Assembly (NCBI RefSeq): GCF_013122565.1 | Contig: NZ_CP053258.1 | From: Escherichia coli | GTDB lineage: Bacteria; Pseudomonadota; Gammaproteobacteria; Enterobacterales; Enterobacteriaceae | Length of the DNA: 64,000 nt | Strand: one strand, 5' to 3' | Shown: positions 1 to 64,000 of the stretch, in pieces | How the letters are laid out: every line of letters begins with the position of its first letter | Position numbering within the stretch: the stretch's first letter is position 1 | Program-made: the position numbers and the translations under genes | Notes under the pieces: model-generated | Databases searched by the model: none | Seen by the model: only the letters and a program-made list of their open reading frames with translations | What the model was told of the DNA's origin: nothing

Positions 1-109
1 AATGAAAGCCGAAGCGCTGGCGATGGGCTTTACCCATGCTGCATGCGGTCCGTTTGTCCGCTCTTCTTACCACGCCGATTTGCAGGCGAAAGGGATGGAA
101 GTTAAGTAA
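1..109 (+). CDS. lipA: lipoyl synthase, C-terminal fragment (gene starts upstream of window)
   Basis: Frame beginning at nt 2 translates to [35 protein letters not shown] then stop at 107-109; recognised as the LipA C-terminus. Confidence 0.85.
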
Positions 110-136
110 TCCTGTAATAATTACTTACATCTGTCT

Positions 137-170
137 GATAAAAAACCCGCTTTTTGAAGCGGGTTTTTTG
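137..170. terminator. bidirectional intrinsic terminator between convergent lipA and tatE
   Basis: aaaaaacccgcttt-ttga-agcgggtttttt: GC stem flanked by an A-run and a T-run (coordinates approximate). Confidence 0.7.
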
Positions 171-209
171 TATCGAACAAGATATTGAGGGAGCGTCCTG
201 CTCGCCACG

Positions 210-413
210 TCACTCTTTATGAGAGAGCTTTTCAGCCTGAAGATCAACGTCTGCGCCTTTTTTCGCCGCAGCATCATCATCATTCATCGCCTTCTTGAAC
301 CCTTTAATGGCCGCTCCAAGGTCTCCGCCCAGCGTACGTAACTTCTTAGTCCCAAACAGCAGAACGACCAGCGCCGCAACTACCAGCAGTTTGGTAATAC
401 TAATCTCACCCAT
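210..413 (-). CDS. tatE: Sec-independent translocase component TatE (67 aa)
   Basis: Internal ATG of track ORF 210..449; [41 protein letters not shown] is a TatA/E-family sequence with one N-terminal TM helix. Confidence 0.9.
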
Positions 414-541
414 AGATACCTTCTTGACATATAACCGGCAACAGAACACGCCTTAAAAACCAGAGAATATTAACGGTCATTCGACGCGCGCACACAATAG
501 CAATCTGTAACAAGGTGAATCAAGCGCCGAGTAAAAAAACA

Positions 542-1330
542 TCATAATAATTGCGGCGGCGCAAAGCGACGGTTGTTTAAGACGGGCAGTTGCGCGCGCA
601 CCTGACGCACACGTTCGGGCGTCACTTCCGCCATAATGAGTGCAGGCATTTCTGACGCTGCCGCAATGGTGACGCCAAAGGGATCTATAATCCGGCTTTG
701 CCCGATATTTTTGTTCCCGCACTCCCCCGCCGCCACCATATAACAGGTGGTATCCAGCGCACGAGCGGCAAGCAACGTTGACCAGTGATGCTCTTTGAGC
801 GGCCCGCGAACCCAGGCGGCAGGAAGTACCAGGATTTCAGCTCCCTGTAATGCCTGTGCCAGCGCCAGCTCTGGAAAGCGTAAGTCATAACAGGTCATCA
901 GACCGACCTTCATCCCTTCCACCTCCAGTAATGGAGCTATTTCATTACCAGCATCAACATGGCGTGATTCCTGAATGGCAAATGCATCATAGAGATGAAG
1001 TTTGGCATAACGGGCAACGATGTTTCCTGCCTGTAGCGCCACCAGCATATTCCATGCGCGCCCCGGCGTTGAAGGAACATGAATCGTCAGAATTGTCGTC
1101 ATCATGTTACGTTTACTTTCTCGCCGTAAACGTCCGAGGAATTCGCCTTCCAGCAGCTGTGCTGATTTAACCGATAGATCTGCATCATGATCATCGCGCG
1201 CCAGCAATGCTTCCGGCAGGACAAACAGCGATACGTCGTTTTCCGCCGCCTGCGCCATCAACGAGGCACAAATCTCAGCGTTCTTTTCCCACACAGATGT
1301 AACAGCAAACTGTCCTGCAGCAACCAACAT
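542..1330 (-). CDS. ybeM: C-N hydrolase (nitrilase superfamily, Nit1-like amidase), apparently intact
   Basis: Track ORF 542..1336 (264 aa) with no internal stop; start placed at third codon to give 262 aa; position between tatE and crcB matches ybeM. Confidence 0.8.
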
Positions 1331-1422
1331 TGCCACCTCCTGTCAGAGTCGTAAAATTCGCCAACGACGATTATTCGGCGTTACACTTATCACTCATACA
1401 AATCAAATAGCAGGATTTTGCA

Positions 1423-1806
1423 GTGTTACAACTTCTTTTAGCAGTTTTTATTGGCGGTGGTACGGGAAGCGTGGCGAGATGGCTGTTAAGTATGCGATTT
1501 AACCCGCTGCATCAGGCGATTCCGTTGGGGACGCTGGCTGCAAACCTGATTGGGGCATTCATCATAGGAATGGGATTCGCCTGGTTCAGCAGGATGACAA
1601 ACATTGATCCCGTGTGGAAAGTATTAATCACCACCGGATTTTGTGGCGGTCTAACAACCTTCTCAACATTTTCGGCAGAAGTGGTGTTTTTGTTACAAGA
1701 GGGTCGCTTTGGCTGGGCATTACTGAACGTTTTCGTCAACCTTCTGGGGTCTTTTGCCATGACCGCACTGGCATTCTGGCTGTTTTCGGCCTCAACCGCA
1801 CACTAA
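1423..1806 (+). CDS. crcB: fluoride ion channel CrcB/FluC (127 aa)
   Basis: Track ORF 127 aa, hydrophobic four-helix pattern with GGxTTFSTF motif; start codon appears to be GTG. Confidence 0.92.
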
Positions 1807-1809
1807 AGA

Positions 1810-1845
1810 CCAAAAAAAACCCGCTGATTAAGCGGGTTTTGAATT
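1810..1845. terminator. bidirectional intrinsic terminator between convergent crcB and cspE
   Basis: aaaaaaaacccgct-gatta-agcgggtttt hairpin with flanking A and T runs. Confidence 0.7.
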
Positions 1846-1859
1846 CTTGCTGACGTATC

Positions 1860-2069
1860 TTACAGAGCGATTACGTTTGCAGCAGAAGGGCCTTTGGCAC
1901 CGTTAGTGATTTCGAACTCTACACGCTGACCTTCAGCAAGAGTTTTAAAACCATTAGTCTGGATTGCAGAGAAGTGTACGAACACGTCTTTGCTGCCGTC
2001 TTCCGGAGTAATGAAACCGAATCCTTTGGACTCATTAAACCACTTAACGTTACCTTTAATCTTAGACAT
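1860..2069 (-). CDS. cspE: cold-shock-domain protein CspE (69 aa)
   Basis: Internal start of track ORF 1860..2153; [37 protein letters not shown] contains the RNP1/RNP2 cold-shock motifs. Confidence 0.95.
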
Positions 2070-2243
2070 CAAAATTACCTTTACATGAAAAATAGACACA
2101 AATGCTGTGTCGGTTACCAGTACACCAATTGTGGTACGCTTTGTCCAGTGCAACTTTACTAAAAAGTGATAAAAGTCGCGTTATTTTTGATGTTAATTAT
2201 TTTACTCATTGATTTTAAAGAGTTTACTAAAATTTCATTTGTC

Positions 2244-2804
2244 TCAAAACTGAAAGCGCATCCAGGCAAAGTACACATTGCCATTGTTGTAGGTACCCGG
2301 AATGTAGGTCATCTGAAAAGTCACTGGACCATAACCCACGGAGGCCAATGGCAGTAGAACCGGGAGAGGGATGTAATTCCAGTTATCGCGCGCCGTTACG
2401 CCGGCGGTGAATCCCAGACCTAAATGAAAATTTTCATCCGCCAGCGGTCGCCAGGTACTTTCCCATCCGTATCCGGCAATCGGTTCCCATTTGTTCCACG
2501 AGTCCTTAAATGCCATGGCATACAGGCCATGCCAGTTTCCTTTTTCATCCCAACGCGACTGACCAAAACCGCCACCCCACGGTCGCTCGTTATAGCGATC
2601 GGTTTTTTCTTTGTCGTAAGCGAAACGTGCATGCCAGGTGATGGCAGGAATATATAAATCATAATGTTCAGGCTGTTGCCAGGTTTGTGCAATATTTTCT
2701 CTAAACGTTGTCATCCACTCATCTGCGTTAGCAAAAACTTTACCAACGCTGATTAACTGAATAAAAACAAAGGAAAATATAGCGACATATTTACTCACGT
2801 TCAT
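2244..2804 (-). CDS. pagP: lipid A palmitoyltransferase PagP (186 aa)
   Basis: Internal ATG of track ORF 2244..2828 ([25 protein letters not shown] signal peptide); outer-membrane beta-barrel pattern; plus-strand cat at 2802-2804 confirms the ATG. Confidence 0.92.
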
Positions 2805-3284
2805 TTGTGACCATAAAACATTTATCAAAAATCTACTACTAGCATAGCAAAGCTACAATTAACATAACCTTAATAGCTCCAACATAAAGAATAATCTGAA
2901 TAGCTGCTCTATTTATTTCCGCTTGTTTAAGTTAAATATTTCCGCGCATCGATTTAAAATGATACATCGTTTTCTGCGATGGGAATAGTCATAAAAGAAA
3001 AAGCAAGTTATTACTGATAACAAAATGCAATCAAGAAAAAAATGACTTATTTTTTAATAAGATACAAAAAATTATCTTAACAAAGAATATATTATATATC
3101 GTCAACCCACGCCCATTATAGATTATTTTTTGAGCACACAACCGCAGCTAACACCATTGCAATTAACAAATTTGCATCAATCTACCATCAATTTACACAC
3201 ATTATTATGTGATAATTGCCAACTGTTAAATATGCGTTTTGTTATCTATGTATAAAAACAGCAACTTCAATGTCTTAATGGCAG

Positions 3285-3310
3285 TTTTTCTTGATTTTAA
3301 TCAGCATTCA
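3285..3310 (+). promoter_or_regulatory. FNR-like site candidate upstream of dcuC
   Basis: ttgattttaatcag resembles TTGAT-N4-ATCAA with one mismatch, about 90-100 bp upstream of the dcuC ATG. Confidence 0.3.
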
Positions 3311-3393
3311 CCGCCAATTTATTGGGCATATTTTTTCCTTAAGTTTTAGGAATTTTTTATTATTTACTTTGGGGCCTGGAGACAGGAAAAATT

Positions 3394-4779
3394 ATGCTGA
3401 CATTCATTGAACTCCTTATTGGGGTTGTGGTTATTGTGGGTGTAGCTCGCTACATCATTAAAGGGTATTCCGCCACTGGTGTGTTATTTGTCGGTGGCCT
3501 GTTATTGCTGATTATCAGTGCCATTATGGGGCACAAAGTGTTACCGTCCAGCCAGGCTTCAACAGGCTACAGCGCCACGGATATCGTTGAATACGTTAAA
3601 ATATTGCTAATGAGCCGCGGCGGCGACCTCGGCATGATGATTATGATGCTGTGTGGCTTTGCCGCTTACATGACCCATATCGGCGCGAATGATATGGTGG
3701 TCAAGCTGGCGTCAAAACCATTGCAGTATATTAACTCCCCTTACCTGCTGATGATTGCCGCCTATTTTGTTGCCTGTCTGATGTCTTTGGCCGTCTCTTC
3801 CGCAACCGGTCTGGGCGTTTTGCTGATGGCTACTCTGTTTCCGGTGATGGTAAACGTTGGTATCAGTCGTGGCGCAGCAGCTGCCATTTGTGCCTCCCCG
3901 GCGGCGATTATTCTCGCACCGACTTCAGGGGATGTGGTGCTGGCGGCACAGGCTTCCGAAATGTCGCTGATTGACTTCGCCTTCAAAACGACGCTGCCTA
4001 TCTCAATTGCTGCAATTATCGGCATGGCGATCGCCCACTTCTTCTGGCAACGTTATCTGGATAAAAAAGAGCACATTTCTCATGAAATGTTAGATGTCAG
4101 TGAAATCACCACCACTGCTCCTGCGTTTTATGCCATTTTGCCGTTCACGCCGATCATCGGTGTACTGATTTTTGACGGTAAATGGGGTCCGCAATTACAC
4201 ATCATCACTATTCTGGTGATTTGTATGCTGATTGCCTCCATTCTGGAGTTTCTCCGCAGCTTTAATACCCAGAAAGTTTTCTCTGGTCTGGAAGTGGCTT
4301 ATCGCGGGATGGCAGATGCGTTTGCTAACGTGGTGATGCTGCTGGTTGCCGCTGGGGTATTCGCTCAGGGGCTTAGCACCATCGGCTTTATTCAAAGTCT
4401 GATTTCTATCGCTACCTCGTTTGGTTCGGCGAGTATCATCCTGATGCTGGTATTGGTGATTCTGACAATGCTGGCGGCAGTCACGACCGGTTCAGGCAAT
4501 GCGCCGTTTTATGCGTTTGTTGAGATGATCCCGAAACTGGCGCACTCTTCCGGCATTAACCCGGCGTATTTGACTATCCCGATGCTGCAGGCGTCAAACC
4601 TGGGCCGTACCCTTTCGCCCGTTTCTGGCGTAGTCGTTGCGGTTGCCGGGATGGCGAAAATCTCACCATTTGAAGTCGTAAAACGCACCTCGGTGCCGGT
4701 GCTTGTTGGGCTGGTGATTGTTATCGTTGCTACAGAGCTGATGGTGCCAGGAACGGCAGCAGCGGTCACAGGCAAGTAA
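3394..4779 (+). CDS. dcuC: anaerobic C4-dicarboxylate transporter DcuC (461 aa)
   Basis: Track ORF 461 aa, polytopic membrane protein; ATG at 3394 preceded by a ggagacagg SD-like sequence. Confidence 0.95.
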   Translation: MLTFIELLIGVVVIVGVARYIIKGYSATGVLFVGGLLLLIISAIMGHKVLPSSQASTGYSATDIVEYVKILLMSRGGDLGMMIMMLCGFAAYMTHIGANDMVVKLASKPLQYINSPYLLMIAAYFVACLMSLAVSSATGLGVLLMATLFPVMVNVGISRGAAAAICASPAAIILAPTSGDVVLAAQASEMSLIDFAFKTTLPISIAAIIGMAIAHFFWQRYLDKKEHISHEMLDVSEITTTAPAFYAILPFTPIIGVLIFDGKWGPQLHIITILVICMLIASILEFLRSFNTQKVFSGLEVAYRGMADAFANVVMLLVAAGVFAQGLSTIGFIQSLISIATSFGSASIILMLVLVILTMLAAVTTGSGNAPFYAFVEMIPKLAHSSGINPAYLTIPMLQASNLGRTLSPVSGVVVAVAGMAKISPFEVVKRTSVPVLVGLVIVIVATELMVPGTAAAVTGK

Positions 4780-4784
4780 ATAGT

Positions 4785-4816
4785 AATGCCGGAGGCAAGT
4801 TTCCTCCGGCTTTATC
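4785..4816. terminator. hairpin terminator in the 40-bp gap between convergent dcuC and dpiA
   Basis: gccggagg-caagttt-cctccggc followed by tttat. Confidence 0.65.
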
Positions 4817-4819
4817 ATG

Positions 4820-5500
4820 TCACCCACTGTGGTATATGCGTTGCGGTCTGCCAACTTTGCCGTGAACAATTTCAGCAATAATCAGATGGCGGCTGGCGCA
4901 ATATTCAAGATAACGCCTGGCAGTGGTGCGGCTGATGGTCAATGCCTGCGCCACCGTTTCTGCCGTATGTTGCACACCAGGCTCTTTGAACAATTTTCGC
5001 ACCGCGTTTAGCGTCAAGGGGTCAATGCCGGTCGGCAGTTCGTCTTTGGGTTCACCACGAGCATAGGCATTAAACATCTCATCAATTTGCTTCTGGCTGG
5101 CGCTATCAATACTTTCCAGCATATGTTTACGCTGGCGGAAACGGGTTAGCGTTTGCCCCAGCCGTTCATAGGCAATTGGCTTGATGAGATAATCAAATAC
5201 ACCACAACGTACGGCTTCAGACACCGTTTCCATATCGCTGGCTGCAGTGGTAAACACCACGTCGCCGGGATAATGCGCCTGCACCAGTTCATGCAGTAAA
5301 TTAATCCCTCTACCGTCAGGAAGATAGTTATCGAGCAAGATTAGCCCCGGCTTAAAACGCTCGATCATCATTCGGGCCTGCGCCAGGTTTCCCGCCAGTA
5401 ATATCTGACTGAATCCGGGAATGTGACGAATATATTCCGCATGCATCTCTGCCAGCGGCGTTTCGTCCTCAACGATCAATAGGGTTAATGGAGCTGTCAT
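4820..5500 (-). CDS. dpiA: two-component response regulator DpiA/CitB (226 aa)
   Basis: Track ORF 226 aa with receiver domain (LIVEDE...D) and C-terminal HTH; first 10 codons overlap the 3' end of dpiB. Confidence 0.93.
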   Translation of the reverse strand: MTAPLTLLIVEDETPLAEMHAEYIRHIPGFSQILLAGNLAQARMMIERFKPGLILLDNYLPDGRGINLLHELVQAHYPGDVVFTTAASDMETVSEAVRCGVFDYLIKPIAYERLGQTLTRFRQRKHMLESIDSASQKQIDEMFNAYARGEPKDELPTGIDPLTLNAVRKLFKEPGVQHTAETVAQALTISRTTARRYLEYCASRHLIIAEIVHGKVGRPQRIYHSG

Positions 5501-7127
5501 TAGGTTTCACTTTCGGAATATAGATTGAAAATAAGGTACCGCAGGGATCATTATCTTCGAGAGTGATAACACCACCGCAGCGCGTTACGTAGCTGGCAAT
5601 CAAGTACAACCCAATGCCATGTTCACCGGGCTCGTCAGCACGCGTACTGACCCCCTGCTCAAATATTTTGTCTCGTAGAGACTCTGGAACGCCGCAGCCC
5701 TGATCGGCGACTTCAATCACCACATCATCGCCTTCATCGCTGAGGAATAATTCAACGATCTTGTTTCCTTCATCGCTACGCAGGCTGGCTTCGAAGGCGT
5801 TATCAAGTAAATTGCCCACAATGGCGGCAAACTCGGTGCTATCCAGTCCTGGCGGCAGTTGCGAAAGCTGGCTACCGGGGACGATGATCATTTTTAGCCC
5901 CAGTTCCCGGGCGCGCTGCACTTTACCAAAAAGCAGCCCCGCCACCTGGCGATCGGCAAACGCCTCGCGCAGGCTGTCAATAAGCTGTTGCTGTGCCTGA
6001 GACTCCCCCTGCACCATCGCCAGCACGCGATCATACTCTTTCATCTGCAACAGACCATTGAGCGTCGACATCCAATTGAGATGCTCGTGTCGCAATGTAC
6101 GAAGGCTCTCGACGTATTGTTTTATTTGCGTCAGTTGCGCATTGAGGGTGGAAATTTCGTCTTTACTACGAAAGCTGATAATGGCCCCCAGCAAATCATC
6201 ACCTGAACGAATAGCTTCCCGATTGGCAATAACGCTCAGACCGTTAAAGTTAGCCACCACATCCTGACGTTTTTCATCAATCTGTTCGGTAAAGAAATCG
6301 GCGGGCCTGACCACTTCAGCAATGGGTTTACCCAACCATTGCCGTCCGGGGGAACTCAGCCCCAGCATCTTTCTTGCGTTACGATTGATGGCGGTAATGT
6401 AACCGTGCGGATCCACCGCAATCAGCCCTTCATAAACCGAACTAAATAGCGCCTCTTGCTGACGGACCACGCGTGCGATTTGCTTTGGCTCCATGCCCAT
6501 CATCTGCCGACGGATATGCGCGGCCAGGAACCACGACAGCAACATCAGAATCCCTAACAGCACGACAAACACACCTGCCATTGGTAATAAAAACTCAGCC
6601 CGCCAGCTATCGATTTTACTCACCAGGTAGCCAATCGACACCACGCCGATGACTTTTCCATCGTCATCAAAAATTGGCGTTTTGGCGCGCATCGCCATGC
6701 CCATTGACCCTTTCCCGGTAATGAAGTAGCTCTCCCCTTTCTCCAGCGCGCCCTGTTTGGTGAACTGCATAGGATGACCAATTTTCTCCGGATTAGGATG
6801 GTAAAGGCGGATCGAGTGCCGGTCGCCAATCACCACATAATCAAAATCGGTATCTCTTTGTAATTTGTTAGCGATGGTCGCCAGCCGTTTGTAGTCACGC
6901 GTTTTTACTGCGCTGATGATACTGTCATTAGAAGCAATAATTTTCGCCTGATTCATTGCCATGTCGCGTACATGAAGCGTTAAATAGTCCTCAAAACTGG
7001 CCGTAAAATATTGCGCCAGGGCTGCAATGACAAATATTGAGAACACCAGAATCAGCAAAAAGATACGCAGCGGAAATGCCAGTCTTTGGAAAAATGCAAA
7101 CTGTTTATTCTCGTTAAGCTGCAACAT
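5469..7127 (-). CDS. dpiB: sensor histidine kinase DpiB/CitA (552 aa)
   Basis: Track ORF 5469..7187 trimmed to internal Met (MLQLNENKQFAFFQRLAF...) to give 552 aa; periplasmic sensor plus HATPase_c motifs. Confidence 0.9.
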   Translation of the reverse strand: MLQLNENKQFAFFQRLAFPLRIFLLILVFSIFVIAALAQYFTASFEDYLTLHVRDMAMNQAKIIASNDSIISAVKTRDYKRLATIANKLQRDTDFDYVVIGDRHSIRLYHPNPEKIGHPMQFTKQGALEKGESYFITGKGSMGMAMRAKTPIFDDDGKVIGVVSIGYLVSKIDSWRAEFLLPMAGVFVVLLGILMLLSWFLAAHIRRQMMGMEPKQIARVVRQQEALFSSVYEGLIAVDPHGYITAINRNARKMLGLSSPGRQWLGKPIAEVVRPADFFTEQIDEKRQDVVANFNGLSVIANREAIRSGDDLLGAIISFRSKDEISTLNAQLTQIKQYVESLRTLRHEHLNWMSTLNGLLQMKEYDRVLAMVQGESQAQQQLIDSLREAFADRQVAGLLFGKVQRARELGLKMIIVPGSQLSQLPPGLDSTEFAAIVGNLLDNAFEASLRSDEGNKIVELFLSDEGDDVVIEVADQGCGVPESLRDKIFEQGVSTRADEPGEHGIGLYLIASYVTRCGGVITLEDNDPCGTLFSIYIPKVKPNDSSINPIDR

Positions 7128-7507
7128 TGTTTTCCTTGCGGGTTGTCCCGAACCTCTTTGACGGATGTAATTAAAATGTTGAATCAAAATACATAGATAT
7201 TAATTATGATCGTGGCAAATTTTATTCATTAAATCAATTAAATCACTTAAACCTGCGGGTCATTTCGCAATTACATTAATTAAAAAACTTAAAACCATTA
7301 AATAAATAAAAAACCACTAACTCTATGTGAAATAAATCAAAATTTCACGCCGAAATACTCCTTAGGATGTATAGCGAAAGGAGAAAAAGATATACCTCGA
7401 TCGCCCTCCCTTTCTCCCAAGTGAAAATAAAAGGTTATCAGTTTGCAACATTGAACAACATTCGTTGCAAATCGATAACAATATGCACCTTCAGGATACT
7501 ATTTATT

Positions 7508-8566
7508 ATGTTCGGCAATGATATTTTCACCCGCGTAAAACGTTCAGAAAATAAAAAAATGGCGGAAATCGCCCAATTCCTGCATGAAAATGATTTGAGC
7601 GTTGACACCACAGTCGAAGTATTTATTACCGTAACCCGCGATGAAAAGCTTATCGCGTGCGGTGGAATTGCCGGAAATATTATTAAATGCGTTGCTATCA
7701 GTGAATCCGTTCGCGGTGAAGGACTGGCGCTAACATTAGCCACTGAATTGATAAACCTCGCCTATGAGCGGCACAGCACGCATCTGTTTATTTATACCAA
7801 AACCGAATACGAGGCGCTGTTCCGCCAGTGCGGTTTTTCCACGCTGACCAGCGTACCTGGCGTGATGGTGCTGATGGAAAACAGCGCCACGCGACTGAAA
7901 CGCTATGCCGAATCGCTGAAAAAATTTCGTCATCCAGGGAACAAGATTGGCTGCATTGTGATGAACGCCAATCCCTTTACGAATGGTCACCGTTATCTGA
8001 TTCAACAGGCTGCGGCACAGTGCGACTGGTTGCATCTGTTTTTAGTCAAAGAAGATTCTTCACGCTTCCCCTATGAAGACCGGCTGGATCTGGTGTTAAA
8101 AGGCACCGCCGATATTCCACGTCTGACTGTGCATCGCGGCTCCGAATACATCATCTCCCGCGCTACGTTCCCTTGCTACTTCATTAAAGAACAGAGCGTC
8201 ATTAACCATTGTTACACCGAAATTGATCTGAAGATTTTCCGTCAGTACCTCGCTCCCGCGCTGGGTGTAACTCACCGCTTTGTCGGTACTGAACCCTTTT
8301 GTCGCGTTACCGCCCAGTACAACCAGGATATGCGCTACTGGCTGGAAACGCCGACTATCTCCGCACCGCCCATCGAACTGGTTGAAATTGAGCGGCTGCG
8401 TTACCAGGAGATGCCGATATCCGCTTCCCGGGTACGTCAACTGCTGGCGAAAAACGATCTCACGGCTATCGCGCCGCTGGTCCCTGCAGTCACGCTGCAT
8501 TATTTGCAGAACCTGCTTGAGCACTCCCGCCAGGACGCGGCAGCTCGTCAAAAGACCCCCGCATGA
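7508..8566 (+). CDS. citC: [citrate (pro-3S)-lyase] ligase CitC (352 aa)
   Basis: Internal ATG (MFGNDIFTRVKRSENKKMAEI...) of track ORF 7367..8566; heads the citCDEFXG operon. Confidence 0.9.
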   Translation: MFGNDIFTRVKRSENKKMAEIAQFLHENDLSVDTTVEVFITVTRDEKLIACGGIAGNIIKCVAISESVRGEGLALTLATELINLAYERHSTHLFIYTKTEYEALFRQCGFSTLTSVPGVMVLMENSATRLKRYAESLKKFRHPGNKIGCIVMNANPFTNGHRYLIQQAAAQCDWLHLFLVKEDSSRFPYEDRLDLVLKGTADIPRLTVHRGSEYIISRATFPCYFIKEQSVINHCYTEIDLKIFRQYLAPALGVTHRFVGTEPFCRVTAQYNQDMRYWLETPTISAPPIELVEIERLRYQEMPISASRVRQLLAKNDLTAIAPLVPAVTLHYLQNLLEHSRQDAAARQKTPA

Positions 8567-8580
8567 GAAACAGGTGAAAA

Positions 8581-8877
8581 ATGAAAATAAACCAGCCCGC
8601 CGTTGCAGGCACCCTTGAGTCTGGGGATGTGATGATACGCATCGCCCCACTCGATACGCAGGATATCGACCTGCAAATCAACAGCAGCGTTGAGAAACAG
8701 TTTGGCGATGCAATTCGCACCACCATTCTGGACGTTCTCGCCCGCTACAACGTGCGCGGCGTACAGCTGAATGTCGATGACAAAGGCGCACTGGACTGCA
8801 TTTTACGTGCACGACTGGAAGCCCTGCTGGCACGCGCCAGCGGTATCCCGGCTCTGCCATGGGAGGATTGCCAATGA
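8581..8877 (+). CDS. citD: citrate lyase acyl carrier protein, gamma subunit (98 aa)
   Basis: Track ORF 98 aa ([24 protein letters not shown]...). Confidence 0.93.
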
Positions 8878-9782
8878 TTTCCGCTTCGCTGCAACAACGT
8901 AAAACTCGCACCCGCCGCAGCATGTTGTTTGTGCCTGGTGCCAATGCCGCGATGGTCAGCAACTCCTTCATCTACCCGGCTGATGCCCTGATGTTTGACC
9001 TCGAAGACTCCGTGGCATTACGTGAAAAAGACACCGCCCGCCGCATGGTTTATCACGCGCTGCAACATCCGCTGTATCGCGATATTGAAACCATTGTGCG
9101 TGTCAACGCGCTGGATTCCGAATGGGGTGTTAACGACCTGGAAGCCGTCGTTCGCGGTGGTGCGGACGTTGTGCGTCTGCCGAAAACCGATACCGCTCAG
9201 GATGTTCTGGATATCGAAAAAGAGATCCTGCGTATCGAAAAAGCCTGTGGTCGTGAACCCGGCAGCACCGGCCTGCTGGCGGCGATTGAATCTCCGCTGG
9301 GCATTACCCGCGCAGTGGAAATCGCTCACGCTTCCGAGCGTTTGATCGGTATCGCCCTCGGTGCAGAAGACTATGTGCGCAACCTGCGTACAGAACGCTC
9401 CCCGGAAGGAACTGAACTGCTGTTCGCTCGCTGCTCCATTTTGCAGGCCGCGCGCTCTGCGGGTATTCAGGCGTTCGATACCGTCTATTCCGACGCTAAC
9501 AACGAAGCCGGATTCCTGCAAGAAGCCGCCCACATCAAACAGCTGGGATTTGACGGCAAATCGCTGATCAACCCGCGTCAGATTGATCTGCTGCACAACC
9601 TCTACGCACCAACCCAGAAAGAAGTGGATCACGCCCGCCGCGTCGTAGAAGCCGCTGAAGCCGCCGCTCGCGAAGGCCTCGGCGTGGTTTCCCTGAACGG
9701 CAAGATGGTGGACGGTCCGGTTATCGATCGCGCCCGTCTGGTGCTCTCCCGTGCAGAACTTTCCGGCATCCGCGAAGAATAA
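8874..9782 (+). CDS. citE: citrate lyase beta subunit / citryl-CoA lyase (302 aa)
   Basis: Internal Met ([27 protein letters not shown]) of track ORF 8859..9782; 4-nt overlap with citD. Confidence 0.92.
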
Positions 9783-9792
9783 GGCAATCAAA

Positions 9793-11325
9793 ATGACGCA
9801 GAAAATTGAACAATCTCAACGACAAGAACGGGTAGCGGCCTGGAATCGTCGCGCTGAATGCGATCTTGCCGCTTTCCAGAACTCGCCAAAGCAAACCTAC
9901 CAGGCTGAAAAAGCGCGCGATCGCAAACTGTGCGCCAACCTGGAAGAAGCGATTCGTCGCTCTGGTTTACAGGACGGCATGACGGTTTCCTTCCATCACG
10001 CTTTCCGTGGCGGTGACCTGACCGTCAATATGGTGATGGACGTCATCGCAAAGATGGGCTTTAAAAACCTGACCCTGGCGTCCAGCTCCCTGAGTGATTG
10101 CCATGCGCCGCTGGTAGAACACATTCGCCAGGGCGTGGTTACCCGCATTTATACCTCCGGCCTGCGTGGTCCACTGGCGGAAGAGATCTCCCGTGGTCTG
10201 CTGGCAGAACCGGTGCAAATCCACTCTCACGGCGGACGTGTGCATCTGGTACAGAGCGGCGAATTGAATATCGACGTGGCTTTCCTCGGCGTCCCGTCCT
10301 GTGATGAATTCGGTAATGCCAACGGCTACACCGGTAAAGCCTGCTGCGGCTCCCTCGGTTATGCAATGGTTGATGCCGACAACGCAAAACAGGTCGTGAT
10401 GCTTACCGAAGAACTGCTGCCTTATCCGCATAATCCGGCAAGCATTGAGCAAGATCAGGTTGATTTGATCGTCAAAGTTGACCGCGTTGGCGATGCCGCG
10501 AAAATCGGCGCTGGCGCGACCCGTATGACCACTAACCCACGCGAACTGCTTATTGCCCGTAGCGCTGCGGATGTGATTGTCAACTCTGGCTACTTCAAAG
10601 AAGGTTTCTCCATGCAAACCGGTACCGGTGGCGCGTCGCTTGCGGTAACCCGTTTCCTGGAAGACAAAATGCGTAGCCGCGATATTCGCGCCGACTTCGC
10701 CCTCGGCGGTATTACCGCGACGATGGTTGATCTGCACGAAAAAGGTCTGATCCGCAAACTGCTGGATGTGCAGAGCTTTGACAGCCATGCTGCGCAATCG
10801 CTGGCCCGTAACCCCAATCACATCGAAATCAGCGCCAACCAGTACGCTAATTGGGGTTCGAAAGGCGCATCGGTTGATCGTCTCGACGTGGTGGTACTGA
10901 GCGCGCTGGAAATTGACACCCAGTTCAACGTTAACGTACTGACCGGCTCTGACGGCGTACTGCGCGGCGCTTCCGGTGGTCACTGCGATACCGCGATTGC
11001 CTCTGCGCTTTCCATCATCGTCGCGCCGCTGGTACGCGGTCGTATTCCGACTCTGGTGGATAACGTGCTGACCTGCATCACCCCGGGCTCCAGTGTCGAT
11101 ATTCTGGTCACAGACCACGGTATCGCAGTTAACCCGGCACGTCCGGAACTAGCAGAACGTCTGCAGGAAGCGGGCATTAAAGTGGTTTCCATTGAGTGGC
11201 TGCGCGAACGTGCGCGTCTGCTGACCGGTGAACCACAGCCGATTGAATTCACCGACCGCGTCGTTGCCGTTGTGCGTTACCGCGATGGCTCGGTGATCGA
11301 TGTTGTGCATCAGGTGAAGGAATAA
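9793..11325 (+). CDS. citF: citrate lyase alpha subunit / citrate CoA-transferase (510 aa)
   Basis: Internal Met (MTQKIEQSQRQERVAAWNRRAE...) of track ORF 9751..11325. Confidence 0.92.
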   Translation: MTQKIEQSQRQERVAAWNRRAECDLAAFQNSPKQTYQAEKARDRKLCANLEEAIRRSGLQDGMTVSFHHAFRGGDLTVNMVMDVIAKMGFKNLTLASSSLSDCHAPLVEHIRQGVVTRIYTSGLRGPLAEEISRGLLAEPVQIHSHGGRVHLVQSGELNIDVAFLGVPSCDEFGNANGYTGKACCGSLGYAMVDADNAKQVVMLTEELLPYPHNPASIEQDQVDLIVKVDRVGDAAKIGAGATRMTTNPRELLIARSAADVIVNSGYFKEGFSMQTGTGGASLAVTRFLEDKMRSRDIRADFALGGITATMVDLHEKGLIRKLLDVQSFDSHAAQSLARNPNHIEISANQYANWGSKGASVDRLDVVVLSALEIDTQFNVNVLTGSDGVLRGASGGHCDTAIASALSIIVAPLVRGRIPTLVDNVLTCITPGSSVDILVTDHGIAVNPARPELAERLQEAGIKVVSIEWLRERARLLTGEPQPIEFTDRVVAVVRYRDGSVIDVVHQVKE

Positions 11326-11328
11326 GCC

Positions 11329-12733
<1,405 letters not shown>

Positions 12734-12783
12734 TTATTTAAGCACTTGATAAATTTGGAAATATTAATTTTCGGAGAACCCGT

Positions 12784-14247
12784 ATGTCTTTAGCAAAAGA
12801 TAATATATGGAAACTATTGGCCCCACTGGTGGTGATGGGTGTCATGTTTCTTATCCCTGTCCCCGACGGTATGCCGCCGCAGGCATGGCATTACTTCGCT
12901 GTGTTTGTGGCAATGATTGTCGGCATGATCCTCGAGCCAATTCCGGCAACAGCGATCAGTTTTATTGCGGTTACTATTTGCGTTATTGGCAGTAATTACC
13001 TGCTCTTTGATGCCAAAGAATTAGCTGACCCAGCGTTTAATGCGCAAAAACAGGCACTGAAATGGGGTCTGGCTGGTTTTTCCAGCACCACGGTATGGCT
13101 GGTATTTGGCGCATTTATTTTTGCATTAGGGTATGAAGTTTCCGGGTTAGGTCGTCGCATTGCCCTTTTCCTGGTGAAATTCATGGGCAAACGCACGCTG
13201 ACGTTGGGTTATGCGATTGTCATTATCGACATTCTGCTGGCACCGTTTACACCGTCCAACACCGCGCGTACCGGGGGTACGGTTTTTCCGGTCATTAAAA
13301 ACCTGCCGCCGCTGTTTAAATCATTCCCGAACGATCCGTCCGCGCGTCGTATTGGCGGCTATTTAATGTGGATGATGGTCATTAGTACCAGTCTGAGTTC
13401 GTCTATGTTTGTCACCGGTGCGGCACCAAACGTGCTGGGTCTGGAGTTCGTCAGCAAAATTGCCGGTATCCAGATTAGCTGGTTGCAGTGGTTCCTCTGC
13501 TTCCTGCCGGTTGGGGTTATCTTGCTTATCATTGCGCCGTGGCTTTCCTACGTGCTGTACAAACCGGAAATCACACACAGTGAAGAAGTGGCAACCTGGG
13601 CGGGTGATGAACTAAAAACCATGGGGGCGCTGACACGCAGAGAGTGGACGCTGATTGGCCTTGTATTGCTCAGCTTAGGTTTGTGGGTATTTGGCAGTGA
13701 AGTCATTAATGCTACTGCGGTTGGTCTGCTGGCAGTTTCGCTAATGCTGGCCCTGCACGTTGTGCCGTGGAAAGACATTACCCGTTATAACAGCGCATGG
13801 AACACGCTGGTCAACCTGGCAACTCTGGTTGTGATGGCTAACGGCCTGACTCGTTCTGGTTTTATTGACTGGTTCGCCGGTACCATGAGTACGCACCTGG
13901 AAGGATTCTCACCAAACGCAACGGTGATTGTACTGGTTCTGGTGTTCTACTTTGCACACTACCTGTTTGCCAGCCTGTCTGCGCACACCGCAACCATGCT
14001 GCCGGTTATTCTGGCCGTCGGTAAAGGTATTCCGGGCGTACCAATGGAACAACTGTGTATCCTGCTGGTGCTGTCTATCGGTATCATGGGCTGTCTGACG
14101 CCGTATGCAACCGGTCCTGGGGTGATTATTTATGGCTGTGGCTATGTGAAATCAAAAGATTACTGGCGTCTTGGCGCAATCTTCGGGGTGATTTACATCT
14201 CTATGTTGCTGTTGGTTGGCTGGCCGATTCTCGCCATGTGGAACTAA
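12784..14247 (+). CDS. citT: citrate:succinate antiporter CitT (487 aa)
   Basis: Track ORF 487 aa, polytopic DASS-family transporter pattern; stop TAA at 14245-14247. Confidence 0.93.
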   Translation: MSLAKDNIWKLLAPLVVMGVMFLIPVPDGMPPQAWHYFAVFVAMIVGMILEPIPATAISFIAVTICVIGSNYLLFDAKELADPAFNAQKQALKWGLAGFSSTTVWLVFGAFIFALGYEVSGLGRRIALFLVKFMGKRTLTLGYAIVIIDILLAPFTPSNTARTGGTVFPVIKNLPPLFKSFPNDPSARRIGGYLMWMMVISTSLSSSMFVTGAAPNVLGLEFVSKIAGIQISWLQWFLCFLPVGVILLIIAPWLSYVLYKPEITHSEEVATWAGDELKTMGALTRREWTLIGLVLLSLGLWVFGSEVINATAVGLLAVSLMLALHVVPWKDITRYNSAWNTLVNLATLVVMANGLTRSGFIDWFAGTMSTHLEGFSPNATVIVLVLVFYFAHYLFASLSAHTATMLPVILAVGKGIPGVPMEQLCILLVLSIGIMGCLTPYATGPGVIIYGCGYVKSKDYWRLGAIFGVIYISMLLLVGWPILAMWN

Positions 14248-14278
14248 TACGTTCGCCAAACGCTGAATAAATCATCAC

Positions 14279-14312
14279 GCCCGCCAGGTAAGCCCACCTG
14301 GCGGGCTTTTTT
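14279..14312 (+). terminator. intrinsic terminator of the cit operon after citT
   Basis: gcccgccaggt-aagccc-acctggcgggc followed by TTTTTT. Confidence 0.75.
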
Positions 14313-14360
14313 ATGATTTAATAGATAGTATTCAGTGTATGTATGAGTTCCACACCCATT

Positions 14361-15167
14361 ATGAAAGCATTCTGGCGTAACGCCGCGTTGCTCGCGGTTT
14401 CTCTGCTTCCCTTCTCTTCTGCCAACGCCGTGGCGTTGCAGGCAAAACAGTATGGCGATTTTGATCGCTATGTCCTTGCCCTCTCCTGGCAAACCGGATT
14501 TTGCCAGAGTCAACACGATCGAAATCGTAACGAACGAGATGAATGTCGCCTGCAAACCGAAACGACCAACAAAACTGATTTTCTGACCGTACATGGTCTG
14601 TGGCCAGGATTGCCTAAATCGGTTGCTGCCCGTGGTGTTGATGAACGCCGCTGGATGCGCTTCGGTTGCGCTACTCGCCCAATCCCAAATCTGCCAGAAG
14701 CGCGCGCCAGCCGGATGTGTTCATCGCCGGAAACCGGGTTATCACTGGAAACGGCAGCTAAACTAAGTGAAGTCATGCCAGGAGCTGGCGGACGTTCCTG
14801 CCTGGAACGCTACGAATATGCCAAACACGGTGCCTGCTTTGGTTTTGATCCGGACGCATACTTCGGTACGATGGTACGCCTGAATCAAGAAATTAAAGAG
14901 AGCGAAGCCGGAAAATTCCTTGCGGATAATTACGGTAAAACAGTGAGCCGCCGTGACTTTGACGCCGCCTTTGCCAAAAGCTGGGGAAAAGAGAACGTGA
15001 AAGCAGTTAAGCTAACGTGCCAGGGTAACCCTGCGTATTTGACTGAAATTCAGATCTCGATCAAAGCTGACGCCATCAACGCTCCGCTTTCTGCAAACTC
15101 ATTCTTGCCACAACCACACCCAGGCAACTGTGGCAAAACCTTTGTGATTGATAAAGTGGGTTATTAA
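14361..15167 (+). CDS. rna: periplasmic ribonuclease I (RNase T2 family, 268 aa)
   Basis: Internal Met (MKAFWRNAALLAVSLLPFSSANA signal peptide) of track ORF 14343..15167; HGLWP motif of RNase T2. Confidence 0.92.
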   Translation: MKAFWRNAALLAVSLLPFSSANAVALQAKQYGDFDRYVLALSWQTGFCQSQHDRNRNERDECRLQTETTNKTDFLTVHGLWPGLPKSVAARGVDERRWMRFGCATRPIPNLPEARASRMCSSPETGLSLETAAKLSEVMPGAGGRSCLERYEYAKHGACFGFDPDAYFGTMVRLNQEIKESEAGKFLADNYGKTVSRRDFDAAFAKSWGKENVKAVKLTCQGNPAYLTEIQISIKADAINAPLSANSFLPQPHPGNCGKTFVIDKVGY

Positions 15168-15313
15168 TCATCTGATTTACAAAACACGCTAATTCGTCTC
15201 CCATAAACCATGACGATTAAGATTTATACATAATGCGCTGCATTGAGGAATTCCCTGAATGTGACGCAAATCACTTCAAAGAGTGAGCAACAGTCAGTAT
15301 CATCATGTGAGTT

Positions 15314-15348
15314 AAACCCTCGCCGCCTGACGGTGAGGGTTTTCTTTT
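15314..15348 (+). terminator. intrinsic terminator downstream of rna
   Basis: aaaccctcgccg-cctga-cggtgagggtttt-cttttgg hairpin plus U-tract (coordinates approximate). Confidence 0.6.
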
Positions 15349-15396
15349 GGGTATGTTTATCTGCGACACTCGCAGTACCGACGACATGGAGTAAAA

Positions 15397-15807
15397 ATGT
15401 CCAGACCAACTATCATCATTAACGACCTGGATGCCGAACGCATCGATATTCTGCTGGAGCAACCCGCCTATGCTGGTTTGCCAATCGCCGACGCGTTAAA
15501 CGCAGAGTTGGATCGCGCCCAAATGTGTTCGCCAGAAGAGATGCCACACGACGTGGTGACAATGAACAGCCGGGTTAAATTCCGCAATCTTAGCGATGGC
15601 GAAGTGCGTGTGCGCACGCTGGTGTATCCGGCAAAAATGACCGATAGCAATACTCAGCTTTCCGTTATGGCTCCGGTAGGTGCCGCACTGCTGGGACTGC
15701 GCGTTGGCGATTCCATTCACTGGGAACTTCCGGGCGGCGTTGCAACCCACCTTGAAGTGCTGGAACTCGAATACCAGCCAGAAGCTGCTGGCGACTACCT
15801 GCTTTAA
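15397..15807 (+). CDS. rnk: regulator of nucleoside diphosphate kinase Rnk (GreA/GreB-like, 136 aa)
   Basis: Track ORF 136 aa ([22 protein letters not shown]...). Confidence 0.92.
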
Positions 15808-15840
15808 TCCCATCTGCACAAGCGATAACTCGCTTTGCCC

Positions 15841-15862
15841 AGAGGATGCACTCGCATCCTCT
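15841..15862 (+). terminator. hairpin downstream of rnk (weak terminator candidate, no strong U-tract)
   Basis: agaggatgc-actc-gcatcctct inverted repeat about 35 nt after the rnk stop. Confidence 0.35.
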
Positions 15863-16037
15863 TTACGCAAAATCAGCAATTTTTCCTGGTTCTCACTGTT
15901 CACTTTTGCTGCAAAATTATTCCGTTTCGTTTGTGGGAATAACCATGGCAGAAGCATTTTACATCCTGATAGGATTCCTGATTATGGCGGCGATTATCGT
16001 CATGGCTGTCCTTTACCTCGAAAACCACTCCTGACGA

Positions 16038-17276
16038 TCATATTGTTCCCCCCGGCATCGCATTCACCAGACCTGAAACTGCCTTCTGCGCTGCCTCTGC
16101 GCTTTGTGCACCGGGTACCAGAATCACCTTACGGCACTCCTCTTCACGTTTTTCGAAAATCTCATATCCCCGGGCGGCCTCTTCAAACGGCATATAGTGG
16201 GTAACAATTTCTTCTGGTTTCAGTAATCCTTTCTCAATTAACGGTAATAATTCTCCCAGCCATGCGTGAACGTGGGTCTGTCCCATTTTAAACGTCAACC
16301 CTTTATCAAAGGCGTCGCCAAACAGGAAACCGTGAATAAATCCAGCGTAGACGCCCGGCACGCTAACAATGCCGCCACGCCTGACCGCCGCAATACACTG
16401 GCGCAACGCTTTACCGCTGCTGCCCTCCAGTTTCAGGTTAGTCAGCACCGTTTCCGTGGTGCTGCCTTTCGCTTCAAAACCGACGGCGTCTATTACTGCA
16501 TCCACGCCCCGGTGACCTGCCGTTTGTTCAATAATTGACTGTGCCGGATCGCTATCTTCATCAAAATTAATCGGGATCGCGCCGTAGCGGTCAGCGGCGA
16601 AACGCAAGCGGTAGGGATGATGATCAACAACAAAAATCTGTTCCGCACCGAGCAACCGTGCACAGGCGATTGTCAACAATCCCACAGGACCGGCACCATA
16701 GACTGCAACGCTTGAACCTTGTTGGATCTGCGCATTTTTTGCTGCCTGCCATGCCGTTGGCAGAATATCAGAAAGGAAAAGGGCTTTATCATCTGAAAGC
16801 AAAGGCGGTACTTTAAACGGCCCCACATTCCCTTTAGGGACGCGGACATATTCCGCCTGCCCGCCAGGAACGCCACCATACAGGTGACTATAACCAAACA
16901 ATGCCGCGGGAGCTGGTATCTGTTTTTTATTGAGCGCAGCGCCTTTACCCGCATTGGTATTTTCGCAGGCGGCATATTGCTGCAATCGACAGAAAAAACA
17001 GTCGCCACAAGCAATGACGAACGGAATTACCACCCGGTCGCCTTTTTGCAAATTTTTTACGTCCTTTCCGGTTTCAACGACTTCCCCCATAAATTCATGA
17101 CCAAAAATATCGCCATGTTTAACCTGGGGTATTTTGCCTCGATAAAGGTGGAGGTCAGAGCCACAGATCGCCGTTGCCGTAATACGCAGAATTATATCAT
17201 CTGCCTGTTCAATGCCCGGATCGGGAACATTTTCTACCTGAACGTGATGTGGGCCGTGATAAGTCAATGCTTTCAT
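16038..17276 (-). CDS. ybdR: zinc-type alcohol dehydrogenase-like oxidoreductase (412 aa)
   Basis: Track ORF 412 aa with MDR zinc-ADH motifs ([21 protein letters not shown]). Confidence 0.9.
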
Positions 17277-17496
17277 GCAACCTCCAGAGACAGTTCAAAA
17301 AAGAGTCAGTCTTTAAGGGTAGCTATCACAGCGGGAAAACGGGCGGTACCGCAGGATTTGGGAGAATTCCTGGTGTTCAGTGAGAATATATTCATCACAG
17401 AAACAGTTCGTAAGGAAAAAGAACCAGACAAATATCAGGGATAAATATTATAATCATGGCGAATGATTTGTTCATGATTAACAGGGAGAAAGGGTT

Positions 17497-17925
17497 ATGT
17501 ATAAGACAATCATTATGCCAGTTGATGTATTTGAAATGGAATTGAGCGACAAAGCTGTTCGCCACGCTGAATTCCTCGCCCAGGATGACGGAGTTATTCA
17601 TCTACTTCACGTACTACCCGGGTCAGCCAGCCTGAGCCTGCACCGTTTTGCCGCTGATGTGCGTCGTTTTGAAGAGCATCTGCAACATGAAGCAGAAGAA
17701 CGTCTGCAAACGATGGTCAGCCACTTCACCATCGATCCTTCCCGCATTAAACAACATGTCCGTTTTGGTAGTGTGCGGGATGAAGTCAATGAGTTGGCAG
17801 AAGAACTGGGTGCTGATGTTGTTGTTATCGGTTCTCGCAACCCATCGATTTCGACCCATCTGTTAGGTTCTAACGCCTCGAGCGTGATCCGCCACGCCAA
17901 TCTGCCGGTGCTGGTTGTGCGTTAA
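17497..17925 (+). CDS. uspG: universal stress protein G (142 aa)
   Basis: Track ORF 142 aa with UspA-fold ending [30 protein letters not shown]. Confidence 0.92.
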
Positions 17926-17941
17926 TTGCCAGAATAAGTAT

Positions 17942-17978
17942 CCCGCCCTGCCCGGAGTCATCCCGGCAGGGCTTTTTA
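17942..17978 (+). terminator. intrinsic terminator of uspG
   Basis: cccgccctgcccgg-agtcat-cccggcagggc followed by TTTTT. Confidence 0.75.
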
Positions 17979-17984
17979 TTGCCA

Positions 17985-18016
17985 TAAAAAAGCCGCCAGG
18001 TTTGACCCCGGCGGCT
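17985..18016 (-). terminator. intrinsic terminator of ahpCF (minus strand)
   Basis: Plus strand aaaaaagccgccagg-tttgacc-ccggcggc; on the minus strand a GC hairpin followed by a U-tract, just after the ahpF stop. Confidence 0.7.
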
Positions 18017-18045
18017 AAACAATTGCAGGTGAATCTTACTTCTTC

Positions 18046-19611
18046 TTATGCAGTTTTGGTGCGAATCAGGTAGTCAAAAGCACTCAGAGAGGCTTTGGCA
18101 CCTTCGCCAGTAGCGATGATGATCTGCTTGTACGGAACCGTCGTACAGTCACCCGCTGCGAACACGCCTTTGACGTTGGTTTCACATTTCGCATCAATGA
18201 TAATCTCACCCATGCGGTTACGCTCGACTGCGCCTTCCAGCCAGTTAGTGTTCGGCAGCAGACCAATCTGGACGAAAATACCGGCCAGTTCGATGTTGTG
18301 AATATCGCCGCTGACACGATCACGATATTCCAGACCAACGACTTTGCTGCCGTCGCCTTTCACTTCCGTAGTTTGCGCATTCAGAATGATGTCGACGTTT
18401 TTCAGGCTGCGCAGTTTGTCCTGCAGAACCTGGTCGGCTTTCATTTCTGGCGCAAATTCCAGCAGAGTAACGTGTTCAACGATACCCGCCAGGTCGATTG
18501 CCGCTTCCACGCCGGAGTTACCGCCGCCGATAACCGCTACGCGTTTGCCTTTAAACAGCGGGCCGTCGCAGTGCGGGCAGTAGGTCACGCCCTTGGTGCG
18601 ATACTGATCTTCGCCAGGAACGTTCATGTTGCGCCATTTTGCACCAGTCGCCACGATAATGCTGCGTGCTTTCAGTACCGCGCCAGAAGCTGTTTCAATC
18701 TGATGCAGGCCACCTTCAACCGCTGCCGGGATCAGTTTGCTGGCGCTCTGGCTGTCGATCACATCAACGTCGTATTCATCAACGTGAACTTTCAGCGCAC
18801 CTGCCAGTTTCTGGCCTTCGGTCTTCGGTACAGAAATGTAGTTTTCGATATCAACGGTATCGAGGATCTGACCACCAAAACGTTCGCCCATCAAACCAGT
18901 ACGGATACCTTTACGTGCGGAGTAAATTGCTGCCGCTGCACCCGCCGGGCCGGAACCGACGATTAATACGTCATAAGCATCACGCTTGTTCAGCTCTTCT
19001 GCCGCACGTTTTTCCGCGCCAGTATCAATTTTGGCGACGATTTCAGTCAACGTCATGCGGCCCTGACCAAACTCTTTCCCGTTTACGAACACTGCCGGAA
19101 CGCCCATCACGTTGCGATCGGTGATTTCGTTCTGGAAGGTGCCGCCGTCAATTGCAGTGTGCTTGATGCGCGGATTCAGTACGCTCATCAGGTTCAGCGC
19201 CTGCACCACGTCCGGGCAATTGTGGCAAGAGAGCGAGTAATAGGTTTCGAATTCAAAATCACCGTCAATATGGCGAATCTGCTCCAGCAGAGACTGCGCT
19301 TCTTTCGACGGATGACCACCGGTCCACAGCAGCGCCAGTACCAGCGAGGTGAACTCGTGGCCCAGCGGGGAGCCTGCAAAACGTGGCCCCTGGTTGGAAC
19401 CTGGGTTGGTGATCAGGAAAGACGGCTTACGCACCGGCAAGCTGTTATCTTCTTTAAAGGTGACTTTGTCTGACAGTTCTGCGATTTCAGCCAACAGTTC
19501 CTTGATTTCTGCCGATTTAGCGCTGTCATCCAGCGTGGCAATTAACTCAACAGGCTTGGTCAATTTCTCAAGGTAAGCCTTGAGTTGAGTTTTCATATTT
19601 GTGTCGAGCAT
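18046..19611 (-). CDS. ahpF: alkyl hydroperoxide reductase subunit F (521 aa)
   Basis: Internal Met ([17 protein letters not shown]) of track ORF 18046..19641; CPHCDGP redox centre and FAD/NAD GxGxxG motifs. Confidence 0.93.
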
Positions 19612-19781
19612 GTTTATCTCCTGGGCTTTAAACATCATCATGCAAGCGGCCTCTGCGGCTACCTGGATGCAGCTTGCATCATGGTGCGGGGAAGAAAATC
19701 GGGTGCCGCAGCACCCGATTAATTAGGTGAATTTCCGAAGTATTTCGCGCCGGAGTTGGTAGCGCGAAAGACGAAGGAAAT

Positions 19782-20345
19782 TTAGATTTTACCAACCAGG
19801 TCCAGAGACGGAGCCAGAGTTGCTTCACCTTCTTTCCATTTAGCCGGGCAAACTTCACCTGGGTGAGAAGCAACGTACTGGGCTGCTTTGATTTTGCGCA
19901 GCAGGTCAGACGCGTCACGGCCAATGCCTTCAGCGGTAACTTCGATAGCCTGGATGATACCCTGCGGGTCAACTACGAAGGTCGCACGGTCAGCCAGACC
20001 TTCTTCTTCACGCATGTTTTCGAAGTTACGGGTCAGGGCGCCAGTCGGGTCGCCGATCATCGCATATTTGATTTTAGCGATGGTTTCAGAGCTGCTGTGC
20101 CATGCTTTGTGGGTGAAGTGAGTATCAGTAGATACTGCGTATACGTCTACGCCCAGTTTCTGCAGTTCTTCGTAGTGGTCAGCAACGTCACCCAGTTCGG
20201 TCGGGCATACGAAAGTAAAGTCAGCCGGGTAGAAGAAGAAGACGCTCCAGCGGCCTTCGGTATCTTTTTCGGTGATTTCGATGAATTCGCCGTTTTTGAA
20301 TGCCTGGTTTTTAAAAGGTTTGATTTTGGTGTTAATCAAGGACAT
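19782..20345 (-). CDS. ahpC: alkyl hydroperoxide reductase subunit C, peroxiredoxin (187 aa)
   Basis: Track ORF 187 aa with FTFVCPTEL peroxidatic cysteine motif. Confidence 0.95.
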
Positions 20346-20349
20346 CTAT

Positions 20350-20470
20350 ACTTCCTCCGTGTTTTCGATGGGATGTAAGGTAACGAATTTTTTTCGATTC
20401 CGCTAATGTGTTTCCATTATCGAATCGATAAGTTTTACCTTACAACCTTCGTAAGACAACTTTGTGAACT
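20350..20470. promoter_or_regulatory. ahpC promoter region (OxyR-regulated by knowledge of the family; exact site not resolved)
   Basis: Location inferred from gene context; A/T-rich region with repeated cgat/atcg elements; no confident motif match by eye. Confidence 0.3.
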
Positions 20471-20718
20471 TTGCACCGCCGGCGGCGATAAAAAGTAAAA
20501 TGGGCCCCCTTTCCAGGTGACCGTGTAATCTGAACTACCCTTTGGTATCTTCAGCGCCTGTTCAGCAGGCTGCGTTGTTGCCCTTACAAATGCAACAACG
20601 ATAAGGATTACAACACCCTCATAAACAAAGGGCAATCACCTGATCTAAGCTCTTACCTATGACAGTGATAGGTTATGCCTTTTGCCCCATTTTTGCACTG
20701 ACTGAAAAGGATAAATAA

Positions 20719-21465
20719 ATGCTAAAAAAGTCACTTTTAATGACAATGCTACCTGCCATTGCCTTCGCAGAGGAACTTCCTGCTCCAGTAAAAGCGATTG
20801 AAAAACAGGGCATTACAATCATCAAAACGTTCGATGCCCCCGGAGGAATGAAAGGTTATCTCGGAAAGTATCAGGATATGGGCGTCACCATCTACCTGAC
20901 TCCAGATGGTAAGCACGCTATCTCTGGTTACATGTACAACGAGAAAGGTGAAAACCTGAGTAACACACTTATCGAAAAAGAAATTTACGCACCAGCCGGA
21001 CGCGAAATGTGGCAACGGATGGAACAATCCCACTGGCTCCTCGACGGTAAAAAAGACGCGCCGGTCATTGTCTACGTCTTCGCCGATCCGTTCTGCCCAT
21101 ATTGTAAACAGTTCTGGCAGCAGGCGCGCCCGTGGGTAGATTCTGGCAAAGTGCAGTTGAGAACATTGTTGGTTGGGGTTATCAAACCAGAAAGTCCGGC
21201 GACAGCCGCGGCAATTCTTGCCTCCAAAGATCCCGCAAAAACCTGGCAAGAATATGAAGCCTCTGGTGGCAAGCTTAAGCTAAACGTGCCTGCAAACGTA
21301 AGTACAGAGCAAATGAAAGTGTTAAGCGATAACGAGCAACTCATGGACGATCTGGGGGCAAATGTCACACCCGCTATCTATTACATGAGTAAGGAAAATA
21401 CGTTGCAACAAGCCGTGGGGTTGCCCGATCAGAAAACGCTTAATATCATTATGGGAAATAAATAA
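20719..21465 (+). CDS. dsbG: periplasmic disulfide isomerase DsbG (248 aa)
   Basis: Track ORF 248 aa with signal peptide and CPYC thioredoxin-fold active site. Confidence 0.92.
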
Positions 21466-21477
21466 AAGATAATTCAT

Positions 21478-21513
21478 GGATGGTTGAAATATACCCCTGC
21501 TTTTCAACCATCC
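21478..21513 (+). terminator. hairpin after dsbG (terminator candidate, weak U-tract)
   Basis: ggatggttgaaa-tatacccctgc-tttcaaccatcc 12-bp inverted repeat 13 nt after the dsbG stop. Confidence 0.45.
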
Positions 21514-21672
21514 TTAAAACGCATGAATTGCTCGCTCTGTGCCAGATGGCTGTGCTATTTTAGAAAAACTTAATCCTGAGTTAAGCAAAAAAACATAATC
21601 AATAAAAATATATACGCAAAAACATTGATTAAGTGAATACTTCATGGAAGAAAAATATAACCGGAGTACTGT

Positions 21673-22575
21673 ATGGCCAATCTCTACGACCTGAAAAAGT
21701 TCGACTTAAATCTTCTTGTCATCTTTGAGTGCATTTATAAACACTTAAGCATAAGCAAGGCTGCTGAGTCATTATATATCACTCCATCAGCAGTGAGTCA
21801 GTCGTTACAACGCTTACGTGCGCAATTTAATGACCCTTTATTCATTCGCTCAGGAAAAGGTATCACGCCAACTACGACAGGGTTAAATTTACACAATCAC
21901 CTTGAGAAAAACCTCAGAGGTCTTGAGCAAACAATCAATCTTGTTAATAAATCGGAAGTAAAGAAAAATTTTATTATCTACGGTCCTCAGCTCATCTCCT
22001 GTTCTCATAACCGCATGCTGATCCGCTGCCTACGGCAAGATACCTCGGTCGAGATTGAGTGCCATGACACACTTATTTCAGCCGAGAATGCTGAAGAACT
22101 GTTGGTTCATCGCAAAGCCGATCTGGTGATCACTCAAATGCCAGTGATCAGTCGTTCCGTCATTTGTATGCCATTGCATACGATTCGTAATACCCTAATT
22201 TGTAGTAATAAACATCCCCGGATTACAGATACCAGTACTTACGAACAAATTATGGAAGAAGAGTTCACCCAATTAATTTCCAAATCATCGGGGCTTGATG
22301 ACATTCAAATGGAAATAGACGAGAGGTTTATAAATCGTAAAATTGCCTTTCGTGGCTCCTCTTTATTGGCGATCATAAATAGCATTGCGATTACAGATTT
22401 GCTAGGAATAGTTCCCTTTGAACTTTATGAATCCCACCAAGAATCTCTTAATTTAAAGGAAATAAAACTAGAGCACCCCCTACCCTTGGTTAAGCTTTAC
22501 ATTTGTTACAACAAGACTTCTCTAAACAACCTGGCATTCTCACGATTCATTGACAGATTGAATGATAATTCTTGA
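21673..22575 (+). CDS. ybdO: LysR-family transcriptional regulator (300 aa)
   Basis: Track ORF 300 aa with N-terminal LysR HTH (LSISKAAESLYITPSAVSQSLQRLR); strongly AT-rich coding sequence. Confidence 0.88.
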   Translation: MANLYDLKKFDLNLLVIFECIYKHLSISKAAESLYITPSAVSQSLQRLRAQFNDPLFIRSGKGITPTTTGLNLHNHLEKNLRGLEQTINLVNKSEVKKNFIIYGPQLISCSHNRMLIRCLRQDTSVEIECHDTLISAENAEELLVHRKADLVITQMPVISRSVICMPLHTIRNTLICSNKHPRITDTSTYEQIMEEEFTQLISKSSGLDDIQMEIDERFINRKIAFRGSSLLAIINSIAITDLLGIVPFELYESHQESLNLKEIKLEHPLPLVKLYICYNKTSLNNLAFSRFIDRLNDNS

Positions 22576-22720
22576 TATATAGATTCAGAGAGAGGCTACA
22601 TCCTTTCATTTCTATTCATTTCATCAATAAAAAATAAAATACTCTACCTTACAGGACTTACTTTATAATTAACGACCTTATCTCACTGATCACCCTGTAA
22701 CGTTCAGAGAGCGTATTTAG

Positions 22721-23941
22721 ATGTCTATTTATAAAATTCCTCTTCCACTCAATATTCTGGAAGCTGCACGAGAGCGTATTACCTGGACACTCAATACCCT
22801 ACCCCGCGTTTGTGTCTCATTTTCTGGCGGCAAAGACTCTGGTTTAATGCTGCATCTGACAGCCGACCTTGCCCGACAAATGGGCAAAAAAATCTGCGTT
22901 TTGTTTATCGACTGGGAAGCGCAGTTCTCATGCACTATCAACTATGTTCAGTCACTACGCGAGTTTTACGCCGATGTCATCGAAGAGTTTTACTGGGTTG
23001 CGCTCCCGCTTACGACGCAAAATTCCCTTTCACAATACCAACCCGAATGGCAGTGCTGGGAACCTGATGTCGAATGGGTGCGTCAGCCCCCGCAAGATGC
23101 GATAACCGATCCTGACTTTTTCTCCTTTTACCAGCCAGGCATGACCTTCGAACAATTTGTACGTGAGTTTGCCGAATGGTTTTCACAAAAACGTCCGGCG
23201 GCGATGATGATCGGCATCCGTGCGGATGAGTCCTACAATCGTTTTGTCGCCATCGCCAGTTTAAATAAACAACGTTTTGCCGACGATAAACCCTGGACTA
23301 CGGCCGCGCCAGGCGGTCATAGCTGGTACATATACCCCATCTACGACTGGAAAGTCGCCGATATCTGGACCTGGTATGCTAAAAACCAAAGCCTCTGTAA
23401 CCCACTGTATAATCTGATGTATCAGGCAGGTGTCCCTCTGCGTCATATGCGAATTTGCGAACCTTTTGGCCCGGAGCAACGGCAAGGATTATGGCTCTAT
23501 CACGTCATCGAACCGGATCGCTGGGCGGCCATGTGCGCACGAGTCAGCGGAGTAAAAAGTGGCGGCATTTACGCCGGACATGACAACCATTTTTATGGTC
23601 ATCGTAAAATCCTCAAGCCGGAACATTTAGACTGGCAGGAGTATGCATTATTGCTACTCAGCAGCATGCCGGTGAAAACAGCTGAACATTACCGTAATAA
23701 AATCGCCATTTATTTGCACTGGTATCAGAAAAAAGGCATCGAGGTTCCACAAACCCAACAAGGGGACATTGGCGCGAAAGATATCCCCTCCTGGCGGCGA
23801 ATATGCAAAGTTTTACTCAACAACGATTACTGGTGCCGGGCATTATCATTTAGCCCCACAAAAGCGAAGAATTATCAGCGTTATAACGAACGGATAAAAG
23901 GAAAACGTCAGGAATGGGGGATACTATGCAACAACGATTAA
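22721..23941 (+). CDS. ybdN: PAPS-reductase-like PP-loop ATP pyrophosphatase domain protein (IbrA-like, 406 aa)
   Basis: Track ORF 406 aa; PP-loop motif SFSGGKDS at residues 33-40 (about nt 22817-22840). Confidence 0.88.
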   Translation: MSIYKIPLPLNILEAARERITWTLNTLPRVCVSFSGGKDSGLMLHLTADLARQMGKKICVLFIDWEAQFSCTINYVQSLREFYADVIEEFYWVALPLTTQNSLSQYQPEWQCWEPDVEWVRQPPQDAITDPDFFSFYQPGMTFEQFVREFAEWFSQKRPAAMMIGIRADESYNRFVAIASLNKQRFADDKPWTTAAPGGHSWYIYPIYDWKVADIWTWYAKNQSLCNPLYNLMYQAGVPLRHMRICEPFGPEQRQGLWLYHVIEPDRWAAMCARVSGVKSGGIYAGHDNHFYGHRKILKPEHLDWQEYALLLLSSMPVKTAEHYRNKIAIYLHWYQKKGIEVPQTQQGDIGAKDIPSWRRICKVLLNNDYWCRALSFSPTKAKNYQRYNERIKGKRQEWGILCNND

Positions 23942-24543
23942 CGCAGGATTTAACGCAATTTCTCGCCAGCTTGCCGGAAGACGATCGCATCAAAGCGATT
24001 AATGAAATCCGCATGGCGATCCATCAGGTAAGTCCTTTTCGGGAAGAGCCGGTGGATTGTGTTTTGTGGGTCAAAAATGATCAGCTTGTGCCAAATGATT
24101 ACAACCCAAACAACGTGGCACCGCCCGAGAAAAAATTGCTGAAAAAATCCATTGAAACTGATGGTTTTACCCAACCCATTGTGGTGACCAACACGACAGC
24201 CAATTCACTTGAAATCGTTGATGGTTTTCACCGCCATGAAATCGGTAAAGGATCATCATCATTAAAACTACGCTTAAAAGGTTATTTACCGGTGACCTGC
24301 CTGGAGGGGACGCGTAATCAGCGCATCGCCGCGACTATTCGTCATAATCGCGCTCGTGGACGCCATCAAATCACCGCCATGTCGGAAATCGTCCGTGAAC
24401 TTAGCCTGTTGGGATGGGACGATAATAAAATTGGCAAAGAGCTGGGAATGGACAGCGACGAAGTGCTGCGCCTGAAGCAAATTAACGGCCTGCAAGAGTT
24501 GTTTGCCGACCGTCAATATTCCCGCGCCTGGACTGTCAAATAA
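23914..24543 (+). CDS. ybdM: ParB/Srx-like nuclease domain protein (IbrB-like, 209 aa)
   Basis: Track ORF 209 aa; DGFHRHE motif at residues 103-109 (about nt 24220-24240); 28-nt overlap with ybdN. Confidence 0.88.
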   Translation: MGDTMQQRLTQDLTQFLASLPEDDRIKAINEIRMAIHQVSPFREEPVDCVLWVKNDQLVPNDYNPNNVAPPEKKLLKKSIETDGFTQPIVVTNTTANSLEIVDGFHRHEIGKGSSSLKLRLKGYLPVTCLEGTRNQRIAATIRHNRARGRHQITAMSEIVRELSLLGWDDNKIGKELGMDSDEVLRLKQINGLQELFADRQYSRAWTVK

Positions 24544-25704
24544 CTACAGCTGGCGCAGGCGTTCAGCTGCTGCCAGCAACGTCGATTCCTTCTTGGCAAA
24601 ACAGAGACGAATCAGTTTATGTGGGAAGGGATCGGCGCAAAACACCGATAGCGGAATCGCCGCTACGCCGTGCTCCTGCGTCAGCCACTGGCAAAACTCA
24701 ACATCATCCAGGGTAGATACGGCGCTGTAATCCACCAGCAAAAAGTATGTGCCTTCGCACGGTAAAATCTCCAGCCGACTTTCATTTAAGGCGTTAACCA
24801 GAATATCGCGCTTCTGGCGATAAAAGTCCGGTAACGCAAGATAATGCTCAGGTTCTGCACGTAGCATATCGGCAAGCGCCAGCTGTGCCGGGGTATTTAC
24901 CGAAAAGGTCAGATACTGATGTACCTTGCGAATTTCGGCACTGATGGGCGCTGGCGCAACGCAATAACCCACTTTCCAGCCGGTCATATGATAGGTCTTG
25001 CCAAACGATGACACCGCCACCGCCCGCTCACGCAACTGCGGATGCGCCAGCACACTGGCATGGCCCTGTTGTGAAAAGTTGATGTGCTCGTAGACTTCAT
25101 CGCTAATGACAAAAATCTCGTGCCCGGCGATCGCCTGCCACAAAGCGGCGAAATCAGCCTGCTGCCAGACAGTTGCACTGGGGTTATGCGGAGTGTTGAG
25201 GATCACCAGTCGGGTGCGCTCGCTTAACAATGCGGCAAATTCCTGCCAGTCAACGCGAAAATGCGGTGGTTGCAGTGCCATACGCTTCACTATTCCCCCA
25301 GAAAGCGCGATGGCGGGGGCGTAACTGTCATAGCTGGGATCAAAACAAATCACTTCATCGCCATTGCGCACCAATGCGGTAATCGCCGCGTATAACGCCT
25401 CCGTCGCCCCTGCCGTTACGGTGATATCGCTGTCGGCATCCGGTTGATAGCCATACAGACGTTCCGTTTTCTGAGCAATCGCCTCGCGCAAGGCCTGCAC
25501 GCCGCTCATGGGCGCGTATTGGTTTGCCCCCTGGGCAACGTGGTACGCCAGTCGCTCTTGTAAATAGCGCGGACCATCAAAATCAGGAAAGCCTTGCGAA
25601 AGGTTAATCGCCTGGTGTTGCTGCGCCAGCGCGCTCATCTGGGTGAAAATAGTGGTGCCAAGTTGTGGAAGTTTGCTTTGTGGAATCAGAGGGTTATTTG
25701 TCAT
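24544..25704 (-). CDS. ybdL: PLP-dependent methionine aminotransferase (386 aa)
   Basis: Track ORF 386 aa, class I/II aminotransferase pattern (SFGKTY lysine region); stop abuts the ybdM stop. Confidence 0.9.
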   Translation of the reverse strand: MTNNPLIPQSKLPQLGTTIFTQMSALAQQHQAINLSQGFPDFDGPRYLQERLAYHVAQGANQYAPMSGVQALREAIAQKTERLYGYQPDADSDITVTAGATEALYAAITALVRNGDEVICFDPSYDSYAPAIALSGGIVKRMALQPPHFRVDWQEFAALLSERTRLVILNTPHNPSATVWQQADFAALWQAIAGHEIFVISDEVYEHINFSQQGHASVLAHPQLRERAVAVSSFGKTYHMTGWKVGYCVAPAPISAEIRKVHQYLTFSVNTPAQLALADMLRAEPEHYLALPDFYRQKRDILVNALNESRLEILPCEGTYFLLVDYSAVSTLDDVEFCQWLTQEHGVAAIPLSVFCADPFPHKLIRLCFAKKESTLLAAAERLRQL

Positions 25705-25812
25705 TTTTATTGTACCTGACGAAGTTGCGTGTTGAAGGCACTATAACACGATGCTAGTATTTGGCAATCAAGACGTTTAGATGTCTAAATAAAACAATAA
25801 GGACAACACAAC

Positions 25813-26901
25813 ATGCCTCACAATCCTATCCGCGTGGTCGTCGGCCCGGCTAACTACTTTTCACATCCAGGAAGTTTCAATCACCTGCACGATTTTTTCA
25901 CTGATGAACAGCTTTCTCGCGCGGTGTGGATCTACGGCGAACGCGCCATTGCTGCGGCGCAAACCAAACTTCCGCCAGCGTTTGAACTGCCAGGGGCAAA
26001 GCATATTTTGTTTCGCGGTCATTGCAGCGAAAGCGATGTACAACAACTGGCGGCTGAGTCCGGTGACGATCGCAGCGTGGTGATTGGCATCGGCGGCGGC
26101 GCACTGCTCGACACCGCGAAAGCCCTCGCCCGCCGTCTCGGTCTGCCGTTTGTTGCCGTTCCGACGATCGCCGCCACCTGCGCCGCCTGGACACCGCTCT
26201 CCGTCTGGTATAACGATGCCGGACAGGCGCTGCATTATGAGATTTTCGACGACGCCAATTTTATGGTGCTGGTGGAGCCAGAGATTATCCTCAATGCGCC
26301 GCAACGATATCTGCTGGCGGGGATCGGTGACACGCTGGCGAAATGGTATGAAGCGGTGGTGCTGGCCCCGCAACCAGAAACGTTGCCGCTAACCGTGCGG
26401 CTAGGGATCAATAATGCGCTGGCTATTCGCGACGTCTTGTTAAACAGTAGCGAACAGGCGCTTGCCGATCAGCAAAATCACCAGTTAACGCAATCATTTT
26501 GCGATGTGGTGGATGCCATTATTGCTGGTGGTGGGATGGTTGGTGGTCTGGGCGATCGTTTTACGCGTGTGGCGGCAGCTCATGCCGTGCATAACGGTCT
26601 GACCGTGCTGCCGCAAACCGAGAAGTTTCTCCACGGCACCAAAGTCGCCTACGGAATTCTGGTGCAAAGCGCCTTGCTGGGTCAGGATGATGTGCTGGCG
26701 CAATTAACTGGAGCGTATCAGCGTTTTCATCTGCCGACTACGCTGGCGGAGCTGGAAGTGGATATCAATAATCAGGCGGAGATCGACAAAGTGATTGCCC
26801 ACACCTTGCGCCCGGTGGAATCCATTCATTACCTGCCGGTCACGCTGACACCGGATACGTTGCGTGCAGCGTTCGAAAAAGTGGAATCGTTTAAAGCCTG
26901 A
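25813..26901 (+). CDS. ybdH: iron-containing alcohol dehydrogenase family hydroxycarboxylate dehydrogenase (362 aa)
   Basis: Track ORF 362 aa, glycerol-dehydrogenase-like fold (GGGALLDTAKA motif). Confidence 0.9.
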   Translation: MPHNPIRVVVGPANYFSHPGSFNHLHDFFTDEQLSRAVWIYGERAIAAAQTKLPPAFELPGAKHILFRGHCSESDVQQLAAESGDDRSVVIGIGGGALLDTAKALARRLGLPFVAVPTIAATCAAWTPLSVWYNDAGQALHYEIFDDANFMVLVEPEIILNAPQRYLLAGIGDTLAKWYEAVVLAPQPETLPLTVRLGINNALAIRDVLLNSSEQALADQQNHQLTQSFCDVVDAIIAGGGMVGGLGDRFTRVAAAHAVHNGLTVLPQTEKFLHGTKVAYGILVQSALLGQDDVLAQLTGAYQRFHLPTTLAELEVDINNQAEIDKVIAHTLRPVESIHYLPVTLTPDTLRAAFEKVESFKA

Positions 26902-26910
26902 CGTACACAT

Positions 26911-27108
26911 TTAGCAGCAGCGCGCGCCGCCTTTTCCACCGTAGCGCGCGTCCTGCCGCTCACGGAAAAACTCCTCGTAGGTCATCGGCGTCTGATCGGG
27001 ATGGTTAACCCGCATATGTTCGACATAGTTGTCGTAATCAGGCATACCAATCATCAGTTTCGCCGCCTGACCTAAATATTTTCCGGCTTTTGCCAGTGAA
27101 TCAAACAT
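26911..27108 (-). CDS. ybdD: small DUF466 protein encoded downstream of cstA (65 aa)
   Basis: Track ORF 65 aa ([48 protein letters not shown]...). Confidence 0.85.
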
Positions 27109-27141
27109 TAATACCTCCGGTAATCAGGTTGCCAGGAGAGT

Positions 27142-27176
27142 GCCGGATGCGGCGTGAACGCCTTATCCGGCCTACA
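27142..27176. repeat. REP (repetitive extragenic palindrome) between ybdD and cstA
   Basis: gccggatgcggcgtgaacgccttatccggcctaca, canonical REP-like sequence; the same 35-mer recurs at 49068-49102. Confidence 0.6.
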
Positions 27177-27184
27177 AATGCTAT

Positions 27185-27295
27185 CAACGTGCTCGGTCAG
27201 TCCCCTCGCCCCACCGGGGAGAGGGTTAGGGTGAGGGGAAACCCTCGGCGCCATGCCAACATTCGCCAACATTCCCCCTCACTCTGACTTTAGTG
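27185..27295. repeat. GC-rich imperfect palindromic element (GGGAGAGGG / CCCTCACCC cores) downstream of cstA
   Basis: cccctcgccccaccggggagagggttagggtgaggggaaaccctc...; shares about 20-nt cores with the element in the fepB leader (coordinates approximate to about 15 bp). Confidence 0.4.
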
Positions 27296-29395
27296 CGCGC
27301 CTTTTGCCTGCGCCACGATCTCCTCGACATTTTCCGGCATCGGCTCATACGGCGTTTCTTTCGCCGTTGGCTTCGGATCTTTCAATGCCGCAAGTGCCGT
27401 CTTAATCGAGAACAGTGCCAGAACCACCACGACCACCATAAAGAAGATGGTTAACCCGGCATCCAGACGGTTGTTGAACACCAGTTGCGCCAGCTGTGAC
27501 TCAGTATACTGCGACGGAATATTGCCGCTGTCGATCATTGCCTGGAACTTGTTAGCAATCGCCAGGAAGCCGACTTTCGCATCCGGGCTAAACGCTTTCT
27601 GCCAGCCTGCGGTCAGGGTACAAATCAGCAGCCAGGCCGTTGGTACCAGCGCCACCCAGGCGTAACGTTGACGTTTCATTTTGAACAGCACTACGGCACA
27701 GAGCATCAGCGCCATCCCTGCCAGCATCTGGTTGGCAATACCAAACAGCGGCCACAGAGTGTTAATACCGCCCAGCGGATCGACCACGCCCTGATGGAGG
27801 AAGTAGCCCCACGCCAGTACGCACAGCGCCGTTGCCAGCAGGTTAGCAGGCAGTGAATCGGTCCGTTTCAGACCCGGAGACACCACGCCCAGCAGATCCT
27901 GCAACATAAAGCGCGCAGCACGCGTACCTGCATCCACCGCCGTCAGAATAAACAGTGCTTCAAACAAAATGGCGAAGTGATACCAGAACGCCACATCCAT
28001 CATGCCGCCCAGCGCGCCGTGCAGAATGTAGGCCATCCCCACCGCCAGCGTCGGCGCACCGCCCGCACGGGAAATGATCGACTGTTCACCCACTTCGCTG
28101 GCAATCTGGTTTAGCGTATCCGGGGTAATCGCAAAGCCCCAGCTACTCACCACCTGCGCGGCAGAAGCGACCACATCCGCCGTCCCTGCCGGAGCCAGCA
28201 CCGCCATCGGGCTGTTCATGGCGAAGTACACACCCGGATCGATGATACAGGCGGAAACCAGCGCCATAATCGCTACGAAGGATTCCATCAACATCCCGCC
28301 GTAGCCGATAAAGCACGCCTGCCCTTCGTTCGCCAGCATCTTCGGCGTGGTGCCGGAAGAGATCAGCGCATGGAAGCCAGACACCGCGCCACAGGCGATG
28401 GTGATAAACAGGAACGGGAACAGGTTACCGGTCCATACCGGGCCAGTGCCATCGACAAATTTGGTCAGCGCAGGCATGGTCAGCGTCGGGCGCATAATCA
28501 AAATGCCTACCGCCAGACCGACGATAGTCCCGATTTTCAGGAAGGTAGAAAGGTAGTCACGCGGAGCCAGCAGCAACCACACCGGCAGCACCGCCGCCAC
28601 AAAACCGTAACCCACCAGCATCCAGGTCAGCTGCACGCCGGTAAAGTCAAAGTACGGTGCCCAGGTCGGGCTTTCTGCCACCCAGCCGCCAGAGATAATG
28701 GCGAAAATCAGGAATACCAGACCGATGACCGACACTTCACCAATACGCCCCGGACGCAGATAGCGCAGGTAGATCCCCATAAACAGCGCCAGCGGAATGG
28801 TGAACGCAACGGTATACGTTCCCCACGGGCTATGAGTCAGGGCTTTCACCACGATCATCGCCAGTACTGCAAGGATAATGACCATGATCATAAAGCAGGC
28901 CACCAGCGCTATCACCCCGGCGGTTGGCCCCATCTCTTCTTTGACCAGCTCACCCAGCGATCGACCGTCACGGCGCGTAGAAACAAACAGCACCATGAAA
29001 TCCTGCACCGCACCGGCGAGAACCACCCCGGCGAGCAGCCAGATCATCCCTGGCAGGTAACCCATTTGCGCCGCCAGTACCGGCCCAACCAACGGACCTG
29101 CTCCGGCAATGGCCGCAAAATGGTGACCGAACAGCACTTTCTTGTCCGTCGGCACATAGTCCAGCCCGTCGTTATGCCGCACCGCTGGCGTCATACGCGT
29201 CGGGTCAACCGCCAGCACATTTTTGGCGATATACAGACCATAAAAACGGTAAGCGATCAGATAGATACAGACCGACGCCACCACAATCCACAGTGCGTTG
29301 ATCTGTTCCCCACGATTTAAAGCAATGTATCCCAGAGCAAATGCTCCCATTACAGAGAGCACTGTCCAGACGAGGTATTTCCCTGATTTGTTCAT
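27290..29395 (-). CDS. cstA: carbon starvation protein A, CstA-family peptide/pyruvate transporter (701 aa)
   Basis: Track ORF 701 aa, large polytopic membrane protein. Confidence 0.93.
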   Translation of the reverse strand: MNKSGKYLVWTVLSVMGAFALGYIALNRGEQINALWIVVASVCIYLIAYRFYGLYIAKNVLAVDPTRMTPAVRHNDGLDYVPTDKKVLFGHHFAAIAGAGPLVGPVLAAQMGYLPGMIWLLAGVVLAGAVQDFMVLFVSTRRDGRSLGELVKEEMGPTAGVIALVACFMIMVIILAVLAMIVVKALTHSPWGTYTVAFTIPLALFMGIYLRYLRPGRIGEVSVIGLVFLIFAIISGGWVAESPTWAPYFDFTGVQLTWMLVGYGFVAAVLPVWLLLAPRDYLSTFLKIGTIVGLAVGILIMRPTLTMPALTKFVDGTGPVWTGNLFPFLFITIACGAVSGFHALISSGTTPKMLANEGQACFIGYGGMLMESFVAIMALVSACIIDPGVYFAMNSPMAVLAPAGTADVVASAAQVVSSWGFAITPDTLNQIASEVGEQSIISRAGGAPTLAVGMAYILHGALGGMMDVAFWYHFAILFEALFILTAVDAGTRAARFMLQDLLGVVSPGLKRTDSLPANLLATALCVLAWGYFLHQGVVDPLGGINTLWPLFGIANQMLAGMALMLCAVVLFKMKRQRYAWVALVPTAWLLICTLTAGWQKAFSPDAKVGFLAIANKFQAMIDSGNIPSQYTESQLAQLVFNNRLDAGLTIFFMVVVVVLALFSIKTALAALKDPKPTAKETPYEPMPENVEEIVAQAKGAH

Positions 29396-29575
29396 AGTTG
29401 TTATCCGTGTGCGTGTCCATAGAGATGTTACATTTTGTTTCTATAACATCTTTGTACGATTTAACAACACGGCAACCATGTAAATCGGAGTTGAAACCAA
29501 TATTTAACTTAACAATGTTAACTCGATCACTCCGTTAACCGAGTTTTCCTGCAATCTCATTTAATTCTGTCGGGC

Positions 29576-30737
<1,162 letters not shown>

Positions 30738-30738
<1 letters not shown>

Positions 30739-31595
30739 TATTTCACCTCGCGGGAGAGTAGCTTCCACCAGGCGTCGATGGTCGGGTTTTTCGCCAGCAT
30801 GACAAAGTCGATATCGCCATGCACTTTGCGCCAGCGCGCCGCCAGCGCCATCATGCGCACCGAATCCAGACCGTAGTCGATCAGGTTGTCGTCATCGAAC
30901 GGTTCATCGGACTCGTCCAGCAACGGCAGGATAACCTCACGCAGCGCCGCTTTGCTGGCGGGGACAGGTGCTGGCAGTAATTCTTCAGTCATCACCACCC
31001 GGCCAGACCGTCCGGCCACATATTTCAGCGACATCAAATGCTCGTCACGGCTGAAATCGGCCAGCGCATCCGCCACCATAAACGGTTTAATATCGCGCAT
31101 AAATGCGTCGGTTGCGGTAGTCATACAGCCAATGTGGGCATATACCCCGGTAATAATCAGCTGGTTACGTCCACTCTCTTTGAGCATTTGCTCCAGCGGA
31201 GAACGATGAAACGCGCTGTAGCGCCACTTCACCAGCACCGTGTCGTCGGCATCTGGCGTCAGGCGATCCACCACCTTTTGCTGTTCCGGCGAACGGGTCA
31301 GGCCCGGCCCCCACATATCATTCAACAGCGCCCGATCTTCATCGCTCTGCTCTTTCGGCTGGGCGGTGTAATAAACCGGAATATTGTGCTGTTTGCAGTA
31401 GTCGCGCAGCGCAGCAATATTCGCGATCACCTGCTCCATCATCGGGCAGTTCTCGCCCCAGAAGCTGACAAAATAGTCCTGCATATCATGGATTAACAAC
31501 GCGGCACGTTGCGGTTCAAAGGCCCAGTCGACTTTATTCTTAGGGATATCGTGAGACTCCGGCAGTGCGTAAGCCTGTAATTTTGGAATAGCCAT
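30738..31595 (-). CDS. entB: isochorismatase / aryl carrier protein EntB (285 aa)
   Basis: Track ORF 285 aa with isochorismatase domain and C-terminal carrier domain (GLDSVRMMAL). Confidence 0.94.
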
Positions 31596-31608
31596 CGTGT
31601 TCTCTCCT

Positions 31609-33219
31609 TCAGGCTGATGCGCGTGACGCCAGCCACTGACGTAATTGTTTTTTATCGACTTTCCCGACCGCCGTCAGCGGAAGTGAATCCACACACTCCA
31701 CGCGATCCGGTAATTTAAATTCGGCAATACCCTGTTCACGCAGGAAACGACGCACCTGCACCGCGCGCAGCGGCTCTTTTACCACCAGATAAGCACAGCT
31801 TTTTTCGCCCATCAGCTCATCTTCCATACTGACCAGTGCGGCGTAGATCACCGCCGGATGGCGCAGCAGCAGGTTTTCGATCTCTTCGGCAGCGATCTTC
31901 TCACCGCCACGGTTGATCTGATCTTTCTCGCGCCCCTGCACGGTGATGTACCCCTCTGGATCAATAGAGATCAGATCGCCGGAACAGTAAAAACCGTTGG
32001 CATCAAAGGCGCTGGCATTGTGCTGCGGGCTTTTGTAATAGCCACGGAAGGTGTACGGACCGCGGGTCATCAGGCGTCCAACTTCCCCTTGCGGCAGTGG
32101 TTTTCCTTCGGCATCGGCAACCCACACTTCATCGTCCGGACACATTGGGTAACCCTGGGTATGGATAATTTTCTCCGCGCTATCATCAAGTCGGGTGTAG
32201 TTCACCAGCCCTTCCGCCATGCCAAACACCTGCTGCAACTGGCAGCCAATCTCAGCGGGAATACGCGCCGCAAGGGTGGCAGAAAGACGTGCGCCGCCGA
32301 CCTGTAACAGTTTCAGCGAGGCAAGCTGCGCCCGGCTTTCGCCTTCAGCCAGCGCCTGCAACCACAGGCTGACTGCCGGCGGCACCAGCGCGGTAACGTT
32401 AACCTGATGTTTTGCAATCAACGGGAAGCAAAGCGTGGCGCTGGGATCGGCCGCCAGAACAACCGTTCCTCCGGCAAGAAAGACGCCCAGCGATCCCGGC
32501 GAACTCATGGCGTAGTTATGAGCCGCCGGGATCGCGCACAGGTAGCGTGTCTGTTGTGTGAACTGACAAATCTCGACGCTACGACGCACGCTGTAGTAGT
32601 AGTCGTTATGAGTGCGCGGGATCAGCTTCGGTGTACCGGTGGTGCCGCCGGAAAGCTGGAAATAGGCCACTTCATCAGCAGGTGACGGCATAGCAGTAAA
32701 ACCGTCTGCCGGATGGTTAATCGCATCCTGCAAGTTATGCTCACCGCAGTCGTTGTGCAGTTGCACCACGCGAATGGAGGAGTGCTCTGCAACAAATGTG
32801 TTGAGGAAATCATCCCCGCTAAATAGCGCATGTTGGCGATCGGCAATCAGTAACGCCGGTTCAATCTGGCTGGCATAGGCGTTCAGTTCACTACGCTGAT
32901 GGCTGAACAGCGCCAGCACCGGCGCAACGCCCAGTTTCAGCAGTGCGAAAAAGGTAATATACAATTCAGCGACGTTACCCAGTTGTACCAGCGCGGTTTC
33001 ACCAGGTTTAATGCCCTGACGGCGCAAACTACAGGCGAGGTTATCCGCCGCCTGATTCAGCTCCCGGTAACTCAACTGCCGCTCGCCGTCGATAACCGCG
33101 ATGCTGTCACTCGCAGCATGTCGTGTCAGAATGTCAGTCAATGGCAAATCCTGCCAGTAGCCTTTTTCCCGATAGCGACGGGCAAACTCTTCCGGCCAGC
33201 GGGTAAATGGAATGCTCAT
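31609..33219 (-). CDS. entE: 2,3-dihydroxybenzoate-AMP ligase (536 aa)
   Basis: Track ORF 536 aa with adenylation-domain motifs ([14 protein letters not shown]-like). Confidence 0.94.
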
Positions 33220-33228
33220 CCTCGCTCC

Positions 33229-34404
33229 TTAATGCAATCCAAAAACGTTCAACATGGTAGAAAGTTTGACGCCTGTTTCGCGCCACTCACCCAACGGTGA
33301 CGACGCAGGCACAATCCCCGCTCCGGCAAACAGACGCACCTGATTTTCCCGCAGCTTCGCGCAGCGGATGGTCACCACCCATTCGCCGTTACCTTCGCTG
33401 TCACACCAACCCACGATGCCGCCAAACAGTTCGCGGTCGAACGGCTCCAGTTCAGCAATAACCTGGGTCGCGGCCTGATGCGGGAAACCGCTCAGCGCGG
33501 GGGTCGGATGCAGCAGACAGGCCAGAGTCAGTGCGTTTTCTTGCGAATTCGCTTTACCTTCAAAGGGAGTTGCGAGATGCCACAGCGTCGGCGTGGTAAT
33601 CAGCTGTGGACAGGAGGGAACGTGTAACTCACTACTGCGTTCGCGCAGTACCTCTTTCATCGCCTGAGTCACCAGTTCATGTTCATGGCGATCTTTTTCT
33701 GACGCCAGCAGACGATTACCCGCTTCGCGATCGAGCACTTCATCCGGCTGACGACGCGCGGAACCGGCTAACGGAATGGAGCTAAAACGCTCGCCGTCTT
33801 TACGTAGCAGCAGTTCCGGGCTGGCCCCCAGCAGGACGCCACCATCTGCCAACGGCACATGGAAGTTGTAACTAACCGGGTTTTGCGCAATCAACCGTTC
33901 CAGCAATACGCCACTATCAATGGCGGCGTCAGTGGTGATATCAATCAACCGTGACAACACCACTTTGTCGACCTGCGGCGTGGCGGTAAGTGCGGCAGCG
34001 CGAGCAACCATCTGTTCAAACGTGGTTTGTTCCGGAATTGCCTGGCGTTCCACCACGTTCAGCGACTGGCTGCGGGTGAAACGGCGTGCGGAAGCTTGTT
34101 TTTCCTGACGGGAGAACGACTGCCAGGATTCAGGAATATACAGCGACGAAGGCTGACATGGATCGAAGGGAATCGCCCCGACCATCACCGGATTTTTGAT
34201 GCCCTGCGCTTTGGCGTCGGCAAACAGCGCGGCGAGTTTTTGCTGGAAGGGACTGTCGGGCGAATCCCCATTCACAGCCGGTTCATCGAAGCGGGCGAAA
34301 CATCCTGACGTCGTAAAACTGCGGTACGGCGACATAAAGAAAAAGCGATTGGGCGCAAGTGTTGCCATGGTCTGCTGTACTTCCTCAGCCAGTGACGTAT
34401 CCAT
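33229..34404 (-). CDS. entC: isochorismate synthase (391 aa)
   Basis: Internal ATG ([19 protein letters not shown]) of track ORF 33229..34416; the track start codon is GTG. Confidence 0.93.
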
Positions 34405-34419
34405 ATCATCCTCCACAAA

Positions 34420-34460
34420 ATGATAAAGGCTTTAATAATGATTATCATTTATATTTTCGG
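34420..34460. promoter_or_regulatory. Fur box in the divergent entC / fepB control region
   Basis: aataatgattatcattt, a near-perfect match to the GATAATGATAATCATTATC Fur consensus, about 30 bp upstream of the entC ATG (coordinates approximate). Confidence 0.6.
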
Positions 34461-34589
34461 TCGCTAACCTAAAAGCAAACGCGCACTATGTCAACTCTTG
34501 AGGTAACGCAATCTGCAACTCGGGGTTGCATCTGGTTGTGGTTACAATGAAAATGAGAAGCATTATTGATGGATTCGCATAAGCGCAAT

Positions 34590-34730
34590 GTGATGGCCTG
34601 CGCCGTTCTGCCCCCTCTCCCTTCCAGGGAGAGGGCTGGGGTGAGGGTTAATGCTCGCACCAGTGCTGGCTGTTCCCCTCACCCTCTCCCCAAAGGGGCG
34701 AGGGTACGGATTGTGCGCTTTGTCGAATTT
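34590..34730. repeat. GC-rich imperfect palindromic element in the fepB leader / entC-fepB intergenic region
   Basis: ccccctctccc-ttcc-agggagagggctggggtgaggg ... cccctcaccctctcccc-aaa-ggggcgaggg: nested inverted repeats (coordinates approximate to about 15 bp). Confidence 0.4.
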
Positions 34731-34772
34731 GTCATTACGCCCTTAACCTTATTAATAACAGGAAGCTGATTT

Positions 34773-35729
34773 GTGAGACTCGCCCCGCTCTACCGCAATG
34801 CCCTTCTATTAACAGGACTTTTGCTTTCAGGAATAGCCGTAGTTCAGGCCGCCGACTGGCCGCGTCAGATTACTGACAGCCGGGGCACTCATACCCTGGA
34901 AAGCCAGCCGCAGCGTATTGTTTCCACCAGCGTCACCCTGACTGGCTCACTGCTGGCGATTGATGCTCCTGTGATCGCCAGCGGCGCGACCACGCCGAAT
35001 AACCGCGTCGCGGATGACCAGGGTTTTTTACGCCAGTGGAGCAAGGTGGCGAAAGAACGCAAACTGCAACGGCTCTATATCGGCGAACCGAGCGCCGAAG
35101 CCGTTGCCGCGCAAATGCCGGATCTGATTTTAATTAGCGCAACCGGTGGTGATTCGGCGCTGGCGCTGTATGATCAGCTTTCCACCATCGCCCCGACATT
35201 AATCATCAATTACGACGACAAAAGCTGGCAGTCGCTGTTAACGCAGCTTGGCGAAATTACCGGGCATGAGAAACAAGCGGCAGAGCGGATTGCACAGTTT
35301 GATAAGCAACTGGCGGCGGCGAAAGAGCAAATCAAATTACCGCCGCAGCCGGTCACTGCCATTGTCTATACCGCCGCTGCACACAGTGCCAATCTCTGGA
35401 CGCCGGAATCAGCACAAGGGCAGATGCTGGAACAACTCGGCTTTACGTTGGCGAAATTGCCCGCAGGGTTAAACGCCAGCCAAAGCCAGGGCAAACGCCA
35501 TGACATCATTCAGCTTGGTGGAGAAAATCTGGCTGCAGGGTTAAATGGCGAGTCACTATTCCTGTTCGCCGGTGATCAGAAAGATGCCGATGCTATTTAT
35601 GCCAATCCACTGCTCGCGCACCTGCCCGCAGTACAAAACAAGCAGGTTTATGCGCTGGGAACCGAGACGTTCCGTCTGGATTACTACAGCGCCATGCAAG
35701 TGCTGGAACGACTTAAGGCGCTGTTTTAA
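34773..35729 (+). CDS. fepB: ferric enterobactin periplasmic binding protein (318 aa)
   Basis: Track ORF 318 aa with signal peptide; start codon appears to be GTG; long structured leader upstream. Confidence 0.93.
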
Positions 35730-35732
35730 GCA

Positions 35733-36983
35733 TTAACCGTCAGACGCTGTCACCTGCGGCGGCGTCTGGCGAAAACGTCGCAACTCCACCAGCACCAGCA
35801 ATAACAACACGCCGATAATCAACAAACCAAAACCGCTCGCGCTTGCGGAAGCAACCGGTGTCATCATCGCTCCCAAACCGCCCAGCAGCGCCGCGCCTAT
35901 GGCATCGCCCGTCACGTTTTGTGCCGTCCACAAACCATTAATCCGCCCTAACATCGCTTCCGGGGTTTGCGTTTGCAGCATTGTATATTGCAGCAACGAG
36001 CTGACCGCACTCAACCAGCCGAACAGCGCCAGACAAACCACGCCTAAAATCCACATCGGCATCAGGCCAAACAGACCAATGGCGAGGAACGATCCCAGCG
36101 TGGAGAGCAGCATCAATAACCCTGGTCGCGCGCTATGCGCCAACTTCCCGCTGGTTAACGCGCCAATAGCCGCGCCGAGCGGGATCGCCGCATAGAGAAA
36201 ACCAATCTGTGCCGCCGACATCTGCCAGTTGTCAGCCAGCGCCGGATACAGTACCCGCACCGCACTCGCCATCGTCAATAAACCACCCAGCAGCGCAATC
36301 CCTCCCACCAGCGGGCTGGCGAGCAGAAAACGAAATCCTGCCAGTAATGATTTCAACGGATGCTCACGCGGCTGCGGTGGTGGTGGCAGTGCCGGAAGGC
36401 TTAACAACGGTAGCAAGGTAATAAACGTGCCCGCCGCCGCCAGTCCGTAGTTCCAGGCCACACCGCCAGTCGCCAGCAATAAACCGCCAATCATGGGCGA
36501 AATCACCGACCCCAGACGCACGGTCAACATGGTGATCGCCCCGGCCTGCATTAAGTTTTCACGCCCTACCAGTGCAGGTGTCGCCGCCAGTAGCGCCGTA
36601 ACGCCAAGTGATGCGAAAAAACCATCCCATAAACCAAGTAAATAGATTGCCAGCAATGACGGTTCAGGCAGCAGTGCATTAAGGCACAGTCCAATGAAGC
36701 CAATGCCACAGGTGCCGCGCGCCAGCAAAATCACTTTTTTGCGTTCATAGCGATCCGCCAGCACACCGCCGACCATCAGGCCAACAAACATCGCGCCGCC
36801 GGTCAGCGTCACCGAAAGCCCCACCTGCCAGGTGGAATGTGTCATCATCTGGATCTGCACCGGCACCGCGACGCCGAGCAAACCCAGAGAAACAATAGAG
36901 ATGAAACGAGCGAGGAATACTGCGCGAAACGCCGGGTGCGTTTTCAACAGGCTGAGGTTAAGCAGCCAGGATTGTTTATTCAT
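35733..36983 (-). CDS. entS: enterobactin exporter, MFS family (416 aa)
   Basis: Track ORF 416 aa, 12-TM MFS pattern; convergent with fepB with a 3-bp gap. Confidence 0.92.
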
Positions 36984-37044
36984 TACAATGCCTTGCCATC
37001 AAATATTTTAAATACCTATTCTTAGGCTGCACATGCTAACATAT

Positions 37045-37085
37045 CCAAATAAGATCGATAACGATAATTAATTTCATTATCATGG
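37045..37085. promoter_or_regulatory. Fur-box-like sequence in the divergent entS / fepD control region
   Basis: gataacgataattaatttcattatc in the 98-110 bp entS-fepD intergenic region (coordinates approximate). Confidence 0.5.
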
Positions 37086-37093
37086 AAGTTCGT

Positions 37094-38098
37094 ATGTCTG
37101 GTTCTGTTGCCGTGACACGCGCCATTGCCGTGCCCGGATTGCTGTTATTACTGATTATCGCGACGGCATTAAGCCTGCTCATTGGGGCAAAATCACTCCC
37201 CGCTTCCGTAGTGCTGGAGGCCTTCTCCGGCACCTGCCAGAGCGCCGACTGCACCATCGTGCTTGACGCGCGACTGCCGCGCACCCTTGCCGGTTTACTG
37301 GCAGGCGGTGCGCTTGGCCTTGCCGGGGCGTTAATGCAAACCCTCACCCGAAACCCACTTGCCGACCCCGGCTTGCTTGGCGTGAACGCCGGAGCCAGCT
37401 TTGCCATTGTGCTGGGTGCGGCGCTGTTTGGTTACTCATCCGCGCAGGAACAACTGGCGATGGCCTTCGCCGGGGCGCTGGTGGCCTCGTTGATTGTTGC
37501 CTTTACCGGCAGCCAGGGCGGCGGGCAGTTAAGCCCGGTGCGTTTAACCCTGGCGGGCGTGGCACTGGCGGCAGTGCTGGAAGGGCTGACCAGCGGCATC
37601 GCCCTGCTCAACCCTGACGTCTACGATCAGTTGCGTTTCTGGCAAGCCGGTTCGCTGGATATTCGCAATCTTCACACCTTAAAAGTAGTACTGATCCCGG
37701 TATTGATTGCCGGAGCAACCGCGCTATTACTGAGCCGCGCGCTGAACAGTCTGAGTCTCGGCAGCGATACCGCAACGGCGCTGGGCAGTCGCGTGGCGCG
37801 CACACAGTTGATTGGTCTGCTGGCGATTACCGTGCTTTGTGGTAGTGCGACGGCGGTAGTTGGCCCGATTGCCTTTATCGGCCTGATGATGCCGCACATG
37901 GCGCGCTGGCTGGTAGGTGCCGATCATCGCTGGTCGCTGCCCGTCACGCTACTTGCTACCCCTGCCCTGCTGCTGTTTGCCGATATCATCGGGCGGGTGA
38001 TTGTGCCCGGTGAACTGCGCGTTTCTGTGGTCAGTGCGTTTATTGGTGCACCGGTGCTAATCTTCCTCGTGCGACGTAAAACGCGAGGTGGCGCATGA
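37094..38098 (+). CDS. fepD: ferric enterobactin ABC transporter permease FepD (334 aa)
   Basis: Internal Met (MSGSVAVTRAIAVPGLLLLL) of track ORF 37082..38098; FecCD-family permease. Confidence 0.9.
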   Translation: MSGSVAVTRAIAVPGLLLLLIIATALSLLIGAKSLPASVVLEAFSGTCQSADCTIVLDARLPRTLAGLLAGGALGLAGALMQTLTRNPLADPGLLGVNAGASFAIVLGAALFGYSSAQEQLAMAFAGALVASLIVAFTGSQGGGQLSPVRLTLAGVALAAVLEGLTSGIALLNPDVYDQLRFWQAGSLDIRNLHTLKVVLIPVLIAGATALLLSRALNSLSLGSDTATALGSRVARTQLIGLLAITVLCGSATAVVGPIAFIGLMMPHMARWLVGADHRWSLPVTLLATPALLLFADIIGRVIVPGELRVSVVSAFIGAPVLIFLVRRKTRGGA

Positions 38099-39087
38099 TT
38101 TACGTCTCTCGCCGATTAATCATCACCTGTTTGCTGTTGGTTTCCGCCTGTGTGGTTGCAGGTATCTGGGGATTACGCAGCGGTGCCGTCACGCTGGAAA
38201 CCTCGCAGGTATTCGCCGCGCTGATGGGCGATGCGCCGCGCAGTATGACGATGGTGGTCACCGAATGGCGTTTACCACGAGTGCTGATGGCGCTGTTGAT
38301 TGGCGCGGCGCTGAGCGTCAGCGGCGCGATTTTTCAGTCGCTGATGCGTAACCCGCTCGGCAGCCCTGACGTAATGGGCTTTAACACCGGGGCGTGGAGC
38401 GGCGTGCTGGTGGCGATGGTGCTGTTTGGTCAGGATCTGACGGCTATCGCGCTGGCAGCAATGGCGGGCGGCATTGTCACCTCGCTGTTGGTCTGGCTGC
38501 TCGCCTGGCGTAACGGTATCGACACCTTTCGGTTGATTATTATCGGCATCGGCGTTCGCGCCATGCTGGTGGCCTTTAATACCTGGCTGTTGCTGAAAGC
38601 GTCTTTAGAAACGGCGCTAACAGCGGGTTTGTGGAATGCAGGCTCGCTCAACGGCCTGACGTGGGCAAAAATCTCGCCTTCCGCCCCCATCATTATATTG
38701 ATGCTCATTGCCGCTGCCTTACTGGTACGCCGGATGCGCTTGCTGGAGATGGGCGATGATACCGCCTGCGCGCTGGGCGTCAGCGTCGAGCGTTCGCGTC
38801 TGTTAATGATGCTGGTTGCAGTGGTGCTTACCGCTGCGGCAACGGCGCTTGCCGGGCCGATTTCCTTTATTGCTTTAGTCGCGCCGCACATTGCCCGACG
38901 CATTAGCGGCACCGCTCGCTGGGGGCTGACCCAGGCGGCGCTGTGCGGAGCGCTGTTACTGCTGGCGGCCGATCTCTGCGCCCAACAACTGTTTATGCCG
39001 TATCAACTTCCGGTTGGCGTCGTTACCGTCAGCCTCGGCGGTATTTACCTTATCGTCTTGTTAATTCAGGAGTCTCGCAAAAAATGA
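38095..39087 (+). CDS. fepG: ferric enterobactin ABC transporter permease FepG (330 aa)
   Basis: Track ORF 330 aa; 4-nt overlap with fepD. Confidence 0.92.
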   Translation: MIYVSRRLIITCLLLVSACVVAGIWGLRSGAVTLETSQVFAALMGDAPRSMTMVVTEWRLPRVLMALLIGAALSVSGAIFQSLMRNPLGSPDVMGFNTGAWSGVLVAMVLFGQDLTAIALAAMAGGIVTSLLVWLLAWRNGIDTFRLIIIGIGVRAMLVAFNTWLLLKASLETALTAGLWNAGSLNGLTWAKISPSAPIIILMLIAAALLVRRMRLLEMGDDTACALGVSVERSRLLMMLVAVVLTAAATALAGPISFIALVAPHIARRISGTARWGLTQAALCGALLLLAADLCAQQLFMPYQLPVGVVTVSLGGIYLIVLLIQESRKK

Positions 39088-39899
39088 CCGAATCAGTAGC
39101 CCGTTTGCGCGGCGAACAGTTAACCCTGGGATATGGCAAATATACCGTTGCGGAAAATCTGACTGTAGAAATTCCTGATGGTCACTTCACGGCAATTATC
39201 GGACCAAATGGCTGTGGTAAATCCACGTTACTGCGTACCTTAAGCCGCCTGATGACGCCTGCTCACGGGCATGTCTGGCTGGATGGCGAGCACATTCAAC
39301 ATTACGCCAGTAAAGAAGTTGCACGCCGGATTGGTCTGTTGGCGCAAAATGCCACCACGCCGGGCGATATCACCGTGCAGGAGCTGGTGGCGCGTGGACG
39401 TTATCCGCATCAACCGCTGTTTACCCGCTGGCGCAAAGAGGATGAAGAAGCGGTAACGAAAGCGATGCAGGCCACGGGAATAACTCATCTGGCAGATCAA
39501 AGCGTGGATACCCTTTCTGGCGGACAACGCCAGCGAGCGTGGATCGCGATGGTGCTGGCCCAGGAAACGGCAATTATGCTGCTCGACGAACCCACGACCT
39601 GGCTGGATATCAGTCATCAGATTGATCTACTGGAACTGTTAAGCGAACTGAACCGCGAGAAAGGCTATACCCTGGCGGCGGTGCTGCACGATCTTAATCA
39701 GGCCTGTCGTTACGCCAGCCATTTGATTGCATTGCGGGAAGGGAAAATTGTTGCTCAGGGAGCGCCGAAGGAGATTGTCACTGCTGAACTGATTGAGCGC
39801 ATTTATGGTCTGCGATGCATGATCATTGACGATCCGGTAGCCGGAACGCCGCTTGTGGTGCCGCTCGGACGAACGGCACCTTCAACCGCAAATAGTTAA
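39084..39899 (+). CDS. fepC: ferric enterobactin ABC transporter ATPase FepC (271 aa)
   Basis: Internal ATG at 39084 (MTESVARLRGEQLTLGY) of track ORF 38943..39899; Walker A GPNGCGKST and LSGGQRQR signature. Confidence 0.93.
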   Translation: MTESVARLRGEQLTLGYGKYTVAENLTVEIPDGHFTAIIGPNGCGKSTLLRTLSRLMTPAHGHVWLDGEHIQHYASKEVARRIGLLAQNATTPGDITVQELVARGRYPHQPLFTRWRKEDEEAVTKAMQATGITHLADQSVDTLSGGQRQRAWIAMVLAQETAIMLLDEPTTWLDISHQIDLLELLSELNREKGYTLAAVLHDLNQACRYASHLIALREGKIVAQGAPKEIVTAELIERIYGLRCMIIDDPVAGTPLVVPLGRTAPSTANS

Positions 39900-41029
39900 A
39901 CTAAGTGGTCTGCCATCATGGCATCCTGTTTTCTGGATGCCATCGCATGGCGCAACAGCACACCACCACAAGCCACCATCCCGCCGATCAACGCGGAAAG
40001 GATCACAATAATCGCCTTACCCGGACCGTCTTTTTTCACTGGCAATGACGGGCTTAACTGATATTTAAACGGCGTAAAATTCACATCGTTGACATTTGCT
40101 TTTGTTAATTGCTCGACAAGATACTGACGATTACGTAATTCACCATTCAGTTCCGCAACGTCAGTAACCGCTTTTTCAATTTCCAGTTTGCGTTCAATAC
40201 CGTCTGCGCCGAGAGAAATAGAGAAATCGGGGTCATCTTTAACGGCCTGACCATTACTGTATACGGGCTTTTTAATTCCTGCCGCGTTGGCAATGTCGAG
40301 TGAATAATTGAGGCGCTGAATGTTTGCATCAAGTTGATTTTTCGTTTTAATGCGATCCTGAGCCAGTTTTTCTTTTTCAAACTGGGTTTTGATCTCCAGC
40401 TTATTACGGACGTTTTCTAGCGACTCTTTCACCACCAACGCAGAGATATAATCGATATACCCGCTCAAAACGGTCTGCGCCTCTTCACTGGTTGGCGCGG
40501 TAAAACTTAGCGTCCAGGAGGTATACAGTGACGGTTCATCTTTTTTCTTACTGGCATTGTCATCAACCGCTTTCATTTTTTCGCTCAATGCGACAATTGC
40601 GCGATGCAAATCCAGTTCGTCGATTTTCGCCTCTTTTAATTGGTCCATCACATAAGGTGATGAACGCAGGTACTCTTCCAGCAAGCTAATTGACTGAAAT
40701 TTCTTGATAAACAGATTAAATACACCGCCACGGTCGATATTAACATCGAGATCAAGAACGCGGAGTTTGGTAAAGGTTTTCTCCAGGTCCTGCCACTGAA
40801 TGGCTTCGGCGGGAGTAATGACGGCTGAGCTGGTCCATTTTTGCGGCAGGATGAAAGAGATCAGCAAGCCTGCGCAGGCAAATGCAAAAACGACTGCCAT
40901 GACCGTTTTTTTGGCCCGCCATAAAACTTCGATTAGATTAAGTAAATCAATTTCATTATTACTGGGCGATGCCAGAGGATACTCAGGAAAATGAGCGTCA
41001 CTTCCCTGTTTAATATTCAGTGATGACAT
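39896..41029 (-). CDS. fepE: polysaccharide co-polymerase (Wzz-like) FepE (377 aa)
   Basis: Internal Met (MSSLNIKQGSDAHFPEYPLASP) of track ORF 39896..41080; two TM helices flanking a coiled-coil periplasmic domain. Confidence 0.9.
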   Translation of the reverse strand: MSSLNIKQGSDAHFPEYPLASPSNNEIDLLNLIEVLWRAKKTVMAVVFAFACAGLLISFILPQKWTSSAVITPAEAIQWQDLEKTFTKLRVLDLDVNIDRGGVFNLFIKKFQSISLLEEYLRSSPYVMDQLKEAKIDELDLHRAIVALSEKMKAVDDNASKKKDEPSLYTSWTLSFTAPTSEEAQTVLSGYIDYISALVVKESLENVRNKLEIKTQFEKEKLAQDRIKTKNQLDANIQRLNYSLDIANAAGIKKPVYSNGQAVKDDPDFSISLGADGIERKLEIEKAVTDVAELNGELRNRQYLVEQLTKANVNDVNFTPFKYQLSPSLPVKKDGPGKAIIVILSALIGGMVACGGVLLRHAMASRKQDAMMADHLV

Positions 41030-41194
41030 GGGTATAACCTGAAAATGAGTCCAATAGGGGAAAATCTCCACGGCGCTCACTTTACCAGTTGGTGAGAATT
41101 ATCCGAAGCTGAAGTTTGTAAATTCCTTCCACTGAATGAAACATTCACTCTATTTAAGAGAAATGACCAACAAACATATAAATTAAATAAATGA

Positions 41195-41229
41195 TTAACC
41201 CATAATTATTTCCTGTAATTATGGGTTAA
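41195..41229. repeat. perfect 14-bp-arm inverted repeat 15 nt downstream of the entF stop
   Basis: ttaacccataatta-tttcctg-taattatgggttaa; followed on the minus strand by an AT-rich tract. Confidence 0.6.
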
Positions 41230-41243
41230 TAGATAATATTAAT

Positions 41244-44200
41244 TTACCTGTTTAGCGTTTCGCGAATAATCGGCCCAATTTTTTCAAACGCCCCTGGAGA
41301 GATAATATCCACATGCGCACAATCCTGACGATAGATATCCAGCCCGGCTATCCACGGCGACCAGGCGCGTTCGGGGCTCATACCTTCCTGAAGCGTACGT
41401 TCAGCAACAAACAGCGTCGCTCTACCATCAAACGGTACGCTATGAGCAGTCGTCAGCAGGCGCACAGCATCAGCGTAGTTGCCTTCAATGGTGGTAAACA
41501 ACTCCGTTGAAGTACTTCCCTGCTGTGCCGCCAGGAAGGCCTCGCGTTCGCGGTTAATCTCCGCCAGCACTTCCGGGTCCAGGCCATTAGCCTCTTTTTC
41601 CTGCCAGTTTTGCGTTTCTGGCGGCCAGGTATCCAGCAAGCCAAGAAATGCCACCTGTTCGCCACGGGCACGCAGTCGCGCCGCAATACCCTGCGCCAGC
41701 GTACCGCCCAGCGAATAACCCAGCAGGTAATAAGGGCCGTGCGGTTGTTGCTCAAGTAACGTTGCCAGATGCGCTTCGCAGACTTCATCCAGATTTGCCG
41801 CGGTCTGCATGGGGCCATTGGGGCGCGGCGACTGAATGCCGATAATCGACCATTGTGGATCGAGATAACGCGAGAGCACGCTGAACTGCCAGGCAAAACC
41901 GGACGCAGGATGGAAACAAAACAGCGTCGGGCCATTACCTTCACGCAACGGCAGAATGGTTTCGAATCCCATGCGCCGGGAGCTGTCCTCTTCACCATCA
42001 ATAATCGTTGCCAGTTTGGCGACGGTTGATGCGACCATCACCTGCCCCGGCGTCACCTGACGGGCAAACTGCCGACTTAACTGCGCTGCCAGTTTCATTG
42101 CCAGTAGCGAATGACCGCCTAGCGCGAAGAAATCAGCATCGGCATCCTGCACGTCACAACCCAGCAACGACGCGAATGCCGCGGCGATAATCGTTTCACT
42201 GCCCGCTTTCGGCGCACGCCCCGGCGCTTGTGCTTTCAGTTCAGGCAACGGTAAGGCTTTGCGATCCAGCTTGCCGTTGGCGCTAAGAGGTAACTGTGGA
42301 AGTTGCAGCAGAACCACGGGCACCATATGTGGTGGCAATGTTTCGCGAAGCTGCGCCTGTAATGCGCTGGTATCCAACGGCAGGCCCGATTGCGACACCA
42401 GATAGCCCACCAACTGACGCGCATCACCACCGGTGGCTGCCGCCTGGTTAATCACACAGGCGTGGGTAACGGCTTGTTCGACACCCGGCAGCGCCTGCAT
42501 CACGCGATCGATTTCGCCCAGTTCGATACGCTGCCCGCGAATTTTTAGCTGATCGTCACTGCGCCCGAGGTATTCCACCGCGCCGTTATCGAGCCAGCGG
42601 GCAACGTCTCCGGTACGGTACATCCGTTCACCTGGGGCAAAAGGATCGGCAATAAAGCGGCTGGCGGTCAGATCGGGTCGTCCAAGATACCCCTGCGCCA
42701 GTTGAATGCCGGTGAGATAGAGATCACCCGCCACACCCGGCGGCACCGGATGCATCATCGCATCGAGAATGCGCAGGCCCGTATTCCACACCGGATAACC
42801 AATCGGCACACTGCTGCCGCGTACCTGTGCCAGTTCCTCGCCAAAGGCCGGATACCAGCTCACATCTACCGCTGCTTCCGTCGGGCCATACAGATTATGC
42901 AACGGCGCGCCGGTTAACTGTTGCCATTCGCGGCATAAATCAGCCGGTAAGGCTTCACCACTACAGAAAACCTGTTTCAACGTCGCGCAACTCTGGCGAG
43001 CGGTTTGCGGCGTCAGCGATGCAACAAATGCCGCCAGCATCGACGGCACAAAGTGCGTGGTCGTTACGCCATATTCGGCAAAGAATTGCTGCATAGCGAG
43101 CGGGTCGCGGTGCGCTTCCGGTTCAGCCATCACCAGTTTCGCCCCGGCAATAAACGGCCAGAAAAACTCCCACACCGAGACATCAAAACTGCACGGCGTT
43201 TTTTGGGCAACGACATCTTCGCCTGTAAGCGGATAATGATTTTGCATCCACAACAGGCGGTTGACGATAGCCGTCTGCCCGACCATTACCCCTTTCGGCC
43301 TGCCGGTGGAGCCAGAGGTAAAGATGATATAAGCCGTGTGATGCGGTTGTGAAAGTTGCAGCGGCGCACTGCCCTGCGGTGTAAGCGGGGCGTTATAGCA
43401 AAGGCTGGTTAAATCTGGAACATCAACAAAGCGCGGCAGTTGATCGTCGGTGGTGATTAACAGCGACGGACGCGCATCTTCCAGCATCATTTTCAGGCGA
43501 TCGTCCGGATAGCCGGTATCCAGCGGTAGCCAGGCCGCACCAGCTTCAACAATCGCATGTAGCGCCAGGGTCAAAAAGACCGAGCGCGGTAATGCCACCG
43601 CCACGCTGTCCCCTGGTTTAACGCCGTGCTCACGCAGCAGATTCGCCAGCGCCACCACCTGCTCGCGCATTTCCCGATAGCTGAACTGGTAACGCGCATC
43701 TGCCAGCGCCGGAGCATCCGGTGTTTTTGCCGCTTGTTCTGCCACCAGCGCGCTAAGCGTGGTTTCTGGAATCTCAACCTGAGTGGCGTTGATCTGCGCC
43801 AGCTGCGCGTATTCACCTGGCAGCATAATATCGACATCGCCGCACAACAGCGCCGGATCCGCGGCGAATTGGGCGATCAGCATTTTCAGGCGTTCAGCAT
43901 GCTGGATTAACGTTGGCTCAGCGTAACGCTGTTTATTGGCGAGGATTTCAATACTCAAATCACCGTGTTCATCCGGGAACAGGGCCAGTTCAAGGTCATT
44001 AACCGGACCGGTTGCCAGGGTATGGGTTTGCGCCTGAACATCAGGAATATCCAGTTGGTAATCAAAGACCTTGATATTGAGTACCGGACCAAACAGGGGT
44101 TCATCACCTGCCGCTCGCCCGCTGTCACGGACAATTTGTTCGGCATCGTAACGTTGATGGCGACGCATTTTTTTCAGTTGAGCCGCCAGTCGGGTTGCCA

Positions 44201-45125
44201 GTTCCGGCAGCGTTTCTTGCGCCGCAATATGAATACCCAACGGCAAAACGTTGAGCACGGGTCCGGTAGCCGTCAGCGCCGCCGAGCCCAGTCGACGCAT
44301 AAAGATAAATCCGGCAGCGTAGTCCATGCGATTGCACAATCGCCCCAGCCACAAAGCCGCCAGCGCAAGGGCTAAATCGGTACGCTGCACACCTGAAAGT
44401 TGCGTAGCCAGCTGGCGGAATTCCCCGTCAGTAAATTCCAGTTTCAGGCGCAGAATATCTGCCGAAGCGCTGCGCCCCGGTAAAGGTGCCGGAGAAAGTG
44501 ACGCGGGCGGCGGCAATTGACGACGCTGTTCCGCCCAGAATGCCGCATCACGCTGCCAGGCTTCGCTTTCGCGATATTGCTGGTACTCTTCCACTACATC
44601 AGCGAAAGGCGTAAACGGCGAAGCAGGCGTTGGTTCGCCACGCAGCCATGCGCAGTAAATATTGGCGATCTGGCGGGTAATGGCCGGGAAACTGAAGCCA
44701 TCGACCAGCAAATGGTGATAACGCTGATACCAGTACCAGCGGTTATCCGCCACCTGTATCAACTGATGAAAGACCAGTGGTTTACCGCTATCGACGCGCA
44801 GATCTTGTTGCAAATCCGCCTGCATTAATGCCTGCGCAGTACCGTGCGGATCAATGTTGGTTCGCAGGTCGATAATTTCTGGCAGTTCGAACGTCAGCGC
44901 ATCATCGACCCACTGCCAGACTTCGCCGTTATCTTCCGTAAAACGCATCCGCAGCGTATCTGCTTGCGCTAATCCGGCAACCACCGCGCGGGCCAGTAAT
45001 GGCGCATCAACCTCTCCGGTTAACTCAACGTAATGCGCCACGCTCCAGGCGGAGGGTAAATCCGACAGTTTTTCTGCCATCCAGATGCCGGGCTGTGCGG
45101 CGACCAAAGGTAAATGCTGGCTCAT
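41244..45125 (-). CDS. entF: enterobactin non-ribosomal peptide synthetase EntF (C-A-PCP-TE, 1293 aa)
   Basis: Internal ATG (MSQHLPLVAAQPGIWMAEKL) of track ORF 41244..45263; cat at 45123-45125 on the plus strand; adenylation, carrier (GGHSLLAMKLAAQ) and thioesterase (GYSLGG) motifs. Confidence 0.95.
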   Translation of the reverse strand: MSQHLPLVAAQPGIWMAEKLSDLPSAWSVAHYVELTGEVDAPLLARAVVAGLAQADTLRMRFTEDNGEVWQWVDDALTFELPEIIDLRTNIDPHGTAQALMQADLQQDLRVDSGKPLVFHQLIQVADNRWYWYQRYHHLLVDGFSFPAITRQIANIYCAWLRGEPTPASPFTPFADVVEEYQQYRESEAWQRDAAFWAEQRRQLPPPASLSPAPLPGRSASADILRLKLEFTDGEFRQLATQLSGVQRTDLALALAALWLGRLCNRMDYAAGFIFMRRLGSAALTATGPVLNVLPLGIHIAAQETLPELATRLAAQLKKMRRHQRYDAEQIVRDSGRAAGDEPLFGPVLNIKVFDYQLDIPDVQAQTHTLATGPVNDLELALFPDEHGDLSIEILANKQRYAEPTLIQHAERLKMLIAQFAADPALLCGDVDIMLPGEYAQLAQINATQVEIPETTLSALVAEQAAKTPDAPALADARYQFSYREMREQVVALANLLREHGVKPGDSVAVALPRSVFLTLALHAIVEAGAAWLPLDTGYPDDRLKMMLEDARPSLLITTDDQLPRFVDVPDLTSLCYNAPLTPQGSAPLQLSQPHHTAYIIFTSGSTGRPKGVMVGQTAIVNRLLWMQNHYPLTGEDVVAQKTPCSFDVSVWEFFWPFIAGAKLVMAEPEAHRDPLAMQQFFAEYGVTTTHFVPSMLAAFVASLTPQTARQSCATLKQVFCSGEALPADLCREWQQLTGAPLHNLYGPTEAAVDVSWYPAFGEELAQVRGSSVPIGYPVWNTGLRILDAMMHPVPPGVAGDLYLTGIQLAQGYLGRPDLTASRFIADPFAPGERMYRTGDVARWLDNGAVEYLGRSDDQLKIRGQRIELGEIDRVMQALPGVEQAVTHACVINQAAATGGDARQLVGYLVSQSGLPLDTSALQAQLRETLPPHMVPVVLLQLPQLPLSANGKLDRKALPLPELKAQAPGRAPKAGSETIIAAAFASLLGCDVQDADADFFALGGHSLLAMKLAAQLSRQFARQVTPGQVMVASTVAKLATIIDGEEDSSRRMGFETILPLREGNGPTLFCFHPASGFAWQFSVLSRYLDPQWSIIGIQSPRPNGPMQTAANLDEVCEAHLATLLEQQPHGPYYLLGYSLGGTLAQGIAARLRARGEQVAFLGLLDTWPPETQNWQEKEANGLDPEVLAEINREREAFLAAQQGSTSTELFTTIEGNYADAVRLLTTAHSVPFDGRATLFVAERTLQEGMSPERAWSPWIAGLDIYRQDCAHVDIISPGAFEKIGPIIRETLNR

Positions 45126-45340
45126 TGTGCCTCCTGCAACTGGGTGAAATTCGACGGTGTCAGAGTACGCCAGTGGGTTTCCAGCCACTGCTGGCAGGAC
45201 GCCTGTGACTGCGGCTGACACACAACGTCCCAGCCTGCCGGTAAGGCGCATTGTTGCGGCCACAGACTGAATTGCCCCTGCGCATTGCGCAAAATGTAAA
45301 ACGCTCCCTGCGGATCATCGAAGGGATTACTGAATGCCAT
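45122..45340 (-). CDS. ybdZ: MbtH-like protein (72 aa)
   Basis: Internal Met (MAFSNPFDDPQGAFYILRNAQGQFSLWP) of track ORF 45122..45346; 4-nt overlap with entF start. Confidence 0.9.
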   Translation of the reverse strand: MAFSNPFDDPQGAFYILRNAQGQFSLWPQQCALPAGWDVVCQPQSQASCQQWLETHWRTLTPSNFTQLQEAQ

Positions 45341-45342
45341 AT

Positions 45343-46545
45343 TCAACTCCTGTCATGGAAAAGTGGTTGCCAGAGGTCGATTAGCCCCTGCATCAAGCCA
45401 CCGCGCCAACAAAGCGCATCATGTCCGCCGTCAACCTGACGCCAGAAAATGGATACTTTTATGGGGTGTAATTGCGCATATAGCGCCTGATTGGCCCGCA
45501 TGATCATCGGCTCGCGAATACCCGCTTCCAGCACAATGCGCAGACCTTCGGCGCTAACTTCACCAGCTTTAAGCTTTTCAAGTAACACGCCCTCTTGCTG
45601 CCCGCCCCGGTGCGGCCACCAGTACGATCCTGACTGGCTTAATACACAGCCAAAGCGTTCAGGCCAGTGCAGTCCGGCATACAGCGCGGAAAGCCCACCA
45701 AAACTCTGCCCGGCGACCACGGTGCGATCGGCGCGATCGCTAAAAGGGGCAATAGCTTTCACCAGGGGTAATAACTCTTGCTGTACTGCCAGCCAGAAAT
45801 CCGCATTACACGGCAGTTCGTGGGCGCGATGCGTGGTGTCGATAGCGTCGATCAACACATACACGGCGGGAGGAAGTTGCTGACGATGGGTCAACGAAGT
45901 CAGCGCAGGCCAGACGGGCATACTCTGCGCCCAAAATTCGCCATCAAGCAAAACTGCCAGCGGGCGTTCTTCTGCTGTTGCATCACCGGTGGTAAAAATC
46001 CATACACGGCGTGAATTTTTCAACCGTTCACTTTTCCAGATAATTTCTTTGGCTGGTATTTCTGGCGCTTGCGGACAATCCCATCCCGGTTGCAGAGGCG
46101 CTTGCGGCATTTCGAGTGCAGAAACAGCGTGCCCTCGCCCGCCTTTCCAGCTTTGTGGATTCAGCGGATCGGCTATTGCCTGGGGTAATAGTTTTCGCCA
46201 GCCTTCACGTAATTCGAGGCGATCGGGGGATGGTGCAGAAAAAATGTCATCGCGTTCGGTGGGAATAAAGCAGTAGCTGCCGCGCCAGTTGGCATTGAGT
46301 TGTGTCGTCCACTGCCAGACATCAGTACCTGCAATTCGCTGCATCGACTGGGGCTGGCTGTTCTGATGATGATCGGTCACACCAGTGATGTAGACCCATA
46401 CGCGCTTTATCGTCGAGTATTCTTCAGAACCTTGGGGATCACGCCACCAGAAAGTGACCTCAAACATTTCGTCATTCAGACGCTGCCATTCCGGGCCATG
46501 TTTCGACTGCCACCAGCTCTCACTTCCTACTTTTAACGCCGTCAC
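45343..46545 (-). CDS. fes: enterochelin esterase (400 aa)
   Basis: Track ORF 400 aa with GQSFGG serine-hydrolase motif; start codon is GTG. Confidence 0.92.
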   Translation of the reverse strand: MTALKVGSESWWQSKHGPEWQRLNDEMFEVTFWWRDPQGSEEYSTIKRVWVYITGVTDHHQNSQPQSMQRIAGTDVWQWTTQLNANWRGSYCFIPTERDDIFSAPSPDRLELREGWRKLLPQAIADPLNPQSWKGGRGHAVSALEMPQAPLQPGWDCPQAPEIPAKEIIWKSERLKNSRRVWIFTTGDATAEERPLAVLLDGEFWAQSMPVWPALTSLTHRQQLPPAVYVLIDAIDTTHRAHELPCNADFWLAVQQELLPLVKAIAPFSDRADRTVVAGQSFGGLSALYAGLHWPERFGCVLSQSGSYWWPHRGGQQEGVLLEKLKAGEVSAEGLRIVLEAGIREPMIMRANQALYAQLHPIKVSIFWRQVDGGHDALCWRGGLMQGLIDLWQPLFHDRS

Positions 46546-46589
46546 ACCATAACCCCATGTTTACTGTGCAATTTTTCATTGATTGCAGA

Positions 46590-46630
46590 AATATATTGAT
46601 AATATTATTGATAACTATTTGCATTTGCAA
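46590..46630. promoter_or_regulatory. Fur box(es) in the divergent fes / fepA control region
   Basis: ttgataatattattgataactatttgc, overlapping Fur-consensus hexamers, within the 242-bp fes-fepA intergenic region. Confidence 0.6.
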
Positions 46631-46787
46631 TAGCGTAATGGCGCGCCGTGGGAAGCGCGGACATTAATTAACCAACTGCACTGCGTGTCTTTCAGGATCA
46701 AAGGCTTTCGCGGTAGCGGGCTGCGTCATGCTGGTGACGCCCCTGCCCGACAGTTGCAATTCGTGGCAAAAATGCAGGAATAAAACA

Positions 46788-49028
46788 ATGAACAAGAAGA
46801 TTCATTCCCTGGCCTTGTTGGTCAATCTGGGGATTTATGGGGTAGCACAGGCACAAGAGCCAACCGATACTCCTGTTTCACATGACGATACCATTGTCGT
46901 TACCGCCGCCGAGCAGAACTTGCAGGCACCTGGCGTTTCGACCATCACCGCAGATGAAATCCGCAAAAACCCGGTTGCCCGCGATGTGTCGGAGATCATC
47001 CGTACCATGCCAGGCGTTAACCTGACCGGTAACTCCACCAGTGGTCAGCGTGGTAATAACCGCCAGATTGATATTCGCGGCATGGGTCCGGAAAACACGC
47101 TGATTTTGATTGACGGCAAGCCAGTAAGCAGCCGTAACTCGGTGCGTCAGGGCTGGCGTGGTGAGCGCGATACCCGTGGTGATACCTCCTGGGTGCCACC
47201 TGAAATGATTGAACGTATTGAAGTTCTGCGTGGTCCGGCAGCTGCGCGTTACGGCAACGGCGCGGCGGGCGGCGTGGTTAACATCATTACCAAAAAAGGC
47301 AGCGGTGAGTGGCACGGCTCCTGGGATGCTTATTTCAATGCGCCAGAACATAAAGAGGAAGGTGCCACCAAACGCACCAACTTCAGCCTGACCGGTCCGC
47401 TGGGCGACGAATTCAGCTTCCGCTTGTATGGCAACCTCGACAAAACCCAGGCTGACGCGTGGGATATCAACCAGGGCCATCAGTCCGCGCGTGCCGGAAC
47501 GTATGCCACGACGTTACCAGCCGGGCGCGAAGGGGTGATCAACAAAGATATTAATGGTGTCGTTCGTTGGGATTTCGCACCTCTGCAGTCACTCGAACTG
47601 GAAGCGGGCTACAGCCGCCAGGGTAACCTGTATGCGGGCGATACCCAGAACACCAACTCTGACGCTTACACTCGCTCGAAATATGGCGATGAAACCAACC
47701 GCCTGTATCGCCAGAACTACTCGCTGACCTGGAACGGTGGCTGGGATAACGGCGTGACCACCAGCAACTGGGTGCAGTACGAACACACCCGTAACTCGCG
47801 CATCCCGGAAGGTCTGGCGGGCGGCACAGAAGGGAAATTTAACGAAAAAGCGACACAGGATTTCGTCGATATCGATCTTGATGACGTGATGCTGCATAGC
47901 GAAGTTAACCTGCCGATTGATTTCCTCGTTAACCAGACGCTGACGCTGGGTACGGAGTGGAATCAGCAACGGATGAAGGACTTAAGTTCCAACACCCAGG
48001 CACTGACCGGAACGAATACCGGCGGCGCTATTGATGGTGTGAGTGCCACCGACCGTAGCCCGTATTCAAAAGCAGAAATTTTCTCGCTGTTTGCCGAAAA
48101 CAACATGGAGCTGACTGACAGCACCATCGTAACGCCGGGGCTGCGTTTCGATCATCACAGTATTGTCGGCAATAACTGGAGCCCGGCGCTGAACATATCG
48201 CAAGGTTTAGGCGATGACTTCACGCTGAAAATGGGCATTGCCCGCGCCTATAAAGCGCCGAGCCTGTACCAGACTAACCCGAACTACATTCTCTACAGTA
48301 AAGGTCAGGGCTGCTATGCCAGCGCGGGCGGCTGCTATCTGCAAGGTAACGATGACCTGAAAGCAGAAACCAGCATCAACAAAGAGATTGGTCTGGAGTT
48401 CAAACGCGACGGCTGGCTGGCGGGCGTCACCTGGTTCCGTAACGATTATCGCAATAAGATTGAAGCGGGCTATGTGGCTGTAGGGCAAAACGCAGTCGGC
48501 ACCGATCTCTATCAGTGGGATAACGTGCCGAAAGCGGTGGTTGAAGGTCTGGAAGGATCTTTAAACGTACCGGTTAGCGAAACGGTGATGTGGACCAATA
48601 ACATCACTTATATGCTGAAGAGTGAAAACAAAACCACGGGCGACCGTTTGTCGATCATCCCGGAGTATACGTTGAACTCAACGCTGAGCTGGCAGGCACG
48701 GGAAGATTTGTCGATGCAAACGACCTTCACCTGGTACGGCAAGCAGCAGCCGAAGAAGTACAACTATAAAGGTCAGCCAGCGGTTGGCCCGGAAACCAAA
48801 GAAATTAGTCCTTACAGCATTGTTGGCCTGAGCGCGACCTGGGATGTGACGAAGAATGTCAGTCTGACCGGCGGCGTGGACAACCTGTTCGACAAACGTT
48901 TGTGGCGTGCGGGTAATGCCCAGACCACGGGCGATCTGGCAGGGGCCAACTATATCGCCGGTGCCGGTGCGTATACCTATAACGAGCCGGGACGTACGTG
49001 GTACATGAGCGTTAATACTCACTTCTGA
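46788..49028 (+). CDS. fepA: TonB-dependent ferric enterobactin outer-membrane receptor (746 aa)
   Basis: Internal Met (MNKKIHSLALLVNLGIYGVAQA signal peptide) of track ORF 46728..49028; TonB box DTIVVTA and C-terminal aromatic residue. Confidence 0.95.
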   Translation: MNKKIHSLALLVNLGIYGVAQAQEPTDTPVSHDDTIVVTAAEQNLQAPGVSTITADEIRKNPVARDVSEIIRTMPGVNLTGNSTSGQRGNNRQIDIRGMGPENTLILIDGKPVSSRNSVRQGWRGERDTRGDTSWVPPEMIERIEVLRGPAAARYGNGAAGGVVNIITKKGSGEWHGSWDAYFNAPEHKEEGATKRTNFSLTGPLGDEFSFRLYGNLDKTQADAWDINQGHQSARAGTYATTLPAGREGVINKDINGVVRWDFAPLQSLELEAGYSRQGNLYAGDTQNTNSDAYTRSKYGDETNRLYRQNYSLTWNGGWDNGVTTSNWVQYEHTRNSRIPEGLAGGTEGKFNEKATQDFVDIDLDDVMLHSEVNLPIDFLVNQTLTLGTEWNQQRMKDLSSNTQALTGTNTGGAIDGVSATDRSPYSKAEIFSLFAENNMELTDSTIVTPGLRFDHHSIVGNNWSPALNISQGLGDDFTLKMGIARAYKAPSLYQTNPNYILYSKGQGCYASAGGCYLQGNDDLKAETSINKEIGLEFKRDGWLAGVTWFRNDYRNKIEAGYVAVGQNAVGTDLYQWDNVPKAVVEGLEGSLNVPVSETVMWTNNITYMLKSENKTTGDRLSIIPEYTLNSTLSWQAREDLSMQTTFTWYGKQQPKKYNYKGQPAVGPETKEISPYSIVGLSATWDVTKNVSLTGGVDNLFDKRLWRAGNAQTTGDLAGANYIAGAGAYTYNEPGRTWYMSVNTHF

Positions 49029-49067
49029 TGCTAACGTCAGATTGTTGACAAAGTGCGCGTCGTTCAT

Positions 49068-49164
49068 GCCGGATGCGGCGTGAACGCCTTATCCGGCCTA
49101 CAAAATCTTGCTAATTCAATATATTGCAGGACTACGTAGGCCTGATAAGCGTAGCGCATCAGGC
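49068..49164. repeat. BIME: two REP units in inverted orientation between fepA and entD
   Basis: gccggatgcggcgtgaacgccttatccggcctaca (49068-49102) and gtaggcctgataagcgtagcgcatcaggc (49136-49164). Confidence 0.6.
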
Positions 49165-49201
49165 AGTTTTGCGTTTGTCATCAGTCTCTAATACGGTCGA
49201 C

Positions 49202-49822
49202 ATGAAAACTACGCATACCTCCCTCCCCTTTGCCGGACATACGCTGCATTTTGTTGAGTTTGATCCGGCGAGTTTTCACGAGCAGGATTTACTCTGGCTG
49301 CCGCACTACGCGCAACTGCAACACGCTGGACGGAAGCGCAAAGCCGAACATTTAGCCGGACGGATCGCTGCAGTTTATGCGCTGCGGGAATATGGCTATA
49401 AATATGTGCCCGCAATCGGCGAGCTACGCCAACCTGTGTGGCCTGCGGGGGTATACGGCAGCATTAGTCACTGTGGGACTACGGCATTAGCCGTGGTATC
49501 TCGTCAACCGATTGGCATTGATATTGAAGAAATTTTTTCTGCGCAAACCGCAAGAGAATTGACAGACAACATTATTACGCCAGCGGAACACAAGCGACTC
49601 GCAGACTGCGGTTTAGCCTTTTCTCTGGCGCTGACACTGGCATTTTCCGCCAAAGAAAGCGCATTTAAGGCATCGAAGAGACAAACTGAAGCAGGTTTTA
49701 TGGACTATCAGATAATTAACTGGAATAAACAGCAGGTCATCATTCATCGTGAGAATAAGATGTTTGCTGTGCACTGGCAGATAAAAGAAAAAATAGTCAT
49801 AACTCTGTGCCAACACGATTAA
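49202..49822 (+). CDS. entD: 4'-phosphopantetheinyl transferase EntD (206 aa)
   Basis: Internal ATG at 49202 (MKTTHTSLPFAGHTLHF) of track ORF 49124..49822; stop TAA at 49820-49822. Confidence 0.9.
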   Translation: MKTTHTSLPFAGHTLHFVEFDPASFHEQDLLWLPHYAQLQHAGRKRKAEHLAGRIAAVYALREYGYKYVPAIGELRQPVWPAGVYGSISHCGTTALAVVSRQPIGIDIEEIFSAQTARELTDNIITPAEHKRLADCGLAFSLALTLAFSAKESAFKASKRQTEAGFMDYQIINWNKQQVIIHRENKMFAVHWQIKEKIVITLCQHD

Positions 49823-49843
49823 TTGACAACATCTGGTACGATT

Positions 49844-49871
49844 CGCCCGCAGCCATCACTGACCGCGGGCG
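49844..49871 (-). other. stem-loop in the hokE 3' region (candidate hok mRNA 3'-terminal structure)
   Basis: cgcccgc-agccatcactgac-cgcgggcg inverted repeat between the entD stop and the hokE stop; no adjacent U-tract. Confidence 0.4.
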
Positions 49872-49943
49872 AAAGTGTAAAGCAGGTGCCCTACCATCCT
49901 GACCTGACAACCGGATATGCGGGGATTGCTCCCCGCACAACGG

Positions 49944-50096
49944 CTACTTCTTCGGTTCGTAAGCGAGAACAGCCTTAAACTCAATATTACGTTCCTTCAC
50001 CGTAAACTCACACAGCGAGTCTCCGACCAGAAGCGTAAATCCCAGTACCGTCAAACACAGCACTATGACTGCCACAAGGGCATATTTCGTCAGCAT
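49944..50096 (-). CDS. hokE: Hok-family small membrane toxin HokE (50 aa)
   Basis: Internal Met of track ORF 49944..50180; [50 protein letters not shown] has the Hok single-TM plus conserved Cys/EVAAF-like tail; the track ORF N-terminus runs into IS150 and is an artefact. Confidence 0.8.
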
Positions 50097-50192
50097 GTTT
50101 ATATTGCCTCCATGCGAAGAAGGGACTACCATCCAAATTGCTAGGTTTGGGTAGGTAGCCCCAGGGTGTACTGACCCCAAAAAGTTGGACAG

Positions 50193-51044
50193 TTAAACAC
50201 GAGGCATATAGGTCTGATTCCGATATTCAATTGGAGTCAGACCTTTTAATTTCAGGCTAATTCTTCTGCTGTTGTAGTATTCAATATATTCCGTAACAGC
50301 ATCCTTCAGTTCGCTTATATTACTGAACTCATCAAGATAAAAACACTCCGACTTTAAGGTTCCAAAGAAACACTCCACCACAGCATTATCCAGACAATTG
50401 CCTTTTCTGGACATGCTTTGTTTAATACCATGTTCTTTAAGGATATTTTGATATCTTCTCATACGATACTGCCATCCCTGGTCAGAGTGCAGAACAGGAT
50501 GCTCGTGAGGATTAAGCTTTTTGAATGCCTGATCGAGCATATTCTCAACCATGTTCATCACTGGTCTTTCCGAAAGGCTGTAAGAAATAACTTCATTGTT
50601 GAAGAGATCTATTACTGGAGACAAATACAGCTTGCGCCCATTGACTGCAAATTCAGTAACATCGGTAACCCACTTCTCGTTTGGCCGCGTAGCCTTGAAA
50701 TCTCTTTGGAGAACATTGGGGGCGGTTTGCCCTACCTCTCCTCTGTAAGAGCGGTATCGCTTGACCTTAATCGCTGCCTTAAGTGAGAGGGTTCCCATCA
50801 GGCGCTGAACAGCTTTATGGTTAATCTGTTTCCCTTCTCGATGAAGAGACAGCGTTACCCTACGGTATCCGTATCGGCCTCTATTCTCATGATAAATCTC
50901 ACCAATACGCTTTTTAACGTCCGCATACTTGTCAGGCTTGCTGAGAGCCTTTAGATGGTAATAAAACGTACTGCGCGGTATCTCCGCAGCCCTGAGAAGC
51001 TCATCAAGAGGATAAAACTGCCTTAGCTCGTTGAGTACTTTCAC
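50193..51044 (-). CDS. insK: IS150 OrfB (InsK, DDE catalytic domain, 283 aa; expressed as OrfAB fusion by -1 frameshift)
   Basis: Track ORF 283 aa with integrase-core DDE region; overlaps orfA in the -1 frame. Confidence 0.93.
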
Positions 51045-51562
51045 TTTTTCGTGGGATGAGCTAAGGCTTTCAGCTTTTTTAGATACACAAGCCGCGTTTC
51101 AAGAAATCGAACTTGCCTTTCAAGATCCTCAATGCGTCGGTCTTTTGACAGCTCCAATGCTGATGCCGCTTTTTCTGGATCAACTGATATTGCAATGTTT
51201 CTTTTGGTGCCAATCTTGAGCGCGCGTAAACCAGCTTCTCCGCGCTCTTCATAAACCTTCAGCCACCTGGCTACAGAACCACTACCAGCAAGCATAAAGT
51301 GAGCAGCAGCCTGATTAAGGGACATGTGCTGCTCGATCACAGCTTTCACGACCTTAATACGCAACTCTGGATCAGCACTAACACCTTTAGGTTTGGGAAT
51401 TAAACCTTTTTCTCCATGTTTTTCATAGAGGGCAACCCATGTCCTGACCTGGGTTCGGGGGACACCAAAACGTGCCGAGATGATCCTGTAACCATCATCA
51501 GTAGTGAAGTAGTGATTCACGACTTCAAGGCGCTTTTCAAAAGGGTATTTTGGCTTTGACAT
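51041..51562 (-). CDS. insJ: IS150 OrfA (InsJ, HTH DNA-binding, 173 aa)
   Basis: Track ORF 173 aa (MSKPKYPFEKRLEVVNHYFTTDDGYRIISARFGVPRTQVRTW...), recognised as IS150 OrfA. Confidence 0.93.
   Translation of the reverse strand: MSKPKYPFEKRLEVVNHYFTTDDGYRIISARFGVPRTQVRTWVALYEKHGEKGLIPKPKGVSADPELRIKVVKAVIEQHMSLNQAAAHFMLAGSGSVARWLKVYEERGEAGLRALKIGTKRNIAISVDPEKAASALELSKDRRIEDLERQVRFLETRLVYLKKLKALAHPTKK
51074..51080 (-). other. IS150 programmed -1 ribosomal frameshift slippery heptamer A_AAA_AAG near the end of orfA
   Basis: orfA codons ...CTA AAA AAG CTG... (L-K-K-L) located 11-12 codons before the orfA stop, within the orfA/orfB overlap window. Confidence 0.7.
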
Positions 51563-51984
51563 ATCAGGGGCTATTCCATTTCATCGTCCAACAAAATGGG
51601 TGCAGTACAGGGTTGATAGAAATATCTCCTGGGGCTTCATCTTTCCAGACCTCAGAGTAAACCTGAAACCGGAAAGCTTCAGGCACCCGCCGTTATCTTA
51701 CCCTTCCTCAACAAAATAGCTGTTTATTTATACAGTGAGTCCTGTTTCGGACTTCTCACTCCCCATTTGATCAACTGAAGCTGAACCCGTTTTTTTCTGC
51801 ATGCCGCAATCGTCAAAATTCTTCGCCACCAGCCAGCCGTGCCATAACTTGTCACATTGCAAAAGTAGCCAAATTGCTTCAGGCACCATCAGTTCACCAT
51901 CACCAAAAAAAAGAAACATTCCAGAACTTCCGCATCTCGCCCAGCCGCTCCGACTTCTATACTGAATAGAAAACGCCAACATAA

Positions 51985-53112
<1,128 letters not shown>

Positions 53113-53177
53113 GCCTGGAATTGCCTTACAGAAGAATATCCCTGACAATGGTGTTTTAACTTACATTTAACAATGTT

Positions 53178-53426
53178 ATGAAACACCCTTTAGAAACCTT
53201 GACCACCGCAGCAGGCATTTTGCTGATGGCTTTCCTCTCTTGCCTGCTGCTGCCCGCCCCCGCACTGGGGCTTACGCTGGCACAAAAACTGGTGACCACG
53301 TTCCATCTGATGGATCTTAGTCAGCTTTACACTTTATTGTTTTGTCTGTGGTTTTTAGTGCTGGGCGCTATTGAGTATTTTGTTCTGCGCTTTATCTGGC
53401 GACGCTGGTTCTCGCTGGCGGATTAA
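53178..53426 (+). CDS. ybdJ: small inner-membrane protein (DUF1158, 82 aa)
   Basis: Track ORF 82 aa, two hydrophobic helices. Confidence 0.85.
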
Positions 53427-53490
53427 ACGTCGATTATCGCCGTACTTCGCGGCATACTTTGCTTATTCTCCTTCGCCTAAAGGAACGTTT

Positions 53491-53859
53491 ATGGATAAGC
53501 AATCACTGCACGAAACGGCGAAACGCCTGGCCCTTGAGTTACCCTTTGTCGAGCTTTGCTGGCCTTTTGGCCCGGAGTTCGATGTTTTTAAAATTGGCGG
53601 CAAGATTTTTATGCTGTCGTCGGAGCTACGCGGCGTCCCCTTTATCAATCTGAAGTCCGATCCACAAAAATCCCTGTTAAATCGGCAAATATACCCAAGC
53701 ATTAAGCCAGGGTATCACATGAATAAAAAGCACTGGATTTCGGTGTATCCCGGCGAGGAAATCTCCGAAGCGTTACTTCGCGATCTGATCAACGATTCGT
53801 GGAATCTGGTGGTTGATGGTCTGGCTAAACACGATCAAAAAAGAGTGCGTCCAGGCTAA
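53491..53859 (+). CDS. ybdF: MmcQ/YjbR-like DUF419 protein (122 aa)
   Basis: Internal Met ([22 protein letters not shown]) of track ORF 53371..53859. Confidence 0.85.
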
Positions 53860-53952
53860 AGCGGAAATCTATAGCGCATTTTTCTCGCTTACCATTTCTC
53901 GTTGAACCTTGTAATCTGCTGGCACGCAAAATTACTTTCACATGGAGTCTTT

Positions 53953-54606
53953 ATGGATATCATTTCTGTCGCCTTAAAGCGTCATTCCACTAAGGCATTT
54001 GATGCCAGCAAAAAACTTACCCCGGAACAGGCCGAGCAGATCAAAACTCTCCTGCAATACAGCCCATCCAGCACCAACTCCCAGCCGTGGCATTTTATTG
54101 TTGCCAGCACGGAAGAAGGTAAAGCGCGTGTTGCCAAATCCGCTGCCGGTAATTATGTGTTCAACGAACGTAAAATACTTGATGCCTCGCACGTCGTGGT
54201 GTTCTGTGCAAAAACCGCGATGGACGATGCCTGGCTGAAGCTGGTTGTTGACCAGGAAGATGCTGATGGCCGCTTTGCCACGCCGGAAGCGAAAGCCGCG
54301 AACGATAAAGGTCGCAAGTTCTTCGCCGATATGCACCGTAAAGATCTGCATGATGATGCAGAGTGGATGGCAAAACAGGTTTATCTCAACGTCGGTAACT
54401 TCCTGCTCGGCGTGGCGGCTCTGGGTCTGGACGCGGTACCCATCGAAGGTTTTGACGCCGCCATCCTCGATGCAGAATTTGGTCTGAAAGAGAAAGGCTA
54501 CACCAGTCTGGTGGTTGTTCCGGTAGGTCATCACAGCGTTGAAGATTTTAACGCTACGCTGCCGAAATCTCGTCTGCCGCAAAACATCACCTTAACCGAA
54601 GTGTAA
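53953..54606 (+). CDS. nfsB: oxygen-insensitive NAD(P)H nitroreductase NfsB (217 aa)
   Basis: Internal Met ([23 protein letters not shown]) of track ORF 53902..54606; nitroreductase fold. Confidence 0.93.
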
Positions 54607-54665
54607 TTCTCTCTTGCCGGGCATCTGCCCGGCTATTTCCCCTCAGATTCTCCTGATTTGCATAA

Positions 54666-55961
<1,296 letters not shown>

Positions 55962-55963
55962 TT

Positions 55964-56000
55964 AAAAAAACCGCTCTCATCGAATGGATGAGAGCGGACA
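55964..56000. terminator. bidirectional terminator between convergent ybdG and pheP
   Basis: aaaaaaa-ccgctctcatc-gaatg-gatgagagcgg: the A-run on plus gives a U-tract for pheP on minus. Confidence 0.6.
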
Positions 56001-56028
56001 TCGTTTTGTCGGATGTAGCGTGAATGCC

Positions 56029-57405
56029 TTATTTCCGACGCAGCGTTTTAAATGCCACAAACAGGAATACAATCCACACCGGCAGCAGGATCGCTGACAA
56101 GCGCATATCATCCATCGTGCACATCAGCAGCAAAATCATGCCGAGGAAGGCAATGCAGAGATAGTTTCCGAACGGATAGAGCAGCGCCTTAAACTGTGTT
56201 TCACGCCCCTGACGTCGCATCGCTGCACGAAAACGCAGATGCGCCAGACAGATCATAATCCAGTTCAACAGCAGCGTTGCTACCACCAGCGCCATCAGCA
56301 GACCAAACGCTTTTTGCGGCAGCAGATAGTTGATTAACACCACCAGCGAAGTGATCGCTCCGGAAAGCATCAGCGAGTTAATCGGCACGCCGCGACGGCT
56401 AACACGGGTAAGGAACTTCGGCGCATTACCCTGCACAGAAAGGCCAAACAGCATGCGGCTGTTAGAGTAAACCCCGCTGTTATACACCGACAGCGATGCT
56501 ACCAGAATGACGAAGTTCAGCGCAGAAGCTACCACGTTGCTGTCGAGATTATGGAAAATCATCACAAACGGGCTACTGTTGGATTTCACTTCCACCCACG
56601 GATAGAGCGCCAGTAAAACCACCAGTGAACCGATGTAAAACAGCAGGATGCGATACACCACCTGATTTACCGCTTTTGGAATGCTTTTTTCCGGATCGCG
56701 CGCTTCAGCGGCAGTAATCCCAATCAGCTCCAGACCGCCGAAGGAGAACATAATTACCGCCAGCGACAAAATCAGCCCATTCCAGCCGGTGGCGAAGAAA
56801 CCACCGTAGCGCCAGAGGTTGTCGATACTGGCTTTCTCGCCGCCGTGACCAGAAAACAGCAGCCACAGGCCAAAGCCGATCATACCGATGATCGCCAGCA
56901 CTTTAATCAGCGCAAACCAGAACTCGGTTTCGCCATATAAGCGCACGTTCACCAGGTTAACGGCGTTGATGATAATAAAGAAGGCGGCAGCCCAAATCCA
57001 CGTTGGAACATCCGGGAACCAGTACTGCATATAGATGCCCGCAGCGGTCAGCTCTGCCATTCCCACCAGCACGAACATCACCCAGTAATTCCAGCCAGAG
57101 AGGAAGCCCGCGAACGGTCCCCAGTATTTATAGGCAAAGTGGGCAAATGAACCGGATACCGGCTCCTCAACCACCATTTCGCCAAGCTGGCGCATAATCA
57201 GGAAAGCGATGATCCCGGCGACGCCGTAGCCCAGCAATACAGCCGGACCCGCCATCTGAATCGCCGGGCCAATGCCAAGAAACAGACCAGTACCAATTGC
57301 GCCACCCAGCGCAATCAGTTGAATATGACGGTTATGTAATCCGCGATGAAGCGTCGGCTCTTGATTCGACGCAGTATCTTCCGATACGGTTGACGCGTTT
57401 TTCAC
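56029..57405 (-). CDS. pheP: phenylalanine-specific permease, APC family (458 aa)
   Basis: Track ORF 56029..57441 trimmed to residue 13 (GTG start; VKNASTVSEDTASNQEP) to give 458 aa; start codon choice is from memory of PheP length. Confidence 0.88.
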   Translation of the reverse strand: MKNASTVSEDTASNQEPTLHRGLHNRHIQLIALGGAIGTGLFLGIGPAIQMAGPAVLLGYGVAGIIAFLIMRQLGEMVVEEPVSGSFAHFAYKYWGPFAGFLSGWNYWVMFVLVGMAELTAAGIYMQYWFPDVPTWIWAAAFFIIINAVNLVNVRLYGETEFWFALIKVLAIIGMIGFGLWLLFSGHGGEKASIDNLWRYGGFFATGWNGLILSLAVIMFSFGGLELIGITAAEARDPEKSIPKAVNQVVYRILLFYIGSLVVLLALYPWVEVKSNSSPFVMIFHNLDSNVVASALNFVILVASLSVYNSGVYSNSRMLFGLSVQGNAPKFLTRVSRRGVPINSLMLSGAITSLVVLINYLLPQKAFGLLMALVVATLLLNWIMICLAHLRFRAAMRRQGRETQFKALLYPFGNYLCIAFLGMILLLMCTMDDMRLSAILLPVWIVFLFVAFKTLRRK

Positions 57406-57506
57406 GCCTTTCCCCTGTGTGTCTTTTTTGTTGAGGGGCACCTTTTAACATTTAGTGCCCATCGTCGCAAGACACAATCCACACGGTCAAACGGGGTATC
57501 CTGCTT

Positions 57507-60500
57507 TTATTTCCGTACCCGATGTCGGTGCAGCCACATCAGCTTATACGCCGCCGGGATAATAAACAGCGACAGCAAAGGCGCGGTGATCATGCCGCCA
57601 ATCATCGGCGCGGCAATCCGGCTCATCACCTCTGATCCTGCCCCCGTTCCCCACAGAATCGGCAGCAGACCGGCGATAATCACCGCCACCGTCATCGCTT
57701 TCGGGCGCACGCGCAGGACCGCGCCGTGATATAACGCCTCATCCAGCTTCTGCTCGCTGAATGTTTGTGGATTATTCAACGACGGCTCGGCCTCTATGGC
57801 GTGACGTAAATACATCAGCATCACCACGCCAAATTCGGCGGCGACCCCGGCGAGGGCGATAAAGCCAGTGCCCGTCGCCACGGAAAGATGAAAGCCCATC
57901 CACCAAAGCAACCAGATGCCGCCCACCAGCGCAAACGGTACGCTGCTGATAATCAGCAACGCTTCGCCCACCCGACGGAATGCCAGATACAACAGCACGA
58001 AGATGATCATCAGTGTCATCGGCACCATGAGTTTCAGCTTATGGTTGGCGCGCTCCAGTAGCTCGAACTGCCCGGAGAATGCCACGCTGGTGCCCGGTTT
58101 TAACTGCACTTTTTCAGCTATCGCTTTTTGCAAATCGTGAACCACCGACACCATGTCACGATCGCGGGCATCGATATAAATCCAGCTCGTCGGGCGCGCA
58201 TTCTCGGTTTTCAGCATTGACGGTCCGGTAGAGACTTTAACGTCGGCCACGTCTGCCAGGGTGATTTGCTGCTTCATCGGCGTCAGGATCGGCAGCTGGC
58301 GCAGTGCCTGCGGACTATCGCGCCAGCTTTGCGGATAACGCAGATTAATTGGATAACGGGCAATTCCTTCCACCGTTTCGCCAACCATCGCCCCGCCCAC
58401 CGCAGAAGTCACAAACAACTGCACATCCGCCACCGTCATACCGTAACGTGCGGCTTTTTCACGGTTAATCTCAACGTTGATATAGCGCCCACCTTCCAGA
58501 CGCTCGGCAAGCGCAGAAGCTACGCCTGGCACCGTTCGCGCCACTTCTTCAATTTGCTCCGCCATCGCGTCGATATCCGCCAGCACAGTGCCGGAAACTT
58601 TAATGCCGATGGGGCTTTTAATGCCGGTCGAGAGCATATCGATACGGTTACGAATTGGCGGCACCCACAGATTCGCCAGCCCCGGCAGACGCACGGTGTT
58701 ATCCAGTTCCTCAATGATTTTGTCCATCGTCATGCCTGGCCGCCACTGATCCTGTGGCTTAAGCTGGATGGTCGTTTCCACCATCTCCAGCGGAGCAGAG
58801 TCGGTGGCGGTTTCCGCTTTTCCGGTTTTGCCAAATACCCGCGCCACTTCAGGTACGCTCATAATCAGCTTGTCGGTTTTTTGCAGCATACTCGCCGCCT
58901 CTGCTGCGGAAATCCCCGGCAGCGTCGATGGCATATACAACAAGTCGCCTTCATTGATCTGCGGTAAAAATTCCCCGCCAACTTTATTGAGCGGCCAGAG
59001 AACCGTCAGCACCGAAAGCGCTGCCACCAACAGCGTGGTTTTCGGCCAGTGCAGTACTTTCAGCAATAGCGGATGATAAACACGAATCAAAAAGCGATTG
59101 AGCGGGTTACTGCTTTCCGGCGGAATTTTGCCACGGATCCAGTAACCCATCAGGATAGGGATCACCACGATCGCCAGCAGCGCCGCGCCCGCCATCGCAT
59201 ACGTTTTGGTGAACGCCAGCGGGCCAAACAGACGCCCTTCCTGCCCTTCCAGGGTGAAGATCGGGATAAACGACAGTGTGATAATCAGCAGACTGATAAA
59301 CAGCGCCGGTCCCACTTCAACAGACGCATCGGTAATCACCTGCCAGCGCGTTTTATTATCCAGCGTGGCGTCAGGATGCTGGTGCTGCCACTCTTCCAGC
59401 CGTTTATGCGCATTCTCGATCATGACGATAGCGGCATCGACCATCGCCCCGACGGCAATCGCAATACCGCCCAGCGACATAATATTGGCATTCAGCCCCT
59501 GGAAGTGCATGACAATAAAAGCAATACACAACCCCAGCGGCAACGAAATAATCGCCACCAGCGCCGAGCGCACATGCCAGAGAAACAGCGCACAGACTAC
59601 CGCCACCACAATAAACTCTTCCAGCAACTTGCCGCTGAGGTTGTCGATGGCCCGGTCAATGAGCTGGCTGCGATCGTATGTTGTAACTATCTCCACGCCT
59701 TCCGGCAGACTACTTTTCAGCGTTTCCAGTTTGTCCTTCACGGCGGCGATCACTTCTCGGGCGTTTTTGCCGGAGCGCAGGATCACCACCCCGCCCGCAA
59801 CTTCGCCTTCGCCGTTCAGTTCGGCAATGCCCCGGCGCATCTCCGGGCCAACCTGGACCTTCGCAACATCACGCAGATAAACAGGCACGCCATTTTCACT
59901 GGCTTTTAAAACGATGTGATTAAAGTCGTCGAGCGTTTGCAGATAGCCGCTGGCGCGCACCATATATTCCGCTTCCGCCAGTTCGATCGACGAACCGCCC
60001 GCTTCCTGGTTTGAAGCATCTAGCGCGCTTTTTACTTCGGCGAGACTGATACCATATTGCGCCAGGCGCTGGGGATCGATAACCACCTGATACTCTTTCA
60101 CCACGCCGCCCACCGACGCCACTTCCGCAACGTCAGGGATGGTTTTTAGCTCATATTTGAGAAACCAGTCCTGCAATGAGCGTAAATCGGCCAGATCGTG
60201 CTTACCGCTGCGATCCACCAGTGCATATTCATAGATCCAGCCAACACCCGTGGCATCTGGCCCCAGCTCGGCGCTGACTCCCGCAGGCAGCTTACCCTGT
60301 ACCTGGTTGAGGTACTCCAGCACCCGCGTGCGCGCCCAGTACGGATCGGTGCCATCTTCGAAAATGACATACACATAAGAGTCGCCAAACTGCGAGAAAC
60401 CGCGCACAGTCTTCGCGCCAGGTACCGACAACATGGTGGTAGTTAGCGGATAAGTCACCTGATTTTCAACGATTTGCGGTGCCTGCCCGGGATAGCTGGT

Positions 60501-60650
60501 TTTAATAATCACCTGCACATCGGAGAGATCCGGCAGCGCATCCACTGGCGTGTTAATGATGGTCCAGGTACCCCAGATGCTCAGAAACAACGCACCCATC
60601 AGTACCAGAAAACGGTTCGCCACCGAGCGACGAATAATCCATTCAATCAT
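57507..60650 (-). CDS. cusA: RND copper/silver efflux pump inner-membrane subunit CusA (1047 aa)
   Basis: Track ORF 1047 aa, 12-TM RND architecture. Confidence 0.95.
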
Positions 60651-60661
60651 TGGTTATTCCC

Positions 60662-61885
60662 TCAATGCGCATGGGTAGCAGTTTCAGAGCGCATCCGCTC
60701 CAGTGCGCCAGAAATATTGGCTTCGGAATCAATCAGGAACAGGCCGCTGGAAACCACCTTTTCACCTTCCGCCAGACCAGAGCGTAACGCGGTGACACCT
60801 TGCGATGCCTGGAAAACGGCAACGCGTTTCGGTACAAAGCGCCCGTCGGCATCAACGGTAATCACCCGCTGTTCGTTGCCGGTATCAATCAGCGCTTGTG
60901 ACGGAATGAGCAGCATCGGTTCGCTGGCGGTATTGAGTTGCAACCAGGCGTTCATTCCCGGTTTTAGCGCCTCGTCGGCGTTGTCGACTTCCAGACGCAG
61001 CTGCAGCGTGCGGGTCGCGGCATCCACGCCAGGTAGTAGCGTCCATTTGCGGATGGTGAGTGTTTTATCAGGTCGCGCCGGAACGGTGAGCGTAAACTGC
61101 GAGGCATCTTTCACCAGCCAGGCGATGGACTCCGGGATCGCAGCAGTGACCCACACCGGGTCCATACCCTGAATTTTCGCTACCACGTTATCTTTGGCGA
61201 TATTCATTCCCGCGCGCAGATCAAACGCGGTGATCACGCCATCAATGGGTGCTTTGAGCGTAAAGCGAGTCTGGATTTTTTGCGTGGCGATCAGGCGGCG
61301 AATATCCGCCTCCGGCATTCCCGCCAGTCGCAGCCGCTCAAGAATGCCTTCAGTCTGGGTCGCCGTACCGCCGGTTTCGCGCAGCAGTAAATACTCACTC
61401 TGCGCTTCCACCCAGTCGGGAATGGTCAGGTCGAGAAGCGGTGTGCCCTTTTGCACTTTATCGCCCACGGTAAGCGGATACACCTTGTCGATAAACCCGG
61501 CGGCGCGAGCCTGCACAATGGCATACTGATACTCGTTGTAACTGACATTCGCCGGGAAACTCTGGGCAAAAGTCAGCGGCCCGCGCGTGACGGTAGCCGT
61601 TTTCACCCCCAGATTCTGCGTCTGAGTCGGGTCAATGCGCACACCAGACGCAGAACTCTCTTCATCGGCATATTTCGGCACCAGATCCATATCCATAAAC
61701 GGCGATTTACCTGGTTTATCGAACCGCGTATTGGGATACATCGGGTCGTACCAGAATAAGATTTTACGTTCTGCGGTCGACGTTTTTTCTGCGGGTGGTT
61801 CAGCCTTTGCAAACCAGGTAAAACCTGCCGCAGAAATAATACCGCCCGCGATCATGCTGCCGATAATAAGCGCGATTTTTTTCAT
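60662..61885 (-). CDS. cusB: periplasmic adaptor (membrane fusion) protein CusB (407 aa)
   Basis: Track ORF 407 aa. Confidence 0.94.
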   Translation of the reverse strand: MKKIALIIGSMIAGGIISAAGFTWFAKAEPPAEKTSTAERKILFWYDPMYPNTRFDKPGKSPFMDMDLVPKYADEESSASGVRIDPTQTQNLGVKTATVTRGPLTFAQSFPANVSYNEYQYAIVQARAAGFIDKVYPLTVGDKVQKGTPLLDLTIPDWVEAQSEYLLLRETGGTATQTEGILERLRLAGMPEADIRRLIATQKIQTRFTLKAPIDGVITAFDLRAGMNIAKDNVVAKIQGMDPVWVTAAIPESIAWLVKDASQFTLTVPARPDKTLTIRKWTLLPGVDAATRTLQLRLEVDNADEALKPGMNAWLQLNTASEPMLLIPSQALIDTGNEQRVITVDADGRFVPKRVAVFQASQGVTALRSGLAEGEKVVSSGLFLIDSEANISGALERMRSETATHAH

Positions 61886-61900
61886 CTCATTAAACCTGGG

Positions 61901-62233
61901 TTACTGGCTGACTTTAATATCCTGTAATAAAGAAAGGTTGCCCTGCTGGACAAAATTAAACGCCACTTTGTCGCCAGTTTTAATTTCACTCATTTTCGTC
62001 TGCGGAGTGATGGTAAAGCGCATGGTCATCTCCGGCCAGTTCACGGCAGCAATCGGATCGTGATGGATGGTGATTTTTTTGCTTTCCAGATCAACACCTT
62101 TTACCACGCCGGTAGCACTAATGACCTGTGGTTGTGCTTCGCTCATGGTTTCATGATGATGTTCGTTAGCCTGGGCATTAAAGCCAATAACGGTAAACAG
62201 ACTGAACATTGCGACTTGCAGTGCTTTTTTCAT
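61901..62233 (-). CDS. cusF: periplasmic copper/silver chaperone CusF (110 aa)
   Basis: Track ORF 110 aa with signal peptide and Met/His/Trp metal site region (HHHETMSE...MTMRF). Confidence 0.93.
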   Translation of the reverse strand: MKKALQVAMFSLFTVIGFNAQANEHHHETMSEAQPQVISATGVVKGVDLESKKITIHHDPIAAVNWPEMTMRFTITPQTKMSEIKTGDKVAFNFVQQGNLSLLQDIKVSQ

Positions 62234-62256
62234 TTATTCTCTCCTGGAGTTAAAAA

Positions 62257-63639
62257 TTATTGCTGCCAACCGCCACCAAGTGCGGTATATAAAGAAATTT
62301 CGTTGACCTGACGGGCATAATTCAGGTCAAGTAAGGTTTGTCGGGTTGCAAATAAAGAACGCTCGGCATCCAGCACTTCCAGATAACTTACCGCGCCGTG
62401 CTGATATAATGCCCGCGCCCGTTGCAAAGTAATTTGCAGCGACGCCAGATAACGCTGCTGGGCGCTAATTTGATCGTTCAGGCTTTGACGTAATGCCAGC
62501 GCATCTGCCACTTCTTTAAAGGCGTTCTGGATTTTCTGTTCATAATTCACCACCGACTGCTGCTGGCGAATTTCGGCGATATCCAGATTGGCCTGGTTGC
62601 GTCCGGCATTAAAAATGGGGATCTCAATTTTAGGAATAAAATTCCACATCCCGCTGCTGGCGTTAAATAATGACGACAGATCGCTGCTGGCGGTTGATAT
62701 TCCGCTGGTCAGGCTGATAGACGGGAAAAATGCTGCACGTGCAGCACCAATATTGGCATTAGCCGCCATTAACGCGTGTTCAGCTTCCATAATATCCGGG
62801 CGCTGCAATAAGATTTGCGACGACAAGCCCGCCGGTAATTTAACGCTTTGCAGGCTGTCGCTGTTTACTGTCTGCGCTTGCGGCAGTTTACCGTAGCTTC
62901 CCAGCAACAGTTGCAATGCATTATTCGCCTGCGCCAGTTCCCCCTGACGTTTAGCGATGTCGCTGCGGGTACTTTCAATAACCCCGCGAGCCTGTTCCAG
63001 CGCCAGAACATTGCTGCTACCTGTCAACAGTTGTTTTTCGACAAACGCATATGACTGCTGATAATTACGCAGCGTTTCTTCGGCTATTTGCAATTGCGCA
63101 TACGCCAGCTGCTGATTGAAATAGCTTTGCGCGACATTAGAAACCAGCAGAATATGCACCGCGCGCTGAGCTTCCTCAGTGGCTAAATAATTTTGTCGCT
63201 CGGCTTCGCTCATGTTCTTTAAGCGCCCGAAAAAATCGAGGTCAAAGCTGGCGTTAAGGCCAGTAGAAAACTCCCGCGTCGTGGCTGAATCGCCTTTAAG
63301 ATTGCCGCTCCAGCTGCCGCTGCCCTCACCATTGAGCTGTGGGTAGCGGTCGGCATCAGTCAGACGATATTGCGCCCGTGCCTCCTGCACTTTCAGCGTC
63401 GCCATGCGCAAATCCCGGTTATTCACCAGCGCCTCGCTAATCAGCGTCTTCACCTGATTATCAACAAAAAAGGTGCGCCAGCCCGCGTTCTGATAGTTAT
63501 CTGCTGCGTTAACCAGGCCGTTCTGGCTGAGTGAGAACTGCTGAGGAACGGGCATTGCCGGACGCTGATAATCCGGTGCCAGTGAACAACCGGTTAGCGC
63601 AAGGGCCACACAAAATGGCAGAAGTTTACAAGGAGACAT
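62257..63639 (-). CDS. cusC: outer-membrane efflux channel lipoprotein CusC (about 457-460 aa)
   Basis: Track ORF 460 aa with lipobox LTGCSLA. Confidence 0.94.
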   Translation of the reverse strand: MSPCKLLPFCVALALTGCSLAPDYQRPAMPVPQQFSLSQNGLVNAADNYQNAGWRTFFVDNQVKTLISEALVNNRDLRMATLKVQEARAQYRLTDADRYPQLNGEGSGSWSGNLKGDSATTREFSTGLNASFDLDFFGRLKNMSEAERQNYLATEEAQRAVHILLVSNVAQSYFNQQLAYAQLQIAEETLRNYQQSYAFVEKQLLTGSSNVLALEQARGVIESTRSDIAKRQGELAQANNALQLLLGSYGKLPQAQTVNSDSLQSVKLPAGLSSQILLQRPDIMEAEHALMAANANIGAARAAFFPSISLTSGISTASSDLSSLFNASSGMWNFIPKIEIPIFNAGRNQANLDIAEIRQQQSVVNYEQKIQNAFKEVADALALRQSLNDQISAQQRYLASLQITLQRARALYQHGAVSYLEVLDAERSLFATRQTLLDLNYARQVNEISLYTALGGGWQQ

Positions 63640-63699
63640 AGGCTCATAATTTCTGGTGATTTTATACCGCCAACTTTACTCGCCAGGCTCTGATTTTCC

Positions 63700-63740
63700 G
63701 GTGACAGGAAAATGACAAAATTGTCATTTTGCCAATAAGC
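63700..63740. promoter_or_regulatory. CusR-box palindrome between divergent cusC and cusR
   Basis: aaaatgacaaaattgtcatttt, a perfect palindrome ATGACAA-nn-TTGTCAT, in the 156-bp cusC-cusR intergenic region. Confidence 0.6.
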
Positions 63741-63795
63741 GATTGCCATCTGATCCCGCTACTCTAGAATTGCCCGGGCAACATGCGGAGGAAAT

Positions 63796-64000
63796 ATGAA
63801 ACTGTTGATTGTCGAAGATGAAAAGAAAACCGGAGAATACTTGACCAAAGGGTTAACCGAAGCCGGTTTTGTGGTCGATTTGGCCGACAACGGGCTGAAT
63901 GGCTACCATCTGGCGATGACCGGTGATTATGATCTGATAATCCTCGATATTATGCTGCCGGACGTGAACGGCTGGGATATCGTGCGCATGTTGCGCTCCG
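63796..64000 (+). CDS. cusR: two-component response regulator CusR, N-terminal fragment (continues past window end)
   Basis: ATG at 63796 then [68 protein letters not shown] receiver domain. Confidence 0.88.

Follow-up and report, generated by a model that had tools for sequence, protein, structure and literature searches.

The convergent genes fepC and fepE of Escherichia coli overlap tail to tail by the four nucleotides TTAA, which supply the stop codons of both. In the window, the 64,000-nucleotide stretch of E. coli DNA analysed here, this overlap is real, ordinary and already known. Taken as a whole, the data are best explained, with a probability of about 0.75, by an ordinary 4-nt overlap that arose when a terminator-bearing spacer was lost in the Escherichia lineage, with transcription from each side now predicted to end within the opposing gene.

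The shared tetranucleotide was read from the sequence as T39896, T39897, A39898 and A39899, and the junction in the window reads GCAAATAGTTAAACTAAG. Both the ORF list and the sequence place the TAA stop of fepC, on the plus strand, at 39897-39899 and that of fepE, on the minus strand, at the complement of 39896-39898. The first-pass annotation had proposed one TTAA as the stop of both genes, and this is exact to the base. The features involved are as follows.

39084..39899, plus strand: fepC coding sequence, 271 codons and a TAA stop at 39897-39899, the last gene of fepDGC
39896..41029, minus strand: fepE, or wzz(fepE), coding sequence, 377 codons and a TAA stop encoded by 39896-39898
39896..39899, either strand: TTAA shared by both stops, with no variant seen in 8 E. 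coli genomes, three further Escherichia species or 12 metagenome contigs
39873..39896, plus strand: C-terminal FepC tail TAPSTANS, specific to the Escherichia lineage, which comes after the conserved ...PLVVPLGR; the NCBIfam profile stops at residue 265

The gene names assigned previously are right, as judged by the K-12 annotation and by NCBIfam equivalog models. The fepC product matched NF007606 over residues 1-265 (613 bits, cut-off 497) and the fepE product matched NF007699, Wzz(FepE), over residues 1-368 (622 bits, cut-off 300); the C-terminal tails of both proteins lie outside the family profiles. The length of fepC in the window is that of K-12 fepC, and FepE scored 785 bits against PDB 9ski. 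The label 'enterobactin' that had been attached to the locus does not fit fepE, which is not an enterobactin transport gene but an O-antigen chain-length regulator of the Wzz family. Both members of the pair are genuine protein-coding genes, and they meet tail to tail from opposite strands. Their stops have the two central bases in common, and the tetramer comes from the set TTAA, CTAA, TTAG and CTAG, the only four in which a double stop is possible; these are the features of the 4-nt convergent stop-stop overlap.

In the reference annotation of K-12 MG1655, fepE (b0587) occupies 618254..619387 and fepC (b0588) 619384..620199, so that the 4-nt overlap is already annotated there. It is also found in USMARC-49610 and in five E. 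coli strains spread over the identity range; across this kilobase the window shares 95-99% identity with most E. coli (best match 99.5%). All sequences sampled from mainstream E. coli, E. albertii, E. whittamii and the cryptic clades had the overlap. A comparison of the junction in other loci, which had been named earlier as a check, returned the 4-nt overlap in the mainstream Escherichia sampled and a spacer in Salmonella and Citrobacter. Overlaps of this kind are common: the modal overlap length overall is 4 bp and the distribution for convergent genes jumps at 4 (Lillo and Krakauer 2007, PMC2174442). The same study counted 1890 convergent overlaps in 58 genomes, 1218 of them of at least 5 nt, and 58 convergent overlaps in E. 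coli alone (PMC2174442). The last fepE codons, TTA-GTT-TAA, read TTA-AAC-TAA on the opposite strand. An incoming fepC would therefore meet a stop no more than 9 nt from that of fepE in two of its three possible reading frames. The shared TTAA is not more than chance would give, and it belongs to the commonest kind of tail-to-tail overlap. Literature searches on convergence, overlap, antisense and Rho returned nothing on the fepC/fepE junction, and Rfam gave no family at the junction, the sole match being a meaningless 17.5-bit hit to tmRNA.

The origin of the overlap was traced in 29 sequences with convergent fepC and fepE, comprising the window, three annotated E. coli records and 25 GTDB species loci. 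Six of these, all mainstream Escherichia, have the overlap, and the other 23 have a spacer of 30-190 nt with a GC-rich hairpin; within this set of convergent loci, the distribution shows the overlap as a derived state confined to Escherichia. Spacer and hairpin are kept in Salmonella, in Citrobacter (33-53 nt in four loci, with stops computed from the alignment start) and in a rare E. coli fepE allele found in 5 of 5426 genomes. Those spacer hairpins that were folded look like terminators: Salmonella carries a textbook A5-stem-T5 bidirectional terminator, AAAAAGCCGGATA-loop-TATCCGGCTTTTT, and in the rare E. coli allele a stem on the fepE strand runs directly into U7. In the alignment, ~48 spacer columns are absent from mainstream Escherichia, and the distal, fepE-proximal part of the Citrobacter spacer aligns to the last codons of the FepC tail. 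FepE ends in ...LV-stop at the corresponding alignment position in most of the taxa, and both Salmonella and the rare E. coli allele are among these. Where a spacer is present, FepC has 264-267 aa, apart from one locus with 273 aa; in mainstream Escherichia it has 271 aa. In 43 species fepE is absent and entF converges directly on fepC.

From these alignments, the following course is suggested. A short spacer bearing a terminator hairpin would have been lost from between fepC and fepE in the Escherichia lineage, while the orthologous fepE stop was retained. With the old fepC stop lost as well, translation would have read on through the spacer remnant, adding ~6 residues as the TAPSTANS tail, and would have halted at the first in-frame stop, a TAA formed by the complement of the fepE stop and the next base. 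A shared TTAA arising in this way would require no selection. That the spacer was lost and not gained is argued by parsimony, the outgroup hairpins differing in sequence, and the rare E. coli allele may have been imported and so not represent the ancestral state. An out-of-frame TAG at 39893-39895 was considered as a relic of the old fepC stop, in view of AAATAGTAA in the rare allele, and was rejected, as only the K-12-like haplotype has this TAG and other Escherichia read AAAGATTTAA, GATGATTTAA or GAAAATTTAA.

The overlap had been taken to leave 'no terminator space'. Intergenic space is indeed absent, but determinants of 3' ends are not thereby absent, as hairpins and C-rich tracts lie inside the partner genes. 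Where convergent genes overlap, terminators must sit inside the coding sequence of the partner, as described for E. coli (PMC2174442). The candidate elements are listed below.

39857..39880, minus strand (fepE-strand RNA): hairpin C, GGUGCCGUUC-GUCC-GAGCGGCACC, 10 bp, GC-rich, 15 nt past the fepE stop, without a U-tract (folding)
39918..39943, plus strand (fepC-strand RNA): hairpin E, AUGGCAUCC-UGUUUUCU-GGAUGCCAU, 9 bp, 18 nt past the fepC stop, without a U-tract (folding)
39911..39933, plus strand: weak terminator-like site, TGCCA-TCA-TGGCA (5-bp stem, 39911-39923) followed by TCCTGTTTTC (consensus scan)
39913..40042, plus strand: C-rich, G-poor tract resembling a Rho-utilisation site, C/G 1.65-2.2, in the RNA past the fepC stop
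39701..39817, minus strand: C-rich, G-poor tract, C/G 1.7-2.0, in the RNA past the fepE stop

Hairpin C lies inside fepC; on the plus strand, conserved fepC codons contain its 5' arm and the codons of the new FepC tail its 3' arm. The 48-nt segment that contains it (39849-39896) has a minus-strand folding energy of -23.8 kcal/mol, as compared with -12.4 +/- 2.9 in 1000 synonymous recodings, none of which was as stable; for the plus strand the value was only p = 0.039. The pairing is perfect on the fepE-RNA strand only, via a G-U pair. Hairpin C is unchanged in 11 genomes, and two metagenome variants break pairs without compensation. Hairpin E lies inside fepE, where the opposite strand codes for the FepE residues MASRKQDAM, and it is likewise stabler than synonymous recodings, with p = 0.004 for the sense strand and p = 0.010 for the antisense strand. 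Its 7-bp core is invariant over Escherichia, and the uncompensated change T39919C is common. Against shuffled sequences, the two hairpins gave z = -3.2 to -4.3. The most variable stretch of the region is the 15-18 nt between the hairpins and TTAA, the hairpins themselves being conserved. Selection on either structure is nevertheless no more than a possibility, because another invariant run in the same 1 kb is longer than hairpin C, which ranks second when reduced diversity among the 11 genomes is taken as the sign of selection, and because natural uncompensated pair-breaking variants occur in both hairpins. Conservation across genera of a hairpin over the FepE 'SRK' codons was also considered and did not hold, as only the two Escherichia allele families exceed synonymous recodings; the stems of these two are in different registers and therefore do not represent covariation. 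As no U-tract follows either one, neither hairpin C nor hairpin E is a canonical intrinsic terminator.

The C-rich stretches fall in the first 143 nt past the stop in the plus-strand RNA and 79-195 nt past the stop in the minus-strand RNA. Against the background of the window, where the 95th and 99th percentiles of C/G are 1.73 and 2.22, the ratios within 150-200 nt past each stop rank in the top 1-5%. Untranslated, C-rich and G-poor RNA, as found downstream of the stop at Rho terminators, is thus present here, although this composition alone is generic to antisense RNA, C-rich antisense RNA being a generic property of coding DNA. On this evidence the hairpins and the C-rich tracts are plausible determinants of the 3' ends.

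Polymerases coming from the Fur-regulated fepDGC operon and from the fepE side would each pass TTAA into the last codons of the partner. A stable hairpin would then form in each RNA, hairpin E in that of fepDGC and hairpin C in that of fepE. As each RNA would be untranslated and C-rich beyond its stop and would carry a stable hairpin, release would probably occur via Rho, via head-on collision of polymerases, or both, and the hairpins would then protect the 3' ends. The 3' ends are predicted to be complementary over ~90 nt or more, with a modest effect on expression expected. Every step of this model past the overlap of the stops is inferred. The antisense RNA anticipated by the first-pass annotation is borne out in part: a transcript has to run through its own stop codon, so that the two mRNAs cannot avoid overlapping to some degree. 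Transcriptional interference, raised there as a possible consequence, may occur but does not follow from the overlap. Neither fepE nor fepC is listed in the Term-seq supplements of PMC7815308 and PMC12207403.

Other explanations were weighed against this reading. If the overlap were an artefact of annotation or indexing, or if one partner were a decaying pseudogene, it would be biologically meaningless. The lack of an obvious role for fepE in K-12, which makes no O-antigen, and one strain with fepE interrupted by IS1 would agree with decay, but neither ORF is truncated, the scores of both greatly exceed the curated equivalog cut-offs, most of the region is present in 5401 of 5426 genomes, fepE is a normal, unflagged gene in seven mainstream E. 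coli records, and a full-length fepE ORF occurs in three other Escherichia species. Both stops are fixed by the sequence itself, and the artefact half of this explanation is already refuted; as a whole it is scarcely credible. Termination could instead be intrinsic, with the TGCCA-TCA-TGGCA stem and its T-rich tail ending fepDGC 12 nt past the stop and little transcription entering fepE. This stem was flagged by the consensus scan and lies directly past the stop, a position typical of a terminator. However, it has 5 pairs only, four such sites were found in 2.4 kb where 2.8 are expected by chance, the far stabler hairpin E competes for the same bases, and the stem cannot form in E. albertii, E. 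whittamii and several common E. coli haplotypes; on the fepE strand, the scan shows no counterpart. The site is probably not functional, and intrinsic termination of fepDGC there is highly improbable. Nor does the junction in the window have the intergenic GC-rich hairpin, with an A-tract upstream and a T-tract downstream, of a bidirectional intrinsic terminator, since there is no intergenic space and hairpins C and E have no U-tracts on the relevant strand; Salmonella does have this arrangement, and the rare E. coli allele has it on the fepE strand.

A selected regulatory device was considered as well. After loss of the canonical terminator, the two hairpins inside the genes would act together as a collision-dependent bidirectional terminator, and convergent transcription or double-stranded RNA would couple or mutually limit fepDGC and fepE under iron starvation. 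The much greater stability of both hairpins than of same-peptide recodings (0 of 1000 for the C segment on the fepE strand; p = 0.004-0.01 for E), the strand-specific perfection of hairpin C through its G-U pair, and the conservation of the hairpins next to the highly variable 15-18 nt beside TTAA are all in keeping with such a device. Both fepDGC and fes-ybdZ-entF-fepE, or fepE, have been reported as Fur-regulated (PMC6049941; PMC7157518), and therefore both units should be active under iron limitation. A stem-loop is needed for collision-type bidirectional termination at convergent E. coli pairs (bioRxiv 10.1101/2022.10.23.513370), and a predicted stem-loop in the nascent RNA is found on each side of this convergent boundary (39857-39880 in the minus-strand RNA and 39918-39943 in the plus-strand RNA). 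Uncompensated pair-breaking variants in nature speak against the device, as does the fact that an ordinary spacer terminator suffices in the sister lineages and in the rare E. coli allele; the loss happened in a single evolutionary event, which leaves n = 1 for the association of embedded hairpins with an absent spacer. In addition, few polymerases may reach fepE, because a hairpin with a T-rich tail was located past entF by the consensus scan. We consider the device unlikely. A more specific proposal is quite doubtful, namely that two hairpins took the place of the conventional terminator in the Escherichia lineage, each of them incorporated into the final codons of the gene opposite, that hairpin C may be the 3' arm of the old terminator re-paired with conserved fepC codons, and that the pair would now form a split bidirectional terminator dependent on collision or Rho. 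If that were true, expression of an iron transporter operon and expression of a regulator of very long O-antigen would each depend on the other while the bacterium is starved of iron in the host.

Under the preferred reading, an ordinary overlap left by loss of the spacer, the overlap itself is of little importance, as the reference annotation already shows it and no class of convergent overlap is commoner. The locus does provide a natural comparison, in which the same gene pair has a bidirectional terminator in Salmonella, a one-sided intrinsic terminator in the rare E. coli allele and no spacer in mainstream Escherichia. It would be a handy test bed for how converging polymerases are stopped without terminator space and for whether hairpins embedded in coding sequence replace a terminator. 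Any interference would act under infection-relevant conditions, because both units, as reported members of the Fur regulon, should respond to iron limitation.

Among known systems, the collision class of Ju et al. 2019, in the summary given by Wang et al., is defined by mapped transcript ends and Rho independence (bioRxiv 10.1101/2022.10.23.513370). The fepC and fepE pair shares with it convergent units, stem-loops that do not look intrinsic and predicted overlapping 3' ends, but has two separate hairpins inside coding sequence in place of one element between the genes, and is placed beside it from its sequence. The 4-nt convergent stop-stop class (PMC2174442) has opposite-strand stops with two central bases in common, exactly as at fepC/fepE, and nothing structural separates the two; the overlap here is in addition traced to spacer loss within one genus. 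The window comes from a different strain than K-12 MG1655 but matches it in the 4-nt overlap, in the lengths of both genes (1134 nt for fepE, 816 nt for fepC) and in the junction sequence GCAAATAGTTAAACTAAG. Rho reportedly suppresses antisense and read-through transcription in E. coli, a finding ascribed to Peters et al. in 2012, and the untranslated C-rich, G-poor RNA that starts right after each of the two stops resembles that situation, the likeness being one of RNA composition. The Salmonella fepC-fepE spacer terminator differs in that the window has no spacer, no hairpin flanked by A- and T-tracts and no hairpin common to both strands, but it serves the same gene pair and the same need to halt two converging polymerases.

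On the + strand the junction reads GCA AAT AGT TAA ACT AAG, with the TTAA at 39896-39899. The + strand ORF ends at 39899 and the - strand ORF has its stop at 39896-39898 in the mechanical ORF list, and the first-pass annotation, which had placed both stops in one TTAA, was exact to the sequence and to this list. The genes, each identified above its NCBIfam cut-off, and the hairpins embedded in their ends are as follows.

39084-39899, + strand: fepC, ATG at 39084; 613 bits against equivalog NF007606 (cut-off 497 bits)
39896-41029, - strand: fepE, encoding Wzz(FepE), ATG at 41029, stop at 39896-39898; 622 bits against NF007699 (cut-off 300 bits)
39857-39880, within fepC, in fepE-strand RNA: hairpin C, 15 nt past the fepE stop, 10 pairs, GGUGCCGUUC-GUCC-GAGCGGCACC
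39918-39943, within fepE, in fepC-strand RNA: hairpin E, 18 nt past the fepC stop, 9 pairs, AUGGCAUCC-UGUUUUCU-GGAUGCCAU

The FepE protein matches the solved FepE structures 9ski, 3b8m and 3b8n, and the nearest solved relative of FepC is FhuC, in an alignment spanning residues 21-257 only. Both protein tails extend beyond the curated family profiles, which cover FepC up to residue 265 (of 271) and FepE up to residue 368 (of 377). The stops overlap and a canonical terminator is absent at the junction; the earlier statement that there is no space for a terminator is therefore borne out, as the intergenic space is nil, though two stable hairpins flank the shared stops. Upstream, fepD/fepG (38095-38098) and fepG/fepC (39084-39087) also overlap by 4 nt, with the start ATG on the preceding stop as in the K-12 annotation, which is the usual geometry of translational coupling.

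The fepC/fepE TTAA overlap is already known. In the K-12 MG1655 record, fepE (618254..619387) and fepC (619384..620199) each have the length of their counterpart here and share the same 4 nt, and the overlap is annotated alike in the best-matching strain and in five strains down the identity range. Of 5426 complete E. coli genomes, 5416 contain the 1-kb junction region; in the bovine strain PF9285 (NZ_CP038791.1:2214107-2215883, junction-search match H5), fepE is broken by IS1A and the junction query aligns as two pieces. Only TTAA, CTAA, TTAG and CTAG can provide stops on opposite strands, a class made explicit by Lillo and Krakauer (PMC2174442), who recorded 1890 convergent overlaps in 58 genomes, 1218 of these of at least 5 nt, and 58 in E. 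coli. In the same study the modal overlap length overall is 4 bp, and the convergent distribution jumps at length 4. The final fepE codons are TTA-GTT-TAA, or TTA-AAC-TAA on the opposite strand; two of three incoming fepC frames would stop there, at a 4-nt or 9-nt overlap, and the third runs on for 116 nt. A short overlap is thus almost forced by the fepE end, and the shared TTAA is not beyond chance expectation.

The junction was compared across 80 species-representative loci fetched by FepC, with both stops recomputed for each. Adding the window and three annotated E. coli records gave 84 sequences, of which 55 had no convergent fepE. Among the 29 convergent pairs, the 4-nt TTAA overlap was restricted to mainstream Escherichia (E. 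coli, E. albertii, E. whittamii and cryptic-clade MOD1-EC7003). In the remaining 23, a spacer of 30-190 nt separates the stops and bears REP-like repeats or a GC-rich hairpin; its length is 54 nt in Salmonella, 45-46 nt in the Citrobacter freundii group and 30-190 nt in other Citrobacter, and a few further taxa also have one. When folded, the Salmonella spacer gives a textbook bidirectional terminator, AAAAAGCCGGAUA-loop-UAUCCGGCUUUUU. FepE ends in ...LV-stop at the homologous position in most of the taxa compared, Salmonella and the rare E. coli allele described below among them. FepC, where a spacer is present, ends in ...PLVVPLGR plus 1-4 residues (plus 10 in Citrobacter sp. R56), and in mainstream Escherichia in ...PLVVPLGR plus TAPSTANS. 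Alignment A1 has about 48 spacer columns missing from mainstream Escherichia, and the FepC tail codons align to the fepE-proximal Citrobacter spacer (E. albertii CAACCGCGATGAT|TTA versus Citrobacter CATACGCAATGAC|TTA). The simplest reading, by parsimony from these alignments, is a single loss of the terminator-bearing spacer within the Escherichia lineage; the fepE stop would have been retained, and fepC would read through the spacer remnant until the first in-frame stop. Two fetched loci are unusual. In the single-contig long-read genome of Citrobacter amalonaticus AUH_CA_2023_1, the fepE frame before the stop has only 115 codons, which may reflect a pseudogene or faulty assembly. The other is a 647-kb contig under the label Chryseobacterium sp. 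18061 (CACSKA010000002.1); its FepC is 87% identical to that of E. coli and ranks among enterobacterial FepC matches, and the record is probably mislabelled or contaminated.

A divergent fepE allele with a spacer is carried by 5 of the 5426 complete E. coli genomes (strains NCTC9967, H5, H6, LD93-1 and MSB1_9D, H5 here being a strain name), and further by a GTDB representative (L006) and one contig from a gut metagenome. The fetched loci with this allele are the following.

L083:3483-3523: E. coli NCTC9967, FepC of 266 aa, spacer of 35 nt
L006:3796-3837: GTDB representative, FepC of 265 aa, spacer of 36 nt
L093: a further rare-allele locus

The rare FepE is ~79% identical to the common allele and 75-76% to Salmonella FepE, and the switch in similarity starts ~30 nt ahead of the fepC end. 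On the fepE strand its spacer hairpin, GGGGAGCG-loop-CGCUCCC followed by U7, looks like an intrinsic terminator in NCTC9967. Over the S-R-K codons of fepE, both Escherichia allele families carry a perfect hairpin of 8-9 bp whose loop is 8 nt long (L083:3545-3568; window 39918-39943), with unrelated arm sequences, a register 2 nt apart, and unusual stability relative to synonymous recodings in both. Nothing comparable was found in other genera, where a hairpin over these codons is not a general feature of fepE.

fepE is not an enterobactin gene; annotators' name for it is LPS O-antigen length regulator. In 43 species without fepE, entF converges directly on fepC at a distance of 45-300 nt, and fepE therefore appears to sit within an older convergent junction of entF and fepC. 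Genera lacking fepE downstream of fepC include Klebsiella, Enterobacter, Kosakonia, Raoultella and Lelliottia, among others (loci L007-L082), and the entF|fepC gap is often crossed by GC-rich inverted repeats, e.g. CCCTCTCCC...GGGAGAGGG. Two features of the window bear on whether fepE is really co-transcribed with entF: a 15-bp AT-rich perfect hairpin with a T-rich tail between the entF stop and fepE (41194-41230, - strand; ATTAACCCATAATTA...TAATTATGGGTTAAT), and a promoter-like site within entF (41331-41302).

The hairpins at the shared stop are more stable than their coding content predicts. The 48-nt segment 39849-39896, which includes hairpin C, folds on the - strand at -23.8 kcal/mol, against a mean of -12.4 +/- 2.9 for 1000 synonymous recodings, none as stable. 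On the + strand an A-C mismatch takes the place of a G-U pair and stability exceeds that of the recodings only marginally (p = 0.039); on this strand the 5' arm lies in conserved fepC codons (VVPLG) and the 3' arm in the lineage-specific tail. Hairpin E, whose DNA codes for FepE residues MASRKQDAM, likewise exceeds its recodings (p = 0.004-0.01). As neither is followed by a U-tract, they are not canonical intrinsic terminators. The sole site from a consensus scan was rejected; this 5-bp stem (39911-39923), which has a T-rich tail, is weak, overlaps hairpin E and is not preserved in other Escherichia or in common E. coli haplotypes. The read-through RNAs are C-rich and G-poor (C/G of 1.65-2.2 over the first 143 nt of the + RNA and 1.7-2.0 at 79-195 nt of the - RNA; 95th percentile of the window, 1.73), which fits Rho loading yet is generic to antisense RNA. 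No Rfam family was found at the junction. Gathering-score matches elsewhere in the window were:

1812-2170, - strand: cspA-type thermoregulator
15243-15351, + strand: rnk leader
49102-49143, + strand: ES036 sRNA
51533-51688, - strand: sok antitoxin RNA, a hok/sok-type locus adjoining the ent cluster

In a comparison of 8 E. coli genomes with those of 3 other Escherichia species, neither TTAA nor hairpin C varies in any of the 11, and hairpin E varies at 2 of 26 sites. Variation in the kilobase is highest between the hairpins and TTAA, where one side differs at 6 of 15 sites and the other at 12 of 24 alignment columns, with a 6-nt indel in addition. This may fit, on soft evidence, constrained hairpins on either side of protein tails under weak constraint. 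The invariant run at hairpin C ranks only second in length within the kilobase, and metagenome contigs carry uncompensated pair-breaking changes in both hairpins. E. albertii and E. whittamii (L003 and L005) have an insertion of two codons (6 nt) in the cytoplasmic tail of FepE, ~20-30 nt past TTAA and before hairpin E is reached (...DAMVEMEDRLV and ...DAMIEMDGRLV versus ...DAMMADHLV), which underlines that this tail is weakly constrained.

Both fepDGC and fepE, the latter listed also as fes-ybdZ-entF-fepE, are Fur-regulated (PMC6049941; PMC7157518), so transcription of both is expected when iron is limiting. Each polymerase would then cross TTAA into the last codons of the partner gene, and the nascent RNA, untranslated past the stop, could fold its hairpin. 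Release would follow via Rho, head-on collision or both, after which hairpins C and E would shield the transcript 3' ends, predicted to be complementary across at least 39857-39943. One report on convergent E. coli pairs describes stem-loops, dissimilar to intrinsic terminators, that set the position at which collision ends transcription (bioRxiv 10.1101/2022.10.23.513370). The antisense RNA proposed in the first-pass annotation is logically required over at least a few nt, since both stops overlap, and the antisense overlap is probably tens of nt long; transcriptional interference between the two genes is possible. A literature search found no 3'-end or antisense data on this pair. A selected role for the embedded hairpins, as a split terminator coupling the two Fur-regulated units, is considered unlikely, with a probability of roughly 15%.

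Of mild interest as a by-product, this single gene pair offers a natural series, from a bidirectional terminator through a one-sided terminator to no spacer with embedded hairpins. The junction in the window lacks the features that define a bidirectional intrinsic terminator. It belongs fully to the known class of 4-nt convergent stop-stop overlaps, and its overlap is identical to that in the K-12 reference annotation.

What the first reader, a model, noticed from the sequence alone, without database searches (positions are those of the whole stretch)
41195..41229. Perfect 14-bp inverted repeat immediately after entF
ttaacccataatta-N7-taattatgggttaa is a perfect palindrome 15 nt past the entF stop, followed on the transcribed strand by an AT-rich tract and then the fepE start region. 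It could be the terminator of the fes-ybdZ-entF transcript, a processing site, or a binding site for a dimeric regulator of fepE.
Basis: seen in the sequence. Interest (0 to 1): 0.35.

Follow-up and report, generated by a model that had tools for sequence, protein, structure and literature searches.

The report
Leaky terminator hairpin between entF and fepE
The palindrome is real and is most likely an ordinary RNA hairpin terminator that ends most transcripts of the iron-regulated enterobactin operon fes-ybdZ-entF before they reach the neighbouring O-antigen length gene fepE.

Summary
The inverted repeat exists and is slightly longer than reported: 15-bp perfect arms (41194-41208 / 41216-41230) with a 7-nt loop, starting 13 nt after the entF stop on the minus strand. 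It is the longest perfect short-loop palindrome in the window.

A homologous hairpin sits between entF and fepE in Escherichia, Salmonella, Citrobacter and Intestinirhabdus:
- 93% of cells are paired, against 36-55% in register-shifted controls.
- 8 of 15 pairs show compensatory double changes.
- There are 33 G-U wobbles on the entF-sense strand and only 2 on the other.
- A U-rich tail always follows.

The selected object is therefore an RNA hairpin in the entF transcript, not a DNA operator. It is single-copy, has no Rfam match and no Fur box.

Published TPM data show fepE at 0.7-7% of entF when Fur is deleted. This fits an efficient but leaky terminator. Leakage is about 4-9 times higher in strain W, which carries the window's allele with an interrupted U-tract, than in K-12.

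Verdict: an ordinary intrinsic-terminator-like element, well supported by comparison, but its 3' end has not been mapped. Interest is low.

The parts
41244..41246 (-). entF stop codon (TAA)
   Evidence: ORF 41244..45263 on the minus strand. The RefSeq entF CDS ends at the equivalent base in strain LHM10-1.
41216..41230 (-). 5' arm of the RNA hairpin (AUUAACCCAUAAUUA)
   Evidence: Perfect 15-nt complement of 41194-41208. Pairs are maintained by compensatory changes in 20 orthologues.
41209..41215 (-). Hairpin loop (CAGGAAA)
   Evidence: Loop sequence and length vary among orthologues, from 4 to 11 nt.
41194..41208 (-). 3' arm of the RNA hairpin (UAAUUAUGGGUUAAU)
   Evidence: In K-12 this arm runs straight into UUUUUU.
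41180..41193 (-). U-rich tail (CAUUUAUUUAAUUU). Expected transcript 3' ends lie roughly at 41185-41192.
   Evidence: The terminator scan reports stem plus tail on the minus strand. A U-rich tail is present in all 20 orthologues, with 6-10 U in the 11 nt after the G-C block; the window allele is the poorest at 6/11. The 3' end position is inferred, not mapped.
41030..41179 (-). Rest of the entF-fepE spacer. It contains a strongly conserved block with the motif TTCGGATAATTCT (41095-41107), the likely independent fepE promoter and leader.
   Evidence: Near-invariant across Escherichia. The motif is conserved about 70-75 nt upstream of the fepE ATG in many genera. Its function is inferred.
39896..41029 (-). 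fepE (wzz-fepE), the downstream gene insulated by the hairpin
   Evidence: ORF. RefSeq annotates it as 'LPS O-antigen length regulator Wzz(fepE)'.

Best explanation
The palindrome encodes an A/U-rich RNA hairpin (15 bp, 7-nt loop, about -15 kcal/mol) followed by a U-rich tract, at the 3' end of the Fur-regulated fes-ybdZ-entF transcript. It acts as a Rho-independent, efficient but leaky terminator. RNA polymerase leaving entF transcribes the hairpin, and the hairpin forms while the weak rU/rA-rich hybrid (CAUUUAUUU) is still in the enzyme. Most transcripts are then released before the separate fepE promoter and leader region. A few per cent read through, which gives fepE a small Fur/iron-dependent component. 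The window carries an allele (AUUAACCC...GGGUUAAU) in which a compensated T:A flip makes the stem perfect but interrupts the U-run found in K-12 (GGGUUUUUUAUUUGUUU). This probably makes the terminator leakier. Shown here: the hairpin, its conservation and covariation on the sense strand, its single-copy locus-specific nature, and the expression drop in published data. Inferred: that the drop occurs at the hairpin, by intrinsic termination.
For: Structure and significance:
- Perfect 15-bp stem; RNA fold z = -4.9.
- The terminator scan flags it on the minus strand only.

Conservation and covariation:
- A homologous hairpin lies between entF and fepE in 20 aligned sequences from four genera.
- 93.3% of cells are paired, against 36-55% when the partner is slid by 1-3 columns.
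- 8 of 15 pairs have double changes, and 0 of 500 shuffles reach any measure.
- RNAalifold independently predicts the 13-bp core.
- 33 G-U wobbles on the entF-sense strand against 2 A-C. The covariance model scores the sense strand at 43-63 bits and the antisense strand at 20-36 bits.
- Within E. coli the third stem pair flips T:A/A:T as a linked pair: 7 of 7 and 9 of 9 sequences.

Tail and functional replacement:
- A U-rich tail is present in every orthologue.
- The Citrobacter amalonaticus group has fepE but a non-homologous GC-rich hairpin plus a T-run at the same place. The function is kept while the sequence is replaced.

Published expression (TPM, Dataset 3 of PMC10164565):
- In delta-fur, entF/fepE is 902/6.8 in MG1655, 1326/23 in W3110 and 1535/105 in W.
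- That study's transcription-unit lists give fes, ybdZ, entF only, with no Fur peak between entF and fepE.
- fes/ybdZ/entF are induced without fepE in PMC4145685 and PMC6049941.
- The response is graded in PMC8910356: log2FC -5.0, -5.0, -3.1, -1.7.
- Strain W has the window's allele and shows about 4-9 times more apparent read-through than K-12.
Against: - The stem has only 3 G-C pairs, and the U-tract in this window is interrupted (5 U in the first 8 nt), so it is not a textbook strong terminator.
- A rough d'Aubenton-Carafa-type score, with the formula recalled from memory, was negative. It was equally negative for an obvious terminator at 140-169, so it was uninformative.
- No 3'-end mapping for entF could be retrieved.
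- The TPM drop could also reflect different mRNA stability, or Rho/H-NS effects in the AT-rich spacer.
- Databases list fes-ybdZ-entF-fepE as one operon.
- The simple terminator scan finds about as many sites as in shuffles (2 against 1.7).
Confidence: 0.74

Rival explanations
1. The hairpin is not itself a terminator. It is a 3'-end protective or processing structure: transcription stops further downstream (by Rho or by collision with H-NS-bound AT-rich DNA), or the RNA is cut by RNase E in the AU-rich tract. 3'-5' exonucleases then trim back to the stable stem, which stabilises entF mRNA.
For: Sense-strand covariation fits any RNA-level role equally well. The stem is A/U-rich and the U-tract in this allele is interrupted. 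Trimming back to stem-loops is described for Rho-dependent transcripts in E. coli (title and abstract of PMC6061677). An AU-rich single-stranded tract follows the stem.
Against: A U-rich tail immediately 3' of the stem is conserved in all 20 orthologues, and this tail is also kept where the hairpin has been replaced by an unrelated GC-rich one. A pure exonuclease block would not need it. The first 120 nt after the entF stop are C-poor (8% C, 12-19% G), which is unlike a rut site.
Confidence: 0.15
2. The palindrome is a double-stranded DNA operator for a dimeric transcription factor, such as Fur or a fepE-specific regulator, that controls fepE.
For: Perfect dyad symmetry. The central half-sites CATAAT/ATTATG are nearly invariant and are spaced 11 nt apart throughout Escherichia and Citrobacter. 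The palindrome lies about 165 nt upstream of the fepE ATG.
Against: Outer and inner stem positions change by compensatory pairs rather than being conserved. Wobble pairs are 33:2 in favour of one strand, which a DNA site would not produce. Half-site spacing falls to 10, 8 and 4 nt in Intestinirhabdus and Salmonella. The best Fur-box match in the spacer is 11 of 19, against 15-16 of 19 at real Fur sites elsewhere in the window. No Fur ChIP-exo peak is listed there. The conserved promoter-like block lies about 90 nt further downstream.
Confidence: 0.04
3. The hairpin is a passive relic of the horizontally acquired fepE cassette, for example the terminator of a donor gene or an insertion-junction palindrome, with no present function.
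For: The hairpin family occurs only where a fepE of >=64% identity directly follows entF. It is absent from fepE-less genera, which carry REP-like or GC-rich hairpins instead. The spacer and fepE have low G+C (0.31-0.45, against 0.55-0.60 in entF and fepC).
Against: A relic would not keep 93% pairing through 8 compensated positions across four genera. It would also not be replaced by another terminator-like hairpin at the same place. Origin by co-transfer and present function as a terminator are compatible.
Confidence: 0.05

Closest known systems
Rho-independent (intrinsic) terminators of enterobacteria
   Same: An RNA hairpin lies a few nt after a stop codon and is followed directly by a U-rich tract on the transcribed strand. 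It is unidirectional here, and the stem is maintained by compensatory substitutions. RNA abundance drops sharply across it.
   Different: The stem is long and A/U-rich: 3 G-C pairs of 15, about -15 kcal/mol. In this allele the U-tract is interrupted (UUAAUCAUUUAUUU). Termination has not been mapped or measured directly.
Leaky intra-operon terminators or attenuators that set unequal expression of adjacent genes (general knowledge, e.g. the terminator upstream of rpoBC in the rplJL-rpoBC operon)
   Same: Most transcripts stop. A small fraction reads through and couples the downstream gene weakly to the upstream promoter. Here fepE rises 10- to 50-fold in delta-fur while staying at 0.7-7% of entF.
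   Different: No factor or signal that modulates read-through is known or suggested here. The downstream gene appears to have its own conserved promoter-like region.
3'-end stem-loops that protect Rho-dependent transcripts after exonucleolytic trimming (Dar & Sorek 2018, PMC6061677)
   Same: A conserved stable stem-loop at the mRNA 3' end.
   Different: Here a U-rich tail is conserved and the downstream RNA is C-poor. Both point to intrinsic termination.
REP/BIME extragenic palindromes, which occupy the equivalent position after entF in Enterobacter, Klebsiella and Kluyvera
   Same: A palindromic element in the spacer after entF.
   Different: This hairpin is single-copy per genome, AT-rich and locus-specific. 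REPs are GC-rich and present in hundreds of copies.

Membership tests
Rho-independent (intrinsic) terminator | Stable RNA hairpin on the transcribed strand just downstream of the coding region | tested here: met
   15-bp perfect stem starting 13 nt after the entF stop. Hairpin dG is -15.3 kcal/mol. Context fold z = -4.9.
Rho-independent (intrinsic) terminator | U-rich tract (about 7-9 nt) immediately 3' of the stem | tested here: met
   It meets the scan's minimum (5 T in 8) on the minus strand. This is weak in the window (CAUUUAUU). Orthologues have 6-10 U in the 11 nt after the G-C block, and K-12 has UUUUUUAUUUGUUU.
Rho-independent (intrinsic) terminator | G+C-rich stem, especially near its base (typical, not obligatory) | tested here: not met
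   Only 3 consecutive G-C pairs. The 5 basal pairs are A-U. This argues for a weak or leaky terminator rather than a strong one.
Rho-independent (intrinsic) terminator | Structure under selection at the RNA level on the sense strand | tested here: met
   93.3% paired. 8 of 15 pairs have double changes, and 0 of 500 shuffles reach this. Slid controls give 36-55%. 33 G-U against 2 A-C. RNAalifold agrees.
Rho-independent (intrinsic) terminator | Transcript 3' ends at the U-tract; factor-independent release in vitro | not testable with these tools
   Only indirect evidence: published TPM falls 15- to 130-fold from entF to fepE in delta-fur strains. No 3'-end table containing entF could be retrieved.
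Fur box / dimeric-regulator DNA operator | Match to the 19-bp Fur consensus GATAATGATAATCATTATC | tested here: not met
   The best match in the spacer is 11 of 19. True Fur regions in the same window reach 15-16 of 19.
Fur box / dimeric-regulator DNA operator | Conservation of base identity and half-site spacing, symmetric on both strands | tested here: not met
   Compensatory changes at 8 pairs. Strand-asymmetric wobbles, 33 against 2. Spacing is 11, 10, 8 and 4 nt across genera.
REP/BIME or other repeated extragenic palindrome | Many copies per genome | tested here: not met
   Median 1 place per E. coli genome, highest 2. The covariance model finds one site per locus and no other in the 64-kb window.
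Rho-dependent terminator | C-rich, G-poor unstructured rut region downstream of the stop codon | tested here: not met
   The first 120 nt of the spacer RNA have 8% C and 12-19% G.
Any curated Rfam family | Covariance-model match above the gathering score | tested here: not met
   Only chance-level hits (E >= 0.007, far below the gathering scores) in 40000-42000.

The most novel reading that the evidence does not exclude
Natural alleles of this terminator act as a tuning knob that sets how strongly iron starvation (Fur derepression) is passed on to fepE, and so to very-long O-antigen chain production. The window, BL21 and W share an allele with a perfect stem and an interrupted U-tract (UUAAU). 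It lets about 7% of entF transcription into fepE, against about 1% for the K-12 allele (UUUUUU). The compensated T:A flip would then be an adaptive change in terminator strength, not neutral drift.
Probability: 0.2. Interest if true: 0.4.

Novelty: new member of a known kind. Interest (0 to 1): 0.18.

Why it matters
It refines a textbook locus. Databases list fes-ybdZ-entF-fepE as one Fur-regulated operon. The conserved hairpin and the published expression data indicate that it is effectively fes-ybdZ-entF, then a leaky terminator, then a separately promoted fepE. That explains why fepE, an O-antigen chain-length regulator with no role in iron uptake, responds only weakly to iron. It also gives a clean natural example of covariation supporting a terminator stem, with allelic U-tract variation that could be tested for an effect on read-through. 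Beyond that it is an ordinary element.

Tried and rejected
- Rfam scan of 40000-42000 at a permissive E-value gave only chance hits.
- The Fur-box scan of the spacer gave 11 of 19 at best, so I rejected it.
- A repeated-element origin (REP/MITE) was rejected. The hairpin is single-copy in E. coli genomes, and the covariance model finds no second copy in the window or in 80 related loci apart from the orthologous site.
- I looked for experimental 3'-end data for entF in the supplements of PMC7815308, PMC9023263, PMC6061677, PMC12259150, PMC8848933, PMC9122600 and PMC4161252. Either nothing was held or there was no entF entry. The id PMC6814526 is not held.
- The full-text search for entF + fepE + terminator gave nothing relevant.
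- A d'Aubenton-Carafa-type terminator score, with the formula recalled from memory, depended entirely on where stem and tail were delimited. It also scored an obvious terminator (140-169) negative, so I do not use it.
- The sigma-70 scan found no promoter on the minus strand in the spacer. The fepE promoter therefore remains inferred from conservation only.
- I considered a Rho-dependent explanation and set it aside, because the RNA is C-poor.

Full report
**Observation.** The window at 41195-41229 reads ttaacccataatta-tttcctg-taattatgggttaa, as reported.
- The complementarity extends one base on each side. The arms are therefore 15 bp (41194-41208 / 41216-41230) with a 7-nt loop.
- entF runs on the minus strand and stops at 41246-41244. 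fepE (wzz-fepE) starts at 41029 on the same strand. Both assignments come from the ORF list and from RefSeq annotation of near-identical E. coli genomes.
- The window is E. coli chromosome. The 212-nt spacer matches 4201 of 5426 complete genomes at 80-99% identity.
- The palindrome is the longest perfect short-loop inverted repeat in the 64 kb.
- Block shuffles give 0.62 perfect repeats of >=10 bp per window.
- The minus-strand RNA folds far better than shuffles, with z = -4.9.

**Strand and anatomy.**
- On the transcribed (minus) strand the RNA is AUUAACCCAUAAUUA-CAGGAAA-UAAUUAUGGGUUAAU, followed by CAUUUAUUUAAUUUAUAUG.
- The consensus scan reports it as terminator-like on the minus strand only.
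- The hairpin alone is about -15 kcal/mol with only three G-C pairs.
- No Rfam family matches.

**Comparative evidence.** I fetched 80 loci from one genome per species using the EntF C-terminus, and located the entF stop, the best downstream hairpin and any fepE in each.
- A hairpin of the same family (AAACCCAUAAU...AUUAUGGGUUU plus a U-run) is present wherever a close fepE directly follows entF. This covers Escherichia spp., E. albertii, Salmonella arizonae and diarizonae, many Citrobacter, and Intestinirhabdus.
- Genera without fepE carry unrelated REP-like or GC-rich hairpins before the convergent fepC.
- The Citrobacter amalonaticus group has fepE but an unrelated GC-rich hairpin plus a T-run at the same spot. 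Other fepE-bearing lineages (L027, L037, L048, L074) also have unrelated hairpins there.
- On a 20-sequence alignment the 15-pair structure has 93.3% of cells paired, against 36-55% when the 3' partner is slid by 1-3 columns. Eight pairs have changes on both sides, and 0 of 500 shuffles reach any measure.
- RNAalifold independently predicts the 13-bp core.
- Non-Watson-Crick cells are 33 G-U on the entF-sense strand against 2 A-C, which would be G-U on the other strand.
- A covariance model built from the alignment scores the sense strand at 43-63 bits and the antisense strand at 20-36 bits. It finds no other copy in the window or in the 80 loci, apart from a decayed orthologue in L049.
- The selected object is therefore a single-copy, locus-specific RNA hairpin in the entF transcript.

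**Variation within E. coli.** Sixteen E. coli sequences fall into three alleles at the base of the stem:

| Allele | Stem base | Strains |
|---|---|---|
| 1 | AUUAACCC...GGGUUAAU | window, LHM10-1, 88-3493, BL21(DE3), W, A7, Z0117EC0098 |
| 2 | AUAAACCC...GGGUUUAU | O157:H7, O145, S88, 7/2, IMT16316, EC17GD31 |
| 3 | AUAAACCC...GGGUUUUUU | K-12, 103605, 2013C-3492 |

- The 5' U always comes with the 3' A (7 of 7), and the 5' A always comes with a 3' U (9 of 9). This is a compensated flip within the species.
In this allele the flip interrupts the U-run, so the window has the poorest tail of the 20 sequences (6 U in 11, tied with one Citrobacter).
- The 81-nt region is found in 4890 of 5426 genomes, with a median of one copy.

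**Published expression.** Dataset 3 of PMC10164565 gives TPM for wild type and delta-fur in iron-replete medium (method, header).

| Strain | Allele | entF (wt -> delta-fur) | fepE (wt -> delta-fur) | fepE as % of entF in delta-fur |
|---|---|---|---|---|
| MG1655 | 3 | 20 -> 902 | 0.65 -> 6.8 | 0.75% |
| W3110 | 3 | 6.5 -> 1326 | 0.5 -> 23 | 1.7% |
| W | 1 | 5.7 -> 1535 | 5.7 -> 105 | 6.9% |

- That paper's transcription-unit tables list fes, ybdZ, entF without fepE. They show Fur peaks only at the fes/fepA and fepD/entS promoters.
- The best Fur-box match in the spacer is 11 of 19. The Fur dependence of fepE is therefore best explained by a few per cent read-through from the fes promoter.
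- Strain W carries the window's allele. Its roughly 4- to 9-fold higher apparent read-through than K-12 fits the weaker U-tract, but this compares only two lineages.
- Other studies agree qualitatively. fes/ybdZ/entF are induced without fepE in serum (PMC4145685) and under mild pressure (PMC6049941). PMC8910356 shows a graded response of -5.0, -5.0, -3.1, -1.7 log2.
- In Salmonella fepE is reported as PmrA-activated. In K-12 no fepE transcript was detected in rich medium (PMC8129183).

**Mechanism.** The best-supported reading is an intrinsic, leaky terminator at the end of fes-ybdZ-entF that insulates fepE.
- fepE has its own conserved upstream block.
- The spacer and fepE are low in G+C (0.31-0.45, against 0.55-0.60 in the neighbouring genes). 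The hairpin co-occurs with fepE, so it may have arrived with the fepE insertion. That concerns origin, not function.
- Shown: structure, conservation, strand, single-copy status, and the expression step across the spacer.
- Inferred: that the step occurs at the hairpin, by factor-independent termination.

**Rival explanations.**
- A 3'-end-protecting or processing hairpin cannot be excluded. It is less likely because the U-tail is conserved, is retained where the hairpin was replaced, and the downstream RNA is C-poor.
- A DNA operator is disfavoured by compensation, strand asymmetry, variable spacing outside Escherichia and Citrobacter, and the absence of a Fur box.
- A functionless relic is disfavoured by the covariation.

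**What is missing.** I could not retrieve any table of mapped RNA 3' ends that includes entF. The 3' end is therefore predicted (about 41185-41192), not observed.

**Verdict.** This is a real, conserved, ordinary element. It is a new, not individually characterised member of the intrinsic-terminator class, as far as the searchable literature shows. It qualifies the database operon fes-ybdZ-entF-fepE. Interest is low. The only mildly novel angle is allelic variation in the U-tract that may tune iron-dependent read-through into fepE.

Noticed in passing
window 41030-41135 (minus strand), motif at 41095-41107: The fepE-proximal half of the spacer is almost invariant across Escherichia species, more so than the hairpin flanks. 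The motif TTCGGATAATTCT, about 70-75 nt upstream of the fepE ATG, is recognisable in Citrobacter and Salmonella, and in degenerate form in Pseudescherichia and Enterobacter. GATAAT (41103-41098) looks like a -10 element. The nearest TTTACA (41122-41117) is only 13 nt upstream in Escherichia, against 16 nt in Citrobacter sp. MGH106. This might relate to the very low fepE expression in K-12.
   Followed up: partly
window 41131-41149: A second small inverted repeat, GTGAATG-TTT-CATTCAG on the minus strand, lies between the hairpin and the conserved block. It is conserved within E. coli but not in E. albertii or Escherichia sp. E1V33. Its function is unknown.
   Followed up: no
L049 3452-3596 (Citrobacter sp. 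MGH106): A roughly 100-nt insertion carrying a strong GC-rich hairpin (CCCCAGTCACTTA...TAAGTGACTGGGG) sits between the entF stop and the AT-rich hairpin. The AT-rich hairpin has lost its G-C pairs here (30 bits, against 43-63 elsewhere). It may be decaying after functional replacement. This is a single case.
   Followed up: partly
L010, L013, L018 (Citrobacter amalonaticus group), about 20-60 nt after the entF stop: These genomes have fepE but no member of the AT-rich hairpin family. A non-homologous GC-rich hairpin (for example CCUCCGUAAC...GUUACGGGGG) followed by a T-run occupies the same position.
   Followed up: partly
L003 2900-3240 (E. coli P276M): In this strain fepE is annotated as a 5'-truncated pseudogene. 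The hairpin is damaged (AAAACCAUAAUUA...AAUAAUUGGUUUU) and part of the spacer has been replaced.
   Followed up: no
window 39896-39923: fepC (+) and fepE (-) converge and their 3' ends overlap by 4 nt (39896-39899), which leaves no intergenic space. A small terminator-like hairpin plus T-run on the + strand (39911-39923) lies inside the fepE coding region, just after the fepC stop.
   Followed up: no
window 46584-46623: An imperfect 24-nt palindrome rich in GATAAT-like repeats (TGCAGAAATATATTGATAATATTATTGATAACTATTTGCA). It is probably the Fur-box region of the divergent fes/fepA promoters, but I did not verify this.
   Followed up: no
window 140-169: A canonical bidirectional-terminator-like hairpin: AAAAAACCCGCTT-TTTG-AAGCGGGTTTTTT, with 13-bp perfect arms.
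   Followed up: no
window 39000-43000: fepE and the entF-fepE spacer have markedly lower G+C (0.31-0.47) than the flanking entF and fepC (0.55-0.61). This fits horizontal acquisition of fepE into the enterobactin cluster. Many genera have entF directly converging on fepC with no fepE.
   Followed up: partly

What the first reader, a model, noticed from the sequence alone, without database searches (positions are those of the whole stretch)
45122..45340. MbtH-like gene translationally coupled to the entF NRPS
The 72-codon ybdZ stop overlaps the entF ATG by 4 nt, and ybdZ itself begins 3 nt after the fes stop, so fes-ybdZ-entF is a tightly coupled unit. By knowledge of the family, MbtH-like proteins bind NRPS adenylation domains, so the coupling probably ensures stoichiometric co-expression with EntF.
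Basis: partly seen in the sequence, partly recalled or inferred. Interest (0 to 1): 0.3.

Follow-up and report, generated by a model that had tools for sequence, protein, structure and literature searches.

The report
Known ybdZ–entF four-base gene overlap
This is the well-studied E. coli gene ybdZ, a small helper protein of the enterobactin synthetase EntF; its four-base overlap with entF is real, but it is the commonest junction type in bacterial operons and already on record, so the finding is ordinary.

Summary
The fes stop is TGA at 45345-45343. Two bases (AT) follow, then ybdZ runs from ATG 45340 to TGA 45122 (72 aa). The entF ATG at 45125-45123 shares ATGA with the ybdZ stop. YbdZ is a clear MbtH-like protein: Pfam PF03621 scores 77 bits and all signature Trp residues are present. 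It is 68/72 identical to the YbdZ chain of the solved EntF-YbdZ complex 5JA1.

The geometry is not special. Four of 21 mapped same-strand junctions in this window are ATGA. A published K-12 gene-pair table already lists ybdZ->entF at -4 and fes->ybdZ at +2. Across 40 other enterobacterial loci the ybdZ->entF junction always stays within -8 to +10 nt, but the exact form varies (-8, -4, +1, +2, +9, +10). The 2-nt fes->ybdZ spacing is confined to Escherichia.

entF also has its own strong ribosome-binding site (AGGAGG) inside the ybdZ tail, in RNA that is not structured. Initiation independent of ybdZ is therefore possible. Distant MbtH genes are usually not placed directly upstream of a synthetase gene.

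Coupling by termination-reinitiation is likely but untested. The claim that it enforces stoichiometry is plausible inference only. Verdict: already known, low interest.

The parts
45343..46545 (-). fes (enterochelin esterase), 400 aa, GTG start, TGA stop at 45345-45343
   Evidence: Translation. Pfam Enterochelin_N plus Esterase. RefSeq annotation of the homologous gene.
45347..45351 (-). Shine-Dalgarno AGGAG for ybdZ, inside the last fes codons, 6 nt before the ATG
   Evidence: Sequence. A GGAG-type motif is conserved at this position in all 39 loci, median anti-SD duplex -6.9 kcal/mol against a background of -2.6.
45122..45340 (-). ybdZ, 72-aa MbtH-like protein (ATG 45340-45338, TGA 45124-45122)
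   Evidence: PF03621 at 77.1 bits. 68/72 identity to 5JA1_B. W27, W37 and W57 present.
45130..45135 (-). Shine-Dalgarno AGGAGG for entF, embedded in ybdZ codons Gln-Glu-Ala (CAG GAG GCA), 4 nt before the entF ATG
   Evidence: Sequence. Duplex energy -10.3 kcal/mol against background -2.6 +/- 2.5. The region is less structured than shuffles, z = +1.96.
45122..45125 (-). ATGA: entF start codon overlapping the ybdZ stop codon by 4 nt
   Evidence: Same geometry annotated in E. coli NRZ14408 and EC14 and listed for K-12 in PMC10666635, supplementary file 3.
41244..45125 (-). entF, 1293-aa NRPS termination module (C-A-PCP-TE)
   Evidence: Translation. Pfam Condensation, AMP-binding, PP-binding and Thioesterase. 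The N-terminal 100 aa match 5JA1_A from its first Met.
46546..46727 (.). fes-fepA divergent intergenic region with an AT-rich, 6-nt-phased Fur-box-like array (about 46592-46628); presumed promoter of the fes-ybdZ-entF(-fepE) transcript
   Evidence: Sequence. The best 19-mer Fur consensus match has 6 mismatches, with phased 7-mismatch matches; only 4.5% of random windows do as well. Operon and Fur/CRP regulation are taken from PMC4145685 and were not tested here.

Best explanation
The feature is the known E. coli-type gene ybdZ. It encodes a 72-aa MbtH-like protein that binds the adenylation domain of the enterobactin synthetase EntF. It sits in the iron-regulated fes-ybdZ-entF(-fepE) operon. 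The ATGA stop/start overlap with entF is the standard, most frequent operon junction. The last codons of ybdZ double as a strong Shine-Dalgarno site (AGGAGG) for entF in unstructured RNA. entF is therefore most likely translated in two ways: by ribosomes that terminate at the ybdZ UGA and reinitiate 1 nt upstream (termination-reinitiation), and by ribosomes that bind de novo at the SD. The net effect is co-expression of helper and synthetase from one mRNA. Shown: gene identities, geometry, SD strength, open RNA structure, and conservation of a short junction. Taken from the literature: complex formation. Inferred: that reinitiation occurs. The overlap is not a device specific to MbtH proteins and is not required for YbdZ function.
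For: Identity: Pfam MbtH 77 bits; 68/72 identity to YbdZ in the EntF-YbdZ crystal 5JA1; RefSeq annotation and synteny. Geometry. Junction kept short in every relative: -8 (7 loci), -4 (22), +1, +2, +9 (2), +10 (6), plus K. pneumoniae +10 and E. hormaechei -4. All of these lie inside the -8..+10 range that Huber et al. treat as permissive for reinitiation. In the -4 group the last ybdZ codon is always NNA while the encoded residue varies (Q, A, S, P, R, L, V). This shows constraint on the entF ATG rather than on the YbdZ C-terminus. SD: -10.3 kcal/mol in the window, median -8.4 across loci, against background -2.6. Open initiation region: z = +1.96 against shuffles; mean unpaired probability 0.45 against 0.36 at internal sites. 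Four of five native E. coli ATGA pairs tested experimentally showed coupling (PMC6728339). No promoter-like or terminator-like site was found at either junction. Ordinariness: 4 of 21 junctions in the window are ATGA; -4 is the modal distance in E. coli.
Against: No experiment or dataset on ybdZ-entF coupling was found. One of the five tested E. coli ATGA pairs (bioBF) was not coupled at all. A strong SD in open RNA could make de novo initiation dominant. The comparative loci are phylogenetically related, so the counts are not independent events.
Confidence: 0.65

Rival explanations
1. The overlap is specifically selected to couple entF translation strictly to ybdZ translation. YbdZ and EntF are then made in a fixed (about 1:1) ratio, possibly so that YbdZ made from the same mRNA meets the nascent EntF adenylation domain co-translationally.
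For: YbdZ and EntF form a complex (5JA1). YbdZ is reported to improve EntF solubility and activity. In E. coli, pairs at -8..+10 nt are enriched 4.5-fold for subunits of heteromeric complexes, which the authors interpret as selection for stoichiometry and co-translational assembly. The junction never exceeds +10 nt in 41 enterobacterial loci. Some NRPSs carry the MbtH domain fused in cis (4GR4/4GR5 SlgN1 and 6N8E ObiF1 appear among the hits), so fixing 1:1 in cis is a recurring solution. Leclercia and Silvania loci combine ATGA with a weak SD (-3.8 kcal/mol), as expected if reinitiation suffices.
Against: No measurement of the synthesis ratio could be retrieved. entF has a strong SD of its own in open RNA. 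Eight of the 39 loci scored, and separately K. pneumoniae, use a +9/+10 spacer with a canonical TAAGGAG; Huber et al. consider this arrangement likely to initiate independently. Non-cognate MLPs are reported to compensate for loss of YbdZ, so cis delivery is not required. Of 8 distant MbtH gene contexts, only 1 has the MbtH gene directly upstream of an adenylation-domain gene. In Pantoea sp. SO10, which has the same fes-MbtH-NRPS order, the gap is 161 nt. 70% of E. coli short-distance pairs encode no complex.
Confidence: 0.3
2. There is no functional coupling. The ATGA overlap is neutral genome compaction. entF is initiated essentially only de novo at its own SD, and co-expression comes solely from co-transcription under Fur control.
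For: Strong SD and unstructured initiation region. The geometry drifts among -8, -4, +1, +2, +9 and +10. ATGA is the default junction. bioBF shows that an ATGA pair can be uncoupled.
Against: Four of five tested E. coli ATGA pairs were coupled, three strongly. The junction is confined to -8..+10 nt in all 41 loci, whereas the neighbouring fes->ybdZ junction ranges from 2 to about 30 nt. This suggests constraint on proximity. The weak-SD lineages retain the overlap.
Confidence: 0.2

Closest known systems
E. coli K-12 ybdZ (b4511) - entF (b0586), with the EntF-YbdZ complex structure PDB 5JA1
   Same: Same genes, order (fes-ybdZ-entF-fepE), lengths (72 aa, 1293 aa), 2-nt fes/ybdZ spacer and 4-nt ybdZ/entF overlap. 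YbdZ is 68/72 identical and the EntF N-terminus 98/100 identical.
   Different: Four conservative substitutions in YbdZ relative to the crystallised protein (V32A, I39V, A55T, T63S). The window's DNA is at most 97.5% identical over fes-entF-fepE to any of 5,426 complete E. coli genomes.
Native E. coli ATGA gene pairs shown to be coupled by termination-reinitiation (hyfHI, astDB, ydbH/ynbE, menDH; Huber et al. 2019 and 2023)
   Same: Same-strand pair, 4-nt ATGA overlap, SD of the downstream gene inside the upstream coding sequence, products that form a complex.
   Different: ybdZ-entF has never been tested. Its SD is unusually strong and its initiation region is open, so the share of de novo initiation may be larger. 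Huber et al. scored this pair as 'CMPLX not'.
Other MbtH-like protein / NRPS arrangements (Klebsiella and Enterobacter enterobactin clusters; plasmid-borne clusters; fused MbtH domains in SlgN1 and ObiF1)
   Same: An MbtH-like protein encoded in or next to an NRPS cluster. In Enterobacteriaceae the gene is always directly upstream of entF.
   Different: Junction type varies (-8..+10). Outside the family the MbtH gene is often downstream of the NRPS, next to tailoring genes, or orphan. In SlgN1 and ObiF1 it is fused to the synthetase.

Membership tests
MbtH-like protein (Pfam PF03621) | Matches the family HMM above the curated threshold | tested here: met
   77.1 bits against gathering score 27, residues 4-54 on profile positions 2-52 of 53.
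MbtH-like protein (Pfam PF03621) | Small stand-alone protein of about 60-80 aa with three signature Trp (SLWP, GW, W-x-x-L/D-x-P) | tested here: met
   72 aa. W27, W37 and W57 align to Trp in 6EA3 and 2MYY. W27, W37 and W52 are invariant in 39 loci; W57 is present in 37 of 39.
MbtH-like protein (Pfam PF03621) | Encoded within an NRPS gene cluster | tested here: met
   Immediately upstream of entF (C-A-PCP-TE), inside the ent/fep cluster.
MbtH-like protein (Pfam PF03621) | Binds the adenylation domain of its NRPS partner and stimulates it | not testable with these tools
   Known for the 94%-identical K-12 protein: the 5JA1 complex and published biochemistry summarised in PMC7593251.
YbdZ orthologue of the enterobactin cluster | Near-identity to E. 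coli YbdZ and fes-ybdZ-entF-fepE synteny | tested here: met
   68/72 identity to 5JA1_B. Same gene order and spacing as annotated E. coli genomes. The region is present in 5,412 of 5,426 complete E. coli genomes. No NCBIfam HMM exists for it.
Translationally coupled gene pair (termination-reinitiation) | Same strand, one transcript, stop-to-start distance within about -8 to +10 nt | tested here: met
   -4 nt. No promoter-like or terminator-like site at the junction. The operon is listed as fes-ybdZ-entF-fepE.
Translationally coupled gene pair (termination-reinitiation) | Translation of the downstream gene depends on ribosomes reaching the upstream stop codon | not testable with these tools
   Needs a reporter or ribosome-profiling experiment. 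No such data were found for this pair.
Translationally coupled gene pair (RBS-unmasking type) | The downstream SD/AUG is sequestered in a stable RNA structure that upstream translation must open | tested here: not met
   The 120-nt region around the entF start folds worse than 198 of 200 shuffles (z = +1.96). The SD/AUG is more unpaired than internal sites across 39 loci (0.45 against 0.36).

The most novel reading that the evidence does not exclude
In Escherichia, entF translation depends substantially on ybdZ translation, and this delivers freshly made YbdZ in cis to the nascent EntF adenylation domain. Under this reading the poorly conserved YbdZ C-terminal tail (residues after about 62) evolves mainly as the entF ribosome-binding site. 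Lineages with a weak SD (Leclercia, Silvania) would rely entirely on reinitiation. ybdZ-entF would then be one more complex-forming pair that a published survey scored as non-complex.
Probability: 0.3. Interest if true: 0.3.

Novelty: already known. Interest (0 to 1): 0.07.

Why it matters
It matters little beyond housekeeping. The gene, the protein complex and the overlap are all on record. There are two practical points. First, the entF ribosome-binding site lies inside the last 15 nt of ybdZ, so ybdZ deletions or insertions that remove or disturb this tail can change entF expression and be misread as pure YbdZ phenotypes. Second, ybdZ-entF is a convenient, untested natural case for the published idea that short overlaps serve complex stoichiometry, and the genome-wide survey scored it as 'no complex'.

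Tried and rejected
1. A masked-RBS coupling mechanism: rejected, because the entF initiation region is unstructured.
2. Exact conservation of the ATGA overlap: rejected, because six junction types occur.
3. A conserved tight fes-ybdZ junction: rejected, because 2 nt is seen only in Escherichia.
4. MbtH->NRPS overlap as a family-wide rule: rejected on 8 distant annotated contexts.
5. Quantitative YbdZ:EntF synthesis or abundance data: not obtained. Li et al. 2014 and Schmidt et al. 2016 are not held. The supplements of an acid-stress ribosome-profiling paper have no entries. The held parts of the Mori et al. 2021 tables contain EntF but not YbdZ.
6. The primary YbdZ papers (Felnagle 2010; Schomer and Thomas 2017, 2018) are not held. 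Their results are cited second-hand from PMC7593251 and PMC10510592.
7. A literature search for 'MbtH-like' plus 'translational coupling' gave only unrelated lyngbyatoxin papers.
8. The Fur consensus at 3 or fewer mismatches is not found in the fes-fepA intergenic region. The best match has 6 mismatches, in a phased array.
9. Hidden features at the locus: no Rfam family and no meaningful repeats. The antisense ORFs of 62-69 aa were not pursued, as nothing supports them.
10. NCBIfam has no model that matches YbdZ.
11. Local divergence of the ent region as a recombination import: rejected, because the whole window is about 96-99% identical to the compared strains.

Full report
OBSERVATION. The three genes lie on the minus strand of the window. 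Reading that strand, fes ends ...CAT GAC AGG AGT TGA, with the stop at 45345-45343. Two bases (AT) follow. ybdZ then starts at ATG 45340-45338 and runs for 72 sense codons to TGA 45124-45122. The entF ATG is at 45125-45123, so the sequence ATGA carries the entF start and the ybdZ stop, a 4-nt overlap. From that ATG an uninterrupted 1293-codon frame runs to 41244. Its 'begins 3 nt after the fes stop' corresponds to a 2-nt spacer.

The ybdZ and entF start codons are not arbitrary choices. The crystallised YbdZ and EntF chains begin at these methionines. RefSeq annotates the same geometry in two E. coli genomes. The EntF N-terminus M-x-x-x-LPLVAAQPGIWMAE is conserved from this position in 38 related loci. 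The longest possible entF-frame ORF starts 46 codons further upstream at a GTG (45263). Nothing supports that start.

IDENTITY. The 72-aa product matches Pfam MbtH (PF03621) at 77.1 bits against a threshold of 27. It is 68/72 identical to chain B of PDB 5JA1, 'enterobactin biosynthesis protein YbdZ', with substitutions V32A, I39V, A55T and T63S. The signature Trp residues are present. W27 (SLWP), W37 (GW) and W57 align with Trp in other solved MbtH-like proteins. In 39 enterobacterial sequences W27, W37 and W52 are invariant and W57 is present in 37.

The downstream protein has the Condensation / AMP-binding / PP-binding / Thioesterase architecture of EntF. The upstream protein is the enterochelin esterase Fes. 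The wider window is ordinary E. coli-type chromosome, running lipA...cit...ahpCF...entCEBAH-fepB-entS-fepDGC-fepE-entF-ybdZ-fes-fepA-entD...cusCFBA. The region is present in 5,412 of 5,426 complete E. coli genomes.

IS THE OVERLAP UNUSUAL? No. I mapped annotated same-strand junctions of a close strain onto the window. Four of the 21 that mapped are ATGA overlaps (citD/citE, fepD/fepG, fepG/fepC, ybdZ/entF). Others are TAATG (-1) or have 2-3-nt gaps. Huber et al. [quoted passage not shown] Their supplementary table for K-12 already lists 'fes-ybdZ +2' and 'ybdZ-entF -4'. The geometry is therefore on record.

CONSERVATION. A scan of one genome per species returned 38 usable loci from more than 15 enterobacterial genera. 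In all of them ybdZ lies between fes and entF. The ybdZ->entF distance is -4 in 22 loci including the window, -8 in 7, +1 and +2 in one each, +9 in 2 and +10 in 6. A K. pneumoniae record has +10 and an E. hormaechei record -4. Proximity is therefore conserved, never more than 10 nt, but the exact overlap is not.

In the -4 group the last ybdZ codon is always NNA, while the amino acid varies (Q, A, S, P, R, L, V). The YbdZ tail beyond about residue 60 is less conserved than the core, with column identity 0.62 against 0.79. Even so, it always carries a purine-rich GGAG-like motif. The 3' end of ybdZ is thus constrained largely as the entF initiation region. The fes->ybdZ spacing of 2 nt is confined to Escherichia. 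Other genera have 10-30 nt, although a GGAG 6-8 nt before the ybdZ ATG is universal.

MECHANISM. Two routes to entF initiation are compatible with the sequence. The first is termination-reinitiation. A ribosome finishing ybdZ at UGA sits 1 nt from the entF AUG. In native E. coli ATGA pairs tested with dual reporters, three were strongly coupled, one about 60% coupled and one not coupled. Efficiency falls steeply with distance.

The second route is de novo initiation. entF has AGGAGG 4 nt upstream of its AUG, with a duplex energy against the 16S 3' end of -10.3 kcal/mol. Random internal 18-mers give -2.6 +/- 2.5. The 120-nt region around the start folds less stably than 198 of 200 dinucleotide shuffles, z = +1.96. 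Across 39 loci the SD/AUG segment is more unpaired than internal positions, 0.45 against 0.36, Mann-Whitney p about 2e-6, although the loci are not independent. The classical variant of coupling, in which upstream translation unmasks a sequestered RBS, is therefore not supported.

My best reading is mixed initiation: reinitiation assisted by the SD, plus independent loading. This gives co-expression from the Fur/CRP-controlled fes-ybdZ-entF-fepE transcript. The operon and its regulation come from PMC4145685. The intergenic region shows only a weak, phased Fur-box-like array. No promoter-like or terminator-like site falls at either junction.

THE STOICHIOMETRY CLAIM. In its favour, YbdZ and EntF form a defined complex (5JA1). 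YbdZ is reported to raise EntF solubility and activity and to be needed for enterobactin production. Short-distance pairs in E. coli are 4.5-fold enriched for complex subunits. Some synthetases carry the MbtH domain fused in cis; SlgN1 4GR4 and ObiF1 6N8E are among the hits.

Against it, non-cognate MbtH-like proteins are reported to compensate for loss of YbdZ. Of the 39 loci scored, eight have a +9/+10 spacer with a canonical TAAGGAG. K. pneumoniae has the same +10 spacing. Huber et al. consider this arrangement likely to initiate independently. In eight distant, annotated MbtH contexts, only one (Pseudoalteromonas) has the MbtH gene directly upstream of an adenylation-domain gene. Three have it downstream of an NRPS. 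Three (Rhizobium, Rhodococcus, and Streptomyces clavuligerus) have it beside tailoring genes or alone; the eighth is Pantoea, described next. A Pantoea plasmid with the same fes-MbtH-NRPS order has a 161-nt gap before the NRPS. I could retrieve no measurement of the YbdZ:EntF synthesis ratio. The claim is a reasonable application of a published general idea, not a demonstrated property of this pair.

COMPARISON AND NOVELTY. This is the K-12 ybdZ-entF arrangement in a somewhat divergent Escherichia background. The gene, its family, its partner, the complex structure and the -4 overlap are all already described. A literature search found no paper that links MbtH-like proteins to translational coupling with entF. 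The specific hypothesis is therefore unpublished as far as I can see, but it is a routine inference. One small point is that Huber et al. scored this pair as 'CMPLX not', although 5JA1 shows a complex. It is thus a missed positive for their enrichment.

VERDICT. Novelty: already known. Interest: low.

Noticed in passing
window 41194-41230 (minus strand), just after the entF stop at 41244: A perfect 15-bp AT-rich hairpin (ATTAACCCATAATTA-CAGGAAA-TAATTATGGGTTAAT) followed by a T-rich tail. It lies in the 163-nt (GTG start 41080) to 214-nt (annotated start about 41029) entF-fepE spacer. It is a candidate terminator or attenuator that could separate fepE expression from entF.
   Followed up: no
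window 41000-47000 and the whole window: The fes-entF-fepE stretch is at most 97.5% identical to any of 5,426 complete E. coli genomes. Against two of the best-matching strains, most 1-kb bins are about 93-99.6% identical. The source seems to be an Escherichia lineage poorly represented among complete E. coli assemblies.
   Followed up: partly
window 21000-25000: The citR/ybdN/ybdM region is much more divergent than its surroundings, only 77-95% identical to two E. coli strains.
   Followed up: no
window 16038-17276 (minus strand): A 412-aa Zn-dependent dehydrogenase-like ORF sits in a segment (about 15.9-17.5 kb) that has no counterpart in E. coli NRZ14408. From memory it is probably ybdR of K-12, a strain-variable gene; this was not tested.
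   Followed up: partly
window 1812-2170 (-), 15243-15351 (+), 49102-49143 (+), 51533-51688 (-): Rfam matches above gathering score: cspA-type thermoregulator (upstream of cspE), rnk leader, ES036 sRNA in the fepA-entD spacer, and sok antitoxin RNA of the hokE locus.
   Followed up: no
window 37063-37081: The only Fur-box consensus match with 3 or fewer mismatches in the 64-kb window (GATAATGAAATTAATTATC). It lies in the entS-fepD divergent intergenic region. The fes-fepA region matches only at 6 mismatches.
   Followed up: partly
L036 (Yokenella regensburgei) and L037 (Trabulsiella guamensis), YbdZ residue 57: The third signature Trp of the MbtH motif (W57) is replaced by Val in these two genera, while W27, W37 and W52 are kept.
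   Followed up: no
L012, L013, L015, L016, L040 (Silvania, Leclercia): entF has only a weak SD-like motif (AGGTGA, -3.8 kcal/mol) combined with the ATGA overlap. These lineages may depend more on reinitiation than on SD-driven initiation.
   Followed up: no
L007 (Lactobacillus johnsonii ATCC 33200 scaffold, 223 nt) and L026 (Chryseobacterium sp. 18061 contig): Both carry enterobacterial ybdZ. The first is 92% identical to the window's protein. The second has the same query identity and nearly the same YbdZ sequence as a Citrobacter sp. contig from the same study. These are probably assembly contamination or mislabelling.
   Followed up: no
PMC10666635 supplementary file 3 (K-12 gene-pair table): ybdZ-entF (-4) and fes-ybdZ (+2) are listed as 'CMPLX not'. 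Yet YbdZ-EntF is a crystallographically defined complex (5JA1), so the pair is mis-scored in that survey.
   Followed up: yes
L055 (Klebsiella aerogenes NCTC10006, record labelled plasmid 5): entF and fes are each annotated as several fragments (entF_1/2/3, fes_2/3) around an intact mbtH/ybdZ gene. This indicates either pseudogenisation or sequencing frameshifts.
   Followed up: no
window 45126-45263 (minus strand): The entF reading frame stays open for 46 codons upstream of the true ATG, through most of ybdZ in another frame. Naive longest-ORF calling gives a 1339-aa EntF starting at GTG 45263.
   Followed up: yes

Follow-up and report, generated by a model that had tools for sequence, protein, structure and literature searches.

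An IS150 insertion splits the leader of an intact hokE toxin gene in Escherichia coli

Introduction

What is left of the control of a type I toxin gene when an insertion sequence parts its open reading frame (ORF) from the upstream half of its leader? This question is raised by hokE in the window analyzed here, i.e., a whole stretch of 64,000 nucleotides of an Escherichia coli genome (contig NZ_CP053258.1). The gene is among the SOS-induced toxins (PMC8406316), and strains carrying either an uninterrupted sokE or sokE disrupted by IS150 (sokE::IS150) differ in the RecA dependence of their viability (PMC11551753). The exact anatomy of such a locus matters for following up this RecA-dependent viability, namely the RNA elements that are kept, the chimeric antisense RNA that is likely made, and the LexA-controlled promoter that now runs into transposase genes. 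The original prediction held that an intact hokE stands downstream of IS150 with part of its control region displaced, the locus being either silent or expressed from the insertion sequence.

Results

The hokE ORF lies on the minus strand at 49944..50096, from its ATG (50096-50094) to its TAG (49946-49944), and consists of 50 uninterrupted codons, codon 46 (TAC, 49961-49959) being kept within its TACG context. Its product matches Pfam PF01848 (HOK_GEF) over the full length of the model (positions 1-42 of 42, E value of 2.5e-8); this match and a re-translation without any disruption bear out the intact Hok-family ORF expected at the outset. The NCBIfam HokA (E value of 4e-13) and Hok (E value of 3e-10) models also match HokE, both under their curated cut-offs. 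The sole difference from K-12 HokE, which has served as a toxic control (10.1101/2025.08.07.668861), is residue 8 (V for A). By profile match, HokE is a Hok/Gef type I toxin, with the toxicity of the V8 variant only predicted.

The 3' region is equally complete. On the minus strand, it keeps the expected GC stem-loop (GCGGGGAGCAATCCCCGC, 49919..49936), the first of the 3' untranslated region (3'-UTR) in our folds and the site of IS186 in K-12 and B strains. Downstream of it come the fold-back inhibitory element fbi (GGGCACCTGCT, 49881..49891), which in the minimum free energy (MFE) fold of the reconstructed mRNA is complementary to a tac element now 1.8 kb off, and the 3' terminator hairpin of the hokE mRNA (TTCGCCCGC...GCGGGCGAA, 49842..49873), a 14-bp helix in the folds. 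The entD gene converges on this terminator hairpin, 20 nt separating the entD stop codon from the hairpin. The synteny of the segment is that of E. coli, with fepA at 46728-49028, entD up to 49822, and ybdK from 51994, all on the plus strand. Compared with complete RefSeq E. coli genomes, the locus has a best identity of 99.4% over 8 kb, and the entD-hokE-IS150 stretch one of 96.4%.

Upstream of the hokE ATG, the element begins after exactly 70 nt (50097-50166), as had been predicted. It occupies 50167..51609 on the minus strand, i.e., 1,443 bp, and is complete, with its right inverted repeat (IRR) facing hokE and its transposase genes co-oriented with hokE. Its termini are imperfect inverted repeats with TGTACTG... 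ends, and it is flanked by a target-site duplication, with one copy at the IRR (50164..50166, GGG on the plus strand and CCC in the hok sense) and the other at the left inverted repeat (IRL; 51610..51612, GGG). On the minus strand, no damage is seen in insJ (51562..51041, 173 amino acids), insK (51044..50193, 283 amino acids), or the A6G frameshift motif (51080..51074), and insK scores 349.8 bits against NF033516 (IS3 family transposase). Altogether, the size, the ends, the duplication, and the two ORFs overlapping at a -1 frameshift identify the element as IS150 of the IS3 family, its activity being a prediction. This copy differs from the K-12 copy by 11 single nucleotide polymorphisms (SNPs; 99.2% identity).

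To place the insertion in the leader, we used the Rfam family RF01794, which is named "sok" yet models the sense leader of hok mRNAs. An uninterrupted hokE allele matches this model in a single piece at 85 bits. The window holds no contiguous RF01794 leader, the model being split by IS150 into a 5' part (model positions 1 to ~85 at 51688..51610) and a 3' part (positions ~86-157 at 50166..50088, 26 bits). Since the model is split exactly by the insertion sequence and reaches 85 bits when intact, the likeness to a hok leader is not due to chance. A first RF01794 hit of 61.6 bits extended 156 nt into IS150, and its IS-internal part was rejected as an aligner artefact. The displacement of part of the control region by about 1.4 kb, as claimed in the original prediction, is thus found as a hok leader model split by 1,443 bp.

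We then reconstructed the hokE mRNA (408 nt) by deleting IS150 and one of the two duplication copies. Its MFE fold (z = -6.5) is the classical closed hok structure, in which nt 1-11 (GGCGGGUGCCU, tac) pair with fbi (GGGCACCUGCU) over 11 pairs and nt 56-64 (AGCCCCAGG, ucb) pair with nt 81-89 (CCUGGGGCU, a Shine-Dalgarno [SD]-like motif) in a 9-bp helix. IS150 sits after nt 82 of this mRNA, inside the ucb/SD helix, between the second and third pair of its 3' arm. The same assignment of elements was obtained from an alignment to R1 hok, hokB, and hokC together with the R1 coordinates of PMC9841398; this alignment, proposed with the original prediction, placed tac, ucb, and the sok promoter relative to the IS junction. 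On the other strand, the ucb/SD helix of the hok leader is the terminator hairpin of SokE, and IS150 is inserted there. SokE is annotated in MG1655 as a 60-nt antisense RNA with its 5' end 44 nt upstream of the hokE ATG. Transfer of this position sets the SokE start of the window at 50140; hence, IS150 cuts SokE after nt 27 of ~60.

Several elements remain beside hokE. On the minus strand, Rfam alignment, folds, and frame analysis place leader hairpin 3 (GGGGC...GUCCC, the equivalent of mok-SD/dcb) at 50122..50162, and the hokE SD sequence GGAGG is read directly at 50107..50111, where the opposite strand carries the overlapping sokE -35 box. The sokE promoter (50104..50132, plus strand) consists of TTGCCT, a 17-nt spacer, and TACCAT; it was found by a consensus scan with 8 of 12 matches, and its position agrees with MG1655 sokE. 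This promoter is still attached to the first 27 nt of sokE (50140..50166, plus strand, by homology to the MG1655 annotation), which now read into IS150. In the direction of sokE, the right end of IS150 carries a terminator-like 15-bp hairpin followed by TTTTAATTT (50210..50254, plus strand), which would end a chimeric RNA of ~110 nt.

The other elements now lie on the far side of the 1,443 bp. Homology to MG1655 sokE assigns 51613..51644 (plus strand) to the 32-nt 3' part of sokE, including most of the terminator hairpin and the T-tract. On the minus strand, the ucb or anti-SD element (AGCCCCAGG), which pairs with CCUGGGGCU in the uninterrupted mRNA fold, is found at 51628..51636, and the 5' end of the hokE mRNA, with a putative +1 at 51691, spans 51641..51691 according to the Rfam model (positions 1-59), the fold, and the homology to R1. 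This 5' end comprises tac (GGCGGGTGCCT, 51691-51681, from the fold and the homology to R1) and the tac-stem hairpin (51676-51641, from the Rfam model and the fold). Farther upstream, the predicted hokE promoter (51695..51735, minus strand) includes a -10 box TAAGAT (51700-51695) and a LexA box CTGTATAAATAAACAG (51735-51720), a perfect one and the only CTGT-N8-ACAG of the window. It now points into the IRL and insJ, from which only 81 nt of leader separate it. Homology and consensus alone place the hokE promoter, the +1 of its mRNA, and the chimeric Sok RNA, and neither promoter (hokE or sokE) was returned by a stricter scan.

The original prediction had placed the sok gene just upstream of hokE within a disrupted control region. 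The disruption stands, but sokE lies across the leader in antisense orientation; its promoter is retained beside hokE, and the insertion interrupts the RNA itself. A complete Sok gene of ~60 nt with promoter and terminator is absent from the window, where sokE is found in two pieces (50104-50166 and 51613-51644). Likewise, the 70 bp between hokE and IS150 hold an incomplete control region, made up of the SD-like hairpin, the hok SD, and the sokE promoter with its 27 nt.

The assumption that Hok translation depends on an overlapping mok frame cannot simply be carried over to this gene. The mok ATG is found at -58 in R1 hok and hokB and, in frame, at -57 in hokC. At this position, all four hokE alleles examined read CCA, and MG1655 has no mokE annotation. 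Upstream of hokE, only two candidate starts exist, both within the retained 70 nt: an ATG that shares the hok frame at -36 and a TTG at -40. Since no canonical mok start is present in the hokE alleles examined, a dependence on a canonical mok frame is not to be assumed for hokE.

The IS150/hokE arrangement is a known, published, and widespread allele. For >400 natural isolates of E. coli and for some Shigella flexneri, sokE was reported to be disrupted by IS150 "exactly as" it is in XL1-Blue (PMC11551753, NAR 2024), and the window shares with these the IS150 copy in sokE upstream of an intact hokE. Among 5,426 complete E. coli genomes, we found the identical hokE-IS150 junction in 445, a count that partly reflects common descent, and an uninterrupted hokE leader in 3,379. 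The sampled natural hokE alleles all carry IS150 at one nucleotide and in one orientation, on two haplotypes of hairpin 3; their IS150 copies differ from the K-12 copy by 0 or 1 SNP, against the 11 SNPs of the window copy. With two leader haplotypes, two IS150 variants, and the gain of the insertion by XL1-Blue, a K-12 derivative, several independent events are likely.

Comparison with other hok loci shows different ways of losing the same control. In K-12, hokE carries no IS150 at this site but an IS186 in the first 3' stem-loop, the alignment breaking inside the hairpin. K-12 hokE and hokC thereby resemble the window in having lost long-range RNA control with an intact ORF, IS186 being inserted after the stop codon. 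The severed side is reversed, however, since IS186 cuts the 3'-UTR stem-loop and removes fbi, whereas the window keeps its 3' region and has lost its 5' connection. Compared with the K-12 derivatives that carry sokE::IS150, the window has no IS186 downstream, and fbi and terminator are intact. The E. coli B strain REL606 shows at hokE the same junction between the IRR and CCCTGGGG and the same orientation, but it has lost ~160 bp on the IRL side, and with them promoter, LexA box, tac, and ucb. In addition, its IS150 is split by IS1, an IS186 follows the hokE stop codon, and its leader haplotype is K-12-like. K-12 hokA/mokA/sokA (Pedersen and Gerdes 1999, as cited in PMC11551753) is again a hok locus with IS150 in the leader and an intact hok ORF, the 5' part of the leader ending at the homologous position (...AATCAAAGTT); mokA and sokA are annotated as pseudogenes in MG1655, and the disruption of MG1655 sokA by IS150 has been reported (PMC11551753). 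There, the IS150 is inverted and lacks a target duplication, and only 32 nt precede the hokA ATG, implying the loss of ~38 bp (hairpin 3) beside IS150. Finally, the hok/sok module of plasmid R1 shares with hokE the tac, ucb, SD hairpin, sok promoter over the hok SD, fbi, and terminator, but hokE has a LexA box and lacks a mok ATG at the homologous position, and the module of the window is split by the insertion.

The same leader position is used by IS150 in other hok loci. In experimental evolution, mokB/trg and hokC/nhaA are IS150 hot spots (PMC5289635, PMC5419217, PMC4301190, and PMC3576414), trg/mokB being one in mutation-accumulation lines (PMC5289635). Three REL606-derived lines gained IS150 de novo at hokC position 16,972 (PMC5419217), a position that differs from the hokE site by one nucleotide at most. 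These hot spots represent de novo events in hokB and hokC, whereas the window holds a natural hokE allele. The mokB/trg and ldr coordinates of PMC5419217 found no correspondence on REL606, probably owing to a rearranged reference, and only the hokC coordinates were used; the hokB site was established from natural genomes. In complete genomes, the homologous site is occupied by IS150 in the same orientation 572 times in hokB (junction ...ATC[AAC]CGAGGCC) and 272 times in hokC. At least 550 PLSDB plasmids (IncF) carry a co-oriented IS150 in the tac element of R1-type hok (...CGG[CGCT]TGAGGCT), a second TGAGGC site. Among species-representative genomes, the IS150 right end was matched exactly six times, a number insufficient for a target logo. 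Three of the six abut TGAGGC 73 to 75 nt upstream of a 50-amino-acid Hok ORF, two in [Erwinia] mediterraneensis and one in Superficieibacter electus. Two others lie outside hok loci, and the last, on a 454-bp contig of Methylobacillus that may be contamination, resembles the K-12 hokA junction. Setting aside the inverted and rearranged hokA, all these co-oriented sites have, at the IRR, YGRGGC directly after the duplication. By a rough estimate that includes common descent, ~1,290 of ~5,900 IS150 right ends in the 5,426 genomes, i.e., roughly a fifth, lie in the leaders of hokB, hokC, and hokE. A resemblance of the target to the ends of IS150 (CAAC...TGGGG) was also considered and rejected, being weak and absent in hokB and hokC.

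Discussion

Our analysis makes it very likely that we are dealing with the known sokE::IS150 allele of hokE/sokE, a type I toxin-antitoxin module of the chromosome, with a toxin gene that is largely silenced and an insertion site that is not accidental. We propose that a simple transposition of IS150, with a 3-bp duplication, took place into the ucb/SD helix of the hok leader. As the sequence shows, tac, ucb, and the predicted LexA-controlled promoter are now parted from the hokE ORF and from what has remained beside it (hok SD, SD-like hairpin, fbi, and terminator). Neither the native hokE mRNA of ~400 nt nor the native 60-nt SokE should then be producible any longer. Any hokE transcript would have to be the 3' end of an RNA that crosses or leaves the co-oriented IS150, and its level would probably be low. 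The sokE promoter beside hokE would probably yield the ~110-nt chimeric RNA ending at the IS-internal hairpin, and this RNA would be perfectly complementary to any read-through hokE transcript. The net effect we infer from this arrangement is a toxin gene that would be largely silenced, although not necessarily neutral. Indeed, given its published RecA dependence, the sokE::IS150 allele is not neutral, and production of HokE could be what this phenotype means.

An active expression of hokE from IS150, by insJ-insK read-through or from an outward promoter, appears possible but rather doubtful to us. According to this explanation, native SokE is lost, and HokE made at a low but physiologically relevant level sensitizes the cells under some stresses. 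The geometry is suitable, IS150 and hokE being co-oriented with the IRR toward hokE, with no terminator-like site found by our scan on the minus strand between insK and hokE. Moreover, a read-through RNA would be devoid of ucb, which normally sequesters the leader SD, and sokE::IS150 strains, not sokE+ strains, require RecA for viability in certain backgrounds (PMC11551753). The reports on IS150 itself diverge. An outward promoter was ascribed to its 3' end, the end that faces hokE here, and increased transcription was seen for 12 of 55 regions downstream, with modest effects (PMC11101190), but a reporter study detected no promoter activity in the terminal 150 bp (PMC12095673). Our scans of the IS150 right end for a consensus outward promoter, and of the junction for a hybrid one, gave nothing convincing, the best consensus candidate (8 of 12 matches) lying >200 bp inside IS150. 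In addition, the hok SD is predicted to pair with the IS150 sequence GCCUCG in the MFE fold of the read-through RNA, the chimeric antisense RNA made from the intact sokE promoter would still cover that RNA, and hundreds of healthy lineages carry the allele.

A neutral relic seems improbable, i.e., an insertion that came to lie near hokE by chance or through a single inheritance, without target preference or consequence, the 153-nt ORF having had no time to decay. Such a reading could call upon the description of chromosomal hok loci as putatively inactivated in different ways (PMC11551753) and upon an earlier study that, as cited, found chromosomal loci to mediate no postsegregational killing. 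The module may already be degenerate, in view of the missing canonical mok start in the hokE alleles examined, and the count of 445 genomes may be largely clonal, e.g., ST131. Its chance-placement part, however, is already contradicted. The insertion nucleotide and the orientation of IS150 agree between two leader haplotypes and between two IS150 variants, and the same insertion was gained by a laboratory K-12 derivative (PMC11551753). The homologous hokC position was hit de novo in three laboratory lines, and the homologous site is occupied in hokB, in hokC, and in Hok loci of other genera. A phenotype is moreover linked to the sokE::IS150 allele. We also regard as unlikely, though less so than the relic, that the insertion mainly serves the insertion sequence, with the hok leader as a docking site where the toxin is neutralized and insJ-insK come under a host promoter (SOS-inducible in hokE), which would make the transposase damage-inducible. 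The hokE LexA box and -10 box (51735-51695) do face the IRL and insJ, and every natural insertion examined, be it in hokB, hokC, hokE, plasmid hok, or the Hok loci of other genera, has one and the same orientation. Nevertheless, the benefit to IS150 is deduced wholly from such arrangements, the K-12 hokA copy has the opposite orientation, hokE is the only one of these loci with a known LexA box, and the orientation bias could equally be explained by target recognition by the transposase or by lethality of the other orientation.

Beyond the silencing of hokE that we favor, we lean toward the view that IS150 may seek hok leaders, at one position immediately 5' of the leader SD motif marked by the duplication and YGRGGC, and co-oriented with hok in the natural insertions examined except in K-12 hokA. 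The hot spots at mokB/trg and hokC as well as the disruptions of sokA and sokE have been published; a limited literature search found no statement of the shared position, orientation, and motif. If the pattern is due to target recognition and not to descent and selection, leaders of type I toxins would be natural docking sites for insertion sequences. Each insertion would then disarm a toxin and put the transposase behind the toxin promoter, an SOS-controlled one in the case of hokE. With hok leaders as a preferred and orientation-specific target of IS150, the parallel "mutations" of evolution experiments would be a matter of mutational bias and not of adaptation. For annotation, sokE of the window should be marked as disrupted, with the predicted hokE promoter and LexA box now facing IS150. 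The disruption can be undone, as precise reversion of sokE::IS150 has been seen (PMC11551753).

An SOS-controlled promoter facing IS150 in the split hokE allele

The hokE promoter, with its LexA box and -10 element, lies at 51695-51735 on the minus strand of the window and reads towards position 51609, so that the IRL and insJ of IS150 stand 81 nt downstream of it and directly in line. In the IS150-split hokE allele of the window, a host promoter under SOS control could drive the transposase genes of the element. This IS150 (50167-51609) carries 11 SNPs relative to the K-12 copy, and every ORF in it is intact; the hokE IS150 copies of ST131, O39:H21, and Combat13F7 show 0 to 1 differences each from the same K-12 copy.

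In some genomes, hokE loci occur as a tandem pair with a spacing of ~500 bp, as observed in ST131 MNCRE44 (positions 2093-2747 of locus L001) and in O39:H21 (3043-3698 of L015). The entD-side copy of the pair has an intact leader, and the leader of the ybdK-side copy is interrupted by IS150. Beside hokE, ST131 carries a gene island encoding an SDR oxidoreductase and an ABC transporter, whereas the window has entD in that place.

Recurrent insertion sites in hok loci

In the R1-type hok of an IncF plasmid (NZ_CP015086.1; L019, 874-2316), IS150 is co-oriented with hok and inserted at mRNA positions +3 to +6, in tac, with a 4-bp duplication (CGCT). The same tac-inserted arrangement of plasmid hok was found in at least 550 PLSDB plasmids. 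Since substitution of tac positions G4-T6 has been shown to abolish toxicity (PMC9841398), these IS150-carrying plasmid loci are probably disarmed.

The hokE locus of E. coli B (REL606; L006, 4043-7385) contains three insertion sequences, namely, the leader IS150, an IS1 nested within that IS150, and an IS186 located 3' of the stop codon, and has lost ~160 bp comprising the promoter, LexA box, tac, and ucb. The IS186 site falls inside the first 3'-UTR hairpin, CGGGG-N6-CCCCG (window, 49919-49936; MG1655 locus L008, 2508; REL606 hokC locus L007, about 1225), a homologous place shared by the hokE and hokC genes in both K-12 and B. IS186 at this homologous place in both genes defines a second recurrent insertion site of hok loci, besides that of IS150.

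Outside E. coli, exact 28-nt matches to the IS150 right end were found in [Erwinia] mediterraneensis (two copies; L023, 142-169, and L024, 141-168) and Superficieibacter electus (L025, 50-77), where the element is known from its right end alone, the sequence starting about 50 to 140 nt before the matched end. TGAGGC adjoins each of them, 73 to 75 nt 5' of a 50-aa Hok-family ORF. In the Methylobacillus sp. MM3 assembly, a 454-bp contig (L020) joins an IS150 right end to a leader of the hokA type, the same arrangement that E. coli K-12 has; this contig appears to be contaminating E. coli DNA.

Annotation of the hokE neighborhood

Many genomes carry, antisense to the hokE leader, a frameshifted RefSeq "hypothetical protein" pseudogene (L002, 1365-1633; L013, 4661-4878; L003, 2644-2912). 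It extends over the start of hokE and over the sokE region and is probably an annotation artifact covering the RNA elements. In the fepA-entD intergenic region (window, 49038-49143), Rfam returned ES036 above its threshold (47 bits) and naRNA4 and Ysr224 below threshold; the matched stretch (GCCGGATAAGGCGTT...) may represent REP elements.

Follow-up and report, generated by a model that had tools for sequence, protein, structure and literature searches.

An IS150 insertion upstream of hokE in an Escherichia coli genome is very probably the known sokE::IS150 allele

Introduction

The hok/sok module of plasmid R1 is the paradigm for hok/sok regulation. Chromosomal homologues of hok/sok have been described as hot spots for mobile-element insertion in Escherichia coli (bioRxiv 10.1101/527788), and disruption by an insertion sequence close to, but outside, the hok reading frame is a pattern that PMC11551753 credits to Pedersen and Gerdes (1999). 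The closest described case is sokE::IS150, which was reported in XL1-Blue, a K-12 derivative, and is absent from MG1655 and BW25113 (PMC11551753). According to the same study, over 400 natural isolates and some Shigella flexneri carry the insertion "exactly as" XL1-Blue does, and IS150 likewise disrupts sokA in MG1655. When sokE::IS150 was exchanged for sokE+ in K-12 derivatives, RecA was no longer required in strains with engineered antisense transcription (PMC11551753).

Here we analysed a 64,000-nt stretch of E. coli DNA (contig NZ_CP053258.1), referred to throughout as the window, in which a copy of IS150 lies upstream of hokE. Very probably, this is the sokE::IS150 allele already described for hokE/sokE, a chromosomal type I toxin-antitoxin locus; the insertion is an ordinary one and is carried by about a tenth of complete E. 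coli genomes. An initial annotation of the locus was right about the mechanism of insertion and about the situation in K-12, wrong about the rarity of the insertion, and too confident in calling it an inactivation.

Structure of the inserted element

The element is a full-length copy of 1443 bp on the minus strand (50167-51609) with 99.2% identity to the K-12 copy. Compared with the annotated IS150 of K-12 MG1655, 1432 of 1443 positions are the same, the differences being 11 substitutions without any insertion or deletion, and the best identity to copies in E. coli genomes was 99.8%. The listing of open reading frames showed orfA and orfB to be both open and overlapping, and both transposase genes share the orientation of hokE. 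On the minus strand, orfA (51041-51562) encodes 173 aa and differs from K-12 InsJ by M159V, while orfB (50193-51044) encodes 283 aa with an integrase-type catalytic domain and differs from K-12 InsK by S48G. OrfB scored 349.8 bits against the NCBIfam model NF033516 (transpos_IS3, IS3-family transposase), for which the cut-off is 160, and the Pfam rve domain is present in annotated IS150 OrfB genes elsewhere, some of them with the exact OrfB sequence of the window.

A programmed -1 frameshift signal is predicted from motif and fold at 51014-51080 on the minus strand. It consists of A AAA AAG (51080-51074), located at IS150 position 530, and a stem-loop 3' of the motif with a folding energy of -20.4 kcal/mol (z = -3.8); RefSeq labels homologous IS150 copies with the term "programmed frameshift". 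The two terminal inverted repeats, delimited by alignment with each other, are imperfect and each starts with TGTACTG. The right repeat (IRR; 50167-50190, minus strand) faces hokE and its exact match is unique in the window, and the left repeat (IRL; 51586-51609, minus strand) lies on the hokE promoter side. The open reading frames and the K-12 alignment confirm all features for which the element had been called a complete 1443-bp IS150, namely orfA, orfB, the A_AAA_AAG site and both inverted repeats, and the element is apparently an intact IS150.

The hokE leader and sokE at the insertion site

The hokE gene itself (49944-50096, minus strand) has an intact open reading frame for a 50-aa toxin identical to HokE WP_000956465.1 of strain TUM13773, a common HokE allele; its matches to the NCBIfam HokA and Hok models (E = 4e-13 and 3e-10, respectively) fall below the curated cut-offs of both paralogue models. 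IS150 is separated from the hokE ATG by 70 nt (50097-50166), and with the entD stop at 49822 the interval between hokE and entD is 121 bp, both spacings being those originally reported. The 3' UTR of hokE is uninterrupted, and the hairpin GCGGGG ATTGCT CCCCGC just past the hokE stop (49919-49936), a target at which K-12 and REL606 carry IS186, is unoccupied in the window.

Upstream of hokE, the mRNA leader is divided by the element. The 3' part, which was placed by a partial match to Rfam RF01794 and by alignment with K-12, is kept with hokE (50097-50166, minus strand) and includes GGAGG 10 nt before the ATG. The 5' part lies beyond IS150 (51613-51688, minus strand), starts with GGGTGCC at 51688, and corresponds to RF01794 positions 1 to ~83, with the +1 position assigned by homology. 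RF01794 is named "sok" yet matches the hokE sense strand, where it spans the leader completely, beginning at GGGUGCC and reaching the start codon, and intact hokE leaders score ~84 bits against it end to end. In the window, no contiguous hok mRNA leader was found, since IS150 splits the RF01794 region: one match, of 61.6 bits, extends over 51533-51688, where genuine leader accounts for only the first ~83 of 157 model positions, the remainder aligning to IS150, and a second, weak match of 26 bits extends over 50088-50177. The K-12 leader begins 147 nt before the hokE ATG, and the CCC that is duplicated in the window corresponds to leader nt 77-79.

An ATG in the leader is located at 51640-51638, and its K-12 counterpart, as read from the sequence, is in frame into hokE. 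The leader rebuilt from the window has a TAG in the frame of this leader ORF, and the in-frame extension is not conserved across all haplotypes. The cutting of an in-frame mokE had been considered as the main argument for lost hokE translation and was dropped, because the frame has a stop in the window haplotype; an argument from mok-type coupling would be weak for hokE.

The annotation of K-12 puts sokE (b4835) on the opposite strand, 44-103 nt ahead of the hokE ATG; at -70 to -68, the insertion thus falls within this gene. Mapping from K-12 b4835 places the 5' 27 nt of sokE, through the 5' arm of the terminator hairpin, at 50140-50166 (plus strand), and mapping from the K-12 sokE annotation places the orphaned 3' 32 nt, comprising the loop, 3' arm and U-tail of the terminator, at 51613-51644 (plus strand). 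The sokE sense strand reads GCTAGGTTTGGGTAGGTAGCCCCAGGG up to the element and continues with TTGATAGAAATATCTCCTGGGGCTTCATCTTT beyond it, such that IS150 separates the 5' arm (GCCCCAGG) of the SokE terminator hairpin from its loop. Comparison with K-12 b4835 indicates that sokE is interrupted after its first 27 nt, and the window lacks an intact Sok RNA gene with its own terminator. A probable sokE promoter, TTGCCT and TACCAT with a 17-nt spacer (50104-50132, plus strand), was recognised by eye and by homology and ends 7 nt before the mapped SokE 5' end. A consensus promoter and terminator scan returned no more hits than in shuffled sequence and did not find the hokE and sokE promoters. The initial annotation had located IS150 where the hok promoter and the mok/sok elements are expected; the regulatory region of hokE is indeed affected, but what is split there is the leader and sokE, and the promoter is not hit.

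Distribution of the insertion among complete genomes

The 200-nt junction between hokE and IRR was found in 550 of 5426 complete E. coli genomes, and the whole 2.2-kb arrangement, at a coverage of at least 80%, in 504 of the same 5426. Carriers have genome sizes of ~4.6 to 5.3 Mb and come from many hosts, and IS186/IS421 also follows hokE in many of them. The best identity of the window region to complete E. coli genomes was 98.6-99.1%, with the 2.2-kb arrangement at or below 98.6%. An exact scan for the junction in the GTDB species representatives found none. Many contigs encode exactly the YbdK, OrfA or OrfB protein of the window, but no contig among them was the same at the DNA level. For comparison, the two flanks of the element were joined into a 400-nt empty site, at least 80% of which is covered by a place in 4941 of 5426 complete genomes. 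Empty (4941) and filled (550) places together exceed 5426 because some strains (e.g., 6EVA) have tandem hokE copies, one of which is hit.

Recurrence of IS150 at hok paralogues

The hokE site is an IS150 hot spot shared with the paralogous hokA, hokC and some hokB loci. A hokA::IS150 junction at the position homologous to that in the window, in the same orientation, was found in 875 genomes. The query for hokC was a purely predicted junction, built at the homologous position, and it was recovered in one piece at up to 99.5% identity in 447 genomes, including JM109 and another K-12 laboratory strain; the hokC site of MG1655 is empty. IS150 adjoins hokB in 623 genomes, where it was located at the 5' end of the hokB mRNA in one locus (L015) and at the homologous Sok-terminator site in two others (L031 and L026). 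A search of the open-access literature gave no match for hokB together with IS150. In three samples picked only by exact transposase protein sequence, 23 of 30 IS150 places adjoin a hok gene, although these places are non-independent events.

Insertions that arose in laboratory lineages have been recorded at the same loci. De novo IS150 insertions at hokC/nhaA position 16,972 were reported in three evolved clones (PMC5419217), and in REL606 this position is exactly the homologous hokC site. A de novo insertion near hokE was given at 582,237 in the same report (PMC5419217), a coordinate that disagrees with the REL606 RefSeq record at this locus. In mutation-accumulation lines, under minimal selection, trg/mokB was called an IS150 hot spot (PMC5289635). 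IS150 prefers this spot: in hokA, hokC and some hokB loci it occupies the matching position in the same direction, and laboratory lineages acquire new insertions there. Since the hot spot is shared, recurrence alone is no sign of selection on the toxin.

The sequence next to the element was also compared among sites, which were oriented by the transposase and aligned past the duplication on the IRR side, with the motif defined from the hok sites first. After the duplication on this side, hokE has TGGGGC, hokA has TGAGGC, and hokC and hokB have CGAGGC. Six unrelated IS150 sites comprised three with the exact motif (TGAGGC twice and TGGGGT once), one with TGGCGC, one in which the motif is shifted by one base, and one without it. 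In this small sample, the motif mostly coincides with the 3' arm of a predicted hairpin, the duplication lying at the border between loop and arm.

One origin or several at the hokE site

More than one allele of IS150 occupies the position upstream of hokE. The canonical one, which matches the K-12 copy exactly, occurs there in two flank haplotypes (loci L001 and L011), a second allele occurs in L006 and L007, and the allele of the window is a third, with 11 differences from that of L001/L011 and 5 from that of L006/L007. The closest match to the window allele, with 3 differences, is a copy in hokA of another strain, which occupies the homologous leader position in the same orientation and has the duplication AAG. 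The simplest reading of these alleles and haplotypes is that the hokE site was hit several times independently, with recombination and conversion between IS copies as possible alternatives. The window copy may itself be a separate hit rather than an inherited common allele, because a variant IS150 allele is found in its own flank haplotype.

The initial annotation had favoured a lineage-specific event. On such a reading, a private insertion would have arisen once in recent ancestry and would reflect selection to silence hokE. The divergence of the window allele from those of L001/L011 and L006/L007 would fit such an event, as would the observation that no complete E. coli genome exceeds 98.6% over the 2.2-kb region. 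We nevertheless consider a private insertion unlikely: exactly this junction, in this orientation, is present in 550 genomes that represent several flank haplotypes and IS alleles, and also in E. coli B (REL606) and S. flexneri; it has been published as sokE::IS150; and homologous sites have been hit repeatedly under minimal selection (PMC5289635). Given this recurrence under minimal selection, target preference explains the site without selection, and the description of the insertion as lineage-specific does not hold.

In terms of numbers, the junction counts for hokA, hokB, hokC and hokE come to ~2500, against ~5300 chromosomal IS150 places in 5426 genomes. A broader proposal, for which we see the balance as even, is that IS150 insertion is targeted and not random, occurring in a fixed orientation 3 bp upstream of a YGRGGC motif that makes up the 3' arm of a hairpin; Sok terminators would then be the main chromosomal sites, the window copy would be another independent hit, and the choice of target by IS150 would account for the widespread decay of chromosomal hok/sok loci to a greater extent than selection against the toxins.

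Predicted consequences for hokE and SokE

Judging by homology to hok/sok of plasmid R1, the paradigm of the family, and by the annotation of K-12, we infer that hokE is silenced and that SokE is truncated or lost as a regulator. The hokE gene, which retains its Shine-Dalgarno sequence and 70 nt of the leader, would be severed from its own promoter, from the 5' leader (the first 76-79 nt) that normally pairs with the 3' end of the mRNA, and from the upstream leader ATG, while the orphaned hokE promoter would read into the left end of IS150. The normal 60-nt terminated SokE would no longer be produced, and transcription from the sokE promoter would instead enter IS150 at its right end; on the sokE strand, the first terminator-like hairpin beyond this point is at 50210-50244. 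The net result would be a module that no longer functions as a regulated toxin-antitoxin pair. The initial annotation described this as inactivation of the toxin locus. The antitoxin gene is broken, but the ORF, Shine-Dalgarno sequence and 3' UTR of the toxin gene remain whole, and inactivation of the toxin is presumed.

The insertion could alternatively deregulate hokE, in that the loss of SokE together with read-through from IS150 or from the displaced hokE promoter would lead to low or conditional toxin production and to a phenotype. IS150 and hokE run in the same direction, and the terminator scan revealed no terminator-like site between orfB and hokE on the minus strand; read-through expression of hokE is possible because, in addition, the strong Shine-Dalgarno sequence is kept (GGAGG, 10 nt before the ATG). 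In K-12 derivatives, moreover, sokE::IS150 compared with sokE+ alters the RecA dependence of viability, although the mechanism of this phenotype was not established by the authors (PMC11551753). The allele is, however, stably present in ~10% of genomes, so that any toxicity must be mild, and the 27-nt 5' segment of SokE, which is still linked to its promoter and complementary to the leader sequence kept with hokE, may go on pairing there. We therefore regard deregulation as distinctly improbable, and silencing of hokE as the preferred reading.

Target-site duplication and mode of insertion

The element is flanked by two copies of the trinucleotide GGG, one on the hokE side (50164-50166; GGG on the plus strand, CCC on the hokE sense strand) and one on the ybdK side (51610-51612), where just one copy is found at empty loci. 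The uninterrupted hokE leaders of K-12 and strain 2012C-4221 have the sequence ...TCTATCAA CCC TGGGGC..., in which this CCC occurs once, and the 400-nt empty site rebuilt from the window aligned as one ungapped piece in genomes among the matches listed. The comparison shows that the 3-bp duplication is real and that the element entered the hokE leader by simple transposition, because empty hokE loci have a single CCC and the window has two copies; the GGG duplication and the mode of insertion proposed in the initial annotation are thereby borne out. An origin by IS150-IS150 homologous recombination or by gene conversion from another hok locus is scarcely credible and was rejected for the window copy, since, although recombination products are known (L033 combines a hokE promoter-side flank with a hokC-type hok-side flank and has no duplication) and the duplication is also absent at K-12 hokA::IS150 and at the REL606 hokE IS150, both flanks in the window are hokE-type, colinear with entD and ybdK, and rebuild an unbroken hokE leader with exactly one extra GGG.

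Comparison with known systems

For the window itself the insertion carries little weight, as the polymorphism is common and already published and concerns a cryptic toxin-antitoxin locus. Genome annotation usually marks hokE as intact here when the leader and the antitoxin gene are actually split, and the presence of the allele matters when strains are compared, in view of the reported phenotype change, concerning RecA dependence, in K-12 derivatives (PMC11551753). The repeated landing of IS150 at one nucleotide position of the hok paralogues bears on the question of target choice versus selection in hok/sok breakage.

The closest relatives are the sokE::IS150 carriers (loci L001, L006, L007, L011, L024, L037 and L043), which have the same element, locus, nucleotide position, CCC/GGG duplication and orientation as the window. 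The window differs from canonical sokE::IS150 by the 11 differences within IS150 and by a hokE-side flank haplotype unlike that of the K-12-type carriers; it also has just one copy of hokE, with neither IS186 downstream nor an insertion sequence nested in the element. E. coli B REL606 shares the IRR junction upstream of hokE with the window, but its IS150 is interrupted by IS1 and has lost nt 1062-1294; in addition, the left flank in REL606 is not the hokE promoter and 5' leader seen in the window, and IS186/IS421 is also present after hokE. S. flexneri records such as CP000266 have the OrfB protein allele of the window upstream of hokE with the same spacing and junction, but they differ from the window in other insertion sequences nested in orfA, in having two hokE copies, and in an entD/fepA flank that is only 95.5% identical.

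Among the paralogues, hokA/mokA/sokA::IS150 of K-12 MG1655 resembles the window in that IS150 lies in the leader of a hok paralogue and interrupts the mok and sok genes, but this copy is 32 bp from the hokA ATG, in the opposite orientation, without a duplication, and with ~43 bp of the leader missing. Unlike the MG1655 copy, the common natural hokA::IS150 insertion occupies the position homologous to that in the window. In hokE of K-12 MG1655, the same toxin locus is disrupted by an insertion sequence that is likewise near, but outside, the reading frame: IS186B (IS4 family) lies 18 bp past the hokE stop, between hokE and entD, in a GGGG-N6-CCCC hairpin, and parts hokE from its 3' UTR. The placement of an IS186 copy in K-12 by the initial annotation is thus correct, as is the statement that the IS150 insertion is independent of it, the two being different events on opposite sides of hokE. 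Finally, IS1397 and ISKpn1, both of the IS3 family, insert into the loops of palindromic REP units. Their behaviour is similar to the landing of IS150 at a loop/arm border, with REP palindromes as the targets of IS1397 and ISKpn1 and Sok terminators and other hairpins with a YGRGGC arm as those of IS150.

IS150 at the Sok terminator hairpin of hok paralogues

The interrupted hokE leader in the window (50100-50266) was compared with the hok loci of three paralogues in stretches from other genomes, namely hokA (L008:2401-2600), hokC (L014:1802-1960, from JM109) and hokB (L031 and L026). At the homologous position in the Sok terminator hairpin, IS150 was present in hokA in 875, in hokC in 447 and in hokE in 550 of 5426 complete E. 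coli genomes, and in all three cases alike the right terminal inverted repeat (IRR) faced the hok gene. IS150 adjoined hokB in 623 genomes, with some copies at the Sok-terminator position and others at the 5' end of the mRNA. Together, the hokA, hokB, hokC and hokE places made up nearly half of the ~5300 chromosomal IS150 places in the 5426 genomes.

At most IS150 sites examined, the sequence immediately past the target-site duplication on the IRR side was YGRGGC, and in the usual case a hairpin was predicted in which this motif supplies the 3' arm. Flanks were inspected at the hok loci and in stretches L027, L028, L034, L039, L041 and L042; the motif, taken from the hok sites alone, was matched at three of six non-hok IS150 sites. 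IS150 may thus choose its targets by this rule.

Other IS150 places and end variants

One IS150 copy (L042:2400-3950) lay between chaA and kdsA, where the ldr loci (type I toxin-antitoxin) are situated and where de novo IS150 insertions have been reported too. In some IS150 copies the left end was preceded on its outer side by an additional TG (TGTGTACTG...), as seen at the left inverted repeat junctions of L029, L030 and L026; at hokA in L029 and L030 the duplication consequently appears to be 5 bp long.

Features of the hokE locus

An unoccupied GGGG-N6-CCCC hairpin was located at 49919-49936 of the window, 7 nt past the hokE stop codon, and the IS186 insertion point of both K-12 and REL606 coincided exactly with it. 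The toxin gene of the hokE locus is thus flanked on either side by a distinct IS hot spot.

In many strains hokE and its leader were tandemly duplicated or triplicated with a spacing of ~503 bp, examples being L004:471-1776 (strain 2012C-4221), L007:1774-2429 (6EVA), L016, L024, L037 and L045-L048. Where IS150 was found in such multi-copy loci, it occupied the copy closest to ybdK.

Comparison of window 51533-51688 with the K-12 annotation indicated that Rfam RF01794, a 'sok antitoxin' by name, matches the hokE strand and covers the whole hok leader; K-12 sokE is annotated on the other strand. In the fepA-entD spacer (window 49057-49143), the ES036/CssrF sRNA family was matched with a score exceeding its gathering score, and a partial REP-like match to Rfam naRNA4 at 38 bits fell below that family's gathering score of 59.5.

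IS150 copies without target duplication at hok loci

At hokE of E. coli B REL606 (L010:1996-3972), IS150 was itself interrupted by IS1, lacked its nucleotides 1062-1294 and had no target duplication; on its left it adjoined neither the promoter nor the 5' leader of hokE but a segment whose counterpart in the window is located closer to ybdK. The IS150 of GCA_949767955.1 (L033:2954-4430), also without a duplication, was bordered on one side by hokE promoter-side flank and on the other by a hokC-type leader and hok gene, and seems to have arisen when IS150 copies of different hok loci underwent recombination or conversion. In K-12 MG1655, the sole IS150 at hokA (L005:1090-2640) had the opposite orientation to the hokA::IS150 common in natural strains, had no target duplication and was accompanied by the loss of ~43 bp of leader; it therefore either derives from that allele by rearrangement or arose separately.
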